A DNA stretch of 64,000 nucleotides from Bacteroidota bacterium (GCA_005789565.1 SXXL01000016.1:4745-68744); one strand, 5' to 3'. Positions 1 to 64,000 are shown, counted from the first letter of the stretch. Program-made: numbers and translations. Notes: generated by a model from the letters alone, not told the origin.

Positions 1-324
1 CTCACGTTTCATTTCGTCTGCCTGGGGTGGGTCTTCTTTAAGGCCGATAACCTGGAGATCGCCGGCTCCATGTTGCATCAGATTACGAACGATTTTTCTT
101 TCTCGGTATGGCCCGCCTTCTTTGAAAATTATAAAACCGTCGTTTGGATGATGGTCGTGGCGTTTCTGCTTCATGCCATTCCGGACGATTGGATGCCTAC
201 ACGTATCGAACGCTTCGCTCGCTTACCGCTGATCGCCTACCTACTTGTTTTCGTCGGATTTGTGCTGCTCTATGGTGCGTTCAAGTCGGCCGAACCCGTG
301 ATGCCGATCTACCTGCAGTTTTAA
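1..324 (+). CDS. MBOAT-family membrane O-acyltransferase, C-terminal fragment (5' end outside the window)
   Basis: Frame 1 is open from base 1 to the stop at 322-324. The translation (LTFHFVCLGWVFFKADNLEIAGSML...) is hydrophobic and resembles AlgI/DltB-type MBOAT C-termini. Confidence 0.55.
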   Translation, partial: LTFHFVCLGWVFFKADNLEIAGSMLHQITNDFSFSVWPAFFENYKTVVWMMVVAFLLHAIPDDWMPTRIERFARLPLIAYLLVFVGFVLLYGAFKSAEPVMPIYLQF

Positions 325-1799
325 AACTCCTTTCTCAGCCGAGCGACGGAAATGTTCAACTGTTCCCGGTATTTCGCAACGGTTCTTCTGGCCACCTGGT
401 AGCCTCGCTGCGTCAGGATCTCCGTTAGCTGATCATCGCTCAGTGGATTCTTTTTGTCTTCTCCCTCCACCAATTCGGATAGGATCTTTTTCACTTCTCG
501 GGTTGAGGCCTCCTCGCCGCTTTCCGTTTGCACTGCTTCGCTGAAGAAGAATTTCAATCGATAGGTTCCGAATTCGGTTTGTACGAACTTGCTGTTGGCC
601 ACCCGGCTGACGGTGGAAATGTCCAGCCCGGTCTTCCCGGCAATGTCTTTCAGGATCATCGGGCGCAATTCGGTCTCGTCCCCGCTCAAAAAGAAGGACT
701 GTTGGTGCTCCAGCAAACACTGCATCACTTTGGTCAGGGTTTGTTGCCGCTGCTGAATGGCATCGATAAACCATTTGGCCGAATCGATCTTTTGTTTGAT
801 GAACAGGACGGCTTCTTTCTCCGAGCGATTCTTTTTGCTGCCGGCATCGTATTGCTTGAGCATGTCGCGGTACTCTTGACTGACCCGCAATTCCGGTGCA
901 TTGCGGCTGTTGAGCGTCAATTCCAGCCGACCCTGATGGTTGATCACGAAAAAATCCGGGATCACATATTGTTGTTGTTCGCTTCCCTCGGAAAGTCCCC
1001 CCGGCTTCGGATTCAGTTTCGTGATCTGCTGCAATACGTCCCGCAGATCCGAATCGGTCAGTTGCAAATCGCGCTGCAACTTGTCAAAATTCTTGCGGGT
1101 GAACTCTTCAAAATGATCGGACAGGATCTGTCGGGCCAAGGCAAAGTCTTTGCCTTCGGCCGATAGCCGATCGACCTGCAACAACAAACATTCCTGTAGG
1201 TCGCGGGCGGCAATGCCCGGCGGATCCAATTCCTGTACTCGCTTTAAAACGGCCTCCACCAATGAGGCCGCTACGTATATATTTTGCCGAAACGCGAGGT
1301 CATCTACAATGGCCTGAATGTCGCGCCGCAAATATCCATCCTCATCCAAGCTGCCGATCAATTGCTCGGCCACCTGTTGCTCCGTCTCCTTCAGTTCCAG
1401 CCAATGTATCTGGTCCAGCAACGAATCATAGAAACTGACGGTGGAGGCATCCTGAAAAGAGCGGTCCTCCATTTCCGGAATGCCATTGCCCGCCTGTAAG
1501 CGATACTCGGGGATCTCATCCTCGCCATCTTGTAAATAGGCACTGACATCGATGTCATTATAAATATCGGATACCGTATCGGAGGCAACTTCCTCCGATC
1601 CTTCGGCATAGTCTTCCGTTGAAGGAGCCACTTCTGCCGGTTCTGTCATTTCCCACTCGAGTGCAGGATTCTCTTCCAGCTCATCCTTGATGCGGGTTTC
1701 GAGATTGGCCGTAGGGATCTGCAGCAGTTTCATCAGTTGAATCTGCTGGGGAGAAAGTTTCTGCTGCAGTTTTTGTTGCAGCCGTTGTCCGAGCGCCAT
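321..1799 (-). CDS. rpoN: RNA polymerase sigma-54 factor
   Basis: 492 aa with an ATG start. Gln-rich N-terminus (LQQKLQQKLSPQQIQLMKLLQ), acidic linker, and a C-terminal HTH plus RpoN box (ARRTVAKYREQLNI). Confidence 0.95.
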   Translation of the reverse strand: MALGQRLQQKLQQKLSPQQIQLMKLLQIPTANLETRIKDELEENPALEWEMTEPAEVAPSTEDYAEGSEEVASDTVSDIYNDIDVSAYLQDGEDEIPEYRLQAGNGIPEMEDRSFQDASTVSFYDSLLDQIHWLELKETEQQVAEQLIGSLDEDGYLRRDIQAIVDDLAFRQNIYVAASLVEAVLKRVQELDPPGIAARDLQECLLLQVDRLSAEGKDFALARQILSDHFEEFTRKNFDKLQRDLQLTDSDLRDVLQQITKLNPKPGGLSEGSEQQQYVIPDFFVINHQGRLELTLNSRNAPELRVSQEYRDMLKQYDAGSKKNRSEKEAVLFIKQKIDSAKWFIDAIQQRQQTLTKVMQCLLEHQQSFFLSGDETELRPMILKDIAGKTGLDISTVSRVANSKFVQTEFGTYRLKFFFSEAVQTESGEEASTREVKKILSELVEGEDKKNPLSDDQLTEILTQRGYQVARRTVAKYREQLNISVARLRKEF

Positions 1800-1837
1800 G
1801 GCCCTACAAAATTACGTGAACGTTCTCGGTCGGCCGA

Positions 1838-3034
1838 TCAGAGGCTGCCCCGAATCACCTCACTCATCCGCATTCCTTTTTCGCGGAGCTGCTCTTCGGT
1901 CCACAGCAAACTGATGGAAGTTGATACACATCGACTCATGATGGCATCGCTGGCCGAAAAATCCTGATTGGTTTCCGCCTCGAGGCGGGATTTCACCTCC
2001 GGCGACAAACTATTCAAGGTCAGCGCCCTTTTCAGGTGATCCCATTTGCGGATATAGTGCCAGTTGTTGTTGTACCAATAAAAGCTTCCGGCCAATAACC
2101 CGGCTTCCCGCAAGGCCTCTACCGCCCGTTGCGTTTGCTCGGCCGTGGGCAAGAACCAGCTGATGAAACTGTGGCTGTCCCCCGCCGGATCCGGTACCCG
2201 ACGAAATGAAATACCCGGGATCTCCGCCAAGTAGGCCTTCAGGGCCGTATGATGCTTTTGTTGTGTCTCAAGGAATTCGGGCAGGCGACGGATCTGGGCC
2301 AGTCCCACCGCCGAATGCAATTCCGAGATCCGAAAATTATATCCAACGAAGGGATGCAAGTCCGCCCCGCGATCCACGCCCAGGTGGTCATGTCCGTGAT
2401 CGGTGTACCCATCGCATTTCACGTAAACATCCCGGTGGTTGGTCATCACCACCCCTCCTTCCCCACAGGTCATTGTCTTCACAAAGTCGAACGAAAAGGT
2501 ACCGGCATCCCCGATCGTGCCTAATTTTTTTCCTTTGTATGTTCCGCCAATACTCTGACAGGCATCTTCCAGCAACCAAAGATGATGTTCCCGACAGATC
2601 GCCTGCAGGGCATCCATGTCGGCCATGCTGCCACACATGTGTACGGGCATCACGGCTTTGGTGCGCGGGGTGATCTTGCGACGAACCGATGCCGGATCTA
2701 ACGTGAGCGTGTCATCGATATCCGCCAACACCGGTACGGCACCGACGCTGAGTATTGCCTCGAAAGAAGCCACGAACGTGAAACTGGGCATGATCACTTC
2801 ATCGCCATATCCTACGCCCAACGCACTGAGGGCCGTGGTCAGCGCCGCGGTTCCGCTCGAAGTCAGCTGTGCATGGGCACAACCAAAGGTTTCACAAACG
2901 GCTGCTTCCAGTTCTTTTGATTTCCAATGTCCTTTTCGGGCAACGTCAAATCCATAGCGCATCAGAATGCCGCTGTCGATCACGTCCATCAGTTCTTTTC
3001 GTTCCAGGTCGCTCCAGCGTTCGTATCCAGGCAT
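1838..3034 (-). CDS. DegT/DnrJ/EryC1/StrS-family PLP-dependent aminotransferase
   Basis: 398 aa. Contains SSGTAAL, DEVIMPSFTFVAS and the PLP-lysine region FSFDFVKTMTCGEGG typical of sugar aminotransferases. Confidence 0.85.
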   Translation of the reverse strand: MPGYERWSDLERKELMDVIDSGILMRYGFDVARKGHWKSKELEAAVCETFGCAHAQLTSSGTAALTTALSALGVGYGDEVIMPSFTFVASFEAILSVGAVPVLADIDDTLTLDPASVRRKITPRTKAVMPVHMCGSMADMDALQAICREHHLWLLEDACQSIGGTYKGKKLGTIGDAGTFSFDFVKTMTCGEGGVVMTNHRDVYVKCDGYTDHGHDHLGVDRGADLHPFVGYNFRISELHSAVGLAQIRRLPEFLETQQKHHTALKAYLAEIPGISFRRVPDPAGDSHSFISWFLPTAEQTQRAVEALREAGLLAGSFYWYNNNWHYIRKWDHLKRALTLNSLSPEVKSRLEAETNQDFSASDAIMSRCVSTSISLLWTEEQLREKGMRMSEVIRGSL

Positions 3035-3065
3035 ATAAACAGTTTGAAAAGTTTGAAGAGTTTGG

Positions 3066-4577
3066 CTATTGGATGGTCCAGGTTTGGGCTGTTCGAGTCA
3101 GCTTTTTTTCGACCGGAGTGCTTTCTTCGTTGGCTTGGTTGACGGCGGTGATCCAGTAGCGGACTGACGGTTCCTGATCGTTCAATACATCGGTCCATTT
3201 CAGGGGTTGAGAAACCGGTAAGATGGCGGCGATCTTTTTGGTCTCGAGGGTTCCCTTATAGATCACATAGTATTTCAGGCTGGCCGATTTTTTGGGGTCG
3301 GACTGGATCTCGATGGAAGCTTGGTTTTTTCCCGACGTCGTTACGGTGGCTTGCGGGATGGTCGGTTTTCCCTTGCTGAGCCAGGGAGTGGCGGGCACCA
3401 GCGCCGGTTCACGGTAATAGTTGTTGCGGAGACTATCGTTCCATCCATTATAATTTTTCTCGAACGATTTACTGCTGAAATAAACACTGCCCTGTACGTT
3501 CGGGGTCTCTCTCAATAACTTGATCTGGTTGGGTAATTCATTTGGGTTTTTCCACTTCAGGGAATTGGCTTCCCCCGCCCGATAAATACCATGACCGATG
3601 TACACATGTTTTCCATAGCTGTGCTTCGACCACCAATCGAGCAACTTTTCATACGCGATCTTACTGTGACCGATCTCCAGGTATAGTTGAGGGGTGACAT
3701 AATCGATCCATCCCTTCCTCAACCAAAGGAGAATATCGGCATAGAGGTCATCGTAGTTGGTCACCCCCGCCTGGCTATCGCTTCCCTGCGGATCTGTTGA
3801 TTGATTGCGCCAAACACTGAAGGGCGAAATGCCAAAGCGACAAGCCGGTCTTTCCTCCCGAATCACCCGATGAATGGCTACAATGATCGAGTCGCAATTG
3901 CTGCGACGCCAATCGTCCTTCGCCAGCGAGGTGCCGGACGATCGGTACCCCGCGTCATCCGGAAATTCTTTTCCGGGTATTTTGTAGGGGTAGAAATAAT
4001 CGTCCATGTGGATCGCATCCACCGCATAGCGCTTGACGATGTCGCGCACGACACTGACCACGAATGCCTGTGCTTTCTTATTTCCCGGGTCGAAGTATCG
4101 CTTATCTCCGTAGGTGAGGAACCAGTCCGGTTGTCTTTTGGTCACATGATCGGGAGCGATCGACGAGGCATTAATGTTGAATACGGCCCGATATGGATTC
4201 AGCCAGGCATGAAATTCCATGCCCCGCCGGTGCGTTTCCTCGATCATGAATTGCAGGGGATCGTAGTACGGATTCGGGGCCTCTCCTTGTTTTCCGGTCA
4301 GAAATTCGCTCCAAGGCTCCAACGAGGAGGGATAGAAGGCGTCGGCAGCGGGACGAATCTGTACCACCAGCACATTCATTCCGTTTTGTTTGTGCAGATC
4401 GGCCAGCCGAATGAAATCGGCTTTTTGTTTGGCGGGGTCGTTGTTGCGCGATAGCGGCCAGTCGATATTACTGACCGTGGCGATCCATACGCCCCGGAAT
4501 TCAGCTCGGGCTTGTCCCCGACCACACCAGCTTAACAAAAGAAAAAAAGAAAAAAGGGTAGCGTGTTTCAGTAGCAT
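3066..4577 (-). CDS. Glycoside hydrolase-like family 10 (GHL10/DUF187, YngK-like) secreted protein
   Basis: 503 aa with a signal peptide. The EFRGVWIATVSNIDWP start and TIM-barrel-like motifs (FHAWLNPYR, IHMDDYFYP) are characteristic of the family. Confidence 0.7.
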   Translation of the reverse strand: MLLKHATLFSFFLLLSWCGRGQARAEFRGVWIATVSNIDWPLSRNNDPAKQKADFIRLADLHKQNGMNVLVVQIRPAADAFYPSSLEPWSEFLTGKQGEAPNPYYDPLQFMIEETHRRGMEFHAWLNPYRAVFNINASSIAPDHVTKRQPDWFLTYGDKRYFDPGNKKAQAFVVSVVRDIVKRYAVDAIHMDDYFYPYKIPGKEFPDDAGYRSSGTSLAKDDWRRSNCDSIIVAIHRVIREERPACRFGISPFSVWRNQSTDPQGSDSQAGVTNYDDLYADILLWLRKGWIDYVTPQLYLEIGHSKIAYEKLLDWWSKHSYGKHVYIGHGIYRAGEANSLKWKNPNELPNQIKLLRETPNVQGSVYFSSKSFEKNYNGWNDSLRNNYYREPALVPATPWLSKGKPTIPQATVTTSGKNQASIEIQSDPKKSASLKYYVIYKGTLETKKIAAILPVSQPLKWTDVLNDQEPSVRYWITAVNQANEESTPVEKKLTRTAQTWTIQ

Positions 4578-4591
4578 GATGCAAAACTACG

Positions 4592-5050
4592 TCATTCTCT
4601 CTCTTGGCGGAGTTTGTCGAGCAGCTGATTCAACTGGGCCGCTTCTTTTTCGTTAAGACTTTTTAATACCCCATCCATATCCGCTTCTCTCCGATCCAAC
4701 CGCTCCAATAATTTACGTCCCTTGTCGGTGATCAGCACATCCACCAGGCGACGGTCCCGCGCACTGGTAACTTTTTTTACCAGGCCTTTGACGACCAGCC
4801 GATCCACGATCCGGCTGACATCGCTCATTTTTTCCAGCATTCGCTCCCGAATGGTCTGTGTCGAGATCGGATGCGGAAAACTTCCCCGCAGGATCCGAAG
4901 AATATTGAATTGCTGGTGCGTGATCTCCTCCTGATCGAAGATCGATTTGGTCTGATCCTTCAACCAACCAGCCGTATACAGGAGATTCACTGTCGCCTTT
5001 TGAAACTCATTGCGAAATTTCTTCTGGTGTATGTCTTTTTCTAGTGACAT
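4592..5050 (-). CDS. MarR-family transcriptional regulator
   Basis: 152 aa with a winged-HTH pattern (ITHQQFNILRIL...MSDVSRIVDRLVVKGLVKK...DRRLVDVLITDKG). Confidence 0.85.
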   Translation of the reverse strand: MSLEKDIHQKKFRNEFQKATVNLLYTAGWLKDQTKSIFDQEEITHQQFNILRILRGSFPHPISTQTIRERMLEKMSDVSRIVDRLVVKGLVKKVTSARDRRLVDVLITDKGRKLLERLDRREADMDGVLKSLNEKEAAQLNQLLDKLRQERE

Positions 5051-5076
5051 GTTTATTCATTATTACTATTCCGTGT

Positions 5077-6102
5077 TTATCCCCAGACCTTCGTCCCCTC
5101 GCTGCAATTGGCACAGATGTCGATGTTTCGGCGGCCCGACCAAAGTTTGCTACGAAAGGCCCGGTAGGCGGGGGAGCGCCAGATTTCTTGGAAGGATTGG
5201 GCTTTCAGGTCGCCCAACCGGTGCTGGGCATCCTTGTCAAAACAGCAGGGCGCTACCAGTCCGTCCCACGTGATCACCGGATCCTGCCAGAGCCTCCAGC
5301 AATGATTGGCGATCTTCCCTTTGAACCGCATGCCTTCGCCGGTTTTCTCATACCGGCTGTATTTTCCGATCGTTGGGATCAATCCGTTCGGGTCGTTTTC
5401 GTAATCATAGACCTGGGCGGTTTTCAGCCAAACCGCATCCACGCCGATTTCTTGTCCCAGATGCTGTACGTCTTCGATCTGGTGCTCGTTGGGCTTCACC
5501 ACCAGAAACTGAAAGATGATAAAGGGCGTTTTACTTTTTAATTCTTTTTTCCACCGTACGATGTTCTTGGCTCCCTCGATCACTTTTTCCAATTTGCCGC
5601 CTACCCGGTATTGTTGGTATACGTCTTGCGTGGTGCCGTCGATGGAAATGATCAGTCGGTCCAACCCGCTTTCGATCGTACGCCGCGCATTTTCATCCGT
5701 CAGGTAATGGGCATTGGTCGACGTGGCCGTGTAGATGTTTTTATCCGCCGCATACCGAACCATATTTAGAAAATCCGGATTCAGGTAGGGTTCTCCCTGA
5801 AAATAAAATACCAGATAGGTGAGGTCTTTGTAGAGCTGATCGATCGTACGACGGAAAAAATCGGTTTGGAGCATGCCGGTGGGACGGGTAAAAGCCCTCA
5901 GCCCGCTCGGACATTCCGGACAACGAAGGTTGCAGGAGGTCGTGGGCTCAATGGAAAGGGAATAAGGATTGCCCCAGTGGATCGGGCGACGGATCAACCG
6001 ACTGAACTGATAGCTCGCCCACAGCAGAGCAGCATTCCCCACGCGTCGAACCGTCAATTTAGAAATGAAATTTCGTGCATCCGATCCGTTCCATCCACTC
6101 AT
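5077..6102 (-). CDS. Radical SAM protein with a SPASM-like C-terminal Cys cluster
   Basis: 341 aa. CNLRCPECPSG is a CxxxCxxC motif. The C-terminal Cys-rich region (HCW...APCCFD...CANCSEG) is SPASM-like. Confidence 0.8.
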   Translation of the reverse strand: MSGWNGSDARNFISKLTVRRVGNAALLWASYQFSRLIRRPIHWGNPYSLSIEPTTSCNLRCPECPSGLRAFTRPTGMLQTDFFRRTIDQLYKDLTYLVFYFQGEPYLNPDFLNMVRYAADKNIYTATSTNAHYLTDENARRTIESGLDRLIISIDGTTQDVYQQYRVGGKLEKVIEGAKNIVRWKKELKSKTPFIIFQFLVVKPNEHQIEDVQHLGQEIGVDAVWLKTAQVYDYENDPNGLIPTIGKYSRYEKTGEGMRFKGKIANHCWRLWQDPVITWDGLVAPCCFDKDAQHRLGDLKAQSFQEIWRSPAYRAFRSKLWSGRRNIDICANCSEGTKVWG

Positions 6103-6141
6103 GTGCTAAAGGTAAATCGGAACGTGGTATCTTGTTCAGGC

Positions 6142-6891
6142 ATGCCGCGATTTGATCATTATTATTCTTTTCACCTTCTCGGCGATACCGCGCTGGAGAT
6201 CCGGCTGGGCGAAGGGATCGACCCCACCGTGCTGGAACGGGTACTGTCACTTGCGCAGCATTTCAAGCGCCATCCCCCGGAGGGATTGTCCGATATCATC
6301 CCCTCCTATAACCGGGTTACGCTGCGCTTCGATCCCTACCGGGTCGGTCCGGGTGCCTTGACCGACCTTATCCCCACGCTTTCCGATTCGCTTCCCGCTT
6401 CGGAAATCCATTCGCGTACCTCGTATCCAACGATCCATATTCCGGTTTGCTATGATGAGGCCGGGGCCACGGATCTCTCACTCCTGAGTGAGCAACTGCA
6501 CTTGTCTATCCCTGAGATCATTCAATTGCACACGGCTCAACCCTATCGGGTTTATATGCTCGGATTCTTACCAGGCTTTCCTTACCTCGGCATCTTGCCT
6601 GAGCCGCTTCAACTGTCCAGAAAATCCAAACCGGAACCCATGGTTGCCGGTACGGTAGCGATAGCGGCCGCCCAAACCGGAATCTATCCGGCGGATAGTC
6701 CGGGTGGCTGGTGGCGTCTGGGCCGCACGCCGCTTCCCTTGTTCAGTGCAACCGAGGAGCGAGTCACATTGTTTGAGCCCGGCGACCAGGTCCATTTCCA
6801 TTCCATCGATCCGGCAAGTTTTACCAAGATACAATCGCAGATTACGCACGATTCATTAACGGCCCTGCGGGAAAAAGGAGGATGGGTATGA
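6142..6891 (+). CDS. pxpB: 5-oxoprolinase subunit B (allophanate hydrolase subunit 1 / KipI family)
   Basis: Start moved to the ATG at 6142 (MPRFDHYYSFHLLGDTALEIRLG). The track's upstream extension overlaps the antisense radical SAM gene. KipI-like sequence that overlaps pxpC by 10 nt. Confidence 0.8.
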   Translation: MPRFDHYYSFHLLGDTALEIRLGEGIDPTVLERVLSLAQHFKRHPPEGLSDIIPSYNRVTLRFDPYRVGPGALTDLIPTLSDSLPASEIHSRTSYPTIHIPVCYDEAGATDLSLLSEQLHLSIPEIIQLHTAQPYRVYMLGFLPGFPYLGILPEPLQLSRKSKPEPMVAGTVAIAAAQTGIYPADSPGGWWRLGRTPLPLFSATEERVTLFEPGDQVHFHSIDPASFTKIQSQITHDSLTALREKGGWV

Positions 6892-7853
6892 TCGAAGTGA
6901 TCAAAAAAGGATTGTTGACCACGGTACAAGATGCCGGCCGGTTCGGACAGGCGGCAAGGGGCATTCATCCCTGCGGGGCGGTGGACCGCGAATCTTTTTT
7001 TCTCTCCAACGCCCTGGTGGGCAACGACGATAACACTGCTGCATTGGAATTGCATTTTCCAGCAGGTTCTTTTTTATTTCATTCGGATGCCGTGATCGCA
7101 CTCACCGGAGCCGATTTTCAACCACAGGTCAATGGATCCCCGGTACAAATGAATCAACCGCTCTTTCTTCCGAAAGGGTCACTGCTTTCATTTGAGCGAC
7201 CGAACCGGGGCGCCAGAACCTATCTCGCCGTGATGGGCGGATTGGATATTCCTGCTTGGCTGGGCAGTGCATCAACCGATCTATCAGCCAAGACCGGCGG
7301 ATGGAAGGGGCGTGCCCTGCAACCCGGTGATTGTATTCCCCTGCATCGACCGAGTCGTCTTCAGAAACTCCCAACGGAGTCGACTTCTACTAACGAGCTG
7401 CCGGATCCGACAGAAACGATTGTGGTAGAATGTTTAGCCGGGCCGGAATACGAGCGGGTGGGCGCTGCAGATATTGATCATCTGTTGGAAAAGCAATTTC
7501 AGGTGGGGCGCGAAAGCGATCGGATGGGCCTTCGGTTACGCGCCGCGGATCCTCTTCTTATTCAAACGAACCCCATGATCTCTTCGGCTGTGTTGTTTGG
7601 AACGGTTCAGTTGTTGCCCAATGGGGAGTGGATCGTACTGCTGGCCGATCATCCCACCACCGGCGGGTATCCTCGTATCCTGCAGGTACCTTATTATGAG
7701 TGGGGAAAGCTGGCGCAGCTTTCGGCGGGGACTTCCTTCCGGTTTCAACGAATGGAATTGGTGGCGGCGATGGAAAAGAATGCGCAGCTGGTCCGGGAGA
7801 ATCGGCTGACCCGCGACCGTGTTCGGCAACGGATTCAATCGTATCTTTCTTGA
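6882..7853 (+). CDS. pxpC: 5-oxoprolinase subunit C (allophanate hydrolase subunit 2 / KipA family)
   Basis: 323 aa. MIEVIKKGLLTTVQDAGR start and the GGYP motif typical of biotin-independent carboxyltransferase-like PxpC. Confidence 0.8.
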   Translation: MGMIEVIKKGLLTTVQDAGRFGQAARGIHPCGAVDRESFFLSNALVGNDDNTAALELHFPAGSFLFHSDAVIALTGADFQPQVNGSPVQMNQPLFLPKGSLLSFERPNRGARTYLAVMGGLDIPAWLGSASTDLSAKTGGWKGRALQPGDCIPLHRPSRLQKLPTESTSTNELPDPTETIVVECLAGPEYERVGAADIDHLLEKQFQVGRESDRMGLRLRAADPLLIQTNPMISSAVLFGTVQLLPNGEWIVLLADHPTTGGYPRILQVPYYEWGKLAQLSAGTSFRFQRMELVAAMEKNAQLVRENRLTRDRVRQRIQSYLS

Positions 7854-7854
7854 T

Positions 7855-8574
7855 ATGCTTTTGTTAGCGGATTTGGGAGAAGGTGTAGGGGACGAAGAAT
7901 CGCTGATCCCCTTACTCGATGCGGGGGCGATCTCTTGTGGTGCACATGCGGGTGACGAGGCAACGATCTCTCAAACGATACAACGTTGTGTCGCGTATGG
8001 CGTGAAGATCGGGGCACATCCTTCTTTTGAAGATCGATCCAATTTTGGTCGCTCCGAGCAAATTCTTTCCGCCGACGGGTTGCGCGATCTGTTGCTTGGC
8101 CAGCTCGATCTGTTTCAGCAATGGGCAAATTCCATGGGAGCCCGGGTTCAATTTGTAAAACCGCATGGGGCCTTGTATAATTTATCGGCTCGTGATCGGG
8201 TCGTTGCCCGAGTCGTTGCAGAAACGATTTATTCGATCGATCCGGGTTGGGCCTTGGTTGGATTGGCCGGCTCGGTATCTGTTTCGGAGGCGAAAGCGGT
8301 GGGTTTGTCCACTTTATCGGAGGCCTTTGCCGACCGGCGATATGAGTCGGCTACGGCGCTTTGTTCCCGTACCGATCCGCGGGCGTTATTGAATACGTCG
8401 GAGGAGGCGGTGGAGCAAGTCAAGAGTTTGGTAGAGGGTGGGGGATTGCGATCGGTGCACGGAGATTTCGTTTCGCTGGCGGCGGAGGTGGTTTGTGTGC
8501 ATGGTGATTCGGAGCAGGCGGTATCGATCGCACGGGCGTTGCGTACGTATTTAAAGGGTCGGTCGGATGCATAA
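7855..8574 (+). CDS. pxpA: 5-oxoprolinase subunit A (LamB/YcsF family)
   Basis: The ATG at 7855 lies immediately after the pxpC stop. The LADLGEG...ISCGAHAGD...KPHGALYN motifs are typical of LamB/YcsF. Confidence 0.8.
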   Translation: MLLLADLGEGVGDEESLIPLLDAGAISCGAHAGDEATISQTIQRCVAYGVKIGAHPSFEDRSNFGRSEQILSADGLRDLLLGQLDLFQQWANSMGARVQFVKPHGALYNLSARDRVVARVVAETIYSIDPGWALVGLAGSVSVSEAKAVGLSTLSEAFADRRYESATALCSRTDPRALLNTSEEAVEQVKSLVEGGGLRSVHGDFVSLAAEVVCVHGDSEQAVSIARALRTYLKGRSDA

Positions 8575-9751
8575 ATCAAATGTTGGAAGTTGGCTAAATG
8601 GTCCGCTGGCGGGTGCTGCTTTTTTGATGGCGACCTCAGCCATTGGTCCGGGTTTCTTGAACAACACGGCGGTCTACACCGCTCGCTTGGGTGCGGCTTT
8701 TGGATTTGTGATTTTGTTGTCGATGCTCATTGACATTGGGGCGCAGTGGAATATCTGGCGGATCGTGACGGATGCCGGGAAGCCGGCGCAGGATCTTGCG
8801 AATGCAAAACTCCGGGGTTCCGGGCAGGTGTTGGCTGGTATGGTTTCTTTTGGCGGATGGGTTTTTAATATTGGCAATTTGGCCGGTTGTGGATTGGGGG
8901 TAGAGATATTGACGGGATTACCCATGGTATACGGCGCGGTGTTGAGTGGGGCGATCGCCTTGTTCATTTTATACAATCGGGAGGCGGGTGTACAGATGGA
9001 TCGGTTTGTGAAGGGGTTGGGATTGATGATGATCGGGCTGACGGGGTATGTGGCGTTCACCTCGAATCCTCCCCTGAAACAGGTGGTCGTTCAAACGTTT
9101 TGGCCCGACCGGATCGATTGGGAGGCGGTGTTGGTATTGGTGGGCGGTACGGTGGGCGGATATATTTCTTTTGCGGGGGCGCAACGGTTATTGGATGCGG
9201 GGATGGTTGGAGAGGCAAACCGAAAAGCTGTGGCCCGCAGTGCGGTGCAGGGAATCTTGCTCACGAGTTTCATGCGGTTTGTTTTGTTTTTGGCGGCCTT
9301 CGGTGTGGTGTCGGGTGGTGTGGAGTTAGCGAAGGGCAATCCGGCGGCGGCCGTGTTTCAGTCGGCCGCGGGTTCGTTCGGGTATTATTTCTTTGGGGTG
9401 GTATTATGGTCGGCCGGCATCACGTCGGTGGTGGGAGCCACGTATACATCGGTTTCTTTTTGGCGAAGTTTATCGGCGGTGGTTCGTCGTCAGGAGCCAC
9501 TGGTTCGGGTTGTATTTATTTGTTTATCGTTGCTCGTTTTTGTTTGGCTGGGTAATCCGGCTCAATTGTTGTTGCTGGCGGGTGCGGTGAATGGGTTGAT
9601 CTTGCCTTTTGCATTGGCTATTTTATTGATCAGTGTAGCGGTACCCGATCCCCGCGAATCGGGGCTGGCATTTTTTTTATACGCGATGGGGTGGGTGGTG
9701 GTCCTTCTGCTGGCGGGTTTGAGTGGGATGACCCTGCGGATGCTTCATTGA
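8567..9751 (+). CDS. Nramp-like (YcsG-type) membrane transporter
   Basis: 394 aa polytopic membrane protein that overlaps the pxpA stop. The position matches the known ycsF-ycsG-kipI-kipA gene context. Confidence 0.6.
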   Translation: MHKSNVGSWLNGPLAGAAFLMATSAIGPGFLNNTAVYTARLGAAFGFVILLSMLIDIGAQWNIWRIVTDAGKPAQDLANAKLRGSGQVLAGMVSFGGWVFNIGNLAGCGLGVEILTGLPMVYGAVLSGAIALFILYNREAGVQMDRFVKGLGLMMIGLTGYVAFTSNPPLKQVVVQTFWPDRIDWEAVLVLVGGTVGGYISFAGAQRLLDAGMVGEANRKAVARSAVQGILLTSFMRFVLFLAAFGVVSGGVELAKGNPAAAVFQSAAGSFGYYFFGVVLWSAGITSVVGATYTSVSFWRSLSAVVRRQEPLVRVVFICLSLLVFVWLGNPAQLLLLAGAVNGLILPFALAILLISVAVPDPRESGLAFFLYAMGWVVVLLLAGLSGMTLRMLH

Positions 9752-10779
9752 CGGCCATGGTCGCGTTGGCGGGCGAGGAATTCGCTGGAGTAGATGCGCA
9801 ACAGGAGGTTGAATAGGGAGATCAGCAGGGGACCGAAAATCAGTCCGATGAATCCGAAAAGATTGAGTCCGATGATCACACCGAATACGGTGGTGAGCGG
9901 GTGTACATCGCCGATCTTTCGCAGCAGGGAAAAGCGCAGGAGGTTGTCGACCGTTCCAATGATGCCGAATCCGAAGATGGCCATGGCGATGCCTTGTCCG
10001 ATGGCGCCATCGGCCAGAAACATCACGGTGAGCGGGATGTACGCGAGGGCGGCACCGATCACGGGAATCATACCGGCAATGCAGGTTATACCGAACCAGA
10101 AAAGAGGTTCATCGACCCCGATCAGCCAATAACCCACTACGCCAACGATGCCTTGTGCCACGGCTACGACGGGAATGCCCACGGCATTAGACACCACCAT
10201 GGTGTGGATCTCTTTTTCGAGTTTTTCAACGTTGTGATCTTGGAGGGGAATGTACTCGTACAGCATTTTTTCCATTTCTCTTCCGCTGACGAACATGAAG
10301 TAGAGAATGAAATACATGAAGAAGATCGCGGTGAGTCCGTTGAACGTTGCCCCCAGGATCTTCGGCACGGCGGTGCTGACGGTATTGCCGATGCGGGCAA
10401 TGTTTTCGTCGCTCAGCAATTCAATATCATATCGGGCTTCGAAGGAGGCGATGGTTTCATGGATGGCGGCGATCCATTCGTTGGCATGGGAGACGGCGTA
10501 GGTGACCTTGTCGTAGAGCATGTCGACCAGCATCCAGAGCGGCAGTAGAATGAGGATCAGTGAAACGAACATCAGCAGACTGGCAGCGGCACCGGATCGC
10601 CATTTTCTTTTTTCGACCAGGTAGAACATGGATTTGCGCAGCAGGATGTAGAGGGTGGCGGCACCCAGGGCGGCGGGGACGAAGGCATATAATTCTATGA
10701 ATAGCAGGATGCCCAATCCCGCGATGAGCAATAAAAAGACGATCTGTCGGAGGCGATTTTGGTCAATCGTATTGTGCAT
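9745..10779 (-). CDS. AI-2E family transporter (PerM/UPF0118)
   Basis: 344 aa multi-TM protein with family-typical C-terminal segments (GLNLFGFIGLIFGPLL). Confidence 0.8.
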   Translation of the reverse strand: MHNTIDQNRLRQIVFLLLIAGLGILLFIELYAFVPAALGAATLYILLRKSMFYLVEKRKWRSGAAASLLMFVSLILILLPLWMLVDMLYDKVTYAVSHANEWIAAIHETIASFEARYDIELLSDENIARIGNTVSTAVPKILGATFNGLTAIFFMYFILYFMFVSGREMEKMLYEYIPLQDHNVEKLEKEIHTMVVSNAVGIPVVAVAQGIVGVVGYWLIGVDEPLFWFGITCIAGMIPVIGAALAYIPLTVMFLADGAIGQGIAMAIFGFGIIGTVDNLLRFSLLRKIGDVHPLTTVFGVIIGLNLFGFIGLIFGPLLISLFNLLLRIYSSEFLARQRDHGRQ

Positions 10780-10908
10780 GGTCTGAAATTCCCTTCAAAT
10801 TAGGGATTTCGGCGGATTGGCCGGTAAATGACCGAAGACAGCTGCGGGGCGGAGGATCATCACTCCTTTGGCGGTTGTGCCAATCGATATTGCCATTAAA
10901 ACAAGGAT

Positions 10909-11127
10909 ATGAAAACATCAACAAAAGTTGCGGTGGCATTGGGTGTGGGCTTGGTGGTTGGCAGTGTATTGGGTGTTTTGTACGCACCGGCGAAGGGGGC
11001 GGATACCCGAGAAAAATTTCAGCGGCAGCGAAAAAAATGGCGAGAGCGGATTGATCGGGGCGTGCGGACCAGCCAGGATATTTTATCAAAAGTAGCCGAG
11101 CGGGTGGACGAGGCGGTCGGCGATTAA
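10909..11127 (+). CDS. YtxH domain-containing protein
   Basis: 72 aa. N-terminal TM followed by YAPAKGADTREKF, the YtxH signature. Confidence 0.7.
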   Translation: MKTSTKVAVALGVGLVVGSVLGVLYAPAKGADTREKFQRQRKKWRERIDRGVRTSQDILSKVAERVDEAVGD

Positions 11128-11145
11128 ATATCGTATCTTCCGTAC

Positions 11146-11505
11146 ATGTTTGATGAACTCCGGAAAATCGAATCCCTGATCGATGAAGGGAAGCAGTATC
11201 TGCAGACGCGCCTTGACCAACTGAAACTATCGGCAGCCGACAAATCAGCACGGTTGTTGTCGCTGACCATCTCCGTTTTTCTGACCGCGGCCGTCTTCTT
11301 TTTATTCTTTGTCTTGATCGCGGTGGCCGGTGCTTTTTTTCTGGGGGATTGGTTGGGCAGTCGGGGACTGGGATTTCTGCTCATGGCCTTGTTAACCTTG
11401 TTGTTGGCGGGCTGGGTTTGGTCGAGACGGGAGCGTTGGATCCGTCGGCCCATCCGAAATGCTTTGCTACGGGTCTTGTTTGAAGAGGAGAAAAAACATG
11501 AATAA
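11146..11505 (+). CDS. Holin-X/DUF1469-type small membrane protein
   Basis: 119 aa with an amphipathic N-terminus and two TM helices. The usual partner of YtxH genes in Bacteroidota. Confidence 0.55.
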   Translation: MFDELRKIESLIDEGKQYLQTRLDQLKLSAADKSARLLSLTISVFLTAAVFFLFFVLIAVAGAFFLGDWLGSRGLGFLLMALLTLLLAGWVWSRRERWIRRPIRNALLRVLFEEEKKHE

Positions 11506-11752
11506 GTCAAAACCCTGGGAGGATTTTGAGGGTTATCGGTTGCAGCTGCAACGCCGACGGTTGGAGCAGGAGCAGCGGATGACGGAAGATTGGCATTCCC
11601 TTCGTCGCTCTTGGCAGGAAAACGGAGATTGGGTCCGAAAACAAGTGGAAACCCTTTCATCCGGCCAGCCGGAGAACCTAATCTGGGGGCCGGTAGGAAG
11701 ATTCCTATTCGATCTGGTTCGCAGTAAATTGTTTCGCTCCCATCGGCGCTGA
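11498..11752 (+). CDS. Hypothetical protein (third gene of the YtxH trio)
   Basis: The ATG at 11498 overlaps the previous stop. 84 aa, charged, with no recognisable motif. Confidence 0.4.
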   Translation: MNKSKPWEDFEGYRLQLQRRRLEQEQRMTEDWHSLRRSWQENGDWVRKQVETLSSGQPENLIWGPVGRFLFDLVRSKLFRSHRR

Positions 11753-11760
11753 TCATATAT

Positions 11761-11788
11761 AAAAACCCCGACATTTGTTGGGGTTTTT
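11761..11788 (+). terminator. Rho-independent terminator-like hairpin
   Basis: AAAAACCCC-N10-GGGGTTTTT lies directly after the stop at 11752. An A-run upstream and a T-run downstream make it potentially bidirectional. Confidence 0.6.
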
Positions 11789-11832
11789 GCTGCTGCCCCG
11801 TCATATACTCATATCTTTTATAAGATAGCCCC

Positions 11833-14190
11833 ATGTCTCAACGTCGCCTCCAGCAATTTTTGAAGAAATGGGAAACGGAGGGGAGGGCCATGCCCGAATT
11901 GCCCCAAGAGCTGATGGAGGTATTGAAGGAAGCCAACCAGCAGTTTCAGGACTTGGAACAGGAGAAAAAATCACTGGAGAAGTCCCTCGCCACCGAGCAG
12001 GAAAAAGCCTACGACCAATTCTACCGGCTGAACACGTTTCTGGAGTCGACCGATTCGGTCCACTACATTCTCTACAAGAATCATCCTGAGAAAAACTTTT
12101 TCACGTCCCGCTGGCCCTTGCTGTTCGGATTCAATCCCACGAATTTCTGTGATCCGTTGACGGAGCGACAGAAATGGATCCTTGCCTCTTCGCAGGTGGC
12201 TTACCGCGAGGCCATGCAAAAATTGGATTTCAATGGGCAAACCACCATCAAGTACCAGGTGGAGAATGCCAAGAATCACAAACAACTCTGGCTGGAGGAG
12301 GAGATCAAGAAAAAATACGATCCTTTTCTGGAGGATGAGGTGCTGACCGGACGCATTCAGGATATCAGCGGGGTGGAGTATTACCGCGAATACATCCTGG
12401 AGAGTGAAAAACGGTTCAAACGAGTGACCGACGCCCTACCGGTAATGGTTTGGGTGTCCGATCAAAATCATATCGTCACATACACCAATGATAAGACCAA
12501 GGAGTTTTTTGGCGTTTCACTCGAAGACATGAAAGGGCAGTTCGATTTTGCCCCTCTGGTACATCCGGATCACCGTAAGAAAGCCATCCAGGAATGGGGG
12601 AAAAAACTGCAGCGGCAGGAACCGATCGATGATGTCTTCATGGTCAAAAGTGCGGATGGCTTGTACCACTACCTCCACGAGGTAGCCGTGCCGCGTTTTT
12701 TGGATAGCGGAAAATTCGTCGGGTATATTGGTGCCTACTTCGATCAGACCAAAGAGTATCAGTATCAAAAGGAGCTGGAGGCCGATAAACAACAGTTCGA
12801 TCTCATTGCGATGAATTCCAGCGACGTCACCGTAATTACCAACTGGAAGGGTGTCATCTCCTACATCTCTCCGGGGGTGTATCGATTGTTGGGCTATCAG
12901 CCCGAGGAAATGAATGGCGGAAATCTCTATGATCATATCGGTGCGGGGTATCAAAGGAGTATTCAGACTCAGCTTTCCAAAAAAGAATTTCCGCCCGCAG
13001 CGATCAAAAACCTTTCTTTTCAATTGGTGCGCAAGAACCAGGAGCTTCTTTGGGTCGAAACAGCGGCGCAAGTCGTGGAGGCGCCGACCGACAAGCATCA
13101 GAACCTGATCTTTCATATTCGGGATGTGCACGAACAGCAATTGGCTAAACAGGCCCTACAGTCGAGCGAGGAAAAATTTCGTACACTATTCGAAAACATG
13201 GACTTGGGTGTCTTGGAGGTCGACAACGAAGACCGGATCCTCTATGCCAACCAAGCTTTTGAAAAGATCTCCGGGTATACACTCGCCGAGATGCAAGGAC
13301 AGGTGGCAGCCCAACTTTTTTTGTCAAAGCCGGAGGACGTGAAAATGGTCAAGAGCCAGAAACGAATTCGGGAAAAAGGCAAAGAATCGGTTTACGAGGT
13401 GAATATCATACGCAAATCCGGCGAGGTCGCGAATATGATTATCAGCGGTGCACCGGTGATTGATTGGAGTGGAAAAATTCGTGGGTCCGTCGGTATTCAC
13501 TGGGATGTAACCCGGATCCGATCGATGGAACGACAACTGATCGAAGACCGGATCAATCAGGAAAAATATATTCTGGAGGCTAAATTGCAGGCCGAAGAAG
13601 ATCAGCGATCACAGATCGGAAGAGACCTGCACGACGGGGTAGGTCAAATGCTCGCGTACATGTCCTTGTTGTTGAACATGATGAAAGAGAAAGCCGCGTA
13701 TGATCCGGAGGATATCGATCGGCTGGGCAAAACCGTTGCCCAAACACTGGAGCAAGTGCGCACCCTGGCCCGCACCCTGGCCCCGCCGGCGATCCGCGAT
13801 CTGGGTCTGCGCGACTCCGTGGTGGAACTGATCGATAGCTACGGGATCCTGACCCGACCGGTATTCAAGCTGAAGGTGTATCCGCAGTCCGACGACAAGC
13901 GGATCAACCTCGACAAAAAGATCGTGGTCTTCCGCGTGCTGCAGGAACTACTGAACAATACGTTCAAGTATGCCAATGCCGATACCATTTTCATTCACCT
14001 GTATTTCCAGAATGGGTTTTTCCACCTGGATTATAGAGATGATGGAAAGGGATTTGACATCAATAATATAAAAAAGGGCGTGGGACTCGACAGCATGCGT
14101 TCCCGCATTGCGTTTTACAAGGGAAGCATTGAGATCCAATCCACGCCCGGAAAAGGAACCGAAACCATCATCCAACTGCCAATCGACTAA
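11833..14190 (+). CDS. Multi-PAS sensor histidine kinase (HisKA_3/NarX-type)
   Basis: 785 aa with several PAS-like blocks, the H-box LHDGVGQMLAY, and an HATPase_c end (DDGKGF...GVGLDSMRSR...PGKGT). Confidence 0.85.
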   Translation: MSQRRLQQFLKKWETEGRAMPELPQELMEVLKEANQQFQDLEQEKKSLEKSLATEQEKAYDQFYRLNTFLESTDSVHYILYKNHPEKNFFTSRWPLLFGFNPTNFCDPLTERQKWILASSQVAYREAMQKLDFNGQTTIKYQVENAKNHKQLWLEEEIKKKYDPFLEDEVLTGRIQDISGVEYYREYILESEKRFKRVTDALPVMVWVSDQNHIVTYTNDKTKEFFGVSLEDMKGQFDFAPLVHPDHRKKAIQEWGKKLQRQEPIDDVFMVKSADGLYHYLHEVAVPRFLDSGKFVGYIGAYFDQTKEYQYQKELEADKQQFDLIAMNSSDVTVITNWKGVISYISPGVYRLLGYQPEEMNGGNLYDHIGAGYQRSIQTQLSKKEFPPAAIKNLSFQLVRKNQELLWVETAAQVVEAPTDKHQNLIFHIRDVHEQQLAKQALQSSEEKFRTLFENMDLGVLEVDNEDRILYANQAFEKISGYTLAEMQGQVAAQLFLSKPEDVKMVKSQKRIREKGKESVYEVNIIRKSGEVANMIISGAPVIDWSGKIRGSVGIHWDVTRIRSMERQLIEDRINQEKYILEAKLQAEEDQRSQIGRDLHDGVGQMLAYMSLLLNMMKEKAAYDPEDIDRLGKTVAQTLEQVRTLARTLAPPAIRDLGLRDSVVELIDSYGILTRPVFKLKVYPQSDDKRINLDKKIVVFRVLQELLNNTFKYANADTIFIHLYFQNGFFHLDYRDDGKGFDINNIKKGVGLDSMRSRIAFYKGSIEIQSTPGKGTETIIQLPID

Positions 14191-14192
14191 TC

Positions 14193-14837
14193 ATGTCTAC
14201 GAAAATCAAGATCGTTATCGCCGACGACCATGTTCTGATCGCTGAGACCTGGGCCACGCTGATCAACCTCGATCCCGGTTATGAAGTGATCAAGGTGTAT
14301 AACAACACGCAAGCCCTGCTGGACGAGGTGGCCACGCTACAGCCGCAGATCATTATCCTGGATATCAATATCGCGCCCATCAGCGGACTGGATGCCGTGA
14401 AACTGATCCGCGAAAAATCGCCCGATTCCCGTACCATCGGGGTCTCCATGCACAACCAACCCTCCTTTGCTAAGCGGATGATCTCCAACGGCGCCATGGG
14501 CTATGTTACCAAGAACTCACCCAAGGCCGAGATGTACAAGGCGATCAATGAAGTGATGGACGGGCGCACCTATATCTGCTCAGAGATAAAGGACCGGATC
14601 ACACAAAATATTCTGATCGAGGATGAGGCGTCTGCCCGACTCAATTCTCTCACCGACCGTGAGCTGGATGTCATCAAACTGCTCAAGGAGGGTTGTACCA
14701 CCGAGCAGATCTCTGAAAAACTATCCCTTTCTCCCCGCACGGTCGATACCCATCGGGCCCGGATCCTGAAAAAACTCAAACTAAAAAACTCGCTTTCCCT
14801 GATCAATCTCATCCACGAGCGGCTTCCCTACCTATAG
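14193..14837 (+). CDS. Response regulator transcription factor, LuxR/NarL family
   Basis: 214 aa. Receiver domain (IADDH...ILDINI...) plus a LuxR HTH (LTDRELDVIKLL...LSPRTVDTHRARILKKL). Starts 2 nt after the kinase stop. Confidence 0.9.
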   Translation: MSTKIKIVIADDHVLIAETWATLINLDPGYEVIKVYNNTQALLDEVATLQPQIIILDINIAPISGLDAVKLIREKSPDSRTIGVSMHNQPSFAKRMISNGAMGYVTKNSPKAEMYKAINEVMDGRTYICSEIKDRITQNILIEDEASARLNSLTDRELDVIKLLKEGCTTEQISEKLSLSPRTVDTHRARILKKLKLKNSLSLINLIHERLPYL

Positions 14838-14846
14838 GTTTGCTGT

Positions 14847-15218
14847 ATGCAAGTCACGATCCCCCTCCACGCATTGATCTGCACACCCGACCCAGAGGCG
14901 CAGCTCGCGCTTCAATTCTTTGCCCAGAACCACCCCGCCATCGCCGGCATCCGCCGGGTCGATACTTGGGCGGAGACATTGGGCGCGGCCGCCCGCAGTG
15001 AATTGATCTTTTTAGACCCGCGCATCATTCCCTCCCCGGAAGCCTTGAATCAGATCGCACCCGGCGCTTCCGTCATTCTGCTGGCCGGCGATCCACACGA
15101 TTGCCGTCGTTTTCGGGGAACGCGCGCACGGAGTTGCCTGCTCACCCCGGTCACCTGGGAGTCGTTTCAATGGACGATGCGCTCCGTGCAACCCATGTAT
15201 GCAAAAGAGACGGCATGA
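14847..15218 (+). CDS. Hypothetical protein, possibly a degenerate receiver-like domain
   Basis: 123-aa ORF starting 9 nt after the response regulator. Weak receiver-like pattern (LIFLDPRI...VILLAGD...LLTPVTWESF). Confidence 0.35.
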   Translation: MQVTIPLHALICTPDPEAQLALQFFAQNHPAIAGIRRVDTWAETLGAAARSELIFLDPRIIPSPEALNQIAPGASVILLAGDPHDCRRFRGTRARSCLLTPVTWESFQWTMRSVQPMYAKETA

Positions 15219-15221
15219 AAA

Positions 15222-15241
15222 AAGGCACCCGGAGGTGCCTT
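15222..15241. terminator. Bidirectional terminator hairpin between convergent genes
   Basis: AAGGCACC-CGGA-GGTGCCTT is preceded by an A-run and lies between the stops at 15218 (+) and 15265 (-). Confidence 0.6.
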
Positions 15242-15264
15242 CATTCAGTTGAGCAAAGCAGGGT

Positions 15265-15666
15265 TTAGCTCAGGTTCTTGGCCAAATGCTTCGCCATGTC
15301 AAACATGGATACCTGGCTCTTTCCACCGAAAACGGCTTTGAGCTTGGCATCCGCATTGATCATGCGCTTGTTGGTTTTGTCCTGCAGCTTGTTGGCTTTG
15401 ATGTAACCCCAGATCTTCTTCACCACTTCGGTGCGGGGGATAGCCTTGCTTCCTACTACCGCAGCCAGGTTTGCGCTGGGGGTGAGGGGCTTCATGAAGG
15501 CAGCAGAAGGTTTGCGGGCGGATTTCTTCTTCTTAACTGCTTTTTTCACAGCTTTCTTAGCTGGTTTTTTCGCTGCTTTCTTCACAGCTTTCTTGGCGGG
15601 TTTCTTTGCCGCTTTCTTAGCAGGCTTCTTGGCTGCTTTCTTGGCGGCTTTCTTTTTTGTTGCCAT
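15265..15666 (-). CDS. SWIB/MDM2 domain protein with an N-terminal histone-H1-like Lys/Ala/Pro repeat tail
   Basis: 133 aa. N-terminus is MATKKKAAKKAAKKPAKKAAKKPAKKAVKK.... The C-terminal SWIB-like core is PSANLAAVVGSKAIPRTEVVKKIWGYIKANKLQD...INADAKLKAVFG. Confidence 0.85.
   Translation of the reverse strand: MATKKKAAKKAAKKPAKKAAKKPAKKAVKKAAKKPAKKAVKKAVKKKKSARKPSAAFMKPLTPSANLAAVVGSKAIPRTEVVKKIWGYIKANKLQDKTNKRMINADAKLKAVFGGKSQVSMFDMAKHLAKNLS
15547..15654. repeat. 3 x 36-bp imperfect tandem repeat encoding the KKAAKKPAKKAV units of the SWIB protein tail
   Basis: Units at 15547-15582, 15583-15618 and 15619-15654 align by eye. Confidence 0.75.
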
Positions 15667-15842
15667 GGTTAAAGGTTTTAGAATTTAAATGGGTTTGATT
15701 TGCAAACCGCAAACAAATATATGAGAAATCCTTTCTCTTCCAAGAGAGAAAAATATTTTTTCCGAGAGAAAAGAATCCACCCGACCCCGATATCTCCTCG
15801 GAAACGGGAAGGATTTTGTTCATTTGCAGTCGAACGCAAACC

Positions 15843-16580
15843 ATGACCACCGACCTATCCTGGCTCTCCCGAACCCAGTTGCTCATTGGGGAAACGGCAC
15901 TCCGCCAATTGGCGAAGGCACATGTTTGTGTCGTGGGACTGGGCGGTGTCGGCTCCTATGCCGCCGAGTTCATCGCCCGTGCCGGCATTGGGAAAATGAC
16001 CATCATCGACGGGGATGTGGTGGATCCCACCAACCGAAATCGACAACTGCCCGCCTTGGCCACCAACCATGGTTTGCCCAAAGCCACCGTCATGGCCGAG
16101 CGCCTGCAAGCCATCAATCCGGAGCTGGAACTAAATGTCATCGATGCCTTCATCCGCCCCGAGCACGTGCTGGATTCCCTGGCCGCCGCCCCCAACTACC
16201 TGATCGATGCCATCGACAGCATCACGCCCAAGATCACGTTCATCAAAACCGCCTTGGAAAGAAAGATCCCTCTCGTGAGCAGCATGGGCGCCGGTGCCAA
16301 ATTGGATCCCACCCGATTGCAAGTGGTCGATATCTCCGAAACATACAACTGCCCCTTCGCCCAACAGATTCGAAAACAACTTAAATCCCGCTATGGCATC
16401 CGTCAAGGGTTGAAAGTCGTTTTCTCACCCGAAGAGCCCATCAAGAAAAGCCTCATGCTCACCGACGGTAAAAATTTCAAGAAATCCGCTTACGGTACGA
16501 TTTCCTATCTCCCCGCCGTGTTCGGAGCCGTGTGTGCATCCGTAGCCATACGGGAGATTATGGTGAAGGATGAAGGGTGA
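15843..16580 (+). CDS. tcdA: tRNA threonylcarbamoyladenosine dehydratase (ThiF/E1-like)
   Basis: ATG at 15843. Contains VCVVGLGGVGSYAAEFIARAGIGKMTIIDGDVVDPTNRNRQ, the E1-like Rossmann fold typical of TcdA/CsdL. Confidence 0.8.
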   Translation: MTTDLSWLSRTQLLIGETALRQLAKAHVCVVGLGGVGSYAAEFIARAGIGKMTIIDGDVVDPTNRNRQLPALATNHGLPKATVMAERLQAINPELELNVIDAFIRPEHVLDSLAAAPNYLIDAIDSITPKITFIKTALERKIPLVSSMGAGAKLDPTRLQVVDISETYNCPFAQQIRKQLKSRYGIRQGLKVVFSPEEPIKKSLMLTDGKNFKKSAYGTISYLPAVFGAVCASVAIREIMVKDEG

Positions 16581-16591
16581 AGGCGTTGGGC

Positions 16592-16690
16592 GTTTAGAGA
16601 GCAGGGTTTAGCGTTTAGCACAAAAGGGTATTCACGCGCAGCTCAGAGATTTTATACTACACCTTAAACCCTAAACCCTGTTCCCTAAAC
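16592..16690. repeat. GTTTAG-family intergenic hairpin (27-nt arms, about 44-nt loop)
   Basis: The left arm GTTTAGAGAGCAGGGTTTAGCGTTTAG matches the reverse complement of the right arm (GTTTAGGGAACAGGGTTTAGGGTTTAAG) at about 24 of 27 positions. Confidence 0.7.
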
Positions 16691-16738
16691 CTGATTCTGG
16701 TTCTTTTTTTGATCTCGCCAGATTCGGAGATTTCGGAA

Positions 16739-17389
16739 ATGGATGCAATCTTGTTCGAAGACCGCAAAGCCGCCACGGATGCCCTGATCAAGATCATTCC
16801 GCCCATCGATCCGGCCCATACGATCATGCTGGGTATACCCAGAGGAGGAGTGCCAATGGCTGCTCAGATCGCCAAGGTCCTTCATGTACCGGTGGACATA
16901 TTACTGATCCGCAAACTCACCTCCCCCACAAATCCTGAGTACGCTATCGGTGCCGTCAGTCTCGATCAAACCTGGATCGATGAGCGAAGTCATTTATCCG
17001 ATCGGGCCTTGAATCAAGCGATCGAAGAAACCCGTGCGTTGCTGCGGACCCGCGACAAATTATATCGCCAACAAAAACCTTTTCCCAACCTGCATCAAAA
17101 AACCGTGATCCTGGTCGATGACGGCATCGCCACCGGTCGCACCCTCCTGCATGCCATCCAACTGATCCGCCAACACCAACCCCAAGCCATCTGGGTAGCC
17201 GTACCGCTCTCCGCCCCCGAGGCCGCCAAACGCATCCAACCCCTGGTCGACCGATTCCTCTGCCTCCACCAACCAGAACCCTTTATCGGCGTCGGCCGCT
17301 TCTACCGATCCTTCCCCGCCGTAACAGACCACGAAGTGATCCAGTCCCTCCGCCCCAATCCACCCCGGCCTGTCATTCAGTCTGAATAG
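16739..17389 (+). CDS. Phosphoribosyltransferase-family protein
   Basis: ATG at 16739. PRPP-binding loop VILVDDGIATGRT. Confidence 0.75.
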   Translation: MDAILFEDRKAATDALIKIIPPIDPAHTIMLGIPRGGVPMAAQIAKVLHVPVDILLIRKLTSPTNPEYAIGAVSLDQTWIDERSHLSDRALNQAIEETRALLRTRDKLYRQQKPFPNLHQKTVILVDDGIATGRTLLHAIQLIRQHQPQAIWVAVPLSAPEAAKRIQPLVDRFLCLHQPEPFIGVGRFYRSFPAVTDHEVIQSLRPNPPRPVIQSE

Positions 17390-17744
17390 CAAATGGTTGA
17401 TAAACAGTTGATTGTATATCTGAATGCGACGAAAAGGTACAAAAGCTAACAATTGTTAGTACCATAAATTGAGTCGATGTACGCTGGTGCTAGAGTTTAG
17501 CCGGGCTTAAGCCTGATTTTTTCCGGGAAAAGACCGAAAAAAAATTACATTTAACATTCAGTAAATCAGCCCAAAGTTGACTGTTTTTCGTGGGAAGTCT
17601 TCGGACCGGTTCCGCCCAGACTTTTACTCGTTCATGGTCGCCGTCGGGTGAACACGACTGCTTTATTACCAACCGAAACTCCTTTTTCAATCCGGCCATA
17701 TGGTCGGGAGCAATAATTGTTATAGCAAAACCAAAACCGATATT

Positions 17745-20700
17745 ATGAGAAGGTTCATTCCATTCGTTGCCAGTATGATCGCATTGATGATGGCAATCAG
17801 CGTACCCAAGCAGTCGCTGGCACAATTGGATATTAACATTGGCACCGGCACGGTCGGAAACGGAACGACGACGTATCCATGCCCACTTCAGGATTTTTAT
17901 GAAGGTCAGCGTGCCCAGTATTTATATCGGGCATCGGAGCTGACTGCGGCGGGTATGGGACCCGGACTGATCACAGCCATCAAATTCAATGTCATCTCGG
18001 TTGGAACAACCGGTGTGGTAGAGGGCTTACAGATCCGGATCGGTCATACGACGTCTACCACGTTATTGGCCGGTGCGGCCGGCTGGGATGCCTTCTCCGG
18101 CGCCACCGCGGCAACAGTTGCAACGAACTATCAGCCAGTCACGGGCATGAACACTTTCGTATTACCGGCAGCTTTCAACTGGAATGGATCCGATAACATT
18201 TTGGTGGAAGTGTGTAACGGCGATCCGGCTTCTACAACTGCCACATTTTGGACGGAGAACCCAGTCATTCCCTGGACAACGGGTTTAACTTTCAATGGTT
18301 CTCATACCTACCGGGCCGATGATCTCAATAGCCTTTGCGGAACAACTACCTCCGGGGAGAATGGAACTGCTACTACTCGCCCCAATATCACGTTCGCTTG
18401 GACGCCCGCCACTGCTTGTTCCGGAGCGCCCACAGCCGGTAGTGCCGCGGCCAGTCCCATTTTCGCGTGCGCGGGACAAAACATCAGCCTGACCCTGAGC
18501 GGACAAACCATTGCCAGCGGCATTACGTATCAATGGCAATCGTCGCCCGACAATACAAACTGGACCAACATCACCGGCGCTACTTCCTCTTTCTATACCG
18601 CCACTCAAACCGTAACCACTTACTATCGTTGCGTGATCAGTTGCTCCAACAGCAGCCAGTCTGCCAACAGCGCCTCGGTTTTGGTAACAACACCCGGATT
18701 GGTTTCCGGAACCTTTACCATCAACAGTGCTCAGCCCACCGGCGGTACCAACTTCACCAGTTTCACCGATGCGTATAACTATATCAAGTGTGGTATCAAT
18801 GGTCCCGTTGTCTTCAACGTGAACCCCACCTCCGGTCCCTATACCGAACAACTCATCATCACCCCCATTTTTGGGGCCTCCGCCACCAATACCATCACCT
18901 TTAACGGGAATGGTCGTCAACTTCGCTTCACCTCCACCAACACCGGTGAGCGCGCCGTGATCAAATTGAACGGGGCCGATCATTTTGTATTCGACAGCTT
19001 GCAGATCACCGCTACCGGTTCGGCCGCCACCGACTACGGCTTTACCGTGCATTTGATCAATGATGCCGACTCCAATACCTTCCGTAAGTGTACGATCGAG
19101 GCTAATGCTTTATCCACCAGCACCAACTTCGTGCCCGTGGTCATCAACTCCAACGCTTCCTCGGCCACGGCGACCGGTAGTTCAAATTGCGACGGAAACA
19201 CCTTCAGCGATAACACCATCATCGGCGGCTACTACTCCGTTACCAACGTGGGCAGCAGCACGGTGGCCAACCAGAACAATAAATTCCTTCGAAACAAGGT
19301 TCAAGAATTCTATTTCTCCGGATTCTATATGAACGGAACCTTCAATTCATGGATCGACGCAAACGACCTGAGTCGCCCCACCCGTACCAACAGCAACACC
19401 TCGGTGTATGCCATCTACCTCACCGGACTCAGCACCAATGCCAAGATCAACGGTAACTACATTCACAGTCTCTACGACGCCGCGATCACCACCACCAACG
19501 ATGCCTATGGTATCTACTTTACCTCGGTGGATGCCTTGGCCGGATTGGAAAACCGCGTCACCAACAACGTCATCTACGACATCAAGAGCAATGGATCCCT
19601 CTATGGTATCGCCAACCTGAGCTCCGACAACGTGTTCTATTACCACAATACCATCTCCTTTGACGATGCCAGCAGTGCCGCTGCCGCAGCCGAACTGACC
19701 CGCGGATTCTATCAAACCACGGTAGCCGCCGGTATTGAATTCAAGAACAACCTGATCACCCTGACTCGCGCAGGTGGTACCGCTCGTGCCGGTATCCACC
19801 TCGCGGCAACGGCCAGTGTGATCGCCTCGAATAACAACGACATTTATTTCACGCCCGCCGCCAACGTCAACTTCGGTATCTGGGGTACAGCCAATCAAGC
19901 CACACTGGCCAACTGGCAAGCGGCCTCAACGCAAGATGCCAACTCCGTAACGATCGATCCCTCGTATCTCAACTTTGCCATTGGCAACCTGAAGCCCACG
20001 GCACCTGCACTAAATGACCTCGGCGTACCGGTAGGCGTAACTACCGACGTAGTGGGCGCCTCCCGCAGTGCCACTACACCAGATATCGGTGCTTGGGAGT
20101 TTGCCGTGCCGGCTTGTACGACGCCACCCACGCCGGGTGATGCCACCTCCAGTGTGAGTGCACCGATCTGTCCGAATGAACCGGTTTCGTTGGGATTGAA
20201 TAATAACTCCTACGGAACGGGACAAACCTATCAGTGGCAATCCGCAACCAGTTTGGCCGGACCGTGGACCAACATCGGATCCTCTCAAAACAATCCGAAC
20301 TACAACCTCAATCCCACGACCACCCTCTACTACCGCTGTGCCGTCACCTGCTCCGGCAGTACCACTTTCTCCACGCCGGTACAAGTATTGGTGAATGCCT
20401 TGTTCCCCGCCGGTACGTATACCATCAACCGTTTACAGCCTACAGCCGGAACCAACTACAATAGTTTCAATGCAGCCTATGCGGCCTTGCGTTGTGGTAT
20501 TGCCGGCCCGATCGTATTCAACGTGGTATCCGGCTCTGGTCCCTATAACGAACAAGTGAACATGTCCTACGTGCAAGGAACCTCCGCGACCAATACCGTT
20601 ACGTTCAATGGTAACGGGGAGACCGTCACCTTCCTCTCTACCAATACTTCTCAGCGTGCCGTCTTCAAACTCAGCGGAACCGATTATTTCATCTTCGACA

Positions 20701-23700
20701 GCTTGAATGTGGTGCCCCAGGGTAGTGCAACCACTGAATTCGGATACGGTTTCCACTTGACCAACGGCGCCGACTCCAACATCGTCCGCAAGTGTACTAT
20801 CACCCTGAACACGACCTCTACCTCCACCAACTTCGCGGGAATCGTGAACAGTGCCGGCGATACGCCCACCACGTCCGGACTCAACGAAAGCGATGGAAAC
20901 ATCTTTGAGAAAAATACCATCACCGGCGGCTACTACGGCATCACCCTGGTGGGCAGTACCACCAACGCCGTGGGGAATAATAAAGTCATCGATAATACCA
21001 TTCGCGATTTCTATCTCTATGGTATGTATTTGCTGGGCAACTTCAATACCCAGATCGAATCGAATCGTTTTACTCGTCCCACCCGCGCCACGCCAACCAC
21101 CTTCTATGGAGTTTACCTTACGTCACTCAACGTAAAGGTCAACATCAACAAGAACCGGATTTTCAATCCCTTTGGCGCGGATCCGGGTGCTACGACTTCT
21201 TTCTATGGAGTCTACCTGACCGGGGTGGATGCCTTGGGCGGATTGGAAAATGTGATCAGCAACAATGCCATCTACGACATTCGCTCGGCGGGTGCGATCT
21301 ACGGCGTGTACAATAGCAGTTCCGATAATGCCTGGTGTTATCACAATACGATCAGCTTCGATGATGCAGCGGCCAACACCACCAGCAGCGCTTTCGCTTT
21401 CTATCAGGTAACCACGGCTGCCGGATTGGAATTCAAGAACAACCTCATTTCCATTGCCCGTGGCGGCCAGGGAACCAAGTTCGGTTTATACTTCGCCACC
21501 ACTGGTACTACCTTTACATCCAACCACAACAACTTCTATCTCACCGGTCCGCAGTCGCATGTCGGATACAACGGCGTCAATCGCACTACCCTTGCCGCCT
21601 GGCAAGCGGCCAGTACGCAGGATGCCAACTCGAGTACCTTCAATCCGTTCTATACCGATCCGCCTACAGGCGACTTCAAGCCTCGTAGTGTGGCGATGGA
21701 TAATAAGGGAACCTCTGTGGGTATCACGACCGACATCATAAACGCTTCCCGCAGCACTACCACACCCGATATTGGTGCTTGGGAATTTTCGGTACCGAAC
21801 TGTATTGCACCGCCGACAGCCGGCAACGCCAACGCAACGCCCAATACAGGTATGTGTATCGGTACGCCGATCCGCTTGGATTTGAGTGCCAATACAGCGG
21901 GTGCCGGACAAACCTTCCAATGGCAGTTTGCAACTTCTGCTGCGGGGCCGTGGACAAACCTCGGCGGACCGCTGCTCTTTGCCGACACGGTCATTCAGGC
22001 AGCCGGTAATCTTTGGTATCGTTGCGTGGTGACGTGTAGCGGACAATCCGATACCTCCACCCCCGCACAGGTTACCATGAACCCGGCATTCCCGCCGGGT
22101 GTATATACCATTAATAATGGACAGCCCACCAATTATCCGACGGGCGTAAACTTCAACTCATTCGTAGAAGCGGTCGCCGTCATGGATTGCGGTATCGGTG
22201 GTCCGGTTACCTTCAACGTAGCCCCGGGCACCTACACCGAACAAGTGCGCATCCGTCGTATTACCGGTACTTCGCCCACCAGCCGCGTTACCTTCCAAAG
22301 TGCGAACGGCAACCCCACTTCTGTAAACCTCACCTATGATGCCACCGTTGCTGCCAGCAACTATGTGTTGAAGCTGGATAGTGCCCAGTACATCACTTTC
22401 CGCGGGATGACGGTAACGGCGATCAATACTACCAATGGCCGTGCCATTGACTTTGCTGGGATTGCTTCGTACGACAGCGTACTCAATTGTCGGGTGATCG
22501 TTCCCGCCGGAACCGGAACTACCACCAATGTGACCGGTATCTTCGGAAGTCTGGTAGGTACCAACAACACCATCAAGGGCAATACGGTCGCCGGCGGAAC
22601 GCAGGGCATCCACTTCAGTGGCACCTCTGCCACCTTGGTCACCTCGAACAATGCCATCGACAGCAATTTTGTTACCGGCTTTAACAATAATGGAGTCTAT
22701 GTCGCTAATAGCAACTTCACCTCCGTCAGCAAAAACGAAGTGACATTGCTGGACACCCGTACGGGCATCGGTTACGGCGTTTATGCCAACAACCTCGATT
22801 CATCCTATCAGATCAATGGGAACAAGGTCATGGGCGGCGCTACCACCCAAACCTCTTATGGTATCTATGCAACCGGTTGCGGATCGAATCAATACACCGG
22901 AAGTGTTTCCAACAATAAAGTGATCCTGAAGAATACACAGGCCGGTACGGTCTATGGTATGTACTTGTTGACCATGCAGGGCAACTTCACGCGCAACAAC
23001 GTGATCAATGTTGCTACCATCGGAGCTACCTCGTACGGCCTGTATGGCACCGGGGGCTATGGCGGCATCAAGTATTACAACAACACCGTTCAGAACAGCG
23101 GTACCGGTGCCGGTACCACGAATGTGGCCGGTTATTTCAGTCACAGTTCCACGACCGCCGGTGTCTCGAACATTCGCAACAACATTTTCTATAACACCGG
23201 TGCGGGACGGGCGGCTTACTATACGAACGTGTCTGCGATCTACTCGGATTACAACATGTTCAAGTCGAACGGGGCAACCCTGATCAATTTCGGTACCACC
23301 GGGTATGCGACGTTGCAAGATTGGCGCAATGCACAGAACTGGGATTATAATTCCATCGTGTATACCCCTGCGTTCACAACGAGCGATGAACTACAACCCG
23401 ACGTGAACAATCCGGATGTTTGGGCGATGCATGGTCGAGGCGAACAGATCTCTGACAATGCATCGGATATCAATGGTGCGGCTCGTCCCACCACCCTCAC
23501 CAGCGGCGTTCCCGATCTGGGCGCCTATGAGTTCTTACCCTCTGTCACGCCGCCAGTTCTTCCGGCCACACCGGCCGCTCCGGCTCCGGGCATCACGCAG
23601 CATTACATGTTCGGTACCGATACCGTGCAGAAGATCACTTGGGGAACTACGGTTCCGAGTGCGGTGAATGTGCGCCGTTATTCGGGTGTGATACCGCCGG

Positions 23701-26700
23701 GACTGGCCACCGGACAGGCGTCCATGTATTATTATACCGATGTGGCGATCACGGGTAGCACGCCGACTGCTTTCACGAATCGTCAGTATTATATCGATCC
23801 CTGGATGCGCAACATCCCGCAGGAGAACACCGTTAAGATGGGACGCACCGTTGCGGCCGGTACTTGGTTTGTGTCCTCGAACAGCACCGTAGATGATCTG
23901 ATGAATGTGATCACGGAGGGCAACCTGAGTTACCTCGGTAAGTTTACGGGCATGACCGACGGACAGGCCCCGCCTCCTCCCGCACCGCCGGTCTTCTCGC
24001 TCGATACGTCGAACCGAGGCCGTCGTTTCTGGGTCGGATACGGACACCATTACAGTTTCGATTTCTCGAACTCCCAATCGATGGTACTCTACCTCAGCGC
24101 GGAAGATTCTGCCAACGTAACTGTTAAGGTGAATGGTACCAACTGGGTTCGTAATTATGCGATCCCGGCCAATACCGTACGCGTGAGCGATCTCATGCCC
24201 GAGAGCGGTTTGGTGGATGCACGTCTCCCCGACGAAGGGTTATTCAACCGAGGCATCAGCATTGAGAGTGATAAACCGATCGTGGCCTATGCACATATTT
24301 TGGATGGAGCCACGTCGGGTGCCGGGTTGCTCTTGCCCACCGGCGCCTGGGGTTATGAGTACACGACGCTCAACTCCAGTCAGTATTATTCCTCCAACTC
24401 ATACTCCTGGTTCATGGTCGTGGCCGATCGCGACAGTACGCTCGTGGAGATCACGCCGGCTGTGGCGACCAAAGGCGGACGCCCCGCGGGTGTTCCCTTC
24501 CAGGTATATCTGAACCGCGGACAAGTGTATCAAGTGATGGGTACTGTAACCGGATCGGCCGGTACCGACATGTCGGGCAGCCGTGTCAAATCCATCCCCA
24601 ACGCCAGTGGCAAGTGTTATCCGATCGGTGTCTTCTCCGGCAGTAGCCGTACCGCGATCTGTTATTTCTCCAATGGCGACAACTTTATTCAACAAGTATT
24701 CCCGAACCAGGCCTGGGGAACGAAGTACCTGACCTTTGGTACAGCCAATTCCACCTCCAACACGCAATACTATTCCAACAAGTGGCGTGTGATGGTCAAG
24801 GATCCGACGACCGTCGTTCGTCGTAATGGTGTGATCATCAATCCGGCTACCCTGGTCGTTCCGGGTAATTATTATGAGTTTGGTATCACCGGAGGAACCG
24901 GACCCAGCACGGCCAGTTACATTGAATCCGACAAACCGGTGATGATGGCGCAGTATATGATCTCTTCGAGCGCGAATGAGTGTCCGGGATTGGCGGGTCC
25001 CGCCGGAAACGGCGACCCCGAGGTCATGTATATCAGTCCCATCGAACAAGGTATCAAACGTGCCGTGTTCTACTCGACAGATGAGTTCAACATTGTGGCC
25101 AATTATATCAACGTAGTGTTGCCGACAGCCGGACTCAGCTCGCTCACCATTGATGGTGTCAGCACCTTTACGGATGTGTTTGCCCATCCGGGTCTGCCGG
25201 GCTACAGTTGTGTTCGGCACAACTTGGGCGGAACAGCGGCCCAGCACATCATTCAGTGCGATAGCGCCTTCAATGCGATCACGTACGGATTGGGATCGGT
25301 GGAGAGTTATGGATACAATGCGGGTACGCTGGTCAAGAACCTGAGTGCCTTGCCCGGGTTCAACAACGTATTCAATACCGGGGCTACCAGTTCGTATACG
25401 TGTAAGGGAACGCCGTTTAGAATGACCATTCAGATCACGCTTCGTCCCACGAAACTCGAATGGCAACTCAGTGGCATTCCGAATCTGTCGCCCAACGCAA
25501 ACGTGACGCAGAATAACCCTGTACCGATTGATTCGGTGGTGATCAATGGACGCAAATTCTATATCTATGCCTTGCCGCAGCAGTATACATTCAATCAGAC
25601 CGGCACGTACTCCATCCCGATCAAGGTCTATGACCCGAGTCTAGAGGGTTGCGATGGATCGGTCGAAGTCAATCTGAACATCAATGTGATCGCGGCTCCG
25701 CTCACCAACTTTACGGTCAGTGGCAATGGCTGTTTGGGTACGCCGCTCCAATTCAACGGAACCTGTGTGCCGAGCAACAACATATCGGTCACCTCCTGGC
25801 AGTGGAACTTCAATGATCCGCCTACGAATGGTACCTCTATCCTGCAAAATCCGCAGTACACCTTCGCCGCACCGGGCACCTATAATGTACGCCTGCGGGC
25901 AGTGGCTTCAGACGGATGTATCGGCGATACCACGAAGCCCGTTACGGTCAATCCCCGACCGGTCGTCTCGATCGTACAGGATACCGTCTATGTATGTATC
26001 GGCGCCAACGCTACGTTCACCATCCAGAACCCCGTAGCCGGAGGTGTGTACAATTGGTACAACGCGGCTACCGGCGGAACGCTGTTGGGTACCGGCACCA
26101 CGTTCGTATTGAACAACGTGACCGCACTCACTTCCGTTTGGGCCGAAGCGGTGATCAATGGATGTCCGAGTGCTACGCGCGACCGCGCCTATGCCAACAT
26201 TCTTCCGAACCTCGTGGCACCGATCGCCGTCGTGGATTCTGTCAGCACCAACAGCATCACTTGGCGTTGGAATGCAGTAGCCGGTGCCGCCTCTTATCAG
26301 GTATCGACCGATAACGGCGCCACCTGGAATACGCCATCCTCGGGCAGTCTGGGCCTTACCCACACTGTCACCGGCTTGCCCTTGGGTACTTCGGTAACCT
26401 TGCGGGTTCGTGCGAACGGAGGTTGTATCCCGGCTATCTCGGCACCGGTAACCGGACAAACCGTAACCGACCAGATCTATATCCCCAATAGCTTCACGCC
26501 CAATAACGACGGGCTGAACGATGTACTGAAAGTGTACAGTAATGTGATCCGCAGCTTGCGGTTTACAGTGTACAATCAGTGGGGGGAGAAGATTTTTGAA
26601 TCGACCAATCAGGCATTGGCTTGGGATGGTACCCACAAAGGGCAACCACAACCTTCCGGTGTCTATATCTATGTATGTGACATCTTGCTGCGTAACGGAG

Positions 26701-26741
26701 AACGCGTTCAACGCAAAGGCTCCGTGAACCTGGCACGATGA
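17745..26741 (+). CDS. Giant secreted protein with a T9SS type-B (gliding motility-associated CHU_C) C-terminal sorting domain
   Basis: The ATG at 17745 gives the signal peptide MRRFIPFVASMIALMMAISVPKQSLAQ. The body has three modules of about 560 aa (Cys-framed Ig-like YQWQ...YYRC unit plus a beta-helix-like N-rich repeat region). These are followed by an IgGFc-binding-like core, PKD-like and Fn3-like units. The C-terminus is IPNSFTPNNDGLNDVLKV...YNQWGEKIFES...WDGTHKGQPQPSGVYIYV. Confidence 0.85.
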   Translation: MRRFIPFVASMIALMMAISVPKQSLAQLDINIGTGTVGNGTTTYPCPLQDFYEGQRAQYLYRASELTAAGMGPGLITAIKFNVISVGTTGVVEGLQIRIGHTTSTTLLAGAAGWDAFSGATAATVATNYQPVTGMNTFVLPAAFNWNGSDNILVEVCNGDPASTTATFWTENPVIPWTTGLTFNGSHTYRADDLNSLCGTTTSGENGTATTRPNITFAWTPATACSGAPTAGSAAASPIFACAGQNISLTLSGQTIASGITYQWQSSPDNTNWTNITGATSSFYTATQTVTTYYRCVISCSNSSQSANSASVLVTTPGLVSGTFTINSAQPTGGTNFTSFTDAYNYIKCGINGPVVFNVNPTSGPYTEQLIITPIFGASATNTITFNGNGRQLRFTSTNTGERAVIKLNGADHFVFDSLQITATGSAATDYGFTVHLINDADSNTFRKCTIEANALSTSTNFVPVVINSNASSATATGSSNCDGNTFSDNTIIGGYYSVTNVGSSTVANQNNKFLRNKVQEFYFSGFYMNGTFNSWIDANDLSRPTRTNSNTSVYAIYLTGLSTNAKINGNYIHSLYDAAITTTNDAYGIYFTSVDALAGLENRVTNNVIYDIKSNGSLYGIANLSSDNVFYYHNTISFDDASSAAAAAELTRGFYQTTVAAGIEFKNNLITLTRAGGTARAGIHLAATASVIASNNNDIYFTPAANVNFGIWGTANQATLANWQAASTQDANSVTIDPSYLNFAIGNLKPTAPALNDLGVPVGVTTDVVGASRSATTPDIGAWEFAVPACTTPPTPGDATSSVSAPICPNEPVSLGLNNNSYGTGQTYQWQSATSLAGPWTNIGSSQNNPNYNLNPTTTLYYRCAVTCSGSTTFSTPVQVLVNALFPAGTYTINRLQPTAGTNYNSFNAAYAALRCGIAGPIVFNVVSGSGPYNEQVNMSYVQGTSATNTVTFNGNGETVTFLSTNTSQRAVFKLSGTDYFIFDSLNVVPQGSATTEFGYGFHLTNGADSNIVRKCTITLNTTSTSTNFAGIVNSAGDTPTTSGLNESDGNIFEKNTITGGYYGITLVGSTTNAVGNNKVIDNTIRDFYLYGMYLLGNFNTQIESNRFTRPTRATPTTFYGVYLTSLNVKVNINKNRIFNPFGADPGATTSFYGVYLTGVDALGGLENVISNNAIYDIRSAGAIYGVYNSSSDNAWCYHNTISFDDAAANTTSSAFAFYQVTTAAGLEFKNNLISIARGGQGTKFGLYFATTGTTFTSNHNNFYLTGPQSHVGYNGVNRTTLAAWQAASTQDANSSTFNPFYTDPPTGDFKPRSVAMDNKGTSVGITTDIINASRSTTTPDIGAWEFSVPNCIAPPTAGNANATPNTGMCIGTPIRLDLSANTAGAGQTFQWQFATSAAGPWTNLGGPLLFADTVIQAAGNLWYRCVVTCSGQSDTSTPAQVTMNPAFPPGVYTINNGQPTNYPTGVNFNSFVEAVAVMDCGIGGPVTFNVAPGTYTEQVRIRRITGTSPTSRVTFQSANGNPTSVNLTYDATVAASNYVLKLDSAQYITFRGMTVTAINTTNGRAIDFAGIASYDSVLNCRVIVPAGTGTTTNVTGIFGSLVGTNNTIKGNTVAGGTQGIHFSGTSATLVTSNNAIDSNFVTGFNNNGVYVANSNFTSVSKNEVTLLDTRTGIGYGVYANNLDSSYQINGNKVMGGATTQTSYGIYATGCGSNQYTGSVSNNKVILKNTQAGTVYGMYLLTMQGNFTRNNVINVATIGATSYGLYGTGGYGGIKYYNNTVQNSGTGAGTTNVAGYFSHSSTTAGVSNIRNNIFYNTGAGRAAYYTNVSAIYSDYNMFKSNGATLINFGTTGYATLQDWRNAQNWDYNSIVYTPAFTTSDELQPDVNNPDVWAMHGRGEQISDNASDINGAARPTTLTSGVPDLGAYEFLPSVTPPVLPATPAAPAPGITQHYMFGTDTVQKITWGTTVPSAVNVRRYSGVIPPGLATGQASMYYYTDVAITGSTPTAFTNRQYYIDPWMRNIPQENTVKMGRTVAAGTWFVSSNSTVDDLMNVITEGNLSYLGKFTGMTDGQAPPPPAPPVFSLDTSNRGRRFWVGYGHHYSFDFSNSQSMVLYLSAEDSANVTVKVNGTNWVRNYAIPANTVRVSDLMPESGLVDARLPDEGLFNRGISIESDKPIVAYAHILDGATSGAGLLLPTGAWGYEYTTLNSSQYYSSNSYSWFMVVADRDSTLVEITPAVATKGGRPAGVPFQVYLNRGQVYQVMGTVTGSAGTDMSGSRVKSIPNASGKCYPIGVFSGSSRTAICYFSNGDNFIQQVFPNQAWGTKYLTFGTANSTSNTQYYSNKWRVMVKDPTTVVRRNGVIINPATLVVPGNYYEFGITGGTGPSTASYIESDKPVMMAQYMISSSANECPGLAGPAGNGDPEVMYISPIEQGIKRAVFYSTDEFNIVANYINVVLPTAGLSSLTIDGVSTFTDVFAHPGLPGYSCVRHNLGGTAAQHIIQCDSAFNAITYGLGSVESYGYNAGTLVKNLSALPGFNNVFNTGATSSYTCKGTPFRMTIQITLRPTKLEWQLSGIPNLSPNANVTQNNPVPIDSVVINGRKFYIYALPQQYTFNQTGTYSIPIKVYDPSLEGCDGSVEVNLNINVIAAPLTNFTVSGNGCLGTPLQFNGTCVPSNNISVTSWQWNFNDPPTNGTSILQNPQYTFAAPGTYNVRLRAVASDGCIGDTTKPVTVNPRPVVSIVQDTVYVCIGANATFTIQNPVAGGVYNWYNAATGGTLLGTGTTFVLNNVTALTSVWAEAVINGCPSATRDRAYANILPNLVAPIAVVDSVSTNSITWRWNAVAGAASYQVSTDNGATWNTPSSGSLGLTHTVTGLPLGTSVTLRVRANGGCIPAISAPVTGQTVTDQIYIPNSFTPNNDGLNDVLKVYSNVIRSLRFTVYNQWGEKIFESTNQALAWDGTHKGQPQPSGVYIYVCDILLRNGERVQRKGSVNLAR

Positions 26742-26750
26742 TGATATAAT

Positions 26751-29700
26751 ATGATTTGTAACGTGAACTGGAAACGTGCGAGGATCCTCGTACTGGCGGT
26801 CGGCACCCTGCTGGCCGCCAGCGGGCGGTCCCATGCCCAAGGAAATCTTTCCAACCGAGGAAAGGAATTCTGGGTGGGCTATGGGCATCATCAGTTCATG
26901 GAACCCGGACAGGGCAACTCCCAGGAAATGGTGCTGTATTTCAGCGCCGAACAAACCGCGAACGTGACAGTCACCGTTCGCGGAAGAACAGCTCAGCAGA
27001 TCACCAACTATGTGGTTCCTGCCGGTTCGGTCATCCCTTCCAATTTTATGCCTAAGTCCGGCGCACTCGATTGCCGACTCTATGATGTACCACCCAGTTT
27101 TGGGGGCAATGGAGGAGAGGGCGTCTTTGGCGTATCGATTCAGATCCAAAGTGATGTTCCCATTGTCGCGTATGCGCACACGTTCGGTTCGGCATCCTCC
27201 GGCGCTACGATGCTGATGCCGGTGGAGACCTATGGATATGGATATATCTCCGTCAACAGCCGGCAGAACTATGCGTCTAATTGTTTCTCCTGGGCCTATG
27301 TGATCGCTACGCATGACAATACTGTCGTAGAAGTGATCCCTTCGGTGCAATCGCGATTGAATCGGCCTGCCGGCGTGCCTTTTACGGTCAGTTTAAATAA
27401 AGGACAGATCTATCAGATCATCGGGGCCAATCCCACCGGAGGGGCTTCTTCTCTCGAAGTGTCCGGAACCAAATTCAAATCCATCGCCAATGCTCAGGGC
27501 GATTGCTATCCCATCGCTGCCTTCTCGGGGAGCAGCCGTACCACCAACCCCATCAGTTGCGGAAGTGGCGGCGGCGATAACGATAACCAACAACTCTTCC
27601 CGATCCAGGCCTGGGGTAAAAAATATCTCACGGCCCCTACCTCTCGCTCGGGTACGGCCAATACGTTCATGACCAACTCGTACCGGGTGCTGGTCAAAGA
27701 CCCCACCACGGTGGTCAAGCGCAACGGCGTTATCCTCAGTGCCGCCACGCTGCAACAGAATAGCTTCTATTTCTTTGAAAGCGGTACGGCCGATGTGATC
27801 GAGGCGGATAAGCCCGTGATGGTTGCCCAATTCATGACGGGTGGAAACTGCTTGGGGGGTGGACTCGGCGATCCGGAAATGATCTTTATTAGTCCGGTTG
27901 AACAAGGCATCAAACGTGTCGGGTTTTATCGAAACACCCGAGAGTCCATACAAGTCAATTATCTCACCCTGATCATACCGACCCCGGGTGTATCGTCTCT
28001 GCGCATCGATGGCAGTACCACATTCGATCACAGTTATGTTCATCCGCAAGACAGCCGGTATACCATTGTGGTCAAAAGGTGGACTGCGGCACAGTCGCAA
28101 GCCATTGCCTTCAGCGATTCTGCCTTCACGGCCATTACGTATGGTTTAGGATCGGTAGAGAGCTACGGATACAATGCCGGCACACTTATCAATAACCTCA
28201 GCGCCCTCAGTCAATTACAGAACACACCCGATCCGGCCACGCCGATTCATCTTTTCACCTGTCAGGGCACACCGGTGAAACTCTCGGTGCTCATGGCCTA
28301 TCAGCCCACCAAGCTGGATGTATTGCTAAGTTCATTGGGTGCTAACATTACGCCCAACACCGATGTTGTCCTGAACAATCCGGTATCGAGTGGTACTACC
28401 TCGGTGAACGGCGTCCCATATTATAAATATGAATTGCCGGGCACCTACGTATTCAACGGCGTAGATACGTTCATCATTCCGGTCAAAGCTTTTCACCCCA
28501 CCATCGAAAACTGTTACAATCGCGAGGATCTATCCATCGCCATCATTGTAAAAGCAAAACCCCAAGCGGATTTTACATACTTGCATTCAGGCTGTACGCT
28601 GGATCCGGTCAGTTTTACGGGCAGTTCCCCCACGCCGAATGGCTATACGGTGCAAACGTTCAATTGGACTTTCCCGGGGAATGTTTCGTTGAGCGGACAA
28701 AACCAGACCCGCACCCTGCCCCCCGGCACCAACGATGTGCGCTTGTCGGTGGTTACTGCCGATGGCTGTGCCTCGGATACGCTCAAACAGATCATCGTTT
28801 ACGATCGTCCGCCGGCTGAATTCAGGGTCAACCCCAACCAGCTTTGCGTCGGAACCTCTTTCACGGCCACCGATACGTCGAGCGCTTCCATTGCCGTCAA
28901 TACCTGGTATTGGGATTTTGGCAATGGCGTCACGCAAACGGTAACCACCGGTCCTACCGTCACCTACACGTACCCTGTCGCCGGTACCTATGTGATCAAG
29001 CACGTGACCAAATCCAGCGCCACTTGTATTTCCGATACGGTCACCCGCACCGTAACGGTTTTCCATAAACCTACGGTCAACTTCACCAATAATGCTTCGG
29101 GCTGCTTGTCGCCTGCCGGCATTGTGCAGTTCACCGGTACGGCGAGTACGCCTGACGGACAAACCTTCTCCAATTACAATTGGAATTTCGGCGACCCCAA
29201 TGCCAGCGGATCCAATCCGAATACATCCAACTTGCAAAATCCTGCTCATAGTTATCAACAAGGAACCTATACCATTAAGTTCTGGGTCACCACTTCCAAT
29301 GGCTGTGTCGATACCACTACGCAAAACCTGACCTTCAATCTCAAACCCGCATTGACCTATCCGGCCCTGAACGCCGTTTGTGAAAATGCACCGGCCTTTT
29401 CTATCGCAAGTGCGAACGTGACCAACGGGGTTACGGGAAATGGTGTGTATAGCGGTCCGGGTACCACCGCGGCCGGACAATTCAATCCCGCCCAAGCCGG
29501 ATTTGGTACGCATACCATCAAATACGTATTTACCTCGGGAGCCGGTTGTGCTGATTCCATTACGCAAACCATTTTGGTGCATGCCCGTCCCCGTACCAAT
29601 TTCACCCTTCCCGCTGCCGGTTGCTTGCCCACCAGCGGATTGGTTTCCTTTACGAATACGACGAATATTCCTGACGGACAAACCGCCACCTGGTTATGGA

Positions 29701-31382
29701 ATTTCGGTGATCCCAATGCCAATGGATCCAACCCGAATACTTCTACCCTGCAAAACCCGACGCATAATTATGGCGAGGGAACCTTCACCATCAAGCTCGA
29801 AGCCACCACGGCCAACGGCTGTTTCAAGGACACCTCCATACAAGCTACTTTCAAAGTAACCCCGGCACTCACGTATGCGGCACTCACACCGGTCTGCCAA
29901 AACGTAGCTGCTTTCTCCATTGCTTCTGCCACGGTGAGCAATGGGGTAACGGGAACAGGGGTGTATAGCGGATCGGGAACGAATGCAGCGGGACAATTCG
30001 ATCCGGGTGTAGCGGGACCGGGTACGCATACCATCAACTACACCTTCACCAGCACCGGTGGTTGCGTGGCTTCCGCCACTTCTTCCATTCAAGTTTATCC
30101 CAGACCTACTTCCACGTTCACTTTATCCGGAAGCGGAGGGGTTTGTTTGGGTCAGGATGTAACGATCACACCCACGGCCACCGTTTCCTCCGGAAGCATC
30201 ACACAATGGAACTGGAATTTGGGGAATGGCCAAACGCCTTCGAATACCAACGGCAATCCCTTCTCGGTGAATTATACGCCGGCCGGTTCTTATACCGTAC
30301 AACTTACCACGACCAGCAACAATGGTTGCATCAGCCTACCGTCTAACCAAACGGTTAATGTCAATGCTTTGCCGGTGGCCGACTTCACACTGCCGACCAC
30401 CGCGGTCTGTATGCCGGGCGGTACGGTTTCCTTCACGAACCAAAGCACTATACCCGGAGGGGCACCGCTCACGTATCAATGGACTTTCGGGGATGGCAAT
30501 AACTCTACGCAGACCAATCCGACGCATACCTACAACAGCATTGGTAATTATACCGTAACGCTCGTAGTTACTTCAGCGTCTGGCTGTGTGGCGCAAGTGG
30601 TGAAGAGCATGAGCAATTTTGTTCGCAAACCGACTGCGGCCTTTACGGTGAGTCCGGCTGAACTCTGTCAGGGTGCCGACAATCAATTCACCGACCGCAG
30701 CTTGCCCTTCAACGGTACGCTGCAAAACTGGAATTGGAGTTTTGGAGATGGCACCACATCGGCAACGGCCAATCCCACGAAGCGATACACCTTGCCGGGT
30801 AATTATAATGTTACGTTGGTGGTGACCAATACCGCCGGTTGTGTAAGCGATCCCTTTGTGATACCGGTAGTGGTTCACCTGCAACCGGTGATCGATGCCG
30901 GCATCAACTATGTGGTGCAGCAAGGCACTCAGCTAACCCTCGCCGCGACCGCCAATTCCCCAACGCTGACTTTCCAATGGTCGCCCCCGATCGGTTTAAG
31001 CGATCCGTCGGTACTGAATCCGGTGCTGACGGCTGTGCAGGATCAAACCTACACGCTCACGGCCATTGGAAACTTTGGTTGTCGGGCGACGGATCAGATG
31101 ACCGTGAAGATCCTCAAGCTGGTCACGGTACCCAACGTATTCTCGCCGAACGGTGATGGCATCCACGACCTCTGGAATATTCCGAACCTGTCCGATTATC
31201 CGGGCGCCACCGTGGAAGTATTCAATCGGTACGGACAGCAGGTATTTTACGCGATCGGTTATACGCGCCCGTGGGATGGCACCCGCAACGGACAGCCCTT
31301 ACCCGTGGGTACGTATTATTATATCGTTCAACTTAAAAATGGATTTAAACCCCTCAGCGGATCGGTGACCATTCTCCGATAA
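26751..31382 (+). CDS. PKD-repeat protein with a T9SS type-B C-terminal sorting domain
   Basis: 1543 aa with a signal peptide. The N-terminal core is paralogous to the preceding gene (NRGKEFWVGYGHH...). It is followed by many PKD-like units (WNFGD...). The C-terminus is VPNVFSPNGDGIHDLWNI...VFNRYGQQVF...WDGTRNGQPLPVGTYYYIV. Confidence 0.85.
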   Translation: MICNVNWKRARILVLAVGTLLAASGRSHAQGNLSNRGKEFWVGYGHHQFMEPGQGNSQEMVLYFSAEQTANVTVTVRGRTAQQITNYVVPAGSVIPSNFMPKSGALDCRLYDVPPSFGGNGGEGVFGVSIQIQSDVPIVAYAHTFGSASSGATMLMPVETYGYGYISVNSRQNYASNCFSWAYVIATHDNTVVEVIPSVQSRLNRPAGVPFTVSLNKGQIYQIIGANPTGGASSLEVSGTKFKSIANAQGDCYPIAAFSGSSRTTNPISCGSGGGDNDNQQLFPIQAWGKKYLTAPTSRSGTANTFMTNSYRVLVKDPTTVVKRNGVILSAATLQQNSFYFFESGTADVIEADKPVMVAQFMTGGNCLGGGLGDPEMIFISPVEQGIKRVGFYRNTRESIQVNYLTLIIPTPGVSSLRIDGSTTFDHSYVHPQDSRYTIVVKRWTAAQSQAIAFSDSAFTAITYGLGSVESYGYNAGTLINNLSALSQLQNTPDPATPIHLFTCQGTPVKLSVLMAYQPTKLDVLLSSLGANITPNTDVVLNNPVSSGTTSVNGVPYYKYELPGTYVFNGVDTFIIPVKAFHPTIENCYNREDLSIAIIVKAKPQADFTYLHSGCTLDPVSFTGSSPTPNGYTVQTFNWTFPGNVSLSGQNQTRTLPPGTNDVRLSVVTADGCASDTLKQIIVYDRPPAEFRVNPNQLCVGTSFTATDTSSASIAVNTWYWDFGNGVTQTVTTGPTVTYTYPVAGTYVIKHVTKSSATCISDTVTRTVTVFHKPTVNFTNNASGCLSPAGIVQFTGTASTPDGQTFSNYNWNFGDPNASGSNPNTSNLQNPAHSYQQGTYTIKFWVTTSNGCVDTTTQNLTFNLKPALTYPALNAVCENAPAFSIASANVTNGVTGNGVYSGPGTTAAGQFNPAQAGFGTHTIKYVFTSGAGCADSITQTILVHARPRTNFTLPAAGCLPTSGLVSFTNTTNIPDGQTATWLWNFGDPNANGSNPNTSTLQNPTHNYGEGTFTIKLEATTANGCFKDTSIQATFKVTPALTYAALTPVCQNVAAFSIASATVSNGVTGTGVYSGSGTNAAGQFDPGVAGPGTHTINYTFTSTGGCVASATSSIQVYPRPTSTFTLSGSGGVCLGQDVTITPTATVSSGSITQWNWNLGNGQTPSNTNGNPFSVNYTPAGSYTVQLTTTSNNGCISLPSNQTVNVNALPVADFTLPTTAVCMPGGTVSFTNQSTIPGGAPLTYQWTFGDGNNSTQTNPTHTYNSIGNYTVTLVVTSASGCVAQVVKSMSNFVRKPTAAFTVSPAELCQGADNQFTDRSLPFNGTLQNWNWSFGDGTTSATANPTKRYTLPGNYNVTLVVTNTAGCVSDPFVIPVVVHLQPVIDAGINYVVQQGTQLTLAATANSPTLTFQWSPPIGLSDPSVLNPVLTAVQDQTYTLTAIGNFGCRATDQMTVKILKLVTVPNVFSPNGDGIHDLWNIPNLSDYPGATVEVFNRYGQQVFYAIGYTRPWDGTRNGQPLPVGTYYYIVQLKNGFKPLSGSVTILR

Positions 31383-31401
31383 GCCGGGATCAACTATTTA
31401 T

Positions 31402-32427
31402 ATGACCAAAACTTCATCGATGAGACTTCGTATTCCCCGCGCCCTCTTGCCCTTGTTGGCACTATTCGTTGCCACCTCTTCCCGGGCACAGGTCGATCCG
31501 CATTTTTCTCAGTACTATGTGTATCCATCTTGGTTGAATCCGGCCCTGACGGGGGTGTTCGACGGACAATACCGCGTATCCGGTGTATACCGGAATCAAT
31601 GGGGGTCGATCACCACGCCCTTCACGACCTATGGGGCAACCGGTGAGATCACTACTGACAAGAACATCAATGTTGGCGTGAGTATCCTCAAGCAATCTGC
31701 CGGCGATGGTGGCTATGGTTATACCACCGCATACGGAAACGTTTCCTATACCGGGGTGAAGTTCGGTCCGGGGCTAACCAAACGAATGGTGTTCGGGTTA
31801 CAGGCCGGTATGATCCAACGTCGGTTCGACCGGAGTAAAATGACTTTCGGCGATCAGTGGAATCCCGTGTTTGGCTACAATCCCGGTACGCCTTCAACAG
31901 AGGTGTTGAGCCGGACGGCCGCCTCTGCCTTCGACATCGGTGCGGGGGTGTTGTATTTTGATGCAAAACCCGGACAAAAAGCAAATCTCTATGCTGGTCT
32001 CTCGGCGTCTCATCTGACCCAACCCGATGATAAGTTCGGTGCTACCGGGGAGGCTCGCTTTCCGATGCGCTATACGTTTCATGGTGGGGTCCGCATCGCC
32101 ATCAACGATCAATTCAGCCTCACGCCCAACCTGCTTTTTCTTAAACAGGGAACGGCCACGGAGAAAATGCTCGGAGCCTATGGGCAGTATAAAGCCACCG
32201 GCGATGTCAGTGTCCTCATCGGGGCCAATTATCGCTTTGAGGATGCGGTGGCGCCGTTCTTCGGATTCACGTATCGGAACATGATGTTGGGCGCGAGCTA
32301 CGACATCAATACCTCCGATCTCGGCAAACTTGTGAATGGTGCCAACAGTTTCGAGATCTCGCTGTCGATCATCGGACGGAAATCGACCAAAACACCGGAA
32401 GTGGAATTTGTTTGTCCCCGTCTCTAA
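31402..32427 (+). CDS. PorP/SprF-family type IX secretion system membrane protein
   Basis: 341 aa with a signal peptide, then QVDPHFSQYYVYPSWLNPALTG, the PorP/SprF N-terminal signature. Beta-barrel-like. Confidence 0.85.
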   Translation: MTKTSSMRLRIPRALLPLLALFVATSSRAQVDPHFSQYYVYPSWLNPALTGVFDGQYRVSGVYRNQWGSITTPFTTYGATGEITTDKNINVGVSILKQSAGDGGYGYTTAYGNVSYTGVKFGPGLTKRMVFGLQAGMIQRRFDRSKMTFGDQWNPVFGYNPGTPSTEVLSRTAASAFDIGAGVLYFDAKPGQKANLYAGLSASHLTQPDDKFGATGEARFPMRYTFHGGVRIAINDQFSLTPNLLFLKQGTATEKMLGAYGQYKATGDVSVLIGANYRFEDAVAPFFGFTYRNMMLGASYDINTSDLGKLVNGANSFEISLSIIGRKSTKTPEVEFVCPRL

Positions 32428-32455
32428 CCCTATTCATCTCCTGCAAACCCTGCAT

Positions 32456-34459
32456 ATGAAAAGAATCTTCTTGTTATTCGGTGCGATGAGCGTGATGCTA
32501 TCGGCCTCGGCTCAATTCGTAGTCGATTATTTGAATGGTGCCAACGAGTATTACCGAAAGGGTGATTACGCCTCCGCGGTCGAGTATTATGAGAAATATC
32601 TGGCCGGCACGGGTTCGGATCAGTTAGAGGACTATAATCCCTATGCCCCGCAAAAACCCAAAAGCAAAATTTCCAAGACGGCTGCCAATCCCCTGGAGGT
32701 AACGTATCGCTTGGCGGAATGCTATCGCAACCTCAATTATCCGTCGAAGGCCGCACCGTTATATAAAAAGGTGATCGATACCAAGACCAAATCCTACCCC
32801 CTGGCCCGCTATTACTATGCACAGCAACTTCGTGCCCTGGGGCAATATCCGGCGGCGGGACAGGAACTAAAGCAGTTCCTGCTCGATTACCAGGTGGATG
32901 ATGCTTATCGCAAAAGTGCCAACCGCGAGGTGAAAAGCCTCTCCTTCGTCGAAAGCGAGATGAAGAAAAAAGGATTGCAGTATTATACGCTGACCAAATC
33001 TCGCTATCGCCTGAACAAGCAAGGTGCCAATTATGCGCCCGTGTGGATGGATAACAACACCTTATTGTTCACCTCCACCCGCTCCGTAGATCCGGATGCG
33101 AAAGGAAAACAATATGTGAATCGAGTTTTCCAGGCCGTATATCAAAAAGATACGGCGCTCATTCGTCCCGTTTACCTGCCGCAAGCCGGCGAAATGCATC
33201 AGGCGGCCATCGCCCTTACGCCTGATGGAAAAACGATGTACTTCACGGGCTGGTCACTGAAAGGCGATCAAAAGTCCACCGTTATATATACCTCGCGGAA
33301 AGAGGACGGGGAGTGGACCAACCCGGTGGCACTGGGTCCCACCATCAATGCACCCGGCAGCAACAATCAGCAACCGCATCTGACGGGGGATGGTCGCTAT
33401 ATGTATTTTTCCAGTAATCGTCCCGGTGGTAAGGGCGGCTATGATCTATGGGTAGCTGCGATCGAGAACGGACAGCCCGGAACGGCCCAGAATCTTGGTC
33501 CCGCTATCAACACGGCCGACGACGAACAAGCGCCATTTTATCATGCAGCCAGCGGATCCCTGATCTTTTCTTCCAACGGTCGCATTGGCATGGGGGGATA
33601 TGATTTCTTCCAGAGCAAAGGCACCATTGGTAAATGGAGTGACCCGGTGAACCTGGGGTATCCGGTGAATTCGATCAAGGATGATATTTATATCTACACC
33701 CGTGGAACCGCGAAGAACATCTTGTCGGATGTGATCCTCAGCTCCGATCGCGATGCCGCGTGTTGCCTGGAGTTATTCGACTTGCAACGACGCATTCCCT
33801 CCCGCACCATCAAGGGCTCGGTGGTTTCCTGTACCGATCGCACTCCGGTTTCCGGCGTAATGGTCCAGATCCTGGATGCAGCCACGGGCAACCCCATCAC
33901 CACGAAACAAACCGATGCGAACGGGCAATATCAAGTGGTGTTGCAAGACCCCCGTTCGCTCAAGGCCATTGCCAAGATGGATGGTTTTGCTGATACCGTG
34001 TCGATCGTATCGGTTCCGGAGGAGATGGAGATCGATCAATTGGAATTTTCTGCCGGGGCTTTCTGTATTCGCCCCCTACCGCCTCCCATTCCGCCGGTGG
34101 GAACCATTGTGGAGATCCCCAATATCTTATATGATTTCAACAAGGCGACCCTGCAGGCCGTCTCCTTCCCGGTATTGGATTCCTTGGCCAATCTCTTGAT
34201 CGCCAATCCAAATACGGTGATCGAGATCCGTTCCCATACGGATGACATCGGTTCTGATGCATATAACCTGGATCTGTCCAACCGTCGTGCACGCTCGGTT
34301 GTGGAATACCTGATCTCCCGTGGGGTGAAGACCGAACAATTGGAGTCGAAAGGATACGGAGAGTCGTTGCCGCTGGAGCCGAACAAGATCAATGGGAAGG
34401 ACAATCCGGCCGGTCGCGCGAAGAACCGTCGTACTGAATTCAAGGTCTTGAAAAATTAA
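32456..34459 (+). CDS. OmpA-family protein (TPR-like, TolB-like beta-propeller repeats, CarboxypepD_reg-like and OmpA_C domains)
   Basis: The ATG at 32456 gives the signal peptide MKRIFLLFGAMSVMLSASAQ. The C-terminus is ILYDFNKATL...RSHTDDIGSDAYNLDLSNRRARSV...NRRTEFKV. Confidence 0.85.
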   Translation: MKRIFLLFGAMSVMLSASAQFVVDYLNGANEYYRKGDYASAVEYYEKYLAGTGSDQLEDYNPYAPQKPKSKISKTAANPLEVTYRLAECYRNLNYPSKAAPLYKKVIDTKTKSYPLARYYYAQQLRALGQYPAAGQELKQFLLDYQVDDAYRKSANREVKSLSFVESEMKKKGLQYYTLTKSRYRLNKQGANYAPVWMDNNTLLFTSTRSVDPDAKGKQYVNRVFQAVYQKDTALIRPVYLPQAGEMHQAAIALTPDGKTMYFTGWSLKGDQKSTVIYTSRKEDGEWTNPVALGPTINAPGSNNQQPHLTGDGRYMYFSSNRPGGKGGYDLWVAAIENGQPGTAQNLGPAINTADDEQAPFYHAASGSLIFSSNGRIGMGGYDFFQSKGTIGKWSDPVNLGYPVNSIKDDIYIYTRGTAKNILSDVILSSDRDAACCLELFDLQRRIPSRTIKGSVVSCTDRTPVSGVMVQILDAATGNPITTKQTDANGQYQVVLQDPRSLKAIAKMDGFADTVSIVSVPEEMEIDQLEFSAGAFCIRPLPPPIPPVGTIVEIPNILYDFNKATLQAVSFPVLDSLANLLIANPNTVIEIRSHTDDIGSDAYNLDLSNRRARSVVEYLISRGVKTEQLESKGYGESLPLEPNKINGKDNPAGRAKNRRTEFKVLKN

Positions 34460-34477
34460 AAACGCAGACTGGGTAGG

Positions 34478-35500
34478 ATGAAGTGGTATCGTATCATAAC
34501 TGTGGCGTCTTTGCTGGCAACGACCCTTTCCGTCGGGGCCCAGCAAAAACCCCATTATACCCAATACATCCTCAATCAATACATCCTCAATCCCGCGATC
34601 ACGGGTATTGAAAGTTATGTTGATCTAAAGGCCAGTCACCGCCGTCAATGGGTAGGCATACAGGATGCACCGGTGACTACTTATTTCTCGATGCATGGCG
34701 CATTGAATAAAAAGAGCAGTCGAAACGCCCCCACTTCTTTCCCCACCCCCGGCGAGAATCCGCGCGGCAAAAGTTATTGGGAAGAATACGAAGCGCCGGA
34801 TCCACATCACGGGATCGGGATGCAGGTGGTGCAGGATGTGACCGGTCCCCTCAGCACCGTCACCGCCCAAGCAACCTATGCGTATCATTTGCCGTTGGGG
34901 CTTCGGACCACACTTGCAGCGGGATTGGGAATCGGTCTCAACCGCATCGGACTGGATGCTGCCAAATTGAATTTTGGGGATGTGACCGTCGATCCGGTCG
35001 TCTTCACCTCGGGGTATCTGAACCGGACTCGATTGGATATGAGTGCGGGACTTTATCTGTACTCGGCTGATTATTTTGTCGGACTCTCCGCGCAGCAGAT
35101 CGTTCCGCAGACCCTTGATTTTACCGATGGATACATTCGTCCCCAAGTTGGAAAAACTGTCCCCCATCTATTTGCCACGGCCGGCTTCCGCGCCCTGCTT
35201 GGTGATAACTTCAATTTGATCCCATCCCTGATGGTGAAATACATTCAACCCCTTCCGGTACAAGTCGAGGGCAATTTCAAATTACAATTCCGCAACCTCG
35301 CCTGGCTGGGTGCCAGTTATCGTCACCAAGACGGCTTCGCTGCCATGTTAGGCATGAACATCTCCAACATTCAAGTTGGATATGCCTACGATTACACCAC
35401 CTCCCGCCTGAATAATTTCAGCAAAGGCACCCATGAATTTCTGATCGGCTTCCTGATCGGGAATAAATATCCGGATGGATGCCCGAGGAATGTTTGGTAG
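34478..35500 (+). CDS. PorP/SprF-family type IX secretion system membrane protein (second copy)
   Basis: 340 aa with a signal peptide, then QQKPHYTQYILNQYILNPAITG. Confidence 0.85.
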   Translation: MKWYRIITVASLLATTLSVGAQQKPHYTQYILNQYILNPAITGIESYVDLKASHRRQWVGIQDAPVTTYFSMHGALNKKSSRNAPTSFPTPGENPRGKSYWEEYEAPDPHHGIGMQVVQDVTGPLSTVTAQATYAYHLPLGLRTTLAAGLGIGLNRIGLDAAKLNFGDVTVDPVVFTSGYLNRTRLDMSAGLYLYSADYFVGLSAQQIVPQTLDFTDGYIRPQVGKTVPHLFATAGFRALLGDNFNLIPSLMVKYIQPLPVQVEGNFKLQFRNLAWLGASYRHQDGFAAMLGMNISNIQVGYAYDYTTSRLNNFSKGTHEFLIGFLIGNKYPDGCPRNVW

Positions 35501-35503
35501 GGG

Positions 35504-35613
35504 GAAAGGTGAAAGGTGAAGGATGAAGGGTGAACTTATTCTGTACCAAGCCACTTCACCTTTCATCCTTCACCTTTCATCCTTCACCTTTCATCCTTCA
35601 CCTTTCATCCTTC
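35504..35613. repeat. GAAGG-heptad-family long imperfect hairpin between convergent genes
   Basis: The left arm is GAAAGGTGAAAGGTGAAGGATGAAGGGTGAA. The right arm is four tandem copies of CACCTTTCATCCTT. The arms are reverse-complementary. Confidence 0.8.
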
Positions 35614-36803
35614 TACCGGAACGGGTTACTCCATTTCTCACTCGTATACACCCCATTTCCGGTGAGGGTGCGTAAGAATGCCATCACGGCATCTACTTCT
35701 GTTTGATTCAGATTTAATTGTTGTCCGACGCCATTGGGGCGAAGCCGTGGATCCAGTCGGGTATTGCCTGGAGCCAGGTTGATCTGTCCGTAATGGCCGA
35801 TGACGGCTTGCAGGGAGCGGAGATTGCCGGTGTGCATCATTGGTCCGTTCGGCTGACCATTCGATCCTGCCAGATCTCGCAAGGAAGGCGAACGCGTATT
35901 ATTGATATCAATGCCCTGTCCGTTTAACACCCCGATGATTCCGTTATTGCCACTATTGGGATCGATGTCGAATTCCGGCGCAGCGTGACAGCCACCACAT
36001 CCCAAACCACCACCCATCCGTACCCCATTGGGATTGAATTGGGGCGGTGCGAGAAATAAATTTTTTCCCATGTTCTCCTGCTGCGTGAAATTCGGAAAAG
36101 GTTGCTGTTCTTGCGCAACCTGTACGCGACCGACGTCATATTTCGAATCGAAGGATTGAATGCTGCGCACGAATTGCGACAAACATTCCTGCATTCGGGG
36201 TTCCGTCACGTTTTGATCGCCGTATACGAACTGGAACAATTCTTTATAATATCCGATGTTGGATAATTTGGTGAGTAAGGCCGCGAGGTTAGGTCGGCCG
36301 TTCAGTCCGCTGAACCCCATCTCCGCATGATCCTGAATGGGCTTGGTGGTCTGCTGCTCCAACGTAGCGGCACGCTCATCCCAAAAAAACTTCACCTCGT
36401 TGGCAAATCGGGCATTGATCAATCGCATGGAATGTCGGCCGGTGCGTCCATTCTGTACTCCTAAACTGGCAATGGCCGTATCCCCAAAAGCAAATTGTTG
36501 TATGTGGCAACTGCCACACGCGATGGTGTTATCAATGCTAAGCTGTTTGTCGTAGAACAAGACCCGTCCCAACGTTGCCTTGGCATCGGTAATGTTATTT
36601 CCGGCGGAATTGTCCTTGTTAATATAGACCGGCTTGCCCTGATTGGCGTAATTGGCCAGGTTATTGGGGTCGATGCGCGTACCGAAAGTGGCCTGAATGG
36701 CGGCATATGGATCTTGGTCGCCCCCATTCTTATTACACCCTAAAAAGCTGATTACCAGCGATATAAATAAAAAAATACGAAAGTTTACAGGGATTTTAGG
36801 CAT
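35613..36803 (-). CDS. Di-haem cytochrome c peroxidase / MauG-family protein (lipoprotein)
   Basis: 396 aa with lipobox LGC and two haem-binding CxxCH sites (CGSCH, CGGCH). Confidence 0.85.
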   Translation of the reverse strand: MPKIPVNFRIFLFISLVISFLGCNKNGGDQDPYAAIQATFGTRIDPNNLANYANQGKPVYINKDNSAGNNITDAKATLGRVLFYDKQLSIDNTIACGSCHIQQFAFGDTAIASLGVQNGRTGRHSMRLINARFANEVKFFWDERAATLEQQTTKPIQDHAEMGFSGLNGRPNLAALLTKLSNIGYYKELFQFVYGDQNVTEPRMQECLSQFVRSIQSFDSKYDVGRVQVAQEQQPFPNFTQQENMGKNLFLAPPQFNPNGVRMGGGLGCGGCHAAPEFDIDPNSGNNGIIGVLNGQGIDINNTRSPSLRDLAGSNGQPNGPMMHTGNLRSLQAVIGHYGQINLAPGNTRLDPRLRPNGVGQQLNLNQTEVDAVMAFLRTLTGNGVYTSEKWSNPFR

Positions 36804-36891
36804 AGGGTCTGTATAATTCTATATAGACGGAAAAAAGTATCGCTTGTTTAAGCGAAAGGTACAAGAAATGTTGGAGAACCGGGGAAGCCGA

Positions 36892-37305
36892 TCAGCAGAT
36901 CGAAAGGATCCATTCTCGGCAAAATTGCTTGACCTGCTCCCGTACTTCCCGAAACGAGGCCTGTATATCTTCCTCGCTGCCGGTGGCTTTGGCCGGGTCC
37001 GGAAAATTTTGGTGCACCCGAATGGCGTTACCGGGGAAAACGGGACAAACCTCACTCGCATGATCACAGACGGTAAGGATATAATCAAACAAAAGATGCC
37101 GGTATTCATTCAGGTTGTTGGAGGTGTGACCTGATATGTCGATGCCATCCTCTTTCATCGTGGCCACGGCCCGCGGATTCACCCCGTGCGTTTCCACACC
37201 TGCACTGAACACTTCCACGTCATCTCCTCCGAAATGACGGAGATAACCCTCCGCGATCTGGCTGCGACAACTGTTTCCGGTACAGAGTACCAGGATTTTT
37301 TTCAT
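36892..37305 (-). CDS. arsC: Arsenate reductase ArsC-type low-molecular-weight phosphatase
   Basis: 137 aa. CTGNSCRSQ P-loop plus downstream Cys residues (TVCD...CP) of the thioredoxin-coupled ArsC type. No other ars genes lie nearby. Confidence 0.7.
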   Translation of the reverse strand: MKKILVLCTGNSCRSQIAEGYLRHFGGDDVEVFSAGVETHGVNPRAVATMKEDGIDISGHTSNNLNEYRHLLFDYILTVCDHASEVCPVFPGNAIRVHQNFPDPAKATGSEEDIQASFREVREQVKQFCREWILSIC

Positions 37306-37385
37306 GCTCCAAAATTATAAAAATCGCTCCGCTACAACTTTGCGGCGCCAAACTTGTTTATGGATTTAACCATTTGATAATCTGC

Positions 37386-39830
37386 ATGCTACTTAGATCT
37401 TTACTCCTCTCTTTTGGTTTGTTATTGCTTGGGTGGACGGCCGAGGCTCAGGGTCGCATCAGCGGCCGCGTCATTAACCGAAATACCCAGGAAGCATTAC
37501 CTCGCATGAATCTTTTGCTGGAGCCCGGAAACCGAAAGGCAAGCAGCGATAGTACCGGAGCCTACCGGATTGCCGATTTGAAACCCGGTGTCTATACCCT
37601 TACCGCCAGCGGGGTGGGCTATCTGACCCGCGTGTATGCCAACCTGGTGATCACCTCCGGAAATGAGATCGTGCTGGAGATTGAAATGGATCCGTCCGTC
37701 AAAGAATTAACCGGCGTTTCCATTGGTACTAAAAAGAATACGGCCAAAGCCGCTACGCTGGAAAGTCCGCTTAGCATTCAGCGCCTCACCACCGAGGAGA
37801 TCCGGGCCAATCCCGGCGGCAATTTCGATATCAGTAAAGTGATCCAATCCCTTCCCGGAGTGGGTGGAGGTGTTTCGGGCGGCAGTTTCCGAAACGATAT
37901 TCTGATCCGTGGTGGTTCTCCGTCGGAAAATGTTTTTTATTTGGACGGGATCGAAGTGCCCATCATCAATCACTTCAGTACGCAGGGGAGTGGCGGCGGA
38001 CCACAAGGCATTCTCAATGTCAGCTTCATCGAAGAAGTAAAACTGAGCACATCCGCATTCGACGCCAAATACGACAACGCGCTGAGCAGTGTATTTCAAT
38101 TCAAACAAAAAAACGGTAATACGGAGAAGTTGCAGGGAAATTTTAGGTTGAGCGCTACCGATGCGGCGATCACGCTCGACGGACCACTTTCGAAGAAAAC
38201 AACTTTTCTGGCCTCGGCCCGCCGGAGTTACCTGCAATTTTTATTTGAGGCGATCGATCTGCCGATCCGTCCCAATTACTGGGATTTTCAATTCAAATCT
38301 ACCACGCGCCTCAACGACAAAACGACGTTCAGTGTTTTGGGGATCGGGGCCATCGATGAATTCAGTTTCGGGGTTCCCCGAGAAGCCACACCTGAAAAAT
38401 TATATGTGCTGAACAGCAATCCGCTGATCCAGCAAAAAAGTTATACCGTTGGCGCTACGCTCAAGCGATTGATCGCCGGAGGCTATTGGAATCTATCTCT
38501 GAGTCGAAACCGATTGAACAACGAGGCGGATAAATACGAGGATAATCAAGACCCCGACAATACGCCCCGCACGGCACAGATCCGCAGTTTGGAGACCGAG
38601 AACAAACTTCGCTGGGAGGTCGTGCGCAATCGCAAGGGACTCAAGATGAGTTACGGGGCCGTCTTACAATTTGTTCAATTTGATAACACGTTTTATCAGT
38701 TGCTGCGTCCACAAATTGTGGACGGAAGCGGAACGGTGGTGCAACCGGCATTGTTCATCAATAGCCTGACCGATCTCGGGTTTTGGCGCTATGGTGCTTT
38801 TGCGCAGGTAGGCGGCCGATTGCTTGATGATCGGTTGGCCTGGAGTGGTGGTGTTCGGGTAGATGCTAATAATTTGTCGAACAGTGAGTCAAATCCCCTG
38901 CGGCAGTTCAGTCCCCGTATCAGCCTCAGCTACGCCCTCGCCGAAAAATGGAACGTGAGTACGAGCTATGGTTTGTATTACCGCTTGCCTTCTTATACGA
39001 TGTTGGCCTACCAAAATCCGGCTAGCAGCAGCAGTCTCCTAACGAATCCGGGCGATTATATCCGAAGCACGCATTGGGCGGCCGGTGTGGAGTTTTTACC
39101 CGACCTGTTTACGCGTGTAACGTTGGAAGGTTTCTATAAAGGGTATTCCAATTATCCCATCAGCACGATCGATGGCATCAGTTTGGCGAATAAGGGAACG
39201 GATTTTGGAGCGGTCGGCAATGAACCCTTATCCGCTACCGGTGAGGGAAGGGCATACGGAGTAGAGGTGTTGTATCAACAAAAATTGACCAAGCGAATCT
39301 TTGGCGTGTTCAGTGGTACTTTTTACCGCAGTGAGTTTACGGGATTGAACGGCATTTTTGAGCCGGCGAGTTGGGACAACCGGGTGCTGATCAGTTTGAC
39401 CGGCGGGTACAAATTGAAAAAGAATTGGGAAGTGGGCATGAAGTTTCGCTATCAGGGTGCCGCGCCGTATACGCCGTATGATCCGGTAGACAGTCGTTTC
39501 AGCTATCAGCTGTTGGGAGTGGGGGTATTTGATTATTCGAAGCTGAATACGTTGCGATTGCCGGCCTTCCATGCGGCCGATCTTCGGATCGATAAAAAAT
39601 GGAATTATCGGAAGGTGACACTCGATTTGTTCCTGGACATTACGAATGTGTATGCGGCCAAGGCGGCGGGCATCCCACAGTATACGTTCAAGCGGACATC
39701 CGACAATACCGCGTTTGCCACAAGCGACGGAGCGGCACTCAAACCCGACGGAAGCAATGCCATCCCGGTGTTGTTGGACAACCGGGATGGACGCACTTTA
39801 CCGACGTTGGGAGTGATCGTGGAGTTTTGA
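37386..39830 (+). CDS. TonB-dependent receptor with a carboxypeptidase-regulatory-like N-terminal domain
   Basis: ATG at 37386 (the track start at 37374 is TTG). Signal peptide, an RISGRVINRNTQEALP CarbopepD_reg-like segment, a plug region, and a C-terminal beta-barrel ending in F. Confidence 0.85.
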   Translation: MLLRSLLLSFGLLLLGWTAEAQGRISGRVINRNTQEALPRMNLLLEPGNRKASSDSTGAYRIADLKPGVYTLTASGVGYLTRVYANLVITSGNEIVLEIEMDPSVKELTGVSIGTKKNTAKAATLESPLSIQRLTTEEIRANPGGNFDISKVIQSLPGVGGGVSGGSFRNDILIRGGSPSENVFYLDGIEVPIINHFSTQGSGGGPQGILNVSFIEEVKLSTSAFDAKYDNALSSVFQFKQKNGNTEKLQGNFRLSATDAAITLDGPLSKKTTFLASARRSYLQFLFEAIDLPIRPNYWDFQFKSTTRLNDKTTFSVLGIGAIDEFSFGVPREATPEKLYVLNSNPLIQQKSYTVGATLKRLIAGGYWNLSLSRNRLNNEADKYEDNQDPDNTPRTAQIRSLETENKLRWEVVRNRKGLKMSYGAVLQFVQFDNTFYQLLRPQIVDGSGTVVQPALFINSLTDLGFWRYGAFAQVGGRLLDDRLAWSGGVRVDANNLSNSESNPLRQFSPRISLSYALAEKWNVSTSYGLYYRLPSYTMLAYQNPASSSSLLTNPGDYIRSTHWAAGVEFLPDLFTRVTLEGFYKGYSNYPISTIDGISLANKGTDFGAVGNEPLSATGEGRAYGVEVLYQQKLTKRIFGVFSGTFYRSEFTGLNGIFEPASWDNRVLISLTGGYKLKKNWEVGMKFRYQGAAPYTPYDPVDSRFSYQLLGVGVFDYSKLNTLRLPAFHAADLRIDKKWNYRKVTLDLFLDITNVYAAKAAGIPQYTFKRTSDNTAFATSDGAALKPDGSNAIPVLLDNRDGRTLPTLGVIVEF

Positions 39831-40445
39831 TCAGTTACGCTTGGGCGTAACGATGTAGCCGCCTTCTCCCATTACGATTTGATAGGGGACGGACTTCATG
39901 TTATTGGTATCGCCTTTGAAGGGGAACTGACGGATCAGCACATTGTTTTCAATGGCAAACCGATCGTGTCCTTCATATCCGTCAAAAAGTTTACCGGGTT
40001 GTTTATCGTTCAGGTCCATTTCCGGAAAGAACATCAGGGAAAGGGATTTGTCTTTGTTGGAAGAAACGCCCAAGAGATTTCCGTAGGAACCGGAGCCGGC
40101 ACTGGTCGTAACAAAATAGACCTCATCGAATCCGTTTTTGTCGAGGTCGCCTGCAACGGTCGCGGAGACCGGATCCACATCGGTAAAACGCATGGCATTG
40201 GCGCTGTCGCCTTGAAAATAGACCTTGAGGTCGCTCAGGCTGGCGCCTTTCGGATGTGATTCAACGATCGTGATCATTTTGCCGGTTCGGGTTTGTACCT
40301 CCCACACCCGTGGCATGGGGTAGCTATCACTGGATACGGTGGTTGAATCGGCTTTCTTTTCCGCGGTTGTGTTGGTTTGAGAAGCGGGTTCGCAGGCGGT
40401 CCATATACCGGCCGCCATCACCCATACAAGCAGGTTGAATTTCAT
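39831..40445 (-). CDS. Hypothetical lipoprotein
   Basis: The ATG at 40445 gives MKFNLLVWVMAAGIWTAC, a lipobox-like signal. One FG-GAP-like DLDKNGFDEV segment. Its stop abuts the TonB-dependent receptor stop. Confidence 0.5.
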   Translation of the reverse strand: MKFNLLVWVMAAGIWTACEPASQTNTTAEKKADSTTVSSDSYPMPRVWEVQTRTGKMITIVESHPKGASLSDLKVYFQGDSANAMRFTDVDPVSATVAGDLDKNGFDEVYFVTTSAGSGSYGNLLGVSSNKDKSLSLMFFPEMDLNDKQPGKLFDGYEGHDRFAIENNVLIRQFPFKGDTNNMKSVPYQIVMGEGGYIVTPKRN

Positions 40446-40502
40446 GAGGAGGTTTATTTTCTGCACGAAAATAGCTCGTCGACCTCTTAAGGAAAGGATA
40501 AA

Positions 40503-40658
40503 CTATTCGAATTCCAGTTCGTTCACGAACTGATCCCAGGAAAAGATGAGGTATTCCAGGGGGGTGGCAGGCGCCGCATAGGATTCGAGCATGAAATCGC
40601 CCTCTCGCGCTTCTGCCAGTATTTGATTGGTAATCTGCCTATTATCACCCAGTTGCAT
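40503..40658 (-). CDS. Possible small ORF (51 aa, acidic)
   Basis: Read by eye from the minus strand as MQLGDNRQITNQILAEAREGDFMLESYAAPATPLEYLIFSWDQFVNELEFE. It fills an otherwise empty 235-nt gap but has no known motif. Confidence 0.25.
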   Translation of the reverse strand: MQLGDNRQITNQILAEAREGDFMLESYAAPATPLEYLIFSWDQFVNELEFE

Positions 40659-40701
40659 GATATAATAACACCCAACCACCCAAAAGGTTCAAACTCCCAA
40701 A

Positions 40702-41604
40702 CTACTCTTTAGCTCTGTTGAGCCGGTCGTTGAGTGTTCTGCCCAGTCCTTTTTCAGGGAAGTAGCTGGCAATCAATCGGTCGTATCCTGATTGGTCGAG
40801 GTGTTTCAGTCGGGCATAAAAGATCGGTGCTATTGCTTCGGGATCTTCTTGTCCGCTAAGGAAAACTCCGATCCGTTCTTCGGGGTGTGTTTGCAGGAAG
40901 GAATCGATATCATCGACCAGGATCAGGGGTGTTTGGGGGGAGTAATGTTTTTTAGCCATGCCCGGGGCCAATACCGACGGATTATCTCGGTTTTTGATCT
41001 GCACCTTGCCGGAAACGGCCTCCAATTCTTCCACCGACAGGGAGCCCAGTCGGTACACGACCACTTGATCATCTTCGCTGCCTACGATCGTTGATTCCAA
41101 TCCTTTTTCGCAAGCGCCACCTTGCAAGACGACCGGAATTTGCTCACCGAAATAGGCTTCAACCTCTTCGGCGCGGGTGGGACTGATCCGGGTATACGGA
41201 TTGGCGCTGGGGGCCACGAGGGGAAAGTCGAGTTGATTCAGCAATTCCAGCGTGAGGGGATGATCGGGTATGCGGATGGCGACGCGGTCGGATCCTGCGG
41301 TAACTACATCTGGTATGCGATCGGATTTTTTTAGCAGTAGGGTAAGGGGGCCGGGCCAGAAATGTTCGGCCAGTTTACGAAGGGGTGCCGGGAATTCCGT
41401 CACTAAGTCTTCTGCTTGTGCGATCGATCCCACGTGAACGATCAGCGGATTGGTAGCGGGGCGTTGTTTGATGGCATAGATCTGTTGTACGGCTTGGGGA
41501 TCGAAGGCATTGCCGGCCAGTCCGTACACGGTTTCCGTGGGCAGTCCAATGACTTGTCCGCGTTGAAGATGTTCGCGGGCGATGGAGAGGTCGCGAGTGA
41601 TCAT
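40702..41604 (-). CDS. L-threonylcarbamoyladenylate synthase (Sua5/YwlC type, with Sua5 C-terminal domain)
   Basis: 300 aa. Contains GQVIGLPTETVYGLAGNA, NPLIVHV and APSANPY motifs. Confidence 0.9.
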   Translation of the reverse strand: MITRDLSIAREHLQRGQVIGLPTETVYGLAGNAFDPQAVQQIYAIKQRPATNPLIVHVGSIAQAEDLVTEFPAPLRKLAEHFWPGPLTLLLKKSDRIPDVVTAGSDRVAIRIPDHPLTLELLNQLDFPLVAPSANPYTRISPTRAEEVEAYFGEQIPVVLQGGACEKGLESTIVGSEDDQVVVYRLGSLSVEELEAVSGKVQIKNRDNPSVLAPGMAKKHYSPQTPLILVDDIDSFLQTHPEERIGVFLSGQEDPEAIAPIFYARLKHLDQSGYDRLIASYFPEKGLGRTLNDRLNRAKE

Positions 41605-41632
41605 GTAAGACTTTTGTTCGGGTGTGCTGGTA

Positions 41633-42595
41633 TTACTCTTCCCATCTACGGTTCGAAGTGGTCTGTACTGGCAGGTCGAAGTAGAAGGTGGTGCCGATTG
41701 GCTGACTATTATCGAGTTGGATCTTGCTTTTCATTTGCTGCGCGATCATATCGGAGATGATCAGCCCCAGACCGGTGCCGCCGTATCGACGGGTAATAGT
41801 GGAATCGCCTTGCAGGAATGGTTTGAACAGATTCATTTTTTGTGCTTCGGTAATGCCGATGCCGGTATCTCGGACGGCGAACCGAATAAATCCCGTGGTC
41901 TCGGATTCGGGTGTGTAGGTGGTGGTCATCACTACTTCTCCGGTTTCGGTAAACTTGACCGCGTTACTCAGGAGGTTGGTGAGTATCTGTTGTAGCCGTA
42001 GTGGGTCGGTCGAAATGTATCGGGGTGTTTGAGGATCGATCGATGTTCGGATGGGGAGTGATTTTTGTCGGGCCGGCAGTTGTACGAGTTGCAGGCTGTT
42101 TGACAGGATGTCGGATAAATCTGCCTGCATCCATTCCAGTTCCATTACACCGGCCTCCATTCTGGAAAAATCCAATACGTTGTTCACGATACCCATTAAG
42201 ATCTTGGCCGAGCTCATAGCCTGTTCCAGGTGTTCGGATTGGTCTGGTGAAAGTGGTTTTTTGCTCAGCAGTTCAATATAACCCATCATGCTGTGCAGGG
42301 GGGTCCGGATCTCGTGGCTGATATTAGCAAGCATTTCCGACTTGGCTTGATGGGCCGCCTCTACGAGCTTGAGCGATTGATCTATGTCTTCCAACAATCG
42401 ACCAAAATTTCCAATCAATTGTTGCTCGTTTTCGGGAAGTTGTTTGATTGAATCGGTCAGGGAAAAGCGGGTCCATTTGGCTGAGGCCAAGTTGACCCGG
42501 TTGGCCGTTTCATCCGGAGGTGAATCACGTAGTGCATTTAATATCTCGATCAGCCGATCCGACCATTCTGATCTATTATCTGTGAACTTGATCAT
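41633..42595 (-). CDS. Cytoplasmic sensor histidine kinase (HisKA + HATPase_c), no adjacent response regulator
   Basis: 320 aa. H-box SHEIRTPLHSMMGY, an N-box, and G-boxes (DTGIGI, GGTGLGL). Confidence 0.8.
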   Translation of the reverse strand: MIKFTDNRSEWSDRLIEILNALRDSPPDETANRVNLASAKWTRFSLTDSIKQLPENEQQLIGNFGRLLEDIDQSLKLVEAAHQAKSEMLANISHEIRTPLHSMMGYIELLSKKPLSPDQSEHLEQAMSSAKILMGIVNNVLDFSRMEAGVMELEWMQADLSDILSNSLQLVQLPARQKSLPIRTSIDPQTPRYISTDPLRLQQILTNLLSNAVKFTETGEVVMTTTYTPESETTGFIRFAVRDTGIGITEAQKMNLFKPFLQGDSTITRRYGGTGLGLIISDMIAQQMKSKIQLDNSQPIGTTFYFDLPVQTTSNRRWEE

Positions 42596-42624
42596 TTGTT
42601 CCTAAAAGTAATTAATCTGGGCAG

Positions 42625-43983
42625 TTAACGGTCGAGGGCTCGGGCATAAGTTTTCAGGGCCTGGCCGCGGGATGTTTCATTGAATCTTCCTTGATCGTAG
42701 ACCAGGTTGCCGTTGACGATGGTTTGCGTTACCTGGTTGTGGAACGTGGTGCCATCGAGGGGCGACCAGCCGCATTTGTACAGAATGTTCTGGGGGCTGA
42801 CCTGCCAGGTGCTGTTCAGGTCGACCAGCACCAGGTCGGCGTAATATCCTTCCCGGATAAATCCTCTGTCCTCAATTCGATACAGGGTGGCGGGATTGTG
42901 ACACATCTTCTCGACGATCTTTTCCAGCGATATTTTTCCTTGGTGGTGAAATTCGAGCATCACGTTCAGGGCATGTTGTACCATTGGGGCGCCTGACATG
43001 GATTGAAAATAGGGTTTGTCTTTTTCGGCCCAGGCGTGTGGGGCATGGTCGGTGGTGATGATATCGATGCGGTCATCGAGCAGGGCTTGCAGCAAGCCTT
43101 CTTTATCTTGTTCGGTTTTGATGGCTGGATTCCATTTGATGCGGGTACCGAGTCGGGCATAGTCCTTGTCGCAAAACCAGAGGTGTTGCACGGCTACTTC
43201 GGTGGTGATCTTCTTTTTGCTTAGGGGGATATCATTCCGAAACAAAGCTGTTTCGGCGGCGGTGGTCAGGTGCAGGATATGCAACCTTGCCTGATGTTTG
43301 TTTGCCAGTGCGATAGCTTGTTGGGTGGCTTCGTAGCAGGCTTCGGTGCTTCGGATCAGCGGATGGCATTCGATGGGGACGGCCTCTCCGTATTTTTCCC
43401 GATATGCCTCTTCATTTTTTTCAATGATCTGTTCTTTTTCGGAGTGGATGGCGATGATGGAGGGGCAGTGGGCGAAGAGTTTTTCGAGTGTTTGCGGGTT
43501 ATCGGCCAGCAGGTTCCCTTTTTTGGTGAAATAGAGTCCGTCGTCCGATACCGCCAGCAGTCGCGATGTATCCAGTTGAAGCACTTCGTCGAGGTTATCG
43601 CCGTTCACGCCGAGGAAGAATCCGTAGTTGGCCAGTGATTTTTCGGCGGCGATCCGATATTTCTCGTTGAGTGTTTCCATCGACAGCACGTTGGGCAGGG
43701 TGTTGGGCATGTCGATGAAGGAGGTGGTACCGCCGGCGATAGCGGCTTTGCTTTCGGTGTAGAGGTCGGCTTTGTGGGTGAGGCCGGGGTCGCGGAAGTG
43801 GACTTGTCCGTCGATCACCCCCGGGAAAAGATATTTACCGGCACCATCGATTACCATCTCGGCGTCGATATCGGAAAGGGATCCGATCTTTTCGATCCGT
43901 TCGTTTTGTATCAGAACATCGCTTTGAATGATCTTACCCTCATTGACGATCGACGCATTTTTGATAAGTATGGAGGTTGTCAT
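42625..43983 (-). CDS. Dihydroorotase-type cyclic amidohydrolase
   Basis: The ATG at 43983 (MTTSILIKNASIV...) avoids overlap with the upstream gene. PGVIDGQVHFRDPG and the other metal-binding motifs are present. Confidence 0.8.
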   Translation of the reverse strand: MTTSILIKNASIVNEGKIIQSDVLIQNERIEKIGSLSDIDAEMVIDGAGKYLFPGVIDGQVHFRDPGLTHKADLYTESKAAIAGGTTSFIDMPNTLPNVLSMETLNEKYRIAAEKSLANYGFFLGVNGDNLDEVLQLDTSRLLAVSDDGLYFTKKGNLLADNPQTLEKLFAHCPSIIAIHSEKEQIIEKNEEAYREKYGEAVPIECHPLIRSTEACYEATQQAIALANKHQARLHILHLTTAAETALFRNDIPLSKKKITTEVAVQHLWFCDKDYARLGTRIKWNPAIKTEQDKEGLLQALLDDRIDIITTDHAPHAWAEKDKPYFQSMSGAPMVQHALNVMLEFHHQGKISLEKIVEKMCHNPATLYRIEDRGFIREGYYADLVLVDLNSTWQVSPQNILYKCGWSPLDGTTFHNQVTQTIVNGNLVYDQGRFNETSRGQALKTYARALDR

Positions 43984-44002
43984 GTCGATCGGTTGCGGGG
44001 TA

Positions 44003-44962
44003 TCAAAAATAGAGTACGTAGAATTTGGAGTCGTTGCTGAGTCGCAGGGTGGGGGCGGGTACTTTGACAAAATTCAGGATCTTGGCGGCTTGTTGCCAGC
44101 CTTTGCGTTTGGGTAGGATCTCGCGAAAATCGAGGTCGGGTGCGAGATAGAATTCATATCCGCCTTTTCCGTAGTCACTTTCACCGTTCGGCATACGCAA
44201 ATAAAAAAGATTCAGTCGGTCATCCACTCCGAATCCGACGGAGATGCCCAGCCATTTCGGCCAGTTGGTGTTGGGCCGATAGCGGTGGGGATTGAAGGTG
44301 AGCCAGTAGGTTTGATTGATGTAGTCGTCGGTGAAATAATTTTTACCGGTCACTGTTTCGTAGATATTATTTCGTTTGAAGTAGCTGAATTTCACATCGA
44401 CGGCCGACAGGAATTTACTTTTCGTTTGGAGGTAGGGGTAGAAACTTCCCAGTGATCCTGACAGCAGGTCATACACACTGAACCCCCACCGTGGCGAGAA
44501 GCCGTCCTTGTATTCGATGAATCCTTGTATAGCGGTCCCGAAGATCCCGCTCCAGAGGTATCGTTTGTCGGTATTCATGCCGGCCCATTGCAGTCCTTTT
44601 GCGAGTAATTCCGCACTGAGCAGGCCCCCGTAAAAATGCCCTACCTTATCGAGGTTCTTGGCATATTTCCAATCTCGTCCGCGCCGGAATATATCCTTCA
44701 ATTGTTTACCGCCATCGAAGTGAAAGGAGGTTTTGCCTTCCGACCACCAGGTTTTTTTCAGGTAGATGTAGGAGCCGGCCAGGGCGAAGGTGGTTGATCC
44801 ACCGATGATCAAAAATCTTTTTTGGTTGAAGGTATCGTCGGCTTGCAAGGAAAACGTGGCCGGGTGGTGGGTAGTGTCGGTGTGCAGGAGGCTGTCGGTT
44901 GCTCCGGATCGCTGAGGAGTCAATAAACTGATACAGAGGATGAGGCGTAGCAGATGTTTCAT
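44003..44962 (-). CDS. DUF2279-like exported protein
   Basis: 319 aa with a signal peptide. The LDKVGHFYGG segment resembles the DUF2279 (YfiM-like) core. Confidence 0.45.
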   Translation of the reverse strand: MKHLLRLILCISLLTPQRSGATDSLLHTDTTHHPATFSLQADDTFNQKRFLIIGGSTTFALAGSYIYLKKTWWSEGKTSFHFDGGKQLKDIFRRGRDWKYAKNLDKVGHFYGGLLSAELLAKGLQWAGMNTDKRYLWSGIFGTAIQGFIEYKDGFSPRWGFSVYDLLSGSLGSFYPYLQTKSKFLSAVDVKFSYFKRNNIYETVTGKNYFTDDYINQTYWLTFNPHRYRPNTNWPKWLGISVGFGVDDRLNLFYLRMPNGESDYGKGGYEFYLAPDLDFREILPKRKGWQQAAKILNFVKVPAPTLRLSNDSKFYVLYF

Positions 44963-44989
44963 ACAACAGGGCGAAAGTTACGAAAAGTC

Positions 44990-45085
44990 GGCCCCCTCCT
45001 AACCTCCCCCCTTGGGGAAGGTACTCTCCCAATCATTATTTCTCCCTCCCCTTGGGGGAGGGCTGGGTGGGGCTATTCGCGGACG
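44990..45085. repeat. C/G-tract intergenic repeat, copy 1 (internally duplicated)
   Basis: GGCCCCCTCCTAACCTCCCCCCTTGGGGAAGG...CCCTCCCCTTGGGGAGGGCTGGGTGGGGCTATTCG. It contains a perfect 8-bp stem with a 3-nt loop at 45044-45062. Confidence 0.7.
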
Positions 45086-45092
45086 GTAGTTA

Positions 45093-45854
45093 TTAGTTCG
45101 TAGTGATCGCGTCCCAGAGTCCGTAGCGTAGTTCGAGGGCTTGTTGGGCGGCTTGTTCGGCTTCTTTCCATTTTTGTTCGTCTTGGCCGCAGAGTTCGGA
45201 TACCATTTCGATGGCGAGGTGGCTGTGATGGTCGCCATCGACTTCGATGTGTCGCTCGATATAATATTTGAACGTAGAAACCTTGTTGGGCATTTCCGCA
45301 TAGAGTTGTTCCAGCAATTTGTGGAACATGGAGGGGATCAGGTCTTCTCTGCCAAACGTGAAAACGGCGGCTTGGACGTGTGCCGGAGCATTTAACGCCA
45401 CCTCAAACGTGAAGCATAAAAATCGCTTAACCTGGTCCGGTATACTCGCTTCTTCAATGGCCGGGCGAATGGGTGTGCCGGATTTGATCTGATCCAGTAA
45501 TGCTTCGATACCGGCAGTATCGGCTTCCATTTGGTGCATGGCCTTCAGGTATAGTTCGAAGTGACTTATGCGTTCTCCCGCTTCATCCACATCTGATTCT
45601 TCTCCGAGTACGATCTCATTGATGAGGTAGCGAGTGGCGGGAGATCCTACCGGAACCCAGGGGATGGTTACGGAGGTAAGTGCGATTTGAAGGGATTTGA
45701 GCAGACTCATAAAGTCCCACACGGCATAAACATGTATCTGGGCGAAGTTTTGCAGACCGTTCAGGTCGTTCAATTGGGTATAGGCCGGGTGCACCAGCAA
45801 GTTGGCCCGCACCGGCTCAATGGCCTGCTTCAGTTCGATGATTCGTGGGTTCAT
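45093..45854 (-). CDS. DUF3050 domain protein (haem-oxygenase-like fold)
   Basis: 253 aa. Contains HVYAVWDFMSLLKSLQ...PWVP...INEIVLGEESD...SHFELYLKAM, which matches my recollection of the DUF3050 pattern. Confidence 0.65.
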   Translation of the reverse strand: MNPRIIELKQAIEPVRANLLVHPAYTQLNDLNGLQNFAQIHVYAVWDFMSLLKSLQIALTSVTIPWVPVGSPATRYLINEIVLGEESDVDEAGERISHFELYLKAMHQMEADTAGIEALLDQIKSGTPIRPAIEEASIPDQVKRFLCFTFEVALNAPAHVQAAVFTFGREDLIPSMFHKLLEQLYAEMPNKVSTFKYYIERHIEVDGDHHSHLAIEMVSELCGQDEQKWKEAEQAAQQALELRYGLWDAITTN

Positions 45855-45924
45855 AGAATCGCTATAACACAGGCTTTTCTATTTTGTTCGGTCTGGCGAT
45901 GAAGGGGATCTATCTCTCGTTTGG

Positions 45925-45990
45925 GCTCGGCCCTCTCCAAACCTTCCCCCCATGGGAGAGTCGGGGTGGGGCCCACGGTGGACGCTATTC
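45925..45990. repeat. C/G-tract intergenic repeat, copy 2 (same orientation as copy 1)
   Basis: GGCCCTCTCCAAACCTTCCCCCCATGGGAGAGTCGGGGTGGGGC...GCTATTCG aligns with copy 1 by eye. Confidence 0.65.
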
Positions 45991-46033
45991 GATATTACCC
46001 AGGTTGTATACGTGTATTATCTTTATAGTCGCC

Positions 46034-46444
46034 ATGTTATCCGTTCTCATTCGTTTGTTGAAGTTTTTTCTGCTGGTGTTGCTGGGACTTGGACTCATTC
46101 TTCTTGCCAGTACGATGCAGCCGGTGCCCCCTCCGCCGGCAGGCGAGTATCACTATTCGAGCTTTCTGCGATATAATTATACCTGGCTGACGGGTACGCT
46201 GTTTCTGCTATCGGGACTAGCCATCGGCTACCGTTTCCATCCAAACCCCTGGCGTACCGGAATTGCAATGATTTTTATTTTCCCCCTGGCCGCTATGTAC
46301 GAAGCCACCCGCTACCGCGGGAGTCATAACCTGATCCCGCTTGAAATGATCATCTATTTCCTCTTCTCCCTACCCGCCATCGCTGGCCTTTATACAGGGA
46401 AATGGTTGGCGCAACGGTTAAAAAGTAGTTGGCGGAGCGCCTAA
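46034..46444 (+). CDS. Hypothetical membrane protein
   Basis: The ATG at 46034 (MLSVLIRLLKFFLLVLLGLG...) excludes the repeat-derived upstream extension. About four TM segments. Confidence 0.45.
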   Translation: MLSVLIRLLKFFLLVLLGLGLILLASTMQPVPPPPAGEYHYSSFLRYNYTWLTGTLFLLSGLAIGYRFHPNPWRTGIAMIFIFPLAAMYEATRYRGSHNLIPLEMIIYFLFSLPAIAGLYTGKWLAQRLKSSWRSA

Positions 46445-46501
46445 AGCCCCCTGTTTTTTTGATTAAAAAGGCACTTTAGACCGATTGTTTTCACCGGGTA
46501 G

Positions 46502-46521
46502 GGTTGCCTGAACAGGCAACC
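46502..46521. promoter_or_regulatory. Perfect 20-bp palindrome, candidate toxin-antitoxin operator
   Basis: GGTTGCCTG-AA-CAGGCAACC ends 8 nt upstream of the toxin ATG at 46530. Confidence 0.5.
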
Positions 46522-46529
46522 TTTGGGAA

Positions 46530-46868
46530 ATGAATCGTACTTTTGTTTACTGGGGAGATTATTTTGAGGATTTCATGCGCAAGATTGATCCTGACGTGAG
46601 AGAAAAGGTCTTTTGGATCATGAGAGTTATTCAATCGAGCGACCGAATACCTTCGAAATATTTCAAGCATCTTTCGGGTACAGATGGACTTTTTGAAATG
46701 CGGATTGAGTGGGAAGGAAGCATTTTTAGGATATTTTGCTTTTTTGAGCCCAATTATCAAATTGTACTTTGTAATGGATTTATCAAGAAAACAAATAAAA
46801 CGCCCCAAGGTGAAATTCAAAAGGCAATTAAAATCATGAAAGAATATTATGAAGCAAAAGCAAAATAA
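46530..46868 (+). CDS. Type II toxin, RelE/ParE superfamily (phage Gp49-like / HigB-like)
   Basis: 112 aa. Contains HLSGTDGLFEMRIEWEGSIFRIFCFF...IVLCNGFIKKTNKTP, typical of the Gp49/DUF891 family. Overlaps the antitoxin gene by 20 nt. Confidence 0.8.
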   Translation: MNRTFVYWGDYFEDFMRKIDPDVREKVFWIMRVIQSSDRIPSKYFKHLSGTDGLFEMRIEWEGSIFRIFCFFEPNYQIVLCNGFIKKTNKTPQGEIQKAIKIMKEYYEAKAK

Positions 46869-47154
46869 ACTTCGTTCTTTGGAGTCTTTGATTGATAAGA
46901 CCTATGGTCCCAAGGGATCGTCTCGACGCAATCAATTTGAAATTGGATTTGAAGCATTCAAGCTCGGCTACTTGCTGGAGCAGGCACGCACCAAACGAGG
47001 CCTAACGCAAGAAGAGTTGGCTCAAAAATGCGGTACAAATAAGTCTTATATTTCACGAATTGAAAATGATGCATCCGATATCAAACTTTCAACCCTGATC
47101 AAGATCGTTACTAACGGTTTAGGTGGCCAACTCAAACTGATCATTCCTAAATAA
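46849..47154 (+). CDS. XRE-family HTH antitoxin (HigA-like)
   Basis: 101 aa. HTH is LTQEELAQKCGTNKSYISRIENDASDIKLSTLIKI. Confidence 0.8.
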   Translation: MKQKQNKLRSLESLIDKTYGPKGSSRRNQFEIGFEAFKLGYLLEQARTKRGLTQEELAQKCGTNKSYISRIENDASDIKLSTLIKIVTNGLGGQLKLIIPK

Positions 47155-47163
47155 CCATTTGTT

Positions 47164-47619
47164 ATGTCCATGAAACCTGAGTCGATCGCTGATTATCTCG
47201 TGGCGCTGCCGGCGGACCGGCGACAGGCCCTGGAAGCCCTGCGAACCATCTTCCGAAAAAATTTACCAAAAGGATTTCAGGAAGAAATGAACTACGGAAT
47301 GATCGGCTATGTAGTGCCGCATACACTTTATCCAAAGGGATATCATTGTAAGCCCACAGATCCGCTACCATTCATTCATATCGCCTCGCAAAAGAATTTC
47401 ATCGCGGTGTATCATATGGGACTCTATGCCGATCCTGATCTGATGAAATGGTTCACCCAGGCGTTTCCGAAACATAGCACACAGAAATTGGATATGGGAA
47501 AAAGCTGTATCCGATTCAAGAAGCCGGATCAGATCCCCTTTAAACTGATCGGGGAACTCGCCTCGAAGATGACCCCGAAGCAGTGGATACAATTATACGA
47601 GAAGGCTTTTCGGAAATGA
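47164..47619 (+). CDS. DUF1801 (YdhG-like) domain protein
   Basis: 151 aa. Start is SIADYLVALPADRRQALEALRTIF, with a family-like remainder. Confidence 0.7.
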   Translation: MSMKPESIADYLVALPADRRQALEALRTIFRKNLPKGFQEEMNYGMIGYVVPHTLYPKGYHCKPTDPLPFIHIASQKNFIAVYHMGLYADPDLMKWFTQAFPKHSTQKLDMGKSCIRFKKPDQIPFKLIGELASKMTPKQWIQLYEKAFRK

Positions 47620-47637
47620 TCATCCGAGCTGGCCGGA

Positions 47638-48483
47638 TCAAGCGATGGGTTCCGGAAAAAATCCCTTCACGCCTGCCCTATCCCGTTGCAGCCAATTCTG
47701 TTGCGGGTATACACTGTTTCGATCGATGGTGTGAATGGCATAGGCCTGGCGCGAGCGACCACTGGTATTGGGCAAACTGTAATGCGGCAACAATCCGTCA
47801 AGCACGATGCAAGCTCCTTTTTTAACTTCTAGGGGGATCATCCCTTCGGTGGAATAGTCCATCTCATTGAGCGTGATGAACTCCGTGCCGGCACCCTCTT
47901 TCCGACGGAACCAGTTGCGCAGCGGCGTTTTATGTCCGCCGGGTTTAGCCCACATACATCCGTTTTCGATGGTAGCATCCTCTAGTGCGAACCAGAAGCC
48001 GATACAGGAATGTGGTTCGGTGTATAGAAAAGAAGCATCCTGGTGAATATCGACCACGCCGCCGATGCGTGCGTGTTTGAAGATCATCATGCTTTGAATG
48101 AGCAGATGATCGGTGAGTCCCAGTTCGGTCACCAGATCCTGCATCTGGGGTGCGCGGGAAAAAGCATGGAAGACCGGATCGAGGTCGTGCAGCGCATGAC
48201 CGATCTTGTTGAGGGACCGATACAGATCATTCTTCAAGTTTCCTTCCGGGTCAAAAGCATCTTTTTCAAAGAAAAAGGAGATGCGGTCGCCTGATTCCAG
48301 AAAATACGCATCGCTGGTCCGCGCCTGCTCAGAGGTTTGAAATACAGAGGCGGGTCCCTTCAGCTGAAACGTCGAGGCCAACGCTACCGCCCGGTGCATG
48401 AGGGCATCGCAGGCTTCGGCCGACTGAAAATTTTCCAGCACCAGAAATCCGTCTCGCTCGAATTGCTTTTTCCGATCGGTCAA
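47638..48483 (-). CDS. Phytanoyl-CoA dioxygenase (PhyH) family Fe(II)/2-oxoglutarate oxygenase
   Basis: 281 aa with an apparent TTG start. FERDGFLVLENF start and an HQD...H metal triad context. Confidence 0.75.
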   Translation of the reverse strand: MTDRKKQFERDGFLVLENFQSAEACDALMHRAVALASTFQLKGPASVFQTSEQARTSDAYFLESGDRISFFFEKDAFDPEGNLKNDLYRSLNKIGHALHDLDPVFHAFSRAPQMQDLVTELGLTDHLLIQSMMIFKHARIGGVVDIHQDASFLYTEPHSCIGFWFALEDATIENGCMWAKPGGHKTPLRNWFRRKEGAGTEFITLNEMDYSTEGMIPLEVKKGACIVLDGLLPHYSLPNTSGRSRQAYAIHTIDRNSVYPQQNWLQRDRAGVKGFFPEPIA

Positions 48484-48545
48484 GAGGTAAGTTTTGGTTA
48501 AGGTAGGTAATATTTGGGATGTGGAATCAGCGGTCAGCGGACGGA

Positions 48546-49658
48546 TTATCGGGCCGGGGAGGCTGTCAGTACCTTAACATCTTTTCCAAATCTGCCGAGC
48601 AGGAAGGCCAGTTCGGAGTTGCGGTCGGTGATGTTCTTTTTTTCAGGTGTTTCTTCGCTCAGCCGAAGCCGCAGGCTGATCACCAGGGTTTGCTTGTCTT
48701 TGTCCTCCCGTACGATGCGCTGGCTCGGATGCAGTCGCAAGCGTTTCACATAACTCGCCGCCCATTTCTGAAAGGCGATCTCGATCTCATACAATTTTTC
48801 TTTCTCGTCGTGGATCCAAACCCCGAGTGAATCCCGCAATTTATTCGTCAAGCCCAGTTTTTGCTCCATCTCGGCGCGATCGAATGTGATGATATTTCCT
48901 TGCTCATCTTCGGAGACCATTACGTTCAGCCGATGGATCTGATCGATGCGATAACTCAGCACCTTACTCCCATTCATCGGAAAGGCATTCAGATAATAGA
49001 AGTGTTCGTAGTAACGGATATTCAGGGGGGCGACCTGTTGCATGGTCAGGTTTTCCACCTTGCTGTTGTACACATTCACGCCGGTATAATTGAACTCAAT
49101 GGCCTGCCCGAGGTGAATATGCGATAAAATCTTGATCACGCATTGGATGACCTTCGACTCAAACTCCGGGTGTTGTGCGTCGTACATCACCGGACCTGTC
49201 TGGAATATGGCAGACCGACTTTCCATCTCGGCTTCCGATATATTGAATATCTCCGGCAACTGATACAAGATCTTCTGCACGGCCGGGATGGAATCAAATC
49301 GTCTCAAGATCCCTGCCAAAAAGGGAAGCGTGAAACGCTCCTCCTCGTCCAAGTCCCCAAACTCGGGAAGCTCCGTATCCGCGGCCCAATTATATACCTT
49401 GTGCTTGAACACTACCTTAAAGAGCTTTCCTCGCGTCTTGGCCGGCAGGTCCTGCTTGCTGTGGTCGAAATCCCCCTCGCGCAACCGTTCAATACAGGCC
49501 TGCAAGGTTCGTAACCCGATCGGGTCCAGGCCCCGCTCCTCCAACCCCTCATTCACGTGCGCATGCATCTCCTGCAACGTGCCGCCCCCGGCCGATAAAA
49601 ATGCGCAGACCTGTCGGATCCGCTGCGTATCGATGTGTTTTTGATTTTTTATGGGCAT
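48546..49658 (-). CDS. WYL domain-containing transcriptional regulator (HTH-WYL-WCX architecture)
   Basis: N-terminal HTH-like segment (RIRQVCAFLSAGGGTLQEMHAHV...GLRTLQACIERLREG). Central WYL-like segment (APLNIRYYEHFYYLNAFPMNGSKVLSYRIDQIHRLNV). About 100-aa C-terminal extension. The start is either the ATG at 49658 (preferred) or the ATG at 49688, which lies inside the operator palindrome. Confidence 0.75.
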   Translation of the reverse strand: MPIKNQKHIDTQRIRQVCAFLSAGGGTLQEMHAHVNEGLEERGLDPIGLRTLQACIERLREGDFDHSKQDLPAKTRGKLFKVVFKHKVYNWAADTELPEFGDLDEEERFTLPFLAGILRRFDSIPAVQKILYQLPEIFNISEAEMESRSAIFQTGPVMYDAQHPEFESKVIQCVIKILSHIHLGQAIEFNYTGVNVYNSKVENLTMQQVAPLNIRYYEHFYYLNAFPMNGSKVLSYRIDQIHRLNVMVSEDEQGNIITFDRAEMEQKLGLTNKLRDSLGVWIHDEKEKLYEIEIAFQKWAASYVKRLRLHPSQRIVREDKDKQTLVISLRLRLSEETPEKKNITDRNSELAFLLGRFGKDVKVLTASPAR

Positions 49659-49661
49659 TCC

Positions 49662-49714
49662 CAAACATACGAAAATTCTACGCAACATAATTGCGTAGCA
49701 CCACGCTATGTTTG
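49662..49714. promoter_or_regulatory. Symmetric divergent promoter/operator: two outward-facing TATGTTTG boxes flanking an 8-5-8 inverted repeat
   Basis: CAAACATA at 49662-49669 (TATGTTTG on the minus strand), an 8-nt gap, CTACGCAA-CATAA-TTGCGTAG at 49678-49698, an 8-nt gap, and TATGTTTG at 49707-49714. TAnnTTTG is the Bacteroidota -7 consensus. Confidence 0.5.
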
Positions 49715-49739
49715 TCCTGTCAACAAAAAACCAATACGT

Positions 49740-50159
49740 ATGAAATGGTATCCGTTAGATGAATCCGAGGAAAAACCCATGGAGAATGAAATGCTCTGGA
49801 CCTCGTTGGCGCTTCAGGGGCAGGAGGTAGAGGGTCAGACCCTGGTTCATTGTAAGTATGTGTCGAAGGATAAATACAAGAACGGGGGTTGGGTGAACAT
49901 CTATAAGACCACCTTTTTGGTGAATCCGGACACGAGGGACATGTTGGCGATGGCGCAGGCCTTTCAGGTGCCGGTGAGTCCGGCCAAGCATTTCTTCCAG
50001 GAGGCTGGGCAGCTGAAGCAGTTCACCTTGCTATTTCCGCGCATACCCAAGCATTGGAAGCGGTTTCATTTGTTGGAGGTGGCGGATAAGGGGGGTGGAT
50101 TCAGGGTGTCGGACATCGCGCGCAATGACAAGGGCGTGTATCACGTTGAATTATCGTAA
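49740..50159 (+). CDS. Hypothetical protein (cassette gene 1, 139 aa)
   Basis: The ATG at 49740 lies 25 nt downstream of the plus-strand TATGTTTG box. No motif recognised. Confidence 0.5.
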   Translation: MKWYPLDESEEKPMENEMLWTSLALQGQEVEGQTLVHCKYVSKDKYKNGGWVNIYKTTFLVNPDTRDMLAMAQAFQVPVSPAKHFFQEAGQLKQFTLLFPRIPKHWKRFHLLEVADKGGGFRVSDIARNDKGVYHVELS

Positions 50160-50174
50160 ACAACAACCATCTAT

Positions 50175-50642
50175 ATGTTAAGCACATCTGAATGGCGGTC
50201 GCAGCTCGATCGTCTCTTGCTCGAACTTCCCGAGTCGTTTCGGGCAGATCTCTCCATCCAATTTGGTTATTGCAGTCCCTTGCACGGGGTCATCGATGTG
50301 GTGATCAGCCGGGGCGATCAGTGTATGGCATTGGGACGATTTCGTCCGGTTTCCGAAAATGGTCCGGGTGCGTTTGGCGATCGGTTCCGGATGGCCATGG
50401 GGTATCCGGCCGACACCTGGTATCTGTTCGATTTCGATGGGGAGCGCCTGGTGATCAACGATCTGAGCCTGACCGATCCGATGGATGAGTTTCCCGATTC
50501 AATCGAGAACGGATTCCGGCGGCTGTGCACCTTGCCGGCCGATTGGCGGGAGGAGCAGAAGACCCTGGGCGACATGAAACGATTTCTCGAAGCCATGCGC
50601 TACCTCATTGATGAGGAAGCGATCCTTAACCCTGTAAAATAA
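50175..50642 (+). CDS. Hypothetical protein (cassette gene 2, 155 aa)
   Basis: Starts 15 nt after gene 1. Only a weak SMI1/KNR4 (SUKH)-like N-terminal pattern (WRSQLDRLLLELPESFRADLSIQFGY). Confidence 0.5.
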   Translation: MLSTSEWRSQLDRLLLELPESFRADLSIQFGYCSPLHGVIDVVISRGDQCMALGRFRPVSENGPGAFGDRFRMAMGYPADTWYLFDFDGERLVINDLSLTDPMDEFPDSIENGFRRLCTLPADWREEQKTLGDMKRFLEAMRYLIDEEAILNPVK

Positions 50643-50647
50643 TACAC

Positions 50648-51847
50648 ATGAATACTATCAAGATCCTTCTCCAGGAAGTGAATTCCATCGGCTTCTGGGG
50701 ACGACTGTTCGGATGGAGACGCATCAAAAAAATGTTGGCGGAATCCTTTTCGGAATTGCAGATGTTAATCGACAACCGGGATCAGCACCAGTATGATCTC
50801 GAGCTTTGCCGACGCGAGCTGAACCAGACCCAGATGCTCTATCAAGCTTCTGCGCGCCGGGTGACCGACCTGGAGCGAGACAAGGATGTGTTTGAGGTAC
50901 AGTTGCGTGAGCTACGGGAAAAGCTTCGCGAGAAGGATAAGGATATCCTGGAACTGAAAAAGGATATCGAGTCGAAAAGCGATCAACAAAGCCAGTCGAT
51001 CCAGATGCTGCACGCGTTCAAGAATGAGGTAATGGAGGAGCGTCGTCGCGAGCGCGAGGCCAAACAGGCGGAGGAGTTGGCTAAATTGGAGAACCAGCGA
51101 GAGACTTGGAAGCGGCATGAAAACGAAACGAAGGAGCGCCTCAAGTCGGTCTGTCAGAAGCATACGATCGAATATGTCGAGGAAGTGCCGTTCAAGGGGG
51201 ACCCTGACAATGCGATCCGAATCTGCGAGGAGTTTATCTTATTGGATTCGAAGAGTCCGTTTGGCGACGACCTCAGCAACTTCCCTTCGTATTTGAAATC
51301 ACAGGCCGATAAGGCGGTGAAGTACACCAAGCAGAAGGGCGTGAAGAAGGACATCTACTTCGTGGTGCCCTCCAATACCATCGAGCACCTGGAACAGTTC
51401 GTGTATCCGCATGCCGACTATGATGTTTACATCATCGCGGCCGATGCGATCGAGCCGGTATTGCTGAGTTTAAAAAAGATCGAGGAATATGAGTTTGCAG
51501 AAGAGCTGACCCCGGATCAGCGAGCGAATATTTGTCGTGTGATCGGCCGTTTTGCACACCTTGCCAAGCGCCGGATCCAGGTCGATAACTTCTTTGCGAC
51601 GCAGAGTATTGAGCTAGCCTATACTTGCGAGAATTATTTACCGGCAGATATTATGGAACAAGTCAAGGATTATGAGCGTTCCGAGAAGCTGAATCCTCCC
51701 ATGGAGCGGCGGACCAAGAGCATTCCCATCGCTGAGATCGAAAAGGATACGAAGAAAGTGAAGCGGGAGGCGGAGGGTAGAGGCGTGTTGATCGATCCGC
51801 AGGTGCTATCGGATAACATTGGCGGGTTGCCGTTGCATCGGGAGTAA
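50648..51847 (+). CDS. Coiled-coil protein with an RmuC-like / PD-(D/E)xK nuclease-like C-terminal region (cassette gene 3, 399 aa)
   Basis: Starts 5 nt after gene 2. Residues about 35-175 are a highly charged heptad-like coiled coil. It is followed by GDPDNAIRICEEFILLDSKSPF...DIYFVVPSN, which resembles the RmuC PD...IDxK...FIPxE layout. The CDS itself is confident; the function call is not. Confidence 0.5.
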   Translation: MNTIKILLQEVNSIGFWGRLFGWRRIKKMLAESFSELQMLIDNRDQHQYDLELCRRELNQTQMLYQASARRVTDLERDKDVFEVQLRELREKLREKDKDILELKKDIESKSDQQSQSIQMLHAFKNEVMEERRREREAKQAEELAKLENQRETWKRHENETKERLKSVCQKHTIEYVEEVPFKGDPDNAIRICEEFILLDSKSPFGDDLSNFPSYLKSQADKAVKYTKQKGVKKDIYFVVPSNTIEHLEQFVYPHADYDVYIIAADAIEPVLLSLKKIEEYEFAEELTPDQRANICRVIGRFAHLAKRRIQVDNFFATQSIELAYTCENYLPADIMEQVKDYERSEKLNPPMERRTKSIPIAEIEKDTKKVKREAEGRGVLIDPQVLSDNIGGLPLHRE

Positions 51848-51855
51848 GGAGGGTG

Positions 51856-51916
51856 GACGGGTAAGTGGTAAAGGCGAATTAAAAGCCCTGAATTTACCCG
51901 TCATCTTCTTATTTTT
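51856..51916 (+). terminator. Possible weak terminator/attenuator between cassette genes 3 and 4
   Basis: GACGGGTAA-N29-TTACCCGTC is followed by the T-rich ATCTTCTTATTTTT. The large loop makes this uncertain. Confidence 0.25.
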
Positions 51917-51965
51917 AGATGGATCATCGGGCGGTAGCCGGGTGCATGAAAAAGTCACCGTTGAA

Positions 51966-52397
51966 ATGAAAAAACTTTCTTTTCTCCTCTCGTTCGTTCT
52001 ACTCAGTCTCTGCTGTTTTGCGCAGAGCCGGTATATATCGCCTACCACCAAGAAGATCGTTTATGCCCGGGACGGCGGGAAGTGTCGGTGTTGCGGCAGC
52101 TCGTTGAATCTGGAATACGATCATATCATCCCGTATTCCTGCGGGGGTCGCAGCGATCGTTCCAATATCCAGTTGCTTTGTCGTTCCTGCAACCGTAGCA
52201 AATCGAACAGTTGCTTTTGCAAGATCCACGACCGAAAAGTAGGCAGTAACTGTTGTGATGGGAAGTCTTCGAAGGTTGCCGCATCGCCTTCTGCCCGGCT
52301 CTCCACTGCCCGTCAATGTTCCGGTACTACGAAGAAGGGAGCGCGTTGCCGAAACCGAACGACCAGCATCAGCGGACGATGTTATCAACACGATTAA
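51966..52397 (+). CDS. HNH endonuclease with an N-terminal signal-peptide-like segment and a Cys-rich C-terminal tail (cassette gene 4, 143 aa)
   Basis: N-terminus is MKKLSFLLSFVLLSLCCFAQS. The HNH core is RDGGKCRCCGSSLNLEYDHIIPYSCGGRSDRSNIQLLCRSCNRSKSN. The tail is QCSGTTKKGARCRNRTTSISGRCYQHD. No in-frame ATG, GTG or TTG lies between 51966 and the HNH core. Confidence 0.8.
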   Translation: MKKLSFLLSFVLLSLCCFAQSRYISPTTKKIVYARDGGKCRCCGSSLNLEYDHIIPYSCGGRSDRSNIQLLCRSCNRSKSNSCFCKIHDRKVGSNCCDGKSSKVAASPSARLSTARQCSGTTKKGARCRNRTTSISGRCYQHD

Positions 52398-52420
52398 GAA
52401 ACCAGTAAACGGACATCCCA

Positions 52421-52648
52421 ATGAGTAATTTTTTATTTGCCATCGATGAAAAGGCGGAGGCGGTGTTGGTATCGGCTTCGCCCAAGGGAAGCACCCAAAT
52501 TAAATTCATCGAGCGCATCGCCCGGAAGCAAAATGAGGTGCTTTTTCAGGCGGTGGTGACGCTGACCTGTATGGCAAAGTCAGCCGACCTCGACGAAAAG
52601 ATCTTCAAGGCGATGGACAAAGTTTGTCAGCTGTTGTATGGTAAGTAA
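52421..52648 (+). CDS. Hypothetical small protein (cassette gene 5, 75 aa)
   Basis: The ATG lies 23 nt after the HNH gene stop. No motif recognised. Confidence 0.45.
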   Translation: MSNFLFAIDEKAEAVLVSASPKGSTQIKFIERIARKQNEVLFQAVVTLTCMAKSADLDEKIFKAMDKVCQLLYGK

Positions 52649-52676
52649 AAGTCCATAACATTGTAATTCTTTACGC

Positions 52677-53858
52677 ATGCACAAAAAAATACTCTTTTTG
52701 GGAAGCGGGGAGCTCGGGAAGGAGCTGGTGATTGCCCTGAAGCGCTTGGGTCAAACGGTGATTGCGGTCGACCATTATGCGGGGGCGCCGGCCATGCAGG
52801 TGGCGGACGGATTCGAGGTGATCGACATGCTGGATGGCCAGGCCTTGGATGCGGTGGTTTCCAAACATGAACCGGATCTGGTCGTGCCGGAGATCGAGGC
52901 CATCCGCACCGAGCGGTTTTATGCCTACGAGACGAGCGGCATACAGGTGGTGCCCAGTGCCCGGGCGGCTAATTTTACGATGAATCGGAAGCTGATCCGA
53001 GACCTGGCATCGAAGGAGTTGGGCTTGCGGACCGCCCGATATTTTTATGCGACCGACTTTACGCAATTTCAGGAAGCGGTGGAGGCCATCGGTTTTCCTT
53101 GCGTGGTAAAGCCCTTGATGTCGTCCAGCGGAAAAGGGCAGTCCGTATTGAAGGACCCTTCGTTGATGCACGACGTATGGCAGTATGCGATCGAACATTC
53201 CAGGGGTGATATCAAGGAAGTGATCATTGAGGAGTTCATCTCTTTTCATACGGAGATCACGTTGCTGACGGTGACGCAGCAGGGCGGACCGACCTTGTTT
53301 TGTCCGCCAATCGGTCATCGGCAGGAGCGGGGCGATTATCAGGAAAGCTGGCAGCCGGTGGCGATCTCGTCGCAGGACTATGATGATGCCTGTCGGATGG
53401 CTGCTCGGGTGACGGAATCGTTGACCGGAGCCGGGTTGTGGGGAGTCGAGTTCTTTCTGACGGATCGGGGCGTTTATTTTTCGGAATTGAGTCCGCGGCC
53501 CCACGACACCGGCATGGTTACCCTCGCCGGTACGCAAAACCTGAGTGAGTTCGAGTTGCATGCGCGGGCGATCTTGGGACTTCCCATTCCGGCCATCACC
53601 CTCGAGCGGGCCGGAGCCAGTGCCGTCGTGTTGGCCAGCGATACGGCCGATATGTTTCGTATTAGTGGATTGGACCTTGCGCTGCAAGAATCCCGTACCG
53701 ATCTGCGCGTTTTCGGCAAACCCTCGATACGCCCTTACCGACGAATGGCAGTGGCACTGGTACACGATGCGGTCGGTTCGGATGTGGATGCCTTACGTAA
53801 AAAGGCGATGCAGGTGGCTTCGATGGTGCGGGTAGAGCCGGTGAAGGGGGGAGGGTGA
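52677..53858 (+). CDS. purT: Formate-dependent phosphoribosylglycinamide formyltransferase (GAR transformylase 2)
   Basis: 393 aa with an ATP-grasp fold. Contains [31 protein letters not shown] and [10 protein letters not shown]. Confidence 0.92.
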
Positions 53859-53957
53859 TGTTTTGGGTGCATTTGAAATGAACTGTAAAGTAGCGAGTGG
53901 AAGCTTGATAAGATCAGTAGGTTGCCATATTAAAAGTACTTTTGTTAATTTGGCCAA

Positions 53958-54473
53958 ATGATCAGACGCGGTGATTTGAATGATGCTGTGCTTTTGCAGA
54001 CCCTTGGCAGAAAGACCTTTGCGGATACTTTTGCTAATACTTGTACCAGAGAAGACATGCGGGGTGTTTTGGAATCATTTTTTAATCCGACACAGGTTGC
54101 GTTGGAATTGGCAGATGCTACGGATAACTTCTTTTTTTATGAGGAGGACGGAATCGCGAAAGGGTATTTGCGCATACATGCAAAACGTGTTTGTCCGTTG
54201 GATTCTTTTCAAAATCGAACCTGCATGGAGCTGGTCCGATTGTATGTCTTACAAGAATACCAGGGGGCCGGTGTGGCAAACAAGCTGATGAATTTTGCCG
54301 TTGATTTTGCCCGCAATAGGGGCTTCGATGTCATCTACTTGTCGGTTTGGGAATACAACTTCCGGGCGCGAGGTTTTTACGAAAAGCACGGTTTCCGGAA
54401 TTCAGGCGTGGAGAATGATTTCCCGCTGGGATCAACGCCTCAAACGGACTACTGGTTTGTGAGGGAGTTGTAG
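53958..54473 (+). CDS. GNAT-family N-acetyltransferase
   Basis: 171 aa. Motif A is YQGAGVANKLMNFAV, with a C-terminal FYEKHGF. Confidence 0.85.
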   Translation: MIRRGDLNDAVLLQTLGRKTFADTFANTCTREDMRGVLESFFNPTQVALELADATDNFFFYEEDGIAKGYLRIHAKRVCPLDSFQNRTCMELVRLYVLQEYQGAGVANKLMNFAVDFARNRGFDVIYLSVWEYNFRARGFYEKHGFRNSGVENDFPLGSTPQTDYWFVREL

Positions 54474-54613
54474 GGTGAAATTTAGTACAGATTCGTAGTC
54501 GCTTTTAATGATTTGTAGTAGATTTATATTGAAACAAAAATAGACCCATATACCGGAAGCAATTGCTTAGGGATGGGGCAGTAGGATCCAGGAGGATGTT
54601 ATAAGCTATAAAA

Positions 54614-55003
54614 GTGAACAAAATGAAACAAGTGGTGTCAAAATTACTCCTGACGACATTCACATTACTTATGACATTGTACACCTTTGGTCAGAGAGGG
54701 TATGATTATGACGACTCTGAAGAATATGATTGGAATGAATTTAATGCTGATGATTTTCTTAAGGCGGCATTCATTTGTGCCTTGGTAATAGTTGTTGGAC
54801 TTATGATTCGAAAAAATTCTTCTAATAACTTTTTTAGAGGGGTAGGAACTACAATAATTGTTTTAGGAGGCTTGGGAGCATTCGGATTTTTAGGGGGGCC
54901 AATTTTAGGAGCAATTAAAATTATTTGGCAAGTAGTTGTTGGTGCTGCGATATTTTTCGGAATAATTTATTGGGTTTATACGGAGTTTATTGACAAAAAA
55001 TAA
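54614..55003 (+). CDS. Hypothetical membrane protein in AT-rich DNA
   Basis: 129 aa with a GTG start (an ATG lies 3 codons later). Signal/TM segment plus two further TM segments. Its stop abuts the truncated IS fragment. Confidence 0.4.
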   Translation: MNKMKQVVSKLLLTTFTLLMTLYTFGQRGYDYDDSEEYDWNEFNADDFLKAAFICALVIVVGLMIRKNSSNNFFRGVGTTIIVLGGLGAFGFLGGPILGAIKIIWQVVVGAAIFFGIIYWVYTEFIDKK

Positions 55004-55004
55004 C

Positions 55005-55400
55005 TGCTTTACCAGCGTGTTAGCCGAATCCCGAATCGTGGCTTTCGGGACATCGCCTTCAGGCAAACCTTCCAGCTTTTTTGTGAAAAGATCCTTGAGA
55101 ATCTGATTGTCGATTGCCAGGTCAGCGTGCATCTTCTTGAGCCTAGCATTCTCTTCTTCAAGGGATTTCAATTTTTTGACATCCGAGAGCTCCATGCCGC
55201 CGTACTTGGCCTTCCAGTTGTAAAATGTGGCTTCCGTAACGCCTAACTTGCGGCAAATCTCCCGGGTAGAGATACCGGCTTCTTGTTTTTTTAAGGGCGG
55301 AGACAATCTGCGCCTCCGTAAATCGGGATTTTTTCATGACAGTTTAAATTTGAGATTAATACTCAATTTTTAAACCGTCTGCTTTTTAGGGGTACTTACA
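55005..55400 (-). mobile_element. IS3-family insertion sequence remnant: one terminal inverted repeat plus a frameshifted, truncated orfA; no orfB
   Basis: The minus strand reads TGTAAGTACCCC... (IS3-type TG end at 55400), then ATG at 55337 and MKKSRFTEAQIVSALKK. A run of 7 A (55286-55292) then breaks the frame. Removing one A restores QEAGISTREICRKLGVTEATFYNWKAKYGGMELSDVKKLKSLEEENARLKK, the Transposase_8 HTH plus leucine zipper. The similarity ends near 55005. Confidence 0.7.
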
Positions 55401-55641
55401 AAATGGCTAGATCGTTAGCAGAGGGTTTTCAAAAGTGGAAGCTGTGGATGAGGCAGGCCGGCTTCTGCAAATTGGAGTAGCTCAAGTTAGAAATTCTGCT
55501 AACTTTTAAATGGCCGAGCTTTTGGGATGCTGACACTTTTGCTATAAATTATAATCTTTTAACTCTTGAATTTTTATATATTACTCTTAAATTACTTAAT
55601 GCGATCACTTCTTATAACATTAGACCTAAAATTTATTTAAA

Positions 55642-55998
55642 ATGGACAATGGATTTTTAATTCAGATTGCAAATAAATCAAATGTAATTAAACAGGCCTA
55701 TCTGTTCTCATATGAGTTACCTGAAGGTGTTGATATTCAAACATTGAATGGTTCATATGATTTCAATTCATTACATAAAACTGCAATCAATCAACCTTTT
55801 ACGGGCAATTCAATAACTTCAAACTATAGTGATATTATTCAGTTGGAGATAATAAATGATGGTGTTTGTAAGCATCTGGAACTTCTTGGTCGTTTTGAAG
55901 GAGAGATGATCAAAGTAGATGGAAATAAGAATTCAATAAAAATAAACTGCCCACCACACTCTGTTTTTACCATAAGGCTCTTTTCTCTACGTTTTTAA
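55642..55998 (+). CDS. Hypothetical protein in AT-rich DNA
   Basis: 118-aa ORF with an ATG start and no motif. Confidence 0.35.
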   Translation: MDNGFLIQIANKSNVIKQAYLFSYELPEGVDIQTLNGSYDFNSLHKTAINQPFTGNSITSNYSDIIQLEIINDGVCKHLELLGRFEGEMIKVDGNKNSIKINCPPHSVFTIRLFSLRF

Positions 55999-56152
55999 TA
56001 CTCTTGATCTAAACCTACCTCATTTTTTGGTGCAAATAAAAAAGCAGTTACGAGCAAAAACCCATAACTGCTTGAATATCAGTCCCCCCTATTGACGAAA
56101 GATGCAACTATAATACCTTGATTCAGTATGTGATTATAAGAAAATTAAAGGG

Positions 56153-56557
56153 TTAAATTCCCTTATATTTTTGAGGGGATAAAATCCAAATGGACTGAAA
56201 TATTAGGGCGCCAATGAAAGTCCATAAAATATCGTTCCAATCAAACCTTAGTTTACCTGCAAGTTGTATAAACTCCCAGCTAGCTAATCCAATGATAGAA
56301 ATCAGATTTGCTGAGAGATGTCTCTTTTCATAAAACCAAGTTCCCAAATAATTCTTTTTGATCACGTAAGGCATTAGCAGAACAAATAATGCAGGTATGC
56401 CTACTGCAGGAAAGAAATTGGGTGCAACTCCCAAGAGATATTTTACTACTGAACTATTGCCATTGTAATTTGGGCGTATATTATCTTGAATATAATTGAA
56501 TGCAAAGAAACAAATTGCGAATATTAAAAACCAATAATGCTGAGGTTTGAGTTTCAT
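56153..56557 (-). CDS. Hypothetical membrane protein (weak VanZ-like C-terminal motif)
   Basis: 134 aa with four TM-like segments. FDWNDILWTFIGALIF resembles the VanZ family. Confidence 0.4.
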   Translation of the reverse strand: MKLKPQHYWFLIFAICFFAFNYIQDNIRPNYNGNSSVVKYLLGVAPNFFPAVGIPALFVLLMPYVIKKNYLGTWFYEKRHLSANLISIIGLASWEFIQLAGKLRFDWNDILWTFIGALIFQSIWILSPQKYKGI

Positions 56558-56624
56558 TTTCTTGTAATGGATAGGTAATACTAAATCAAAAGATGCAACT
56601 AGCCTAACTCACTGATAGACAAAG

Positions 56625-56651
56625 AAAAAGGCGACATTCCAGTCGCCTTTT
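56625..56651 (-). terminator. Rho-independent terminator downstream of tRNA-Asn
   Basis: On the minus strand, AAAAGGCGAC-TGGAAT-GTCGCCTTTTT lies immediately 3' of the tRNA. Confidence 0.65.
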
Positions 56652-56657
56652 CCAATA

Positions 56658-56734
56658 TGGCTCCCCCTGTTGGACTTGAACCAACGACCCTCTGATTAAC
56701 AGTCAGATGCTCTAACCAACTGAGCTAAGGAGGA
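56658..56734 (-). tRNA. tRNA-Asn (anticodon GTT), CCA encoded
   Basis: Folded by hand as TCCTCCT-TA-GCTC-AGTTGGTTA-GAGC-A-TCTGA-CTGTTAA-TCAGA-GGGTC-GTTGG-TTCAAGT-CCAAC-AGGGGGA-G-CCA. All four stems pair. Confidence 0.9.
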
Positions 56735-56904
56735 GTATGTTTTCTTTTGGGGGGCATCGGTGAGACCAATAGCTACCCGAAAGGGGAGCAAAAATAGGGA
56801 TTCTGGGCTTTTCCGAAAAGCCCCTGAGGCAGGATTTGGTCAAAATTTTGCCCCATCCGTTAAGTCCACAGATTGAGCTAAAAATCTGTAACACCCCCTC
56901 AACC

Positions 56905-57228
56905 CTACGGTAGGTCGATGAAAACGCCGTCTTCCCGCCACTCCACTTTCCAGGTCTTCAAGTGGTAGCCCTCGCCCGAAACGTTCCGGCCGTTGGTCAG
57001 ACTGAATTTGTAGCGATGCAGGGGACAAACAATATTCCCCAACCCATCCACCGTCCCCTTCGCCATCCGCGCCCCGGCATGGGGACAAGCCGCCGCACAA
57101 GCAAATAACCTCGTCTCCGAACCCTCCATCACCCGCGCCACACAGATCTTTTTCCCGTTCACCGTTACTTCCGCCATTCCGTTGGAAGCGAAATTCAGTT
57201 CGTTGGGATGCTCAGCTAACTTAATCAT
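56905..57228 (-). CDS. Rieske (2Fe-2S) domain protein, NirD-like
   Basis: 107 aa. Contains CPHAGARM...CPLHRYKF (CxH...CxxH). Confidence 0.85.
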   Translation of the reverse strand: MIKLAEHPNELNFASNGMAEVTVNGKKICVARVMEGSETRLFACAAACPHAGARMAKGTVDGLGNIVCPLHRYKFSLTNGRNVSGEGYHLKTWKVEWREDGVFIDLP

Positions 57229-57230
57229 GG

Positions 57231-57318
57231 TAGAAGGATGAAGGGTGAAGGATGAAGGGTGAAGGATGAAAGTTGAAGAATAAGTTCACCTTTCACCCTT
57301 CAACCTTCATCTTTCTTC
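57231..57318. repeat. GAAGG-heptad-family imperfect hairpin overlapping the hflX 3' end
   Basis: The left arm is (GAAGGATGAAGGGT)n...GAAAGTTGAAG, the loop is AATAA, and the right arm is GTTCACCTTTCACCCTTCAACCTTCATCTTTCTTC. About 21 of 25 inner positions pair. Confidence 0.75.
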
Positions 57319-58487
57319 CACGGATACCGCACCTGATACAATTCCTTTACTTTTTCCAAGATCGTTTTCCGCAATTGATCGAGGTTGCGTTTTTCGGTGG
57401 CGGCAATGAATACCGCCCGGCCGCCGGTCTCGTGTTCCCAACGGCGATACAGATCGTTGAGAATTTCTTGTTTGGTGCTCGGCTCCAACCATTGATCGAA
57501 GGTCTGTGCCTCGTACCGGTCCATCTTATTGAAGATCGTCAGCACCGGCTTCTCCGAAGAACCCAGCTCCCGCAAGGTCTCGTTCACCACCGCCATCTGC
57601 TCTTCGTATTGCGGATGAGAAATATCCACCACATGCAACAAGATATCCGCCTCGCGCACCTCGTCGAGCGTGCTCTTGAAACTTTCCACCAAATGATGCG
57701 GCAACTTGCGGATGAATCCAACCGTGTCGCTCAATAAGAAAGGAACGTACTCAAATACCACCTTGCTGGTGGTAGTATCCAATGTGGCGAATAATTTATT
57801 CTCGGCAAATACCTCGCGTTTGCTGAGCAGGTTCATCAGGGTTGATTTACCGACGTTGGTATAACCCACCAGTGCTACGCGGATGAACTCGCCGCGTTCT
57901 TTGCGTTGGGTTTGGGCTTGTTTGTCGATCGTTTGGAGTCGCTTGCGCAGAAGAGAAATCTTATCGCGTACGATGCGTCGGTCGGTTTCGATCTCGGTTT
58001 CACCCGGACCACGCGTACCGATACCGCCACCCAGTCGCTCGAGGTGTTTCCACATGCCGCGCAGGCGGGGGAGGATGTATTGGTATTGGGCCAGTTCTAC
58101 CTGGGCGCGGGCCTGGGCGGTTTTAGCGCGGCGGGCGAAGATATCGAGGATGAGGTCGCTTCGATCGATCGTTTTAGCACCCACGGCTTTTTCGATGTTA
58201 TTGATCTGCGCGCCGGTGAGTTCATCGTCGAAGATGAGGACGCGGATGTCTTTGGATTCGACATATTGCCTGATCTCTTCGAGTTTGCCTTTGCCGACGA
58301 AGTGTCGGCTGTCGGGGTGCGGAAGTTTTTGTGTGAAGCGATGTACGGCGATGGCGCCGGCAGTTTCGGCTAAAAACGCAAGCTCGTCGAGGTACTCATT
58401 TACTTGCGCCTCGGTTTGGTCTTTTTGGATAACTCCTACGAGCACGGCTCGTTCGGATTGCAGGATCTTTTGTTTGTTGTCGATCAT
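57300..58487 (-). CDS. hflX: GTPase HflX
   Basis: 395 aa. HflX N-terminal domain plus G-motifs (GYTNVGKST, DTVGF, NKMD). Confidence 0.92.
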   Translation of the reverse strand: MIDNKQKILQSERAVLVGVIQKDQTEAQVNEYLDELAFLAETAGAIAVHRFTQKLPHPDSRHFVGKGKLEEIRQYVESKDIRVLIFDDELTGAQINNIEKAVGAKTIDRSDLILDIFARRAKTAQARAQVELAQYQYILPRLRGMWKHLERLGGGIGTRGPGETEIETDRRIVRDKISLLRKRLQTIDKQAQTQRKERGEFIRVALVGYTNVGKSTLMNLLSKREVFAENKLFATLDTTTSKVVFEYVPFLLSDTVGFIRKLPHHLVESFKSTLDEVREADILLHVVDISHPQYEEQMAVVNETLRELGSSEKPVLTIFNKMDRYEAQTFDQWLEPSTKQEILNDLYRRWEHETGGRAVFIAATEKRNLDQLRKTILEKVKELYQVRYPWKKDEG

Positions 58488-58494
58488 TGCGAGA

Positions 58495-58555
58495 GTTTAG
58501 AGAGCAGAGAACAGGGTTTAGATTGGTCCTAAACACTGTTCTCTAAACACTAAAC
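58495..58555. repeat. GTTTAG-family intergenic hairpin (27-nt arms, 7-nt loop)
   Basis: GTTTAGAGAGCAGAGAACAGGGTTTAG-ATTGGTC-CTAAACACTGTTCTCTAAACACTAAAC. The inner 14 bp pair with one mismatch. Confidence 0.7.
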
Positions 58556-58559
58556 GAAG

Positions 58560-59294
58560 TTATAGTCCCGAAATAGTAAGTCCCACGGTCAACGGCCGTA
58601 CGGCCGGACCGAAGCCATCTTTGATGACGGTGGTCAGTTGGTAGCTACCATAGAGGCTGATGTGGCCGAGGCCGACGCGTCCATGTGCAACCAGTCGGGT
58701 GCGGTTGAAGAATCGTTTGCTGGTTTCCTTCATCACATAATTGTTCAGGAGGCTGCCGCTGCGGTTTTGCCATTTGGTGTTGCGGGTATGGGCATTCAGC
58801 AGGGTTCCTACTTTCATACCAATGGCCCATTTGAATCCGTTATTCTTATCCGGGTTCTTATTGAACCGGAACTCGATCGGGGCTTCCAGGTAGACGGTCG
58901 CCAACTTGGACTTCTTATAATGATTGGTATCCTGCACGTTCGTGAAGCGCAGGGTAGGGGTCAACTCCTTGATCCCAATGCTCCGCTTCGTGAAAAGGAT
59001 GTGGTCGGAGCCGATACCCGGGCCAAAAGCCATGCTCAGCCGGGGGTCGTTCTTGAAGGGGAAATCGAACATCACATACCCGTTGAAGGATTTGGAAAGT
59101 CCGCTCGTACTCAGCGTATCCGGTAGGTTCGCCCACTGGGTATAGCCCACCTGCAACAGCAAGTGGTCGTTCGAACGACCCGTCAGGTCGATCTTGGGCT
59201 TGGATTTATCCTTCTTTTTGGGAGGCGTATTCTGGGCGATTCCGCTGAGAACCATCAACAGAAAGGCGGGGAGGAGGAAATGCTTCATATTCAT
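58560..59294 (-). CDS. Outer-membrane beta-barrel (PorT/OprF-like small porin family) protein
   Basis: 244 aa. Signal peptide, Lys-rich linker, alternating beta-strand pattern, and an aromatic-rich C-terminus. Confidence 0.5.
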   Translation of the reverse strand: MNMKHFLLPAFLLMVLSGIAQNTPPKKKDKSKPKIDLTGRSNDHLLLQVGYTQWANLPDTLSTSGLSKSFNGYVMFDFPFKNDPRLSMAFGPGIGSDHILFTKRSIGIKELTPTLRFTNVQDTNHYKKSKLATVYLEAPIEFRFNKNPDKNNGFKWAIGMKVGTLLNAHTRNTKWQNRSGSLLNNYVMKETSKRFFNRTRLVAHGRVGLGHISLYGSYQLTTVIKDGFGPAVRPLTVGLTISGL

Positions 59295-59351
59295 AAGGGA
59301 GCAAAACTATCGGCTTAGCAGTTAAGGAAAGGTTACGATTTTGAATATAAG

Positions 59352-59425
59352 TGGACCCTGCAGGGCTTGAACCTGCGACCCACAGATTATGAGTCTGTCG
59401 CTCTAACCAACTGAGCTAAGGGTCC
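59352..59425 (-). tRNA. tRNA with CAT anticodon (elongator Met or lysidine-modified Ile2), CCA not encoded
   Basis: Folded by hand as GGACCCT-TA-GCTC-AGTTGGTTA-GAGC-G-ACAGA-CTCATAA-TCTGT-GGGTC-GCAGG-TTCAAGC-CCTGC-AGGGTCC-A. The G1:C72 pair and the lack of a GGG/CCC anticodon stem argue against an initiator. Confidence 0.85.
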
Positions 59426-59487
59426 GCTCCCGGGGGAGGGGACGAAGGTACGGAAATGTCCGCCGACCACCGACCACCGACCGCGGT

Positions 59488-60258
59488 CTATTTCAGCTTC
59501 AGTCCCGCTTCCGGTTCGTTGGTGGTGATGAGATCGAATCCTTGTTTCAGAAAATCGTTCATCAGCGTGAGGTCATTGACCGTCCACACATTCAACACGA
59601 TTCCCAGCGCTTTGGCCCGGGGAATCCATTCCGGGTGCTTTTTATACACGTTATAATTGTAGTCCATGCCCCGAATACCTGCCTCTTTTAGCTGATCGGG
59701 GTTTTTGTCGCCATTCAAATACTGCACATGCGCCATTGGGATCTTTTCTAATATGCGCAAGCACATGCTATAGTCGAAACTGATGTATACGATGTTATAT
59801 GATGGGTTTACCTCCTTCACACAGGCCAGTACCCGATCCACTATTGCCCGGGCGCGTTCCGGTCCCAACCCCGAAGGTTTGATCTCCAAGACGAGATCGG
59901 TGTGTCGGTTATCCTCCATCCCCGCTATCAGATACTCGCGAAGCGTAGGCAGTTTCTCCCCGTTGGAAAGTGGAAAAGGCAACAGCGCCGAATAAGTTGT
60001 TTTTTCGATATCTAAATCATGATAGTGTTCATCGTGATTCACCACCAGTGAATCATCCGCACTCATTCGAACATCGAATTCAGAACCAATACAACCCAGG
60101 CGGATCGCTTCCCGCAAAGAGGCAATGGAGTTTTCCGGGAATCCGTTTTTCTTGAACGCACCTCGATGGGCTACCATGCGGTTGATGGGTTTATTGGCGG
60201 GGACTTTCATGGAGGTACAGGCAAGCGTGAGGAAGGAAAGGAGGAGGATATAGCGCAT
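59488..60258 (-). CDS. Glycerophosphodiester phosphodiesterase family protein
   Basis: 256 aa with a signal peptide. Contains VAHRGA...ENS...EFDVR...VVNHD. Confidence 0.85.
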   Translation of the reverse strand: MRYILLLSFLTLACTSMKVPANKPINRMVAHRGAFKKNGFPENSIASLREAIRLGCIGSEFDVRMSADDSLVVNHDEHYHDLDIEKTTYSALLPFPLSNGEKLPTLREYLIAGMEDNRHTDLVLEIKPSGLGPERARAIVDRVLACVKEVNPSYNIVYISFDYSMCLRILEKIPMAHVQYLNGDKNPDQLKEAGIRGMDYNYNVYKKHPEWIPRAKALGIVLNVWTVNDLTLMNDFLKQGFDLITTNEPEAGLKLK

Positions 60259-60342
60259 GAACGAATTTACTGTTTAGAGAGCTAACGGCAGACACCCACC
60301 TTCGCTAAAGCTTCGGCGGGCGAGGACGCGCGCTTCGGGTGC

Positions 60343-62595
60343 TCACATCCCAAACTTGGTCAGAAACTTGATCCGCATGATCTTGAGTTGTTCCCAGTTG
60401 AAATCGAAATCGGCCAGTTCTTCCTGGGCTACTTGCAGCGAGGAGGTTTCACAACCTTTGAAGTATTCGATGATCTCGTCCTGTTCCTCTTCGTCGAGCA
60501 TTTCATCGATGGCGTAATCGAGGTTGAGGCGGGTGCCGCTGGCAGCGATGCTTTCCATTTCTTCCAGCATTTCATCCATGCGCCAGCCTTTGTTCTTGGC
60601 GATGGTTTCCAGCGATACTTTCTTATCGGTGTTCTGAATGATATAAACTTTATTTCCGCTTTTGTTGACGACGCTCTTCATCACAAAATCATCGGGCGGT
60701 TCGATGCCGTTGTCCTCTGCGTATCGGGCGATCAGGTCTACGAAGGGTTTTCCGTATTTGAGGGCCTTGCCTTTGCTGATGCCCTGACATTTTTCAAGCC
60801 CCTCCAAGGTCGTCGGATAGAACGTAGCCATGTCCTGCAGCGATGATTCCAGAAAGATCACGAAGGGCGGCAATCCTTTTTTCTTGGCTTCCTGTTGGCG
60901 CAGTTCCATCAGCATCTTCATCAATCGGTCGTCGAGCGCCAAGACTTCGCCTTCTTCTCCGGCTCCTTCCTCGTCATCGGCATGCGCATCGTTGTAGAGG
61001 TTGTTGATGACCATTTCGAAGGACTTCGGCTTTTTCAGATACGCGTCTCCTTTCTTCGTGATCTTGAGTACGCCGTACTCTTCAATGTCTTTGGTGAGCA
61101 GTCCCTCCAGGATCATTTGCCGGATCAAGGAGTTCCAGTAATAGGGCTCTTGGTCGTTTCCGGCGGCGAAGACCTCGACGCCTTCGTGACGGAACATTTG
61201 AATTTGCGGCGTGATCTTTCCGATGAGGATGGAGATCACGTATTCGGTGGCGAAGCGTTCGTCCAGTTCGCGAATGGCTTTTAAGACCAAAGCGGCTTCG
61301 GCTTTGGCGTCTTGTCTTTCTTTGGGTTGGCGGCAGTTGTCGCACTGCCCGCAATTCTCGTTCGGGTATTCTTCTCCGAAATAACTCATCAGCATGCGAC
61401 GACGGCAAACGCCGGTTTCCGCGAACGCCACGGTTTCCTGGATGAGCTGGGCCCCCACTTCGCGTTCACTCAGAGGCTTATCGCGCATCAGGTGTTCGAG
61501 TTTGCTGACGTCTTTATGCGAATAATAGAGGATACATTTTCCTTCGAGTCCGTCGCGGCCCGCCCTTCCTGTTTCCTGATAATAATTCTCGATCGATTTG
61601 GGGATGTTGTAGTGGATCACGAAGCGGATATCGGGCTTGTCGATTCCCATGCCAAAGGCGATGGTGGCGCAGATCACTTGCACGTCTTCGCCGAGGAATT
61701 GATCCTGCCGCTCGGCACGAAGCTTGCTGTCGAGCCCTGCGTGATAGGCCACGGCCTTGATGCCGTTGGCCATTAAGATATCGGCCAGTTCCTCGGTCGT
61801 TTTTCGGTTGAGCGTATAGATGATCCCGCTTTTGGTTTTCATCGATTTGATGAAGCGGACGATGTTCTCATCGGTCTGTGCCTTTTTGATCTTGGGAAGC
61901 ACTTCGTAGAAGAGATTGGACCGATTGAAGGAGGAAATAAAAATATTGGGTTGGCGCAGCTCCAGGTTCTTGACGATGTCGGTTTGTACCTTGGGCGTGG
62001 CGGTGGCGGTGAGGGCGATCATGGGGGCGGTGGGACTGATCTCGTTCATCATCTCGCGCAGGCGGCGGTATTCGGGTCGGAAATCATGTCCCCATTCCGA
62101 GATACAATGCGCTTCATCCACCGCGAAGAAGGAGATGGTCAGTTCGCTGAAAAATTCCAGGTTCTCGGTCTTGGTCAGTGTTTCCGGTGCCACGTACAGC
62201 ATCTTGGTGGTGCCGCTGGTGAGATCGGATTGTACTTCCTTGATCTCTTTTTTGCTGAGGGTCGAGTTCAGGAAATGGGCGATGGCATCTTCACTGCTGT
62301 AGCCGCGGATCAGGTCGACCTGATTTTTCATCAGCGCGATGAGCGGAGAAACGATAATGGCCACGCCTTCGCTGATCAGGGCCGGGAGTTGGTAGCAGAG
62401 GCTTTTGCCGCCACCGGTGGGCATGATCACGAAAGTGTCGTGTCCGGCCAACAGCGATTCAATGGCCTTCTCCTGCTGGCCTTTGAATTGATCGAATCCA
62501 AAATGCTCGTGAAGGGCTTGGTGTAGGTCAGATTTGCCGGCTCGGGCGGGGGATTTCTTGGTCTTTGTCGTCTTTATGTTCGATTTTTTAGCCAT
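60343..62595 (-). CDS. recQ: ATP-dependent DNA helicase RecQ
   Basis: ATG at 62595 (the track start is GTG at 62628). Contains TGGGKSLCYQ, DEAHCISEWGHDFRPEY, the zinc-binding CxxCDNC region, and RQC and HRDC regions. Confidence 0.93.
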   Translation of the reverse strand: MAKKSNIKTTKTKKSPARAGKSDLHQALHEHFGFDQFKGQQEKAIESLLAGHDTFVIMPTGGGKSLCYQLPALISEGVAIIVSPLIALMKNQVDLIRGYSSEDAIAHFLNSTLSKKEIKEVQSDLTSGTTKMLYVAPETLTKTENLEFFSELTISFFAVDEAHCISEWGHDFRPEYRRLREMMNEISPTAPMIALTATATPKVQTDIVKNLELRQPNIFISSFNRSNLFYEVLPKIKKAQTDENIVRFIKSMKTKSGIIYTLNRKTTEELADILMANGIKAVAYHAGLDSKLRAERQDQFLGEDVQVICATIAFGMGIDKPDIRFVIHYNIPKSIENYYQETGRAGRDGLEGKCILYYSHKDVSKLEHLMRDKPLSEREVGAQLIQETVAFAETGVCRRRMLMSYFGEEYPNENCGQCDNCRQPKERQDAKAEAALVLKAIRELDERFATEYVISILIGKITPQIQMFRHEGVEVFAAGNDQEPYYWNSLIRQMILEGLLTKDIEEYGVLKITKKGDAYLKKPKSFEMVINNLYNDAHADDEEGAGEEGEVLALDDRLMKMLMELRQQEAKKKGLPPFVIFLESSLQDMATFYPTTLEGLEKCQGISKGKALKYGKPFVDLIARYAEDNGIEPPDDFVMKSVVNKSGNKVYIIQNTDKKVSLETIAKNKGWRMDEMLEEMESIAASGTRLNLDYAIDEMLDEEEQDEIIEYFKGCETSSLQVAQEELADFDFNWEQLKIMRIKFLTKFGM

Positions 62596-62792
62596 TTCGT
62601 TAAACAAACCTCGGTCCACTCGGTTCACTTCATAAGGTACGAAGTTTTGGCGGGGTGTCGGTTTTTATTTTGAAGGGGGGCTAAGTTACCACTCAAGTGC
62701 CTGATTTCAAGGGGAAAAACAACGTTTTACCGGGTTTTTAACGAACGGGCATAGGCCATTAAAATTGGTTAGTTTTGCCCAGTTTTCTTCTC

Positions 62793-63755
62793 ATGGCCAC
62801 ATCCATTCAAAACATAGCGCGGGAGACCATTCACCTGGAGTCTGTTTCTGTGGCGGCCTTGGCCGATCGGATCGGGGCTGATTTTGAGCGGGCCGTACAG
62901 ATCTTATCGGAGGCTCAGGGTCGTGTCATCATAAGCGGTATCGGAAAGAGTGCTGTCATTGCACAGAAGATCGTGGCCACGTTCAATTCGACCGGTACGC
63001 CGGCGGTTTTCATGCATGCGGCCGATGCCATTCACGGAGATCTGGGTATGATTTTGCCAGGGGATGTGGTGGTGATGATCAGTAAAAGCGGGGAGAGTGC
63101 GGAGATCAAAACTTTGGTGCCGCTCGTCAAGGAGTTTGGCAATACGTTGATCGCGTTGGTGGGCAAGTTGGATTCTTATTTGGCGATGCAGGCCGATGTG
63201 GTGATTGATACGGTGGTGGAGCAGGAGGCTTGTCCCAATAACCTCGCCCCCACGACCAGTACGACGGCACAATTGGTGATGGGTGATGCGCTCGCGATCT
63301 GTTTGATGAGGCTTCGGGGATTTCAGTCGGATGACTTTGCCCGGGTGCATCCGGGTGGTGCGTTGGGGAAGCGATTGCATTTGCGGGTATTGGAGTTGGC
63401 TCGTGCCAATGAGAGGCCTTGTGTTCGTCCCGATGCAACGGTACAGGAAGCAATTTTAGAAATGACGAAAAAGCGGTTGGGGGTAACGGCCGTGGTGGAT
63501 GCGCAGGAAAAATTATTGGGCATCATTACGGATGGCGACTTACGTCGCATGTTGGAGCGGGGGGTAGATTGGAGTGGGATGAAGGCGATCGATATCATGT
63601 CGGCTGGTCCCAAGTGTATCGCGCCCGAGGCCCTGGCGGTGGAGGCCCTGAGTGTGTTGCAGGATCATTCGATCTCGCAGCTGGCGGTGGTGCAGGACGA
63701 TCGATATGTGGGCATGATCCATATACATGACCTGATCCGGGAAGGATTACATTGA
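62793..63755 (+). CDS. KpsF/GutQ-family arabinose-5-phosphate isomerase (SIS + tandem CBS)
   Basis: ATG at 62793. Contains GIGKSAVIAQKI, ISKSGES and two CBS-like repeats. Confidence 0.88.
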   Translation: MATSIQNIARETIHLESVSVAALADRIGADFERAVQILSEAQGRVIISGIGKSAVIAQKIVATFNSTGTPAVFMHAADAIHGDLGMILPGDVVVMISKSGESAEIKTLVPLVKEFGNTLIALVGKLDSYLAMQADVVIDTVVEQEACPNNLAPTTSTTAQLVMGDALAICLMRLRGFQSDDFARVHPGGALGKRLHLRVLELARANERPCVRPDATVQEAILEMTKKRLGVTAVVDAQEKLLGIITDGDLRRMLERGVDWSGMKAIDIMSAGPKCIAPEALAVEALSVLQDHSISQLAVVQDDRYVGMIHIHDLIREGLH

Positions 63756-63758
63756 CCT

Positions 63759-64000
63759 ATGAATAAGCATCGATACGTGGCGGTAATGGCCGGGGGGATC
63801 GGCAGTCGGTTCTGGCCGATGAGTCGGTCGACTTATCCCAAACAATTTTTGGATGTATTGGGGTTGGGACGAACCCTGATCCAACAGACGGTGGATCGCT
63901 ACAAGGGTCTGGTGCCACCGGAAAATATTTTCATTGTAACCTCTGCTGAATACGTTTCGCTGGTGCGGGAACAATTGCCCGAGATCCCGGAGGCGCAGAT
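63759..64000 (+). CDS. Mannose-1-phosphate guanylyltransferase, N-terminal fragment (runs off the window)
   Basis: Read by eye as MNKHRYVAVMAGGIGSRFWPMSRSTYPKQFLDVLG..., the nucleotidyltransferase G-rich loop. No stop before base 64000. Confidence 0.8.
   Translation, partial: MNKHRYVAVMAGGIGSRFWPMSRSTYPKQFLDVLGLGRTLIQQTVDRYKGLVPPENIFIVTSAEYVSLVREQLPEIPEAQ

Follow-up and report, generated by a model that had tools for sequence, protein, structure and literature searches.

A putative WYL-controlled module with an RmuC-like nuclease in Bacteroidota, and its likeness to Shield

In a stretch of 64,000 nt from a Bacteroidota bacterium (GCA_005789565.1 SXXL01000016.1:4745-68744, hereafter the window), a gene for a WYL-domain transcription factor faces three genes, g1, g2 and g3, the last of which encodes a predicted nuclease distantly related to RmuC. 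We propose that these four genes are probably an uncharacterised Bacteroidota counterpart of Shield, an anti-phage system of Pseudomonas. In our estimate, the probability is about 0.5 that the module is inducible and Shield-like and that its nuclease protects against phages or other foreign DNA, and we slightly favour this role over one in the response to DNA damage. The defence reading draws on the linkage of the genes, the operator, the link between g3 and RmuC, the modularity and mosaic evolution of the loci, their defence neighbours and the precedent of Shield.

The regulator and its operator

The WYL gene lies on the minus strand (48546..49658) and encodes 370 aa from a conserved ATG; its ORF could begin at 49688, and the orthologues keep the ATG at 49658 (MPIKNQ...). 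The minus-strand WYL regulator described in the initial annotation is well supported, since the PADLOC WYL model matches the protein at E 1.3e-12 (residues 179-375). Pfam WYL (PF13280) reaches E 0.005 on it, under the curated cut-off, and matches 7/7 aligned family members, the best at 2.4e-7. Pfam HTH profiles match neither the protein nor the aligned family members, and in the family alignment the N-terminus is strongly conserved, with a pattern of the type RTLQxCIExLR. Pfam WCX finds no match in this family; the WYL protein of locus L121, unrelated to that of the window, matches it at 5.6e-8. Searched by sequence, the PDB holds no detectable relative of this divergent 370-aa family. When loci were anchored on the WYL gene only, g3 was on the divergent side in 15 of 16 informative metagenome loci, with g3 identities falling to 41%. 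A divergent coupling of the WYL regulator to a nuclease operon is thus supported.

The interval between the WYL gene and g1, given earlier as about 80 nt, measures 81 nt from the conserved ATG. It contains a perfect 21-bp palindrome, CTACGCAA-CATAA-TTGCGTAG (49678..49698, strand-neutral), the candidate WYL operator. Two divergent Bacteroidetes -7 boxes flank this palindrome symmetrically, each 19 nt from its centre: TATGTTTG, a match to the consensus TAnnTTTG, stands at 49662..49669 on the minus strand for the WYL gene and at 49707..49714 on the plus strand for the g1-g2-g3 operon. In the orthologue alignment both boxes and the palindrome are conserved. The palindrome occurs once in the window, and its core, CGCAA-N5-TTGCG, in 23 of the 122 fetched loci, against a chance expectation that we estimate at about one match. 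All but one of these 23 are WYL loci, and wherever the spacing was checked a copy lies some 20-60 nt upstream of the WYL start. An operator conserved beside the regulated operon is characteristic of WYL-type factors, and at the level of sequence this is what the 22 WYL loci display. We infer that the palindrome is the operator to which the WYL protein binds.

From the known Bacteroidetes consensus, both -7 boxes are predicted to function in promoters. The one upstream of g1 is the sole plus-strand TAnnTTTG between 46546 and 53936, and the one of the WYL gene lies 3 nt before the ATG, which implies that the WYL transcript would be leaderless or have a very short leader. Relative to either promoter, the operator has its centre at about -33, and a reading of the sequence shows no obvious -33 TTTG element. 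Such a position fits a repressor as well as an activator in the style of DriD and PafBC; we lean, without much conviction, to repression. We suggest that a dimeric WYL-family factor would bind CTACGCAA-N5-TTGCGTAG, and that, given the place of the palindrome at about -33 in both back-to-back promoters, one bound dimer would govern both the WYL gene and the g1-g2-g3 operon. Expression would then be turned on by a nucleic acid acting as a signal on the WYL domain, a role played by single-stranded DNA in DriD and PafBC. BrxR and CapW, the repressors of BREX and CBASS, are also divergent to or upstream of the operon they control, with an inverted-repeat operator overlapping the promoter, and autoregulation is likely. 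Yet the kinship with them is limited to the WYL domain, and the protein described here is about 70 aa longer.

The nuclease and the accessory genes

The gene g3 (50648..51847, plus strand) encodes 399 aa, in which the initial annotation had read a long coiled coil followed by a region like RmuC or PD-(D/E)xK nucleases. The AlphaFold model agrees with this description, showing a single helix over residues 23-171 and an alpha/beta core after it, and D187, D200 and K202 are invariant across 62 homologues; these putative catalytic residues line up with RmuC's PD and D-A-K motifs. The protein is thus laid out as an N-terminal FWGRLFGW motif, the coiled coil (23-171), the nuclease domain (about 172-308) and a conserved helical C-terminal region with its own motifs, KRRIQVD and NPPxE. 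In searches of the PDB and of viral folds, the best matches of the model are PD-(D/E)xK nucleases, none of them reaching E <= 0.001.

The RmuC-like character of g3 is borne out at the profile-profile level, although the Pfam model misses the protein. An hhalign comparison of 125 diverse g3-family sequences with 10 diverse RmuC sequences, RmuC being the sole PD-(D/E)xK family aligned, gave 94.9% (P 4.3e-8); the 145 aligned columns take in both catalytic motifs and the helices following them. It pairs residues 164-308 of g3 with 209-395 of E. coli RmuC, and the controls, one reversed and 10 shuffled, all had P >= 0.2. The Pfam/NCBIfam RmuC model (PF02646) has no match to g3 at E <= 1, and the RmuC profile has none among 10 distant g3-family members. 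Conversely, the profile of the g3 nuclease domain retrieves only 366 clusters (at 50% identity) among 1.84 billion representatives, and HMMER builds no bridge from it to RmuC. The whole family exceeds 1,600 clusters at 90% identity, a count that the coiled coil may have inflated through some of the full-length matches. Judged from these alignments, g3 is a distant RmuC relative with a divergent PD-(D/E)xK domain, and nuclease activity is predicted for it; as the effector, it would cut DNA once expressed. With RmuC itself (E. coli YigN, which limits recombination), it shares the succession of coiled coil and nuclease domain, a match that spans the PD and D-x-K motifs and the next helices, and a chromosomal location, often as a single gene in housekeeping surroundings. 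Unlike RmuC, it goes unmatched by the family HMM, has the N- and C-terminal motifs named above and lacks a membrane anchor: read from the sequence, residues 1-30, MNTIKILLQEVNSIGFWGRLFGWRRIKKML, contain no hydrophobic span of transmembrane-helix length.

No motif had been recognised in g1 and g2, and consistent with this neither has a family in Pfam, NCBIfam, PADLOC or PHROGs. Fourteen homologues of g1 (49740..50159, plus strand, 139 aa), with common conserved motifs, come from a narrow clade. The gene is at position -2 relative to g3 in 7/9 loci and at -1 and +3 in the remaining two, and several WYL-g3 loci have no g1. For g2 (50175..50642, plus strand, 155 aa) there are only 44 homologue clusters, all at least 52% identical, and all 13 loci carrying it have it immediately upstream of g3. 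Its AlphaFold model (pLDDT 87) predicts a fold like that of restriction endonucleases, in which the canonical D...(D/E)xK triad is missing. The top Foldseek matches are BpuSI, an HsdR fragment, TT1808 and Hjc (E 0.016-0.09), with none reaching 0.001, and g2 is apparently an inactivated nuclease-like fold. Both proteins would be lineage-specific accessory subunits that sense the trigger or restrain g3.

Defence or DNA damage

Across loci, the WYL gene and g3 are constant and the genes between or beside them differ. The window has g1 and g2 as accessories; g2 stands alone in L004 and L122, g1 alone in L090, and nothing accessory is found in L066, L096-098 and L104. L101 and L103 have a 137-aa gene and a 109-aa gene, and L099 has a 137-aa gene, an AAA+ ATPase (Pfam AAA 6e-26, PADLOC IetA 5e-23), g1 and g2. 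Such variable content around a constant WYL and g3 suggests a modularity typical of defence systems. Identity in the g3 nuclease domain drops to 48-50% in cases where WYL, g1 and g2 keep 64-83%, and the opposite pattern is also seen, a mismatch that we read as mosaic evolution. Known defence genes are found nearby, as observations at individual loci. The WYL gene of L089 has a retron-type RT (1.9e-138) and a Mokosh-like protein next to it; in L121 the DISARM genes DrmA (2.6e-191) and DrmB (4e-62) follow g3 at a distance of about 2-3 kb; and in L063 DUF4297-HerA (8e-296) precedes g3 by 95 nt. Some of the "defence" matches among neighbours are generic domains: a kinase, a UvrD-like helicase and AAA proteins.

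Shield associates an RmuC-domain nuclease, ShdA, with variable partners, ShdB-E; it is often preceded by a BrxR-type WYL regulator, which represses Shield II (PMC10270631). ShdA is a coiled-coil RmuC-like nuclease, and effectors of its type combine a transmembrane helix, a coiled coil and an RmuC domain (PMC10270631, PMC11090510). The cassette had been said to match no named system. This holds for the 2023 library of PADLOC, in which g1, g2 and g3 match no model and the module matches no system, but it overlooked Shield, a close functional analogue; no Shield-named match was found in the window with this library, which may not hold a Shield model. In both cases a WYL regulator lies directly upstream, the nuclease is constant and the partner genes, which define the subtypes of Shield, are variable, and orphan nuclease-only forms exist too. 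Like ShdA, here compared by description, g3 has a coiled coil and an RmuC-like domain. Yet g3 escapes Pfam RmuC and has no N-terminal transmembrane helix, the partners are mostly upstream of the nuclease whereas those of Shield are always downstream, and the WYL protein belongs to a divergent 370-aa family. Furthermore, g1 and g2 match no PADLOC model, and the host is a Bacteroidota whereas Shield is so far found only in Pseudomonas.

The main alternative, less probable in our view but a serious contender, is a DNA-damage or recombination module, in which g3, the lineage's housekeeping nuclease of RmuC type, would in this clade have come under a WYL factor that senses single-stranded DNA independently of SOS, with g1-g3 induced by genotoxic stress as with DriD, PafBC and SiwR. 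These three are WYL activators of SOS-independent DNA-damage responses (PMC9186387, PMC11804915, PMC10693628). DriD and PafBC replace -35 recognition as activators, and an operator at -33 without an obvious -33 TTTG has their geometry (PMC13004042, PMC11804915). SiwR gives a precedent for the control of adjacent genes under genotoxic stress (PMC10693628). The likeness thus extends from the WYL-domain factor to a candidate binding site where a -35 or -33 element would be, and to the control of DNA-metabolism genes, which for SiwR lie adjacent. On the other hand, DriD and PafBC have multi-promoter regulons, and the single palindrome in 64 kb gives no sign of a wider regulon there.

The remote homology of g3 to RmuC also agrees with this alternative, and so do several observations that count against defence. 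In Cyclobacteriaceae and Cytophagales g3 occurs without WYL at a syntenic chromosomal position, between ornithine-aminotransferase-like and GroES-like genes in 14-17 loci; it is thus not restricted to islands and there resembles a housekeeping gene. Searches of 72,556 plasmids, 50,697 phage records and 2.9 million viral contigs yielded no relative of g3. The GC profile is flat (0.51-0.53 over 47.5-54 kb), with no signature of a compositional island in the window. Against the defence reading one must also count the purely metabolic neighbours of L122 and the lack of PADLOC matches for g1-g3. Yet variable accessories, mosaic g3 alleles and a context that shifts among close relatives would be unusual for a core repair gene, and known defence systems lie within a few kb at several loci. 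On balance we slightly favour a defence purpose for the module.

The extent of the unit and its significance

The initial annotation had described a cassette of five plus-strand genes, adding to g1-g3 an HNH endonuclease gene (51966..52397, 143 aa) and g5 (52421..52648, 75 aa). All six ORFs were found by an ORF check of the window at the positions and sizes claimed, as were the gaps of 15, 5, 118 and 23 nt between g1, g2, g3, HNH and g5, and every one of these genes is conserved elsewhere, g5 with one homologue only among the fetched loci. The grouping of g1-g3 with the WYL gene proved sound, the four being co-conserved in related genomes (L001-L006). The cassette as one unit did not, as HNH and g5 are not co-conserved with them.

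That HNH and g5 are integral, co-transcribed parts of one WYL-controlled nuclease system is improbable. The five genes share a strand, and the interval between g3 and HNH has neither a terminator-like hairpin nor a TAnnTTTG promoter motif, so that read-through transcription is possible, but the same promoter logic would place purT in the operon. HNH and g5 recur downstream of g3 in L004, where the g5 homologue adjoins the HNH orthologue, and in L087, apparently the same locus. Among the fetched module loci they are beside the module only there, and in L004 an opposite-strand GyrI-like gene splits g3 from HNH. L120, L121 and the closely related L122 lack both genes, and in L089 the HNH gene downstream of g3 is an unrelated one. 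The assignment of the fourth gene to HNH nucleases was correct (Pfam HNH, PF01844, 2.3e-12; HNH_5, 1.5e-8; PHROG HNH families down to 8e-14). It had missed the signal-peptide-like N-terminus, MKKLSFLLSFVLLSLCCFAQS, whose hydrophobic segment is conserved in the L004 orthologue. With such an apparent export signal, as read from the sequence, the protein would hardly be expected to act on DNA in the cytoplasm. Gene calling on the source contig had passed over this gene, and its companion g5 has no family in Pfam, NCBIfam, PADLOC or PHROGs. The HNH gene is thus probably a neighbour outside the module, and on comparative grounds we take the functional unit to be WYL, g1, g2 and g3, smaller than five genes. 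Very unlikely, and already disfavoured, is that the WYL-g1-g2-g3 adjacency is the inherited synteny of one clade, without regulatory meaning: g1 and g2 are indeed confined to a narrow clade, but the WYL-g3 pairing holds at 43-54% WYL and 41-48% g3 identity, with different intervening genes and flanks, and the operator is conserved at a fixed position.

One might speculate further, at somewhat less than even odds, that the systems built on g3 and WYL are a new family of defence systems across Bacteroidota, modular, inducible and nuclease-based. It would consist of a soluble coiled-coil remote relative of RmuC, a dedicated WYL regulator, a fixed operator and interchangeable accessories defining subtypes (g1/g2, the 137-aa and 109-aa genes, AAA+ ATPases). 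A housekeeping nuclease of RmuC type would then have been co-opted for immunity a second time, apparently separately from Shield in Pseudomonas, with the ancestral stand-alone form still present in Cyclobacteriaceae.

To our knowledge, Bacteroidota are poorly covered by current catalogues of defence systems; apart from WYL, the proteins of the module have no PADLOC match, and g1, g2 and g3 have no Pfam match either. If the module defends against phages, the g3 family could be named and assigned a function, and immunity would have recruited RmuC-type nucleases in a second phylum, there in a soluble form lacking a membrane anchor, which has implications for how infection is sensed by Shield-type systems. 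If it serves instead in a damage response, Chitinophagaceae would have a first candidate for an SOS-independent response under WYL control. Either way, a fixed 21-bp operator placed symmetrically between two -7 boxes would offer a clean test of how WYL factors act on Bacteroidetes-type promoters.

Gene content and linkage of the module

The source contig is a Chitinophagaceae-like freshwater metagenome contig of 517 kb, and the six ORFs of the initial annotation lie where it had placed them, the five plus-strand genes being separated by gaps of 15, 5, 118 and 23 nt. The regulator gene facing them on the minus strand (WYL) can be read from 49688. The intergenic alignment of six related loci places its conserved start at the ATG at 49658, and the regulator is therefore 370 aa long and the divergent intergenic region 81 nt. 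Its assignment to the WYL family is borne out by a match to the PADLOC WYL model (1.3e-12); the Pfam WYL model matches 7 of 7 aligned family members (best 2.4e-7), the protein of the window alone falling under the Pfam cut-off, and a PDB sequence search with the WYL profile returned nothing meaningful. The first two divergent genes (g1, 139 aa, and g2, 155 aa), said to carry no recognised motif, indeed have no match in Pfam, NCBIfam, PADLOC or PHROGs, and neither has the last gene (g5, 75 aa, 52421-52648). The fourth (51966-52397) encodes an HNH endonuclease, as proposed (Pfam, 2.3e-12).

Which of these genes travel together? Among 80 genome loci collected with a profile of the third gene (g3, 399 aa), WYL, g1, g2 and g3 co-occur in L001-L006, and WYL adjoins g3 with g1 and g2 absent in L062 and L066. 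An independent test, in which metagenomes were searched with the WYL alignment, gave 16 loci with sufficient upstream DNA, and in 15 of them g3 lies on the divergent side of WYL. The pairing of WYL with g3 thus held up, and in these loci it persists at 49-54% identity in WYL and 41-48% in g3. The sole exception (L106, 4137-6083) has the most divergent WYL (45%), facing two unrelated genes of 240 and 134 aa; hence the regulator family is not strictly tied to g3. The accessory genes are more restricted: for g2 only 44 clusters of homologues were found, none below 52% identity, and it sits directly upstream of g3 in every locus having it; g1 is similarly restricted. Around WYL-g3 one finds no accessory gene (L096-098), g2 alone (L004, L122), g1 alone (L090), both (the window), a downstream AAA+ ATPase of ~580 aa with a weak IetA-like match (2e-11; L066 and L104, the latter with a 109-aa gene), a 137-aa gene with the 109-aa gene (L101, L103) or, in L099, the 137-aa gene with an AAA+ ATPase (Pfam AAA 6e-26; PADLOC IetA 5e-23), g1 and g2.

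The module also appears to be mosaic. In L006, L089, L091 and L109, WYL, g1 and g2 are 64-83% identical to those of the window whereas the g3 nuclease domain is just 48-50% identical. L099 and L121 show the reverse, with a g3 domain 71-73% identical to the window's: WYL reaches only 50% identity in L099, and an unrelated WYL protein takes its place in L121. The g3 nuclease domain thus has at least two allele classes, at ~75% and ~49% identity to the window, whose distribution does not follow the identity levels of the neighbouring WYL, g1 and g2 genes; this suggests recombination inside the module. Some further g3 homologues come from contigs assigned to Nanoarchaeota, Nanohalarchaeota or Methanosarcinales bins (L071, L076, L077, L080). 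Their identity of 36-42% to a Bacteroidota protein makes it probable that these contigs are bacterial and were binned wrongly.

The proposal of a five-gene unit was not supported by the comparison. Elsewhere, the HNH gene and g5 accompany the module only in L004 (L087 is apparently the same locus), where a GyrI-like gene on the opposite strand lies between g3 and the HNH-g5 pair. The g3 genes of L122 and L004 are equally close to that of the window, yet in L122 a lipase gene directly follows g3 and HNH and g5 are missing, as they are in L120 and L121. In the window, the g3-HNH gap has neither a terminator-like hairpin nor a TAnnTTTG motif, the -7 promoter element of Bacteroidetes, so that read-through from g3 to HNH is possible. 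Yet purT (52677-53858), which starts 28 nt after g5 (52649-52676), is equally devoid of such separation, and spacing alone therefore proves little. Indeed, the plus strand has no TAnnTTTG motif between 49714 and 53937 (53937-53944); hence no promoter can be recognised for purT itself, which may be transcribed by read-through or from a non-consensus promoter.

Gene calling on the source contig missed the HNH gene. Both orthologues have a signal-peptide-like segment at their start (MKKLSFLLSFVLLSLCCFAQS and MKKLVLFLSVLLLSLSCFTQS), which suggests export of the enzyme. In the two distinct loci having the pair (window 51966-52648, L004 8027-8765) this signal-peptide or lipoprotein-like N-terminus is conserved and HNH has the same small protein (75-79 aa) as its downstream neighbour. 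If the nuclease is indeed exported, its pairing with a small protein would recall a toxin-immunity pair. In L004, g1 is missing from the WYL-g2-g3 operon, and a g1 paralogue (9100-9537; 45% identical, sharing its subtype with L121 g1) is located downstream of HNH-g5, at a distance of ~330 nt; a rearrangement, or some connection of g1 with the HNH pair, may be behind this.

A nuclease-like protein remotely related to RmuC

The homologues of g3 fall into more than 1,600 clusters, with an N-terminal half of variable length and a very conserved C-terminal part of 250 residues in which D187, D200 and K202 are invariant (pattern FKGDPDN...EY-VFDAKSP). Its AlphaFold model (pLDDT 79) has one helix over residues 23-171, then a strand-strand-strand-helix-strand core of the PD-(D/E)xK type and a helical region. 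The best Foldseek matches in the PDB are nearly all PD-(D/E)xK nucleases (McrC, Nt.BspD6I, XisH, Hjc, Bax1, FokI), and so are those among viral models (VRR-NUC, DUF559, restriction endonucleases), with no match at E <= 0.001 in either collection. Sequence profiles are less informative: g3 gives only coiled-coil noise in Pfam, NCBIfam and PHROGs, and its full-length profile retrieves only coiled-coil proteins from PDB sequences. By HMMER standards g3 is a separate, unnamed family, because the Pfam RmuC model (PF02646) does not match it, a search of 1.84 billion representatives with the profile of its C-terminal domain yielded only 366 clusters, and distant members have no Pfam domain in the C-terminal region.

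Profile-profile comparison goes further. Since a homologue search with E. coli RmuC gave only sequences at least 84% identical, ten diverse RmuC proteins were taken from plasmid records by tblastn and compared with 125 diverse g3 representatives. The two alignments match by hhalign with a probability of 94.9% (P = 4.3e-8) over 145 columns (g3 164-308 with E. coli RmuC 209-395), with the PD and D-x-K motifs aligned, whereas P was >= 0.2 in all controls, for which the RmuC alignment was reversed or, in ten versions, column-shuffled. The match becomes convincing only with diverse g3 representatives: a shallow g3 alignment against the 10 RmuC sequences gave 2-50%, and g3 against E. coli RmuC as a lone sequence an uninformative 0.3%. 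We conclude from these alignments that g3 probably belongs to the RmuC superfamily as a remote member, RmuC being the one PD-(D/E)xK family compared. The label "RmuC-like" can thus be kept in the sense of remote superfamily homology, not as membership of PF02646 as currently defined. Unlike E. coli RmuC and ShdA, the nuclease of the Pseudomonas phage-defence system Shield, which have an N-terminal transmembrane helix, g3 appears to lack one, judging from residues 1-30.

The model of g2 is confident (pLDDT 87, pTM 0.78) and its best PDB fold matches are restriction-endonuclease-like (BpuSI nuclease domain, HsdR fragment, TT1808, Hjc), though weak (E 0.016-0.09); its conserved residues include no D...(D/E)xK triad. 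In our reading, g2 is a putative partner of g3 with a degenerate nuclease fold. ShdA of Shield II is dampened by its partner ShdB (PMC10270631), and one might speculate that g2 acts likewise on g3. PDB sequence searches with the g1 and g2 profiles found nothing meaningful, and g1 and g2 are not paralogues (hhalign 0.2%).

The divergent control region

A perfect palindrome, CTACGCAA-CATAA-TTGCGTAG, lies at 49678-49698 between the start codons of WYL and g1. It is flanked on both sides by TATGTTTG (plus strand 49707-49714, minus strand 49662-49669), each copy 19 nt from the centre, a motif of the TAnnTTTG type that is not enriched across the window overall. The palindrome is not significant within the window alone, and its weight as a candidate operator comes from conservation: palindrome and both TAnnTTTG copies are kept in orthologous loci. 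The core CGCAA-N5-TTGCG occurs in 23 of 122 loci, 22 of which are WYL loci, for an estimated chance expectation of ~1 match in that much DNA, and wherever spacing was checked it stands ~20-60 nt upstream of the WYL start. The exceptional L106 lacks this core. The 64-kb window has no second copy that would point to a wider regulon. A sigma-70 promoter scan, whose model is uninformative for Bacteroidetes, lists the operator as a minus-strand terminator-like hairpin.

A single WYL dimer bound to the palindrome would be placed at about -33 relative to either promoter. By logic the closest regulators are BrxR and CapW if WYL represses, or DriD, PafBC and SiwR if it activates. The geometry would fit occlusion of both promoters, as by the repressors BrxR and CapW, and equally a substitute for the -33 element, as by DriD and PafBC, activators that substitute at -35; we saw no clear TTTG -33 element in the control region. 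We lean slightly towards repression, because of the precedents of Shield and BrxR.

Defence or DNA damage response

Shield is the closest named system, and RmuC the closest protein family for the g3 effector; a literature search found no other RmuC-based defence system. The architecture of the module parallels that of Shield (PMC10270631, PMC11090510), which counts in favour of defence. Yet the module has no membrane anchor and no PF02646 match, its partner genes lie mostly upstream and have no recognisable relatives, and it belongs to a different phylum, Shield having been found in Pseudomonas only (PMC10270631).

We give a role in defence a probability of about 0.5. In its favour are also the variable accessory content, the mosaic g3 alleles and the differing flanks among close relatives. 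Some neighbours point the same way: in L089 WYL adjoins a reverse transcriptase of the retron type (1.9e-138) together with a Mokosh-like protein; in L121 DISARM DrmA (2.6e-191) and DrmB (4e-62) are ~2-3 kb from g3; in L063, a Chryseolinea MAG (2893-7689), a long g3 homologue (575 aa) is preceded on its strand by a complete DUF4297-HerA pair (HerA 8e-296) that stops 95 nt short of it; and g3-only loci add single Old and PDC-S27 matches. In the window, the HigBA-like pair annotated 1.4 kb upstream of the module (48546-51847) is present (46530-47154), with a Pfam Gp49/HigB-type toxin and an XRE-type HTH antitoxin in a low-GC patch (0.41-0.44).

Other observations argue against defence, and a WYL-controlled role in the response to DNA damage is a possible, if less probable, alternative. 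In Cyclobacteriaceae/Cytophagales, g3 occurs without WYL in a fixed position (14-17 loci), flanked by an ornithine-aminotransferase-like and a GroES-like gene. No g3 relatives were found in plasmid, phage or viral-contig collections, composition shows no break across the module in the window, and the neighbours in L122 are metabolic only. Several "defence" neighbours are generic matches (kinases, helicases, AAA proteins). Since strong defence matches occur in some WYL-linked and some g3-only loci alike, the neighbour comparison fails to separate the two groups.

The surroundings of the module include a low-GC stretch (54000-56800, 0.32-0.41) with an IS3-type OrfA remnant (54905-55337, minus strand) and, near its end, tRNA-Asn (56658-56734, minus strand); it looks like a small integrated islet beside a tRNA. 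A tRNA-Met lies at 59351-59425. A HamA_HO-like gene (PF11251) stands a few kb from the module in the window (45093-45854) and in L120 (2886-3644), and is the only flanking gene common to the window and this 74%-identical relative.

The strongest findings are the coupling of WYL with g3, the conservation of the operator and the remote relationship to RmuC; any purpose assigned to the module is putative. The picture resembles that of Shield, in that a housekeeping-type RmuC nuclease would have been co-opted into a regulated module in some lineages.
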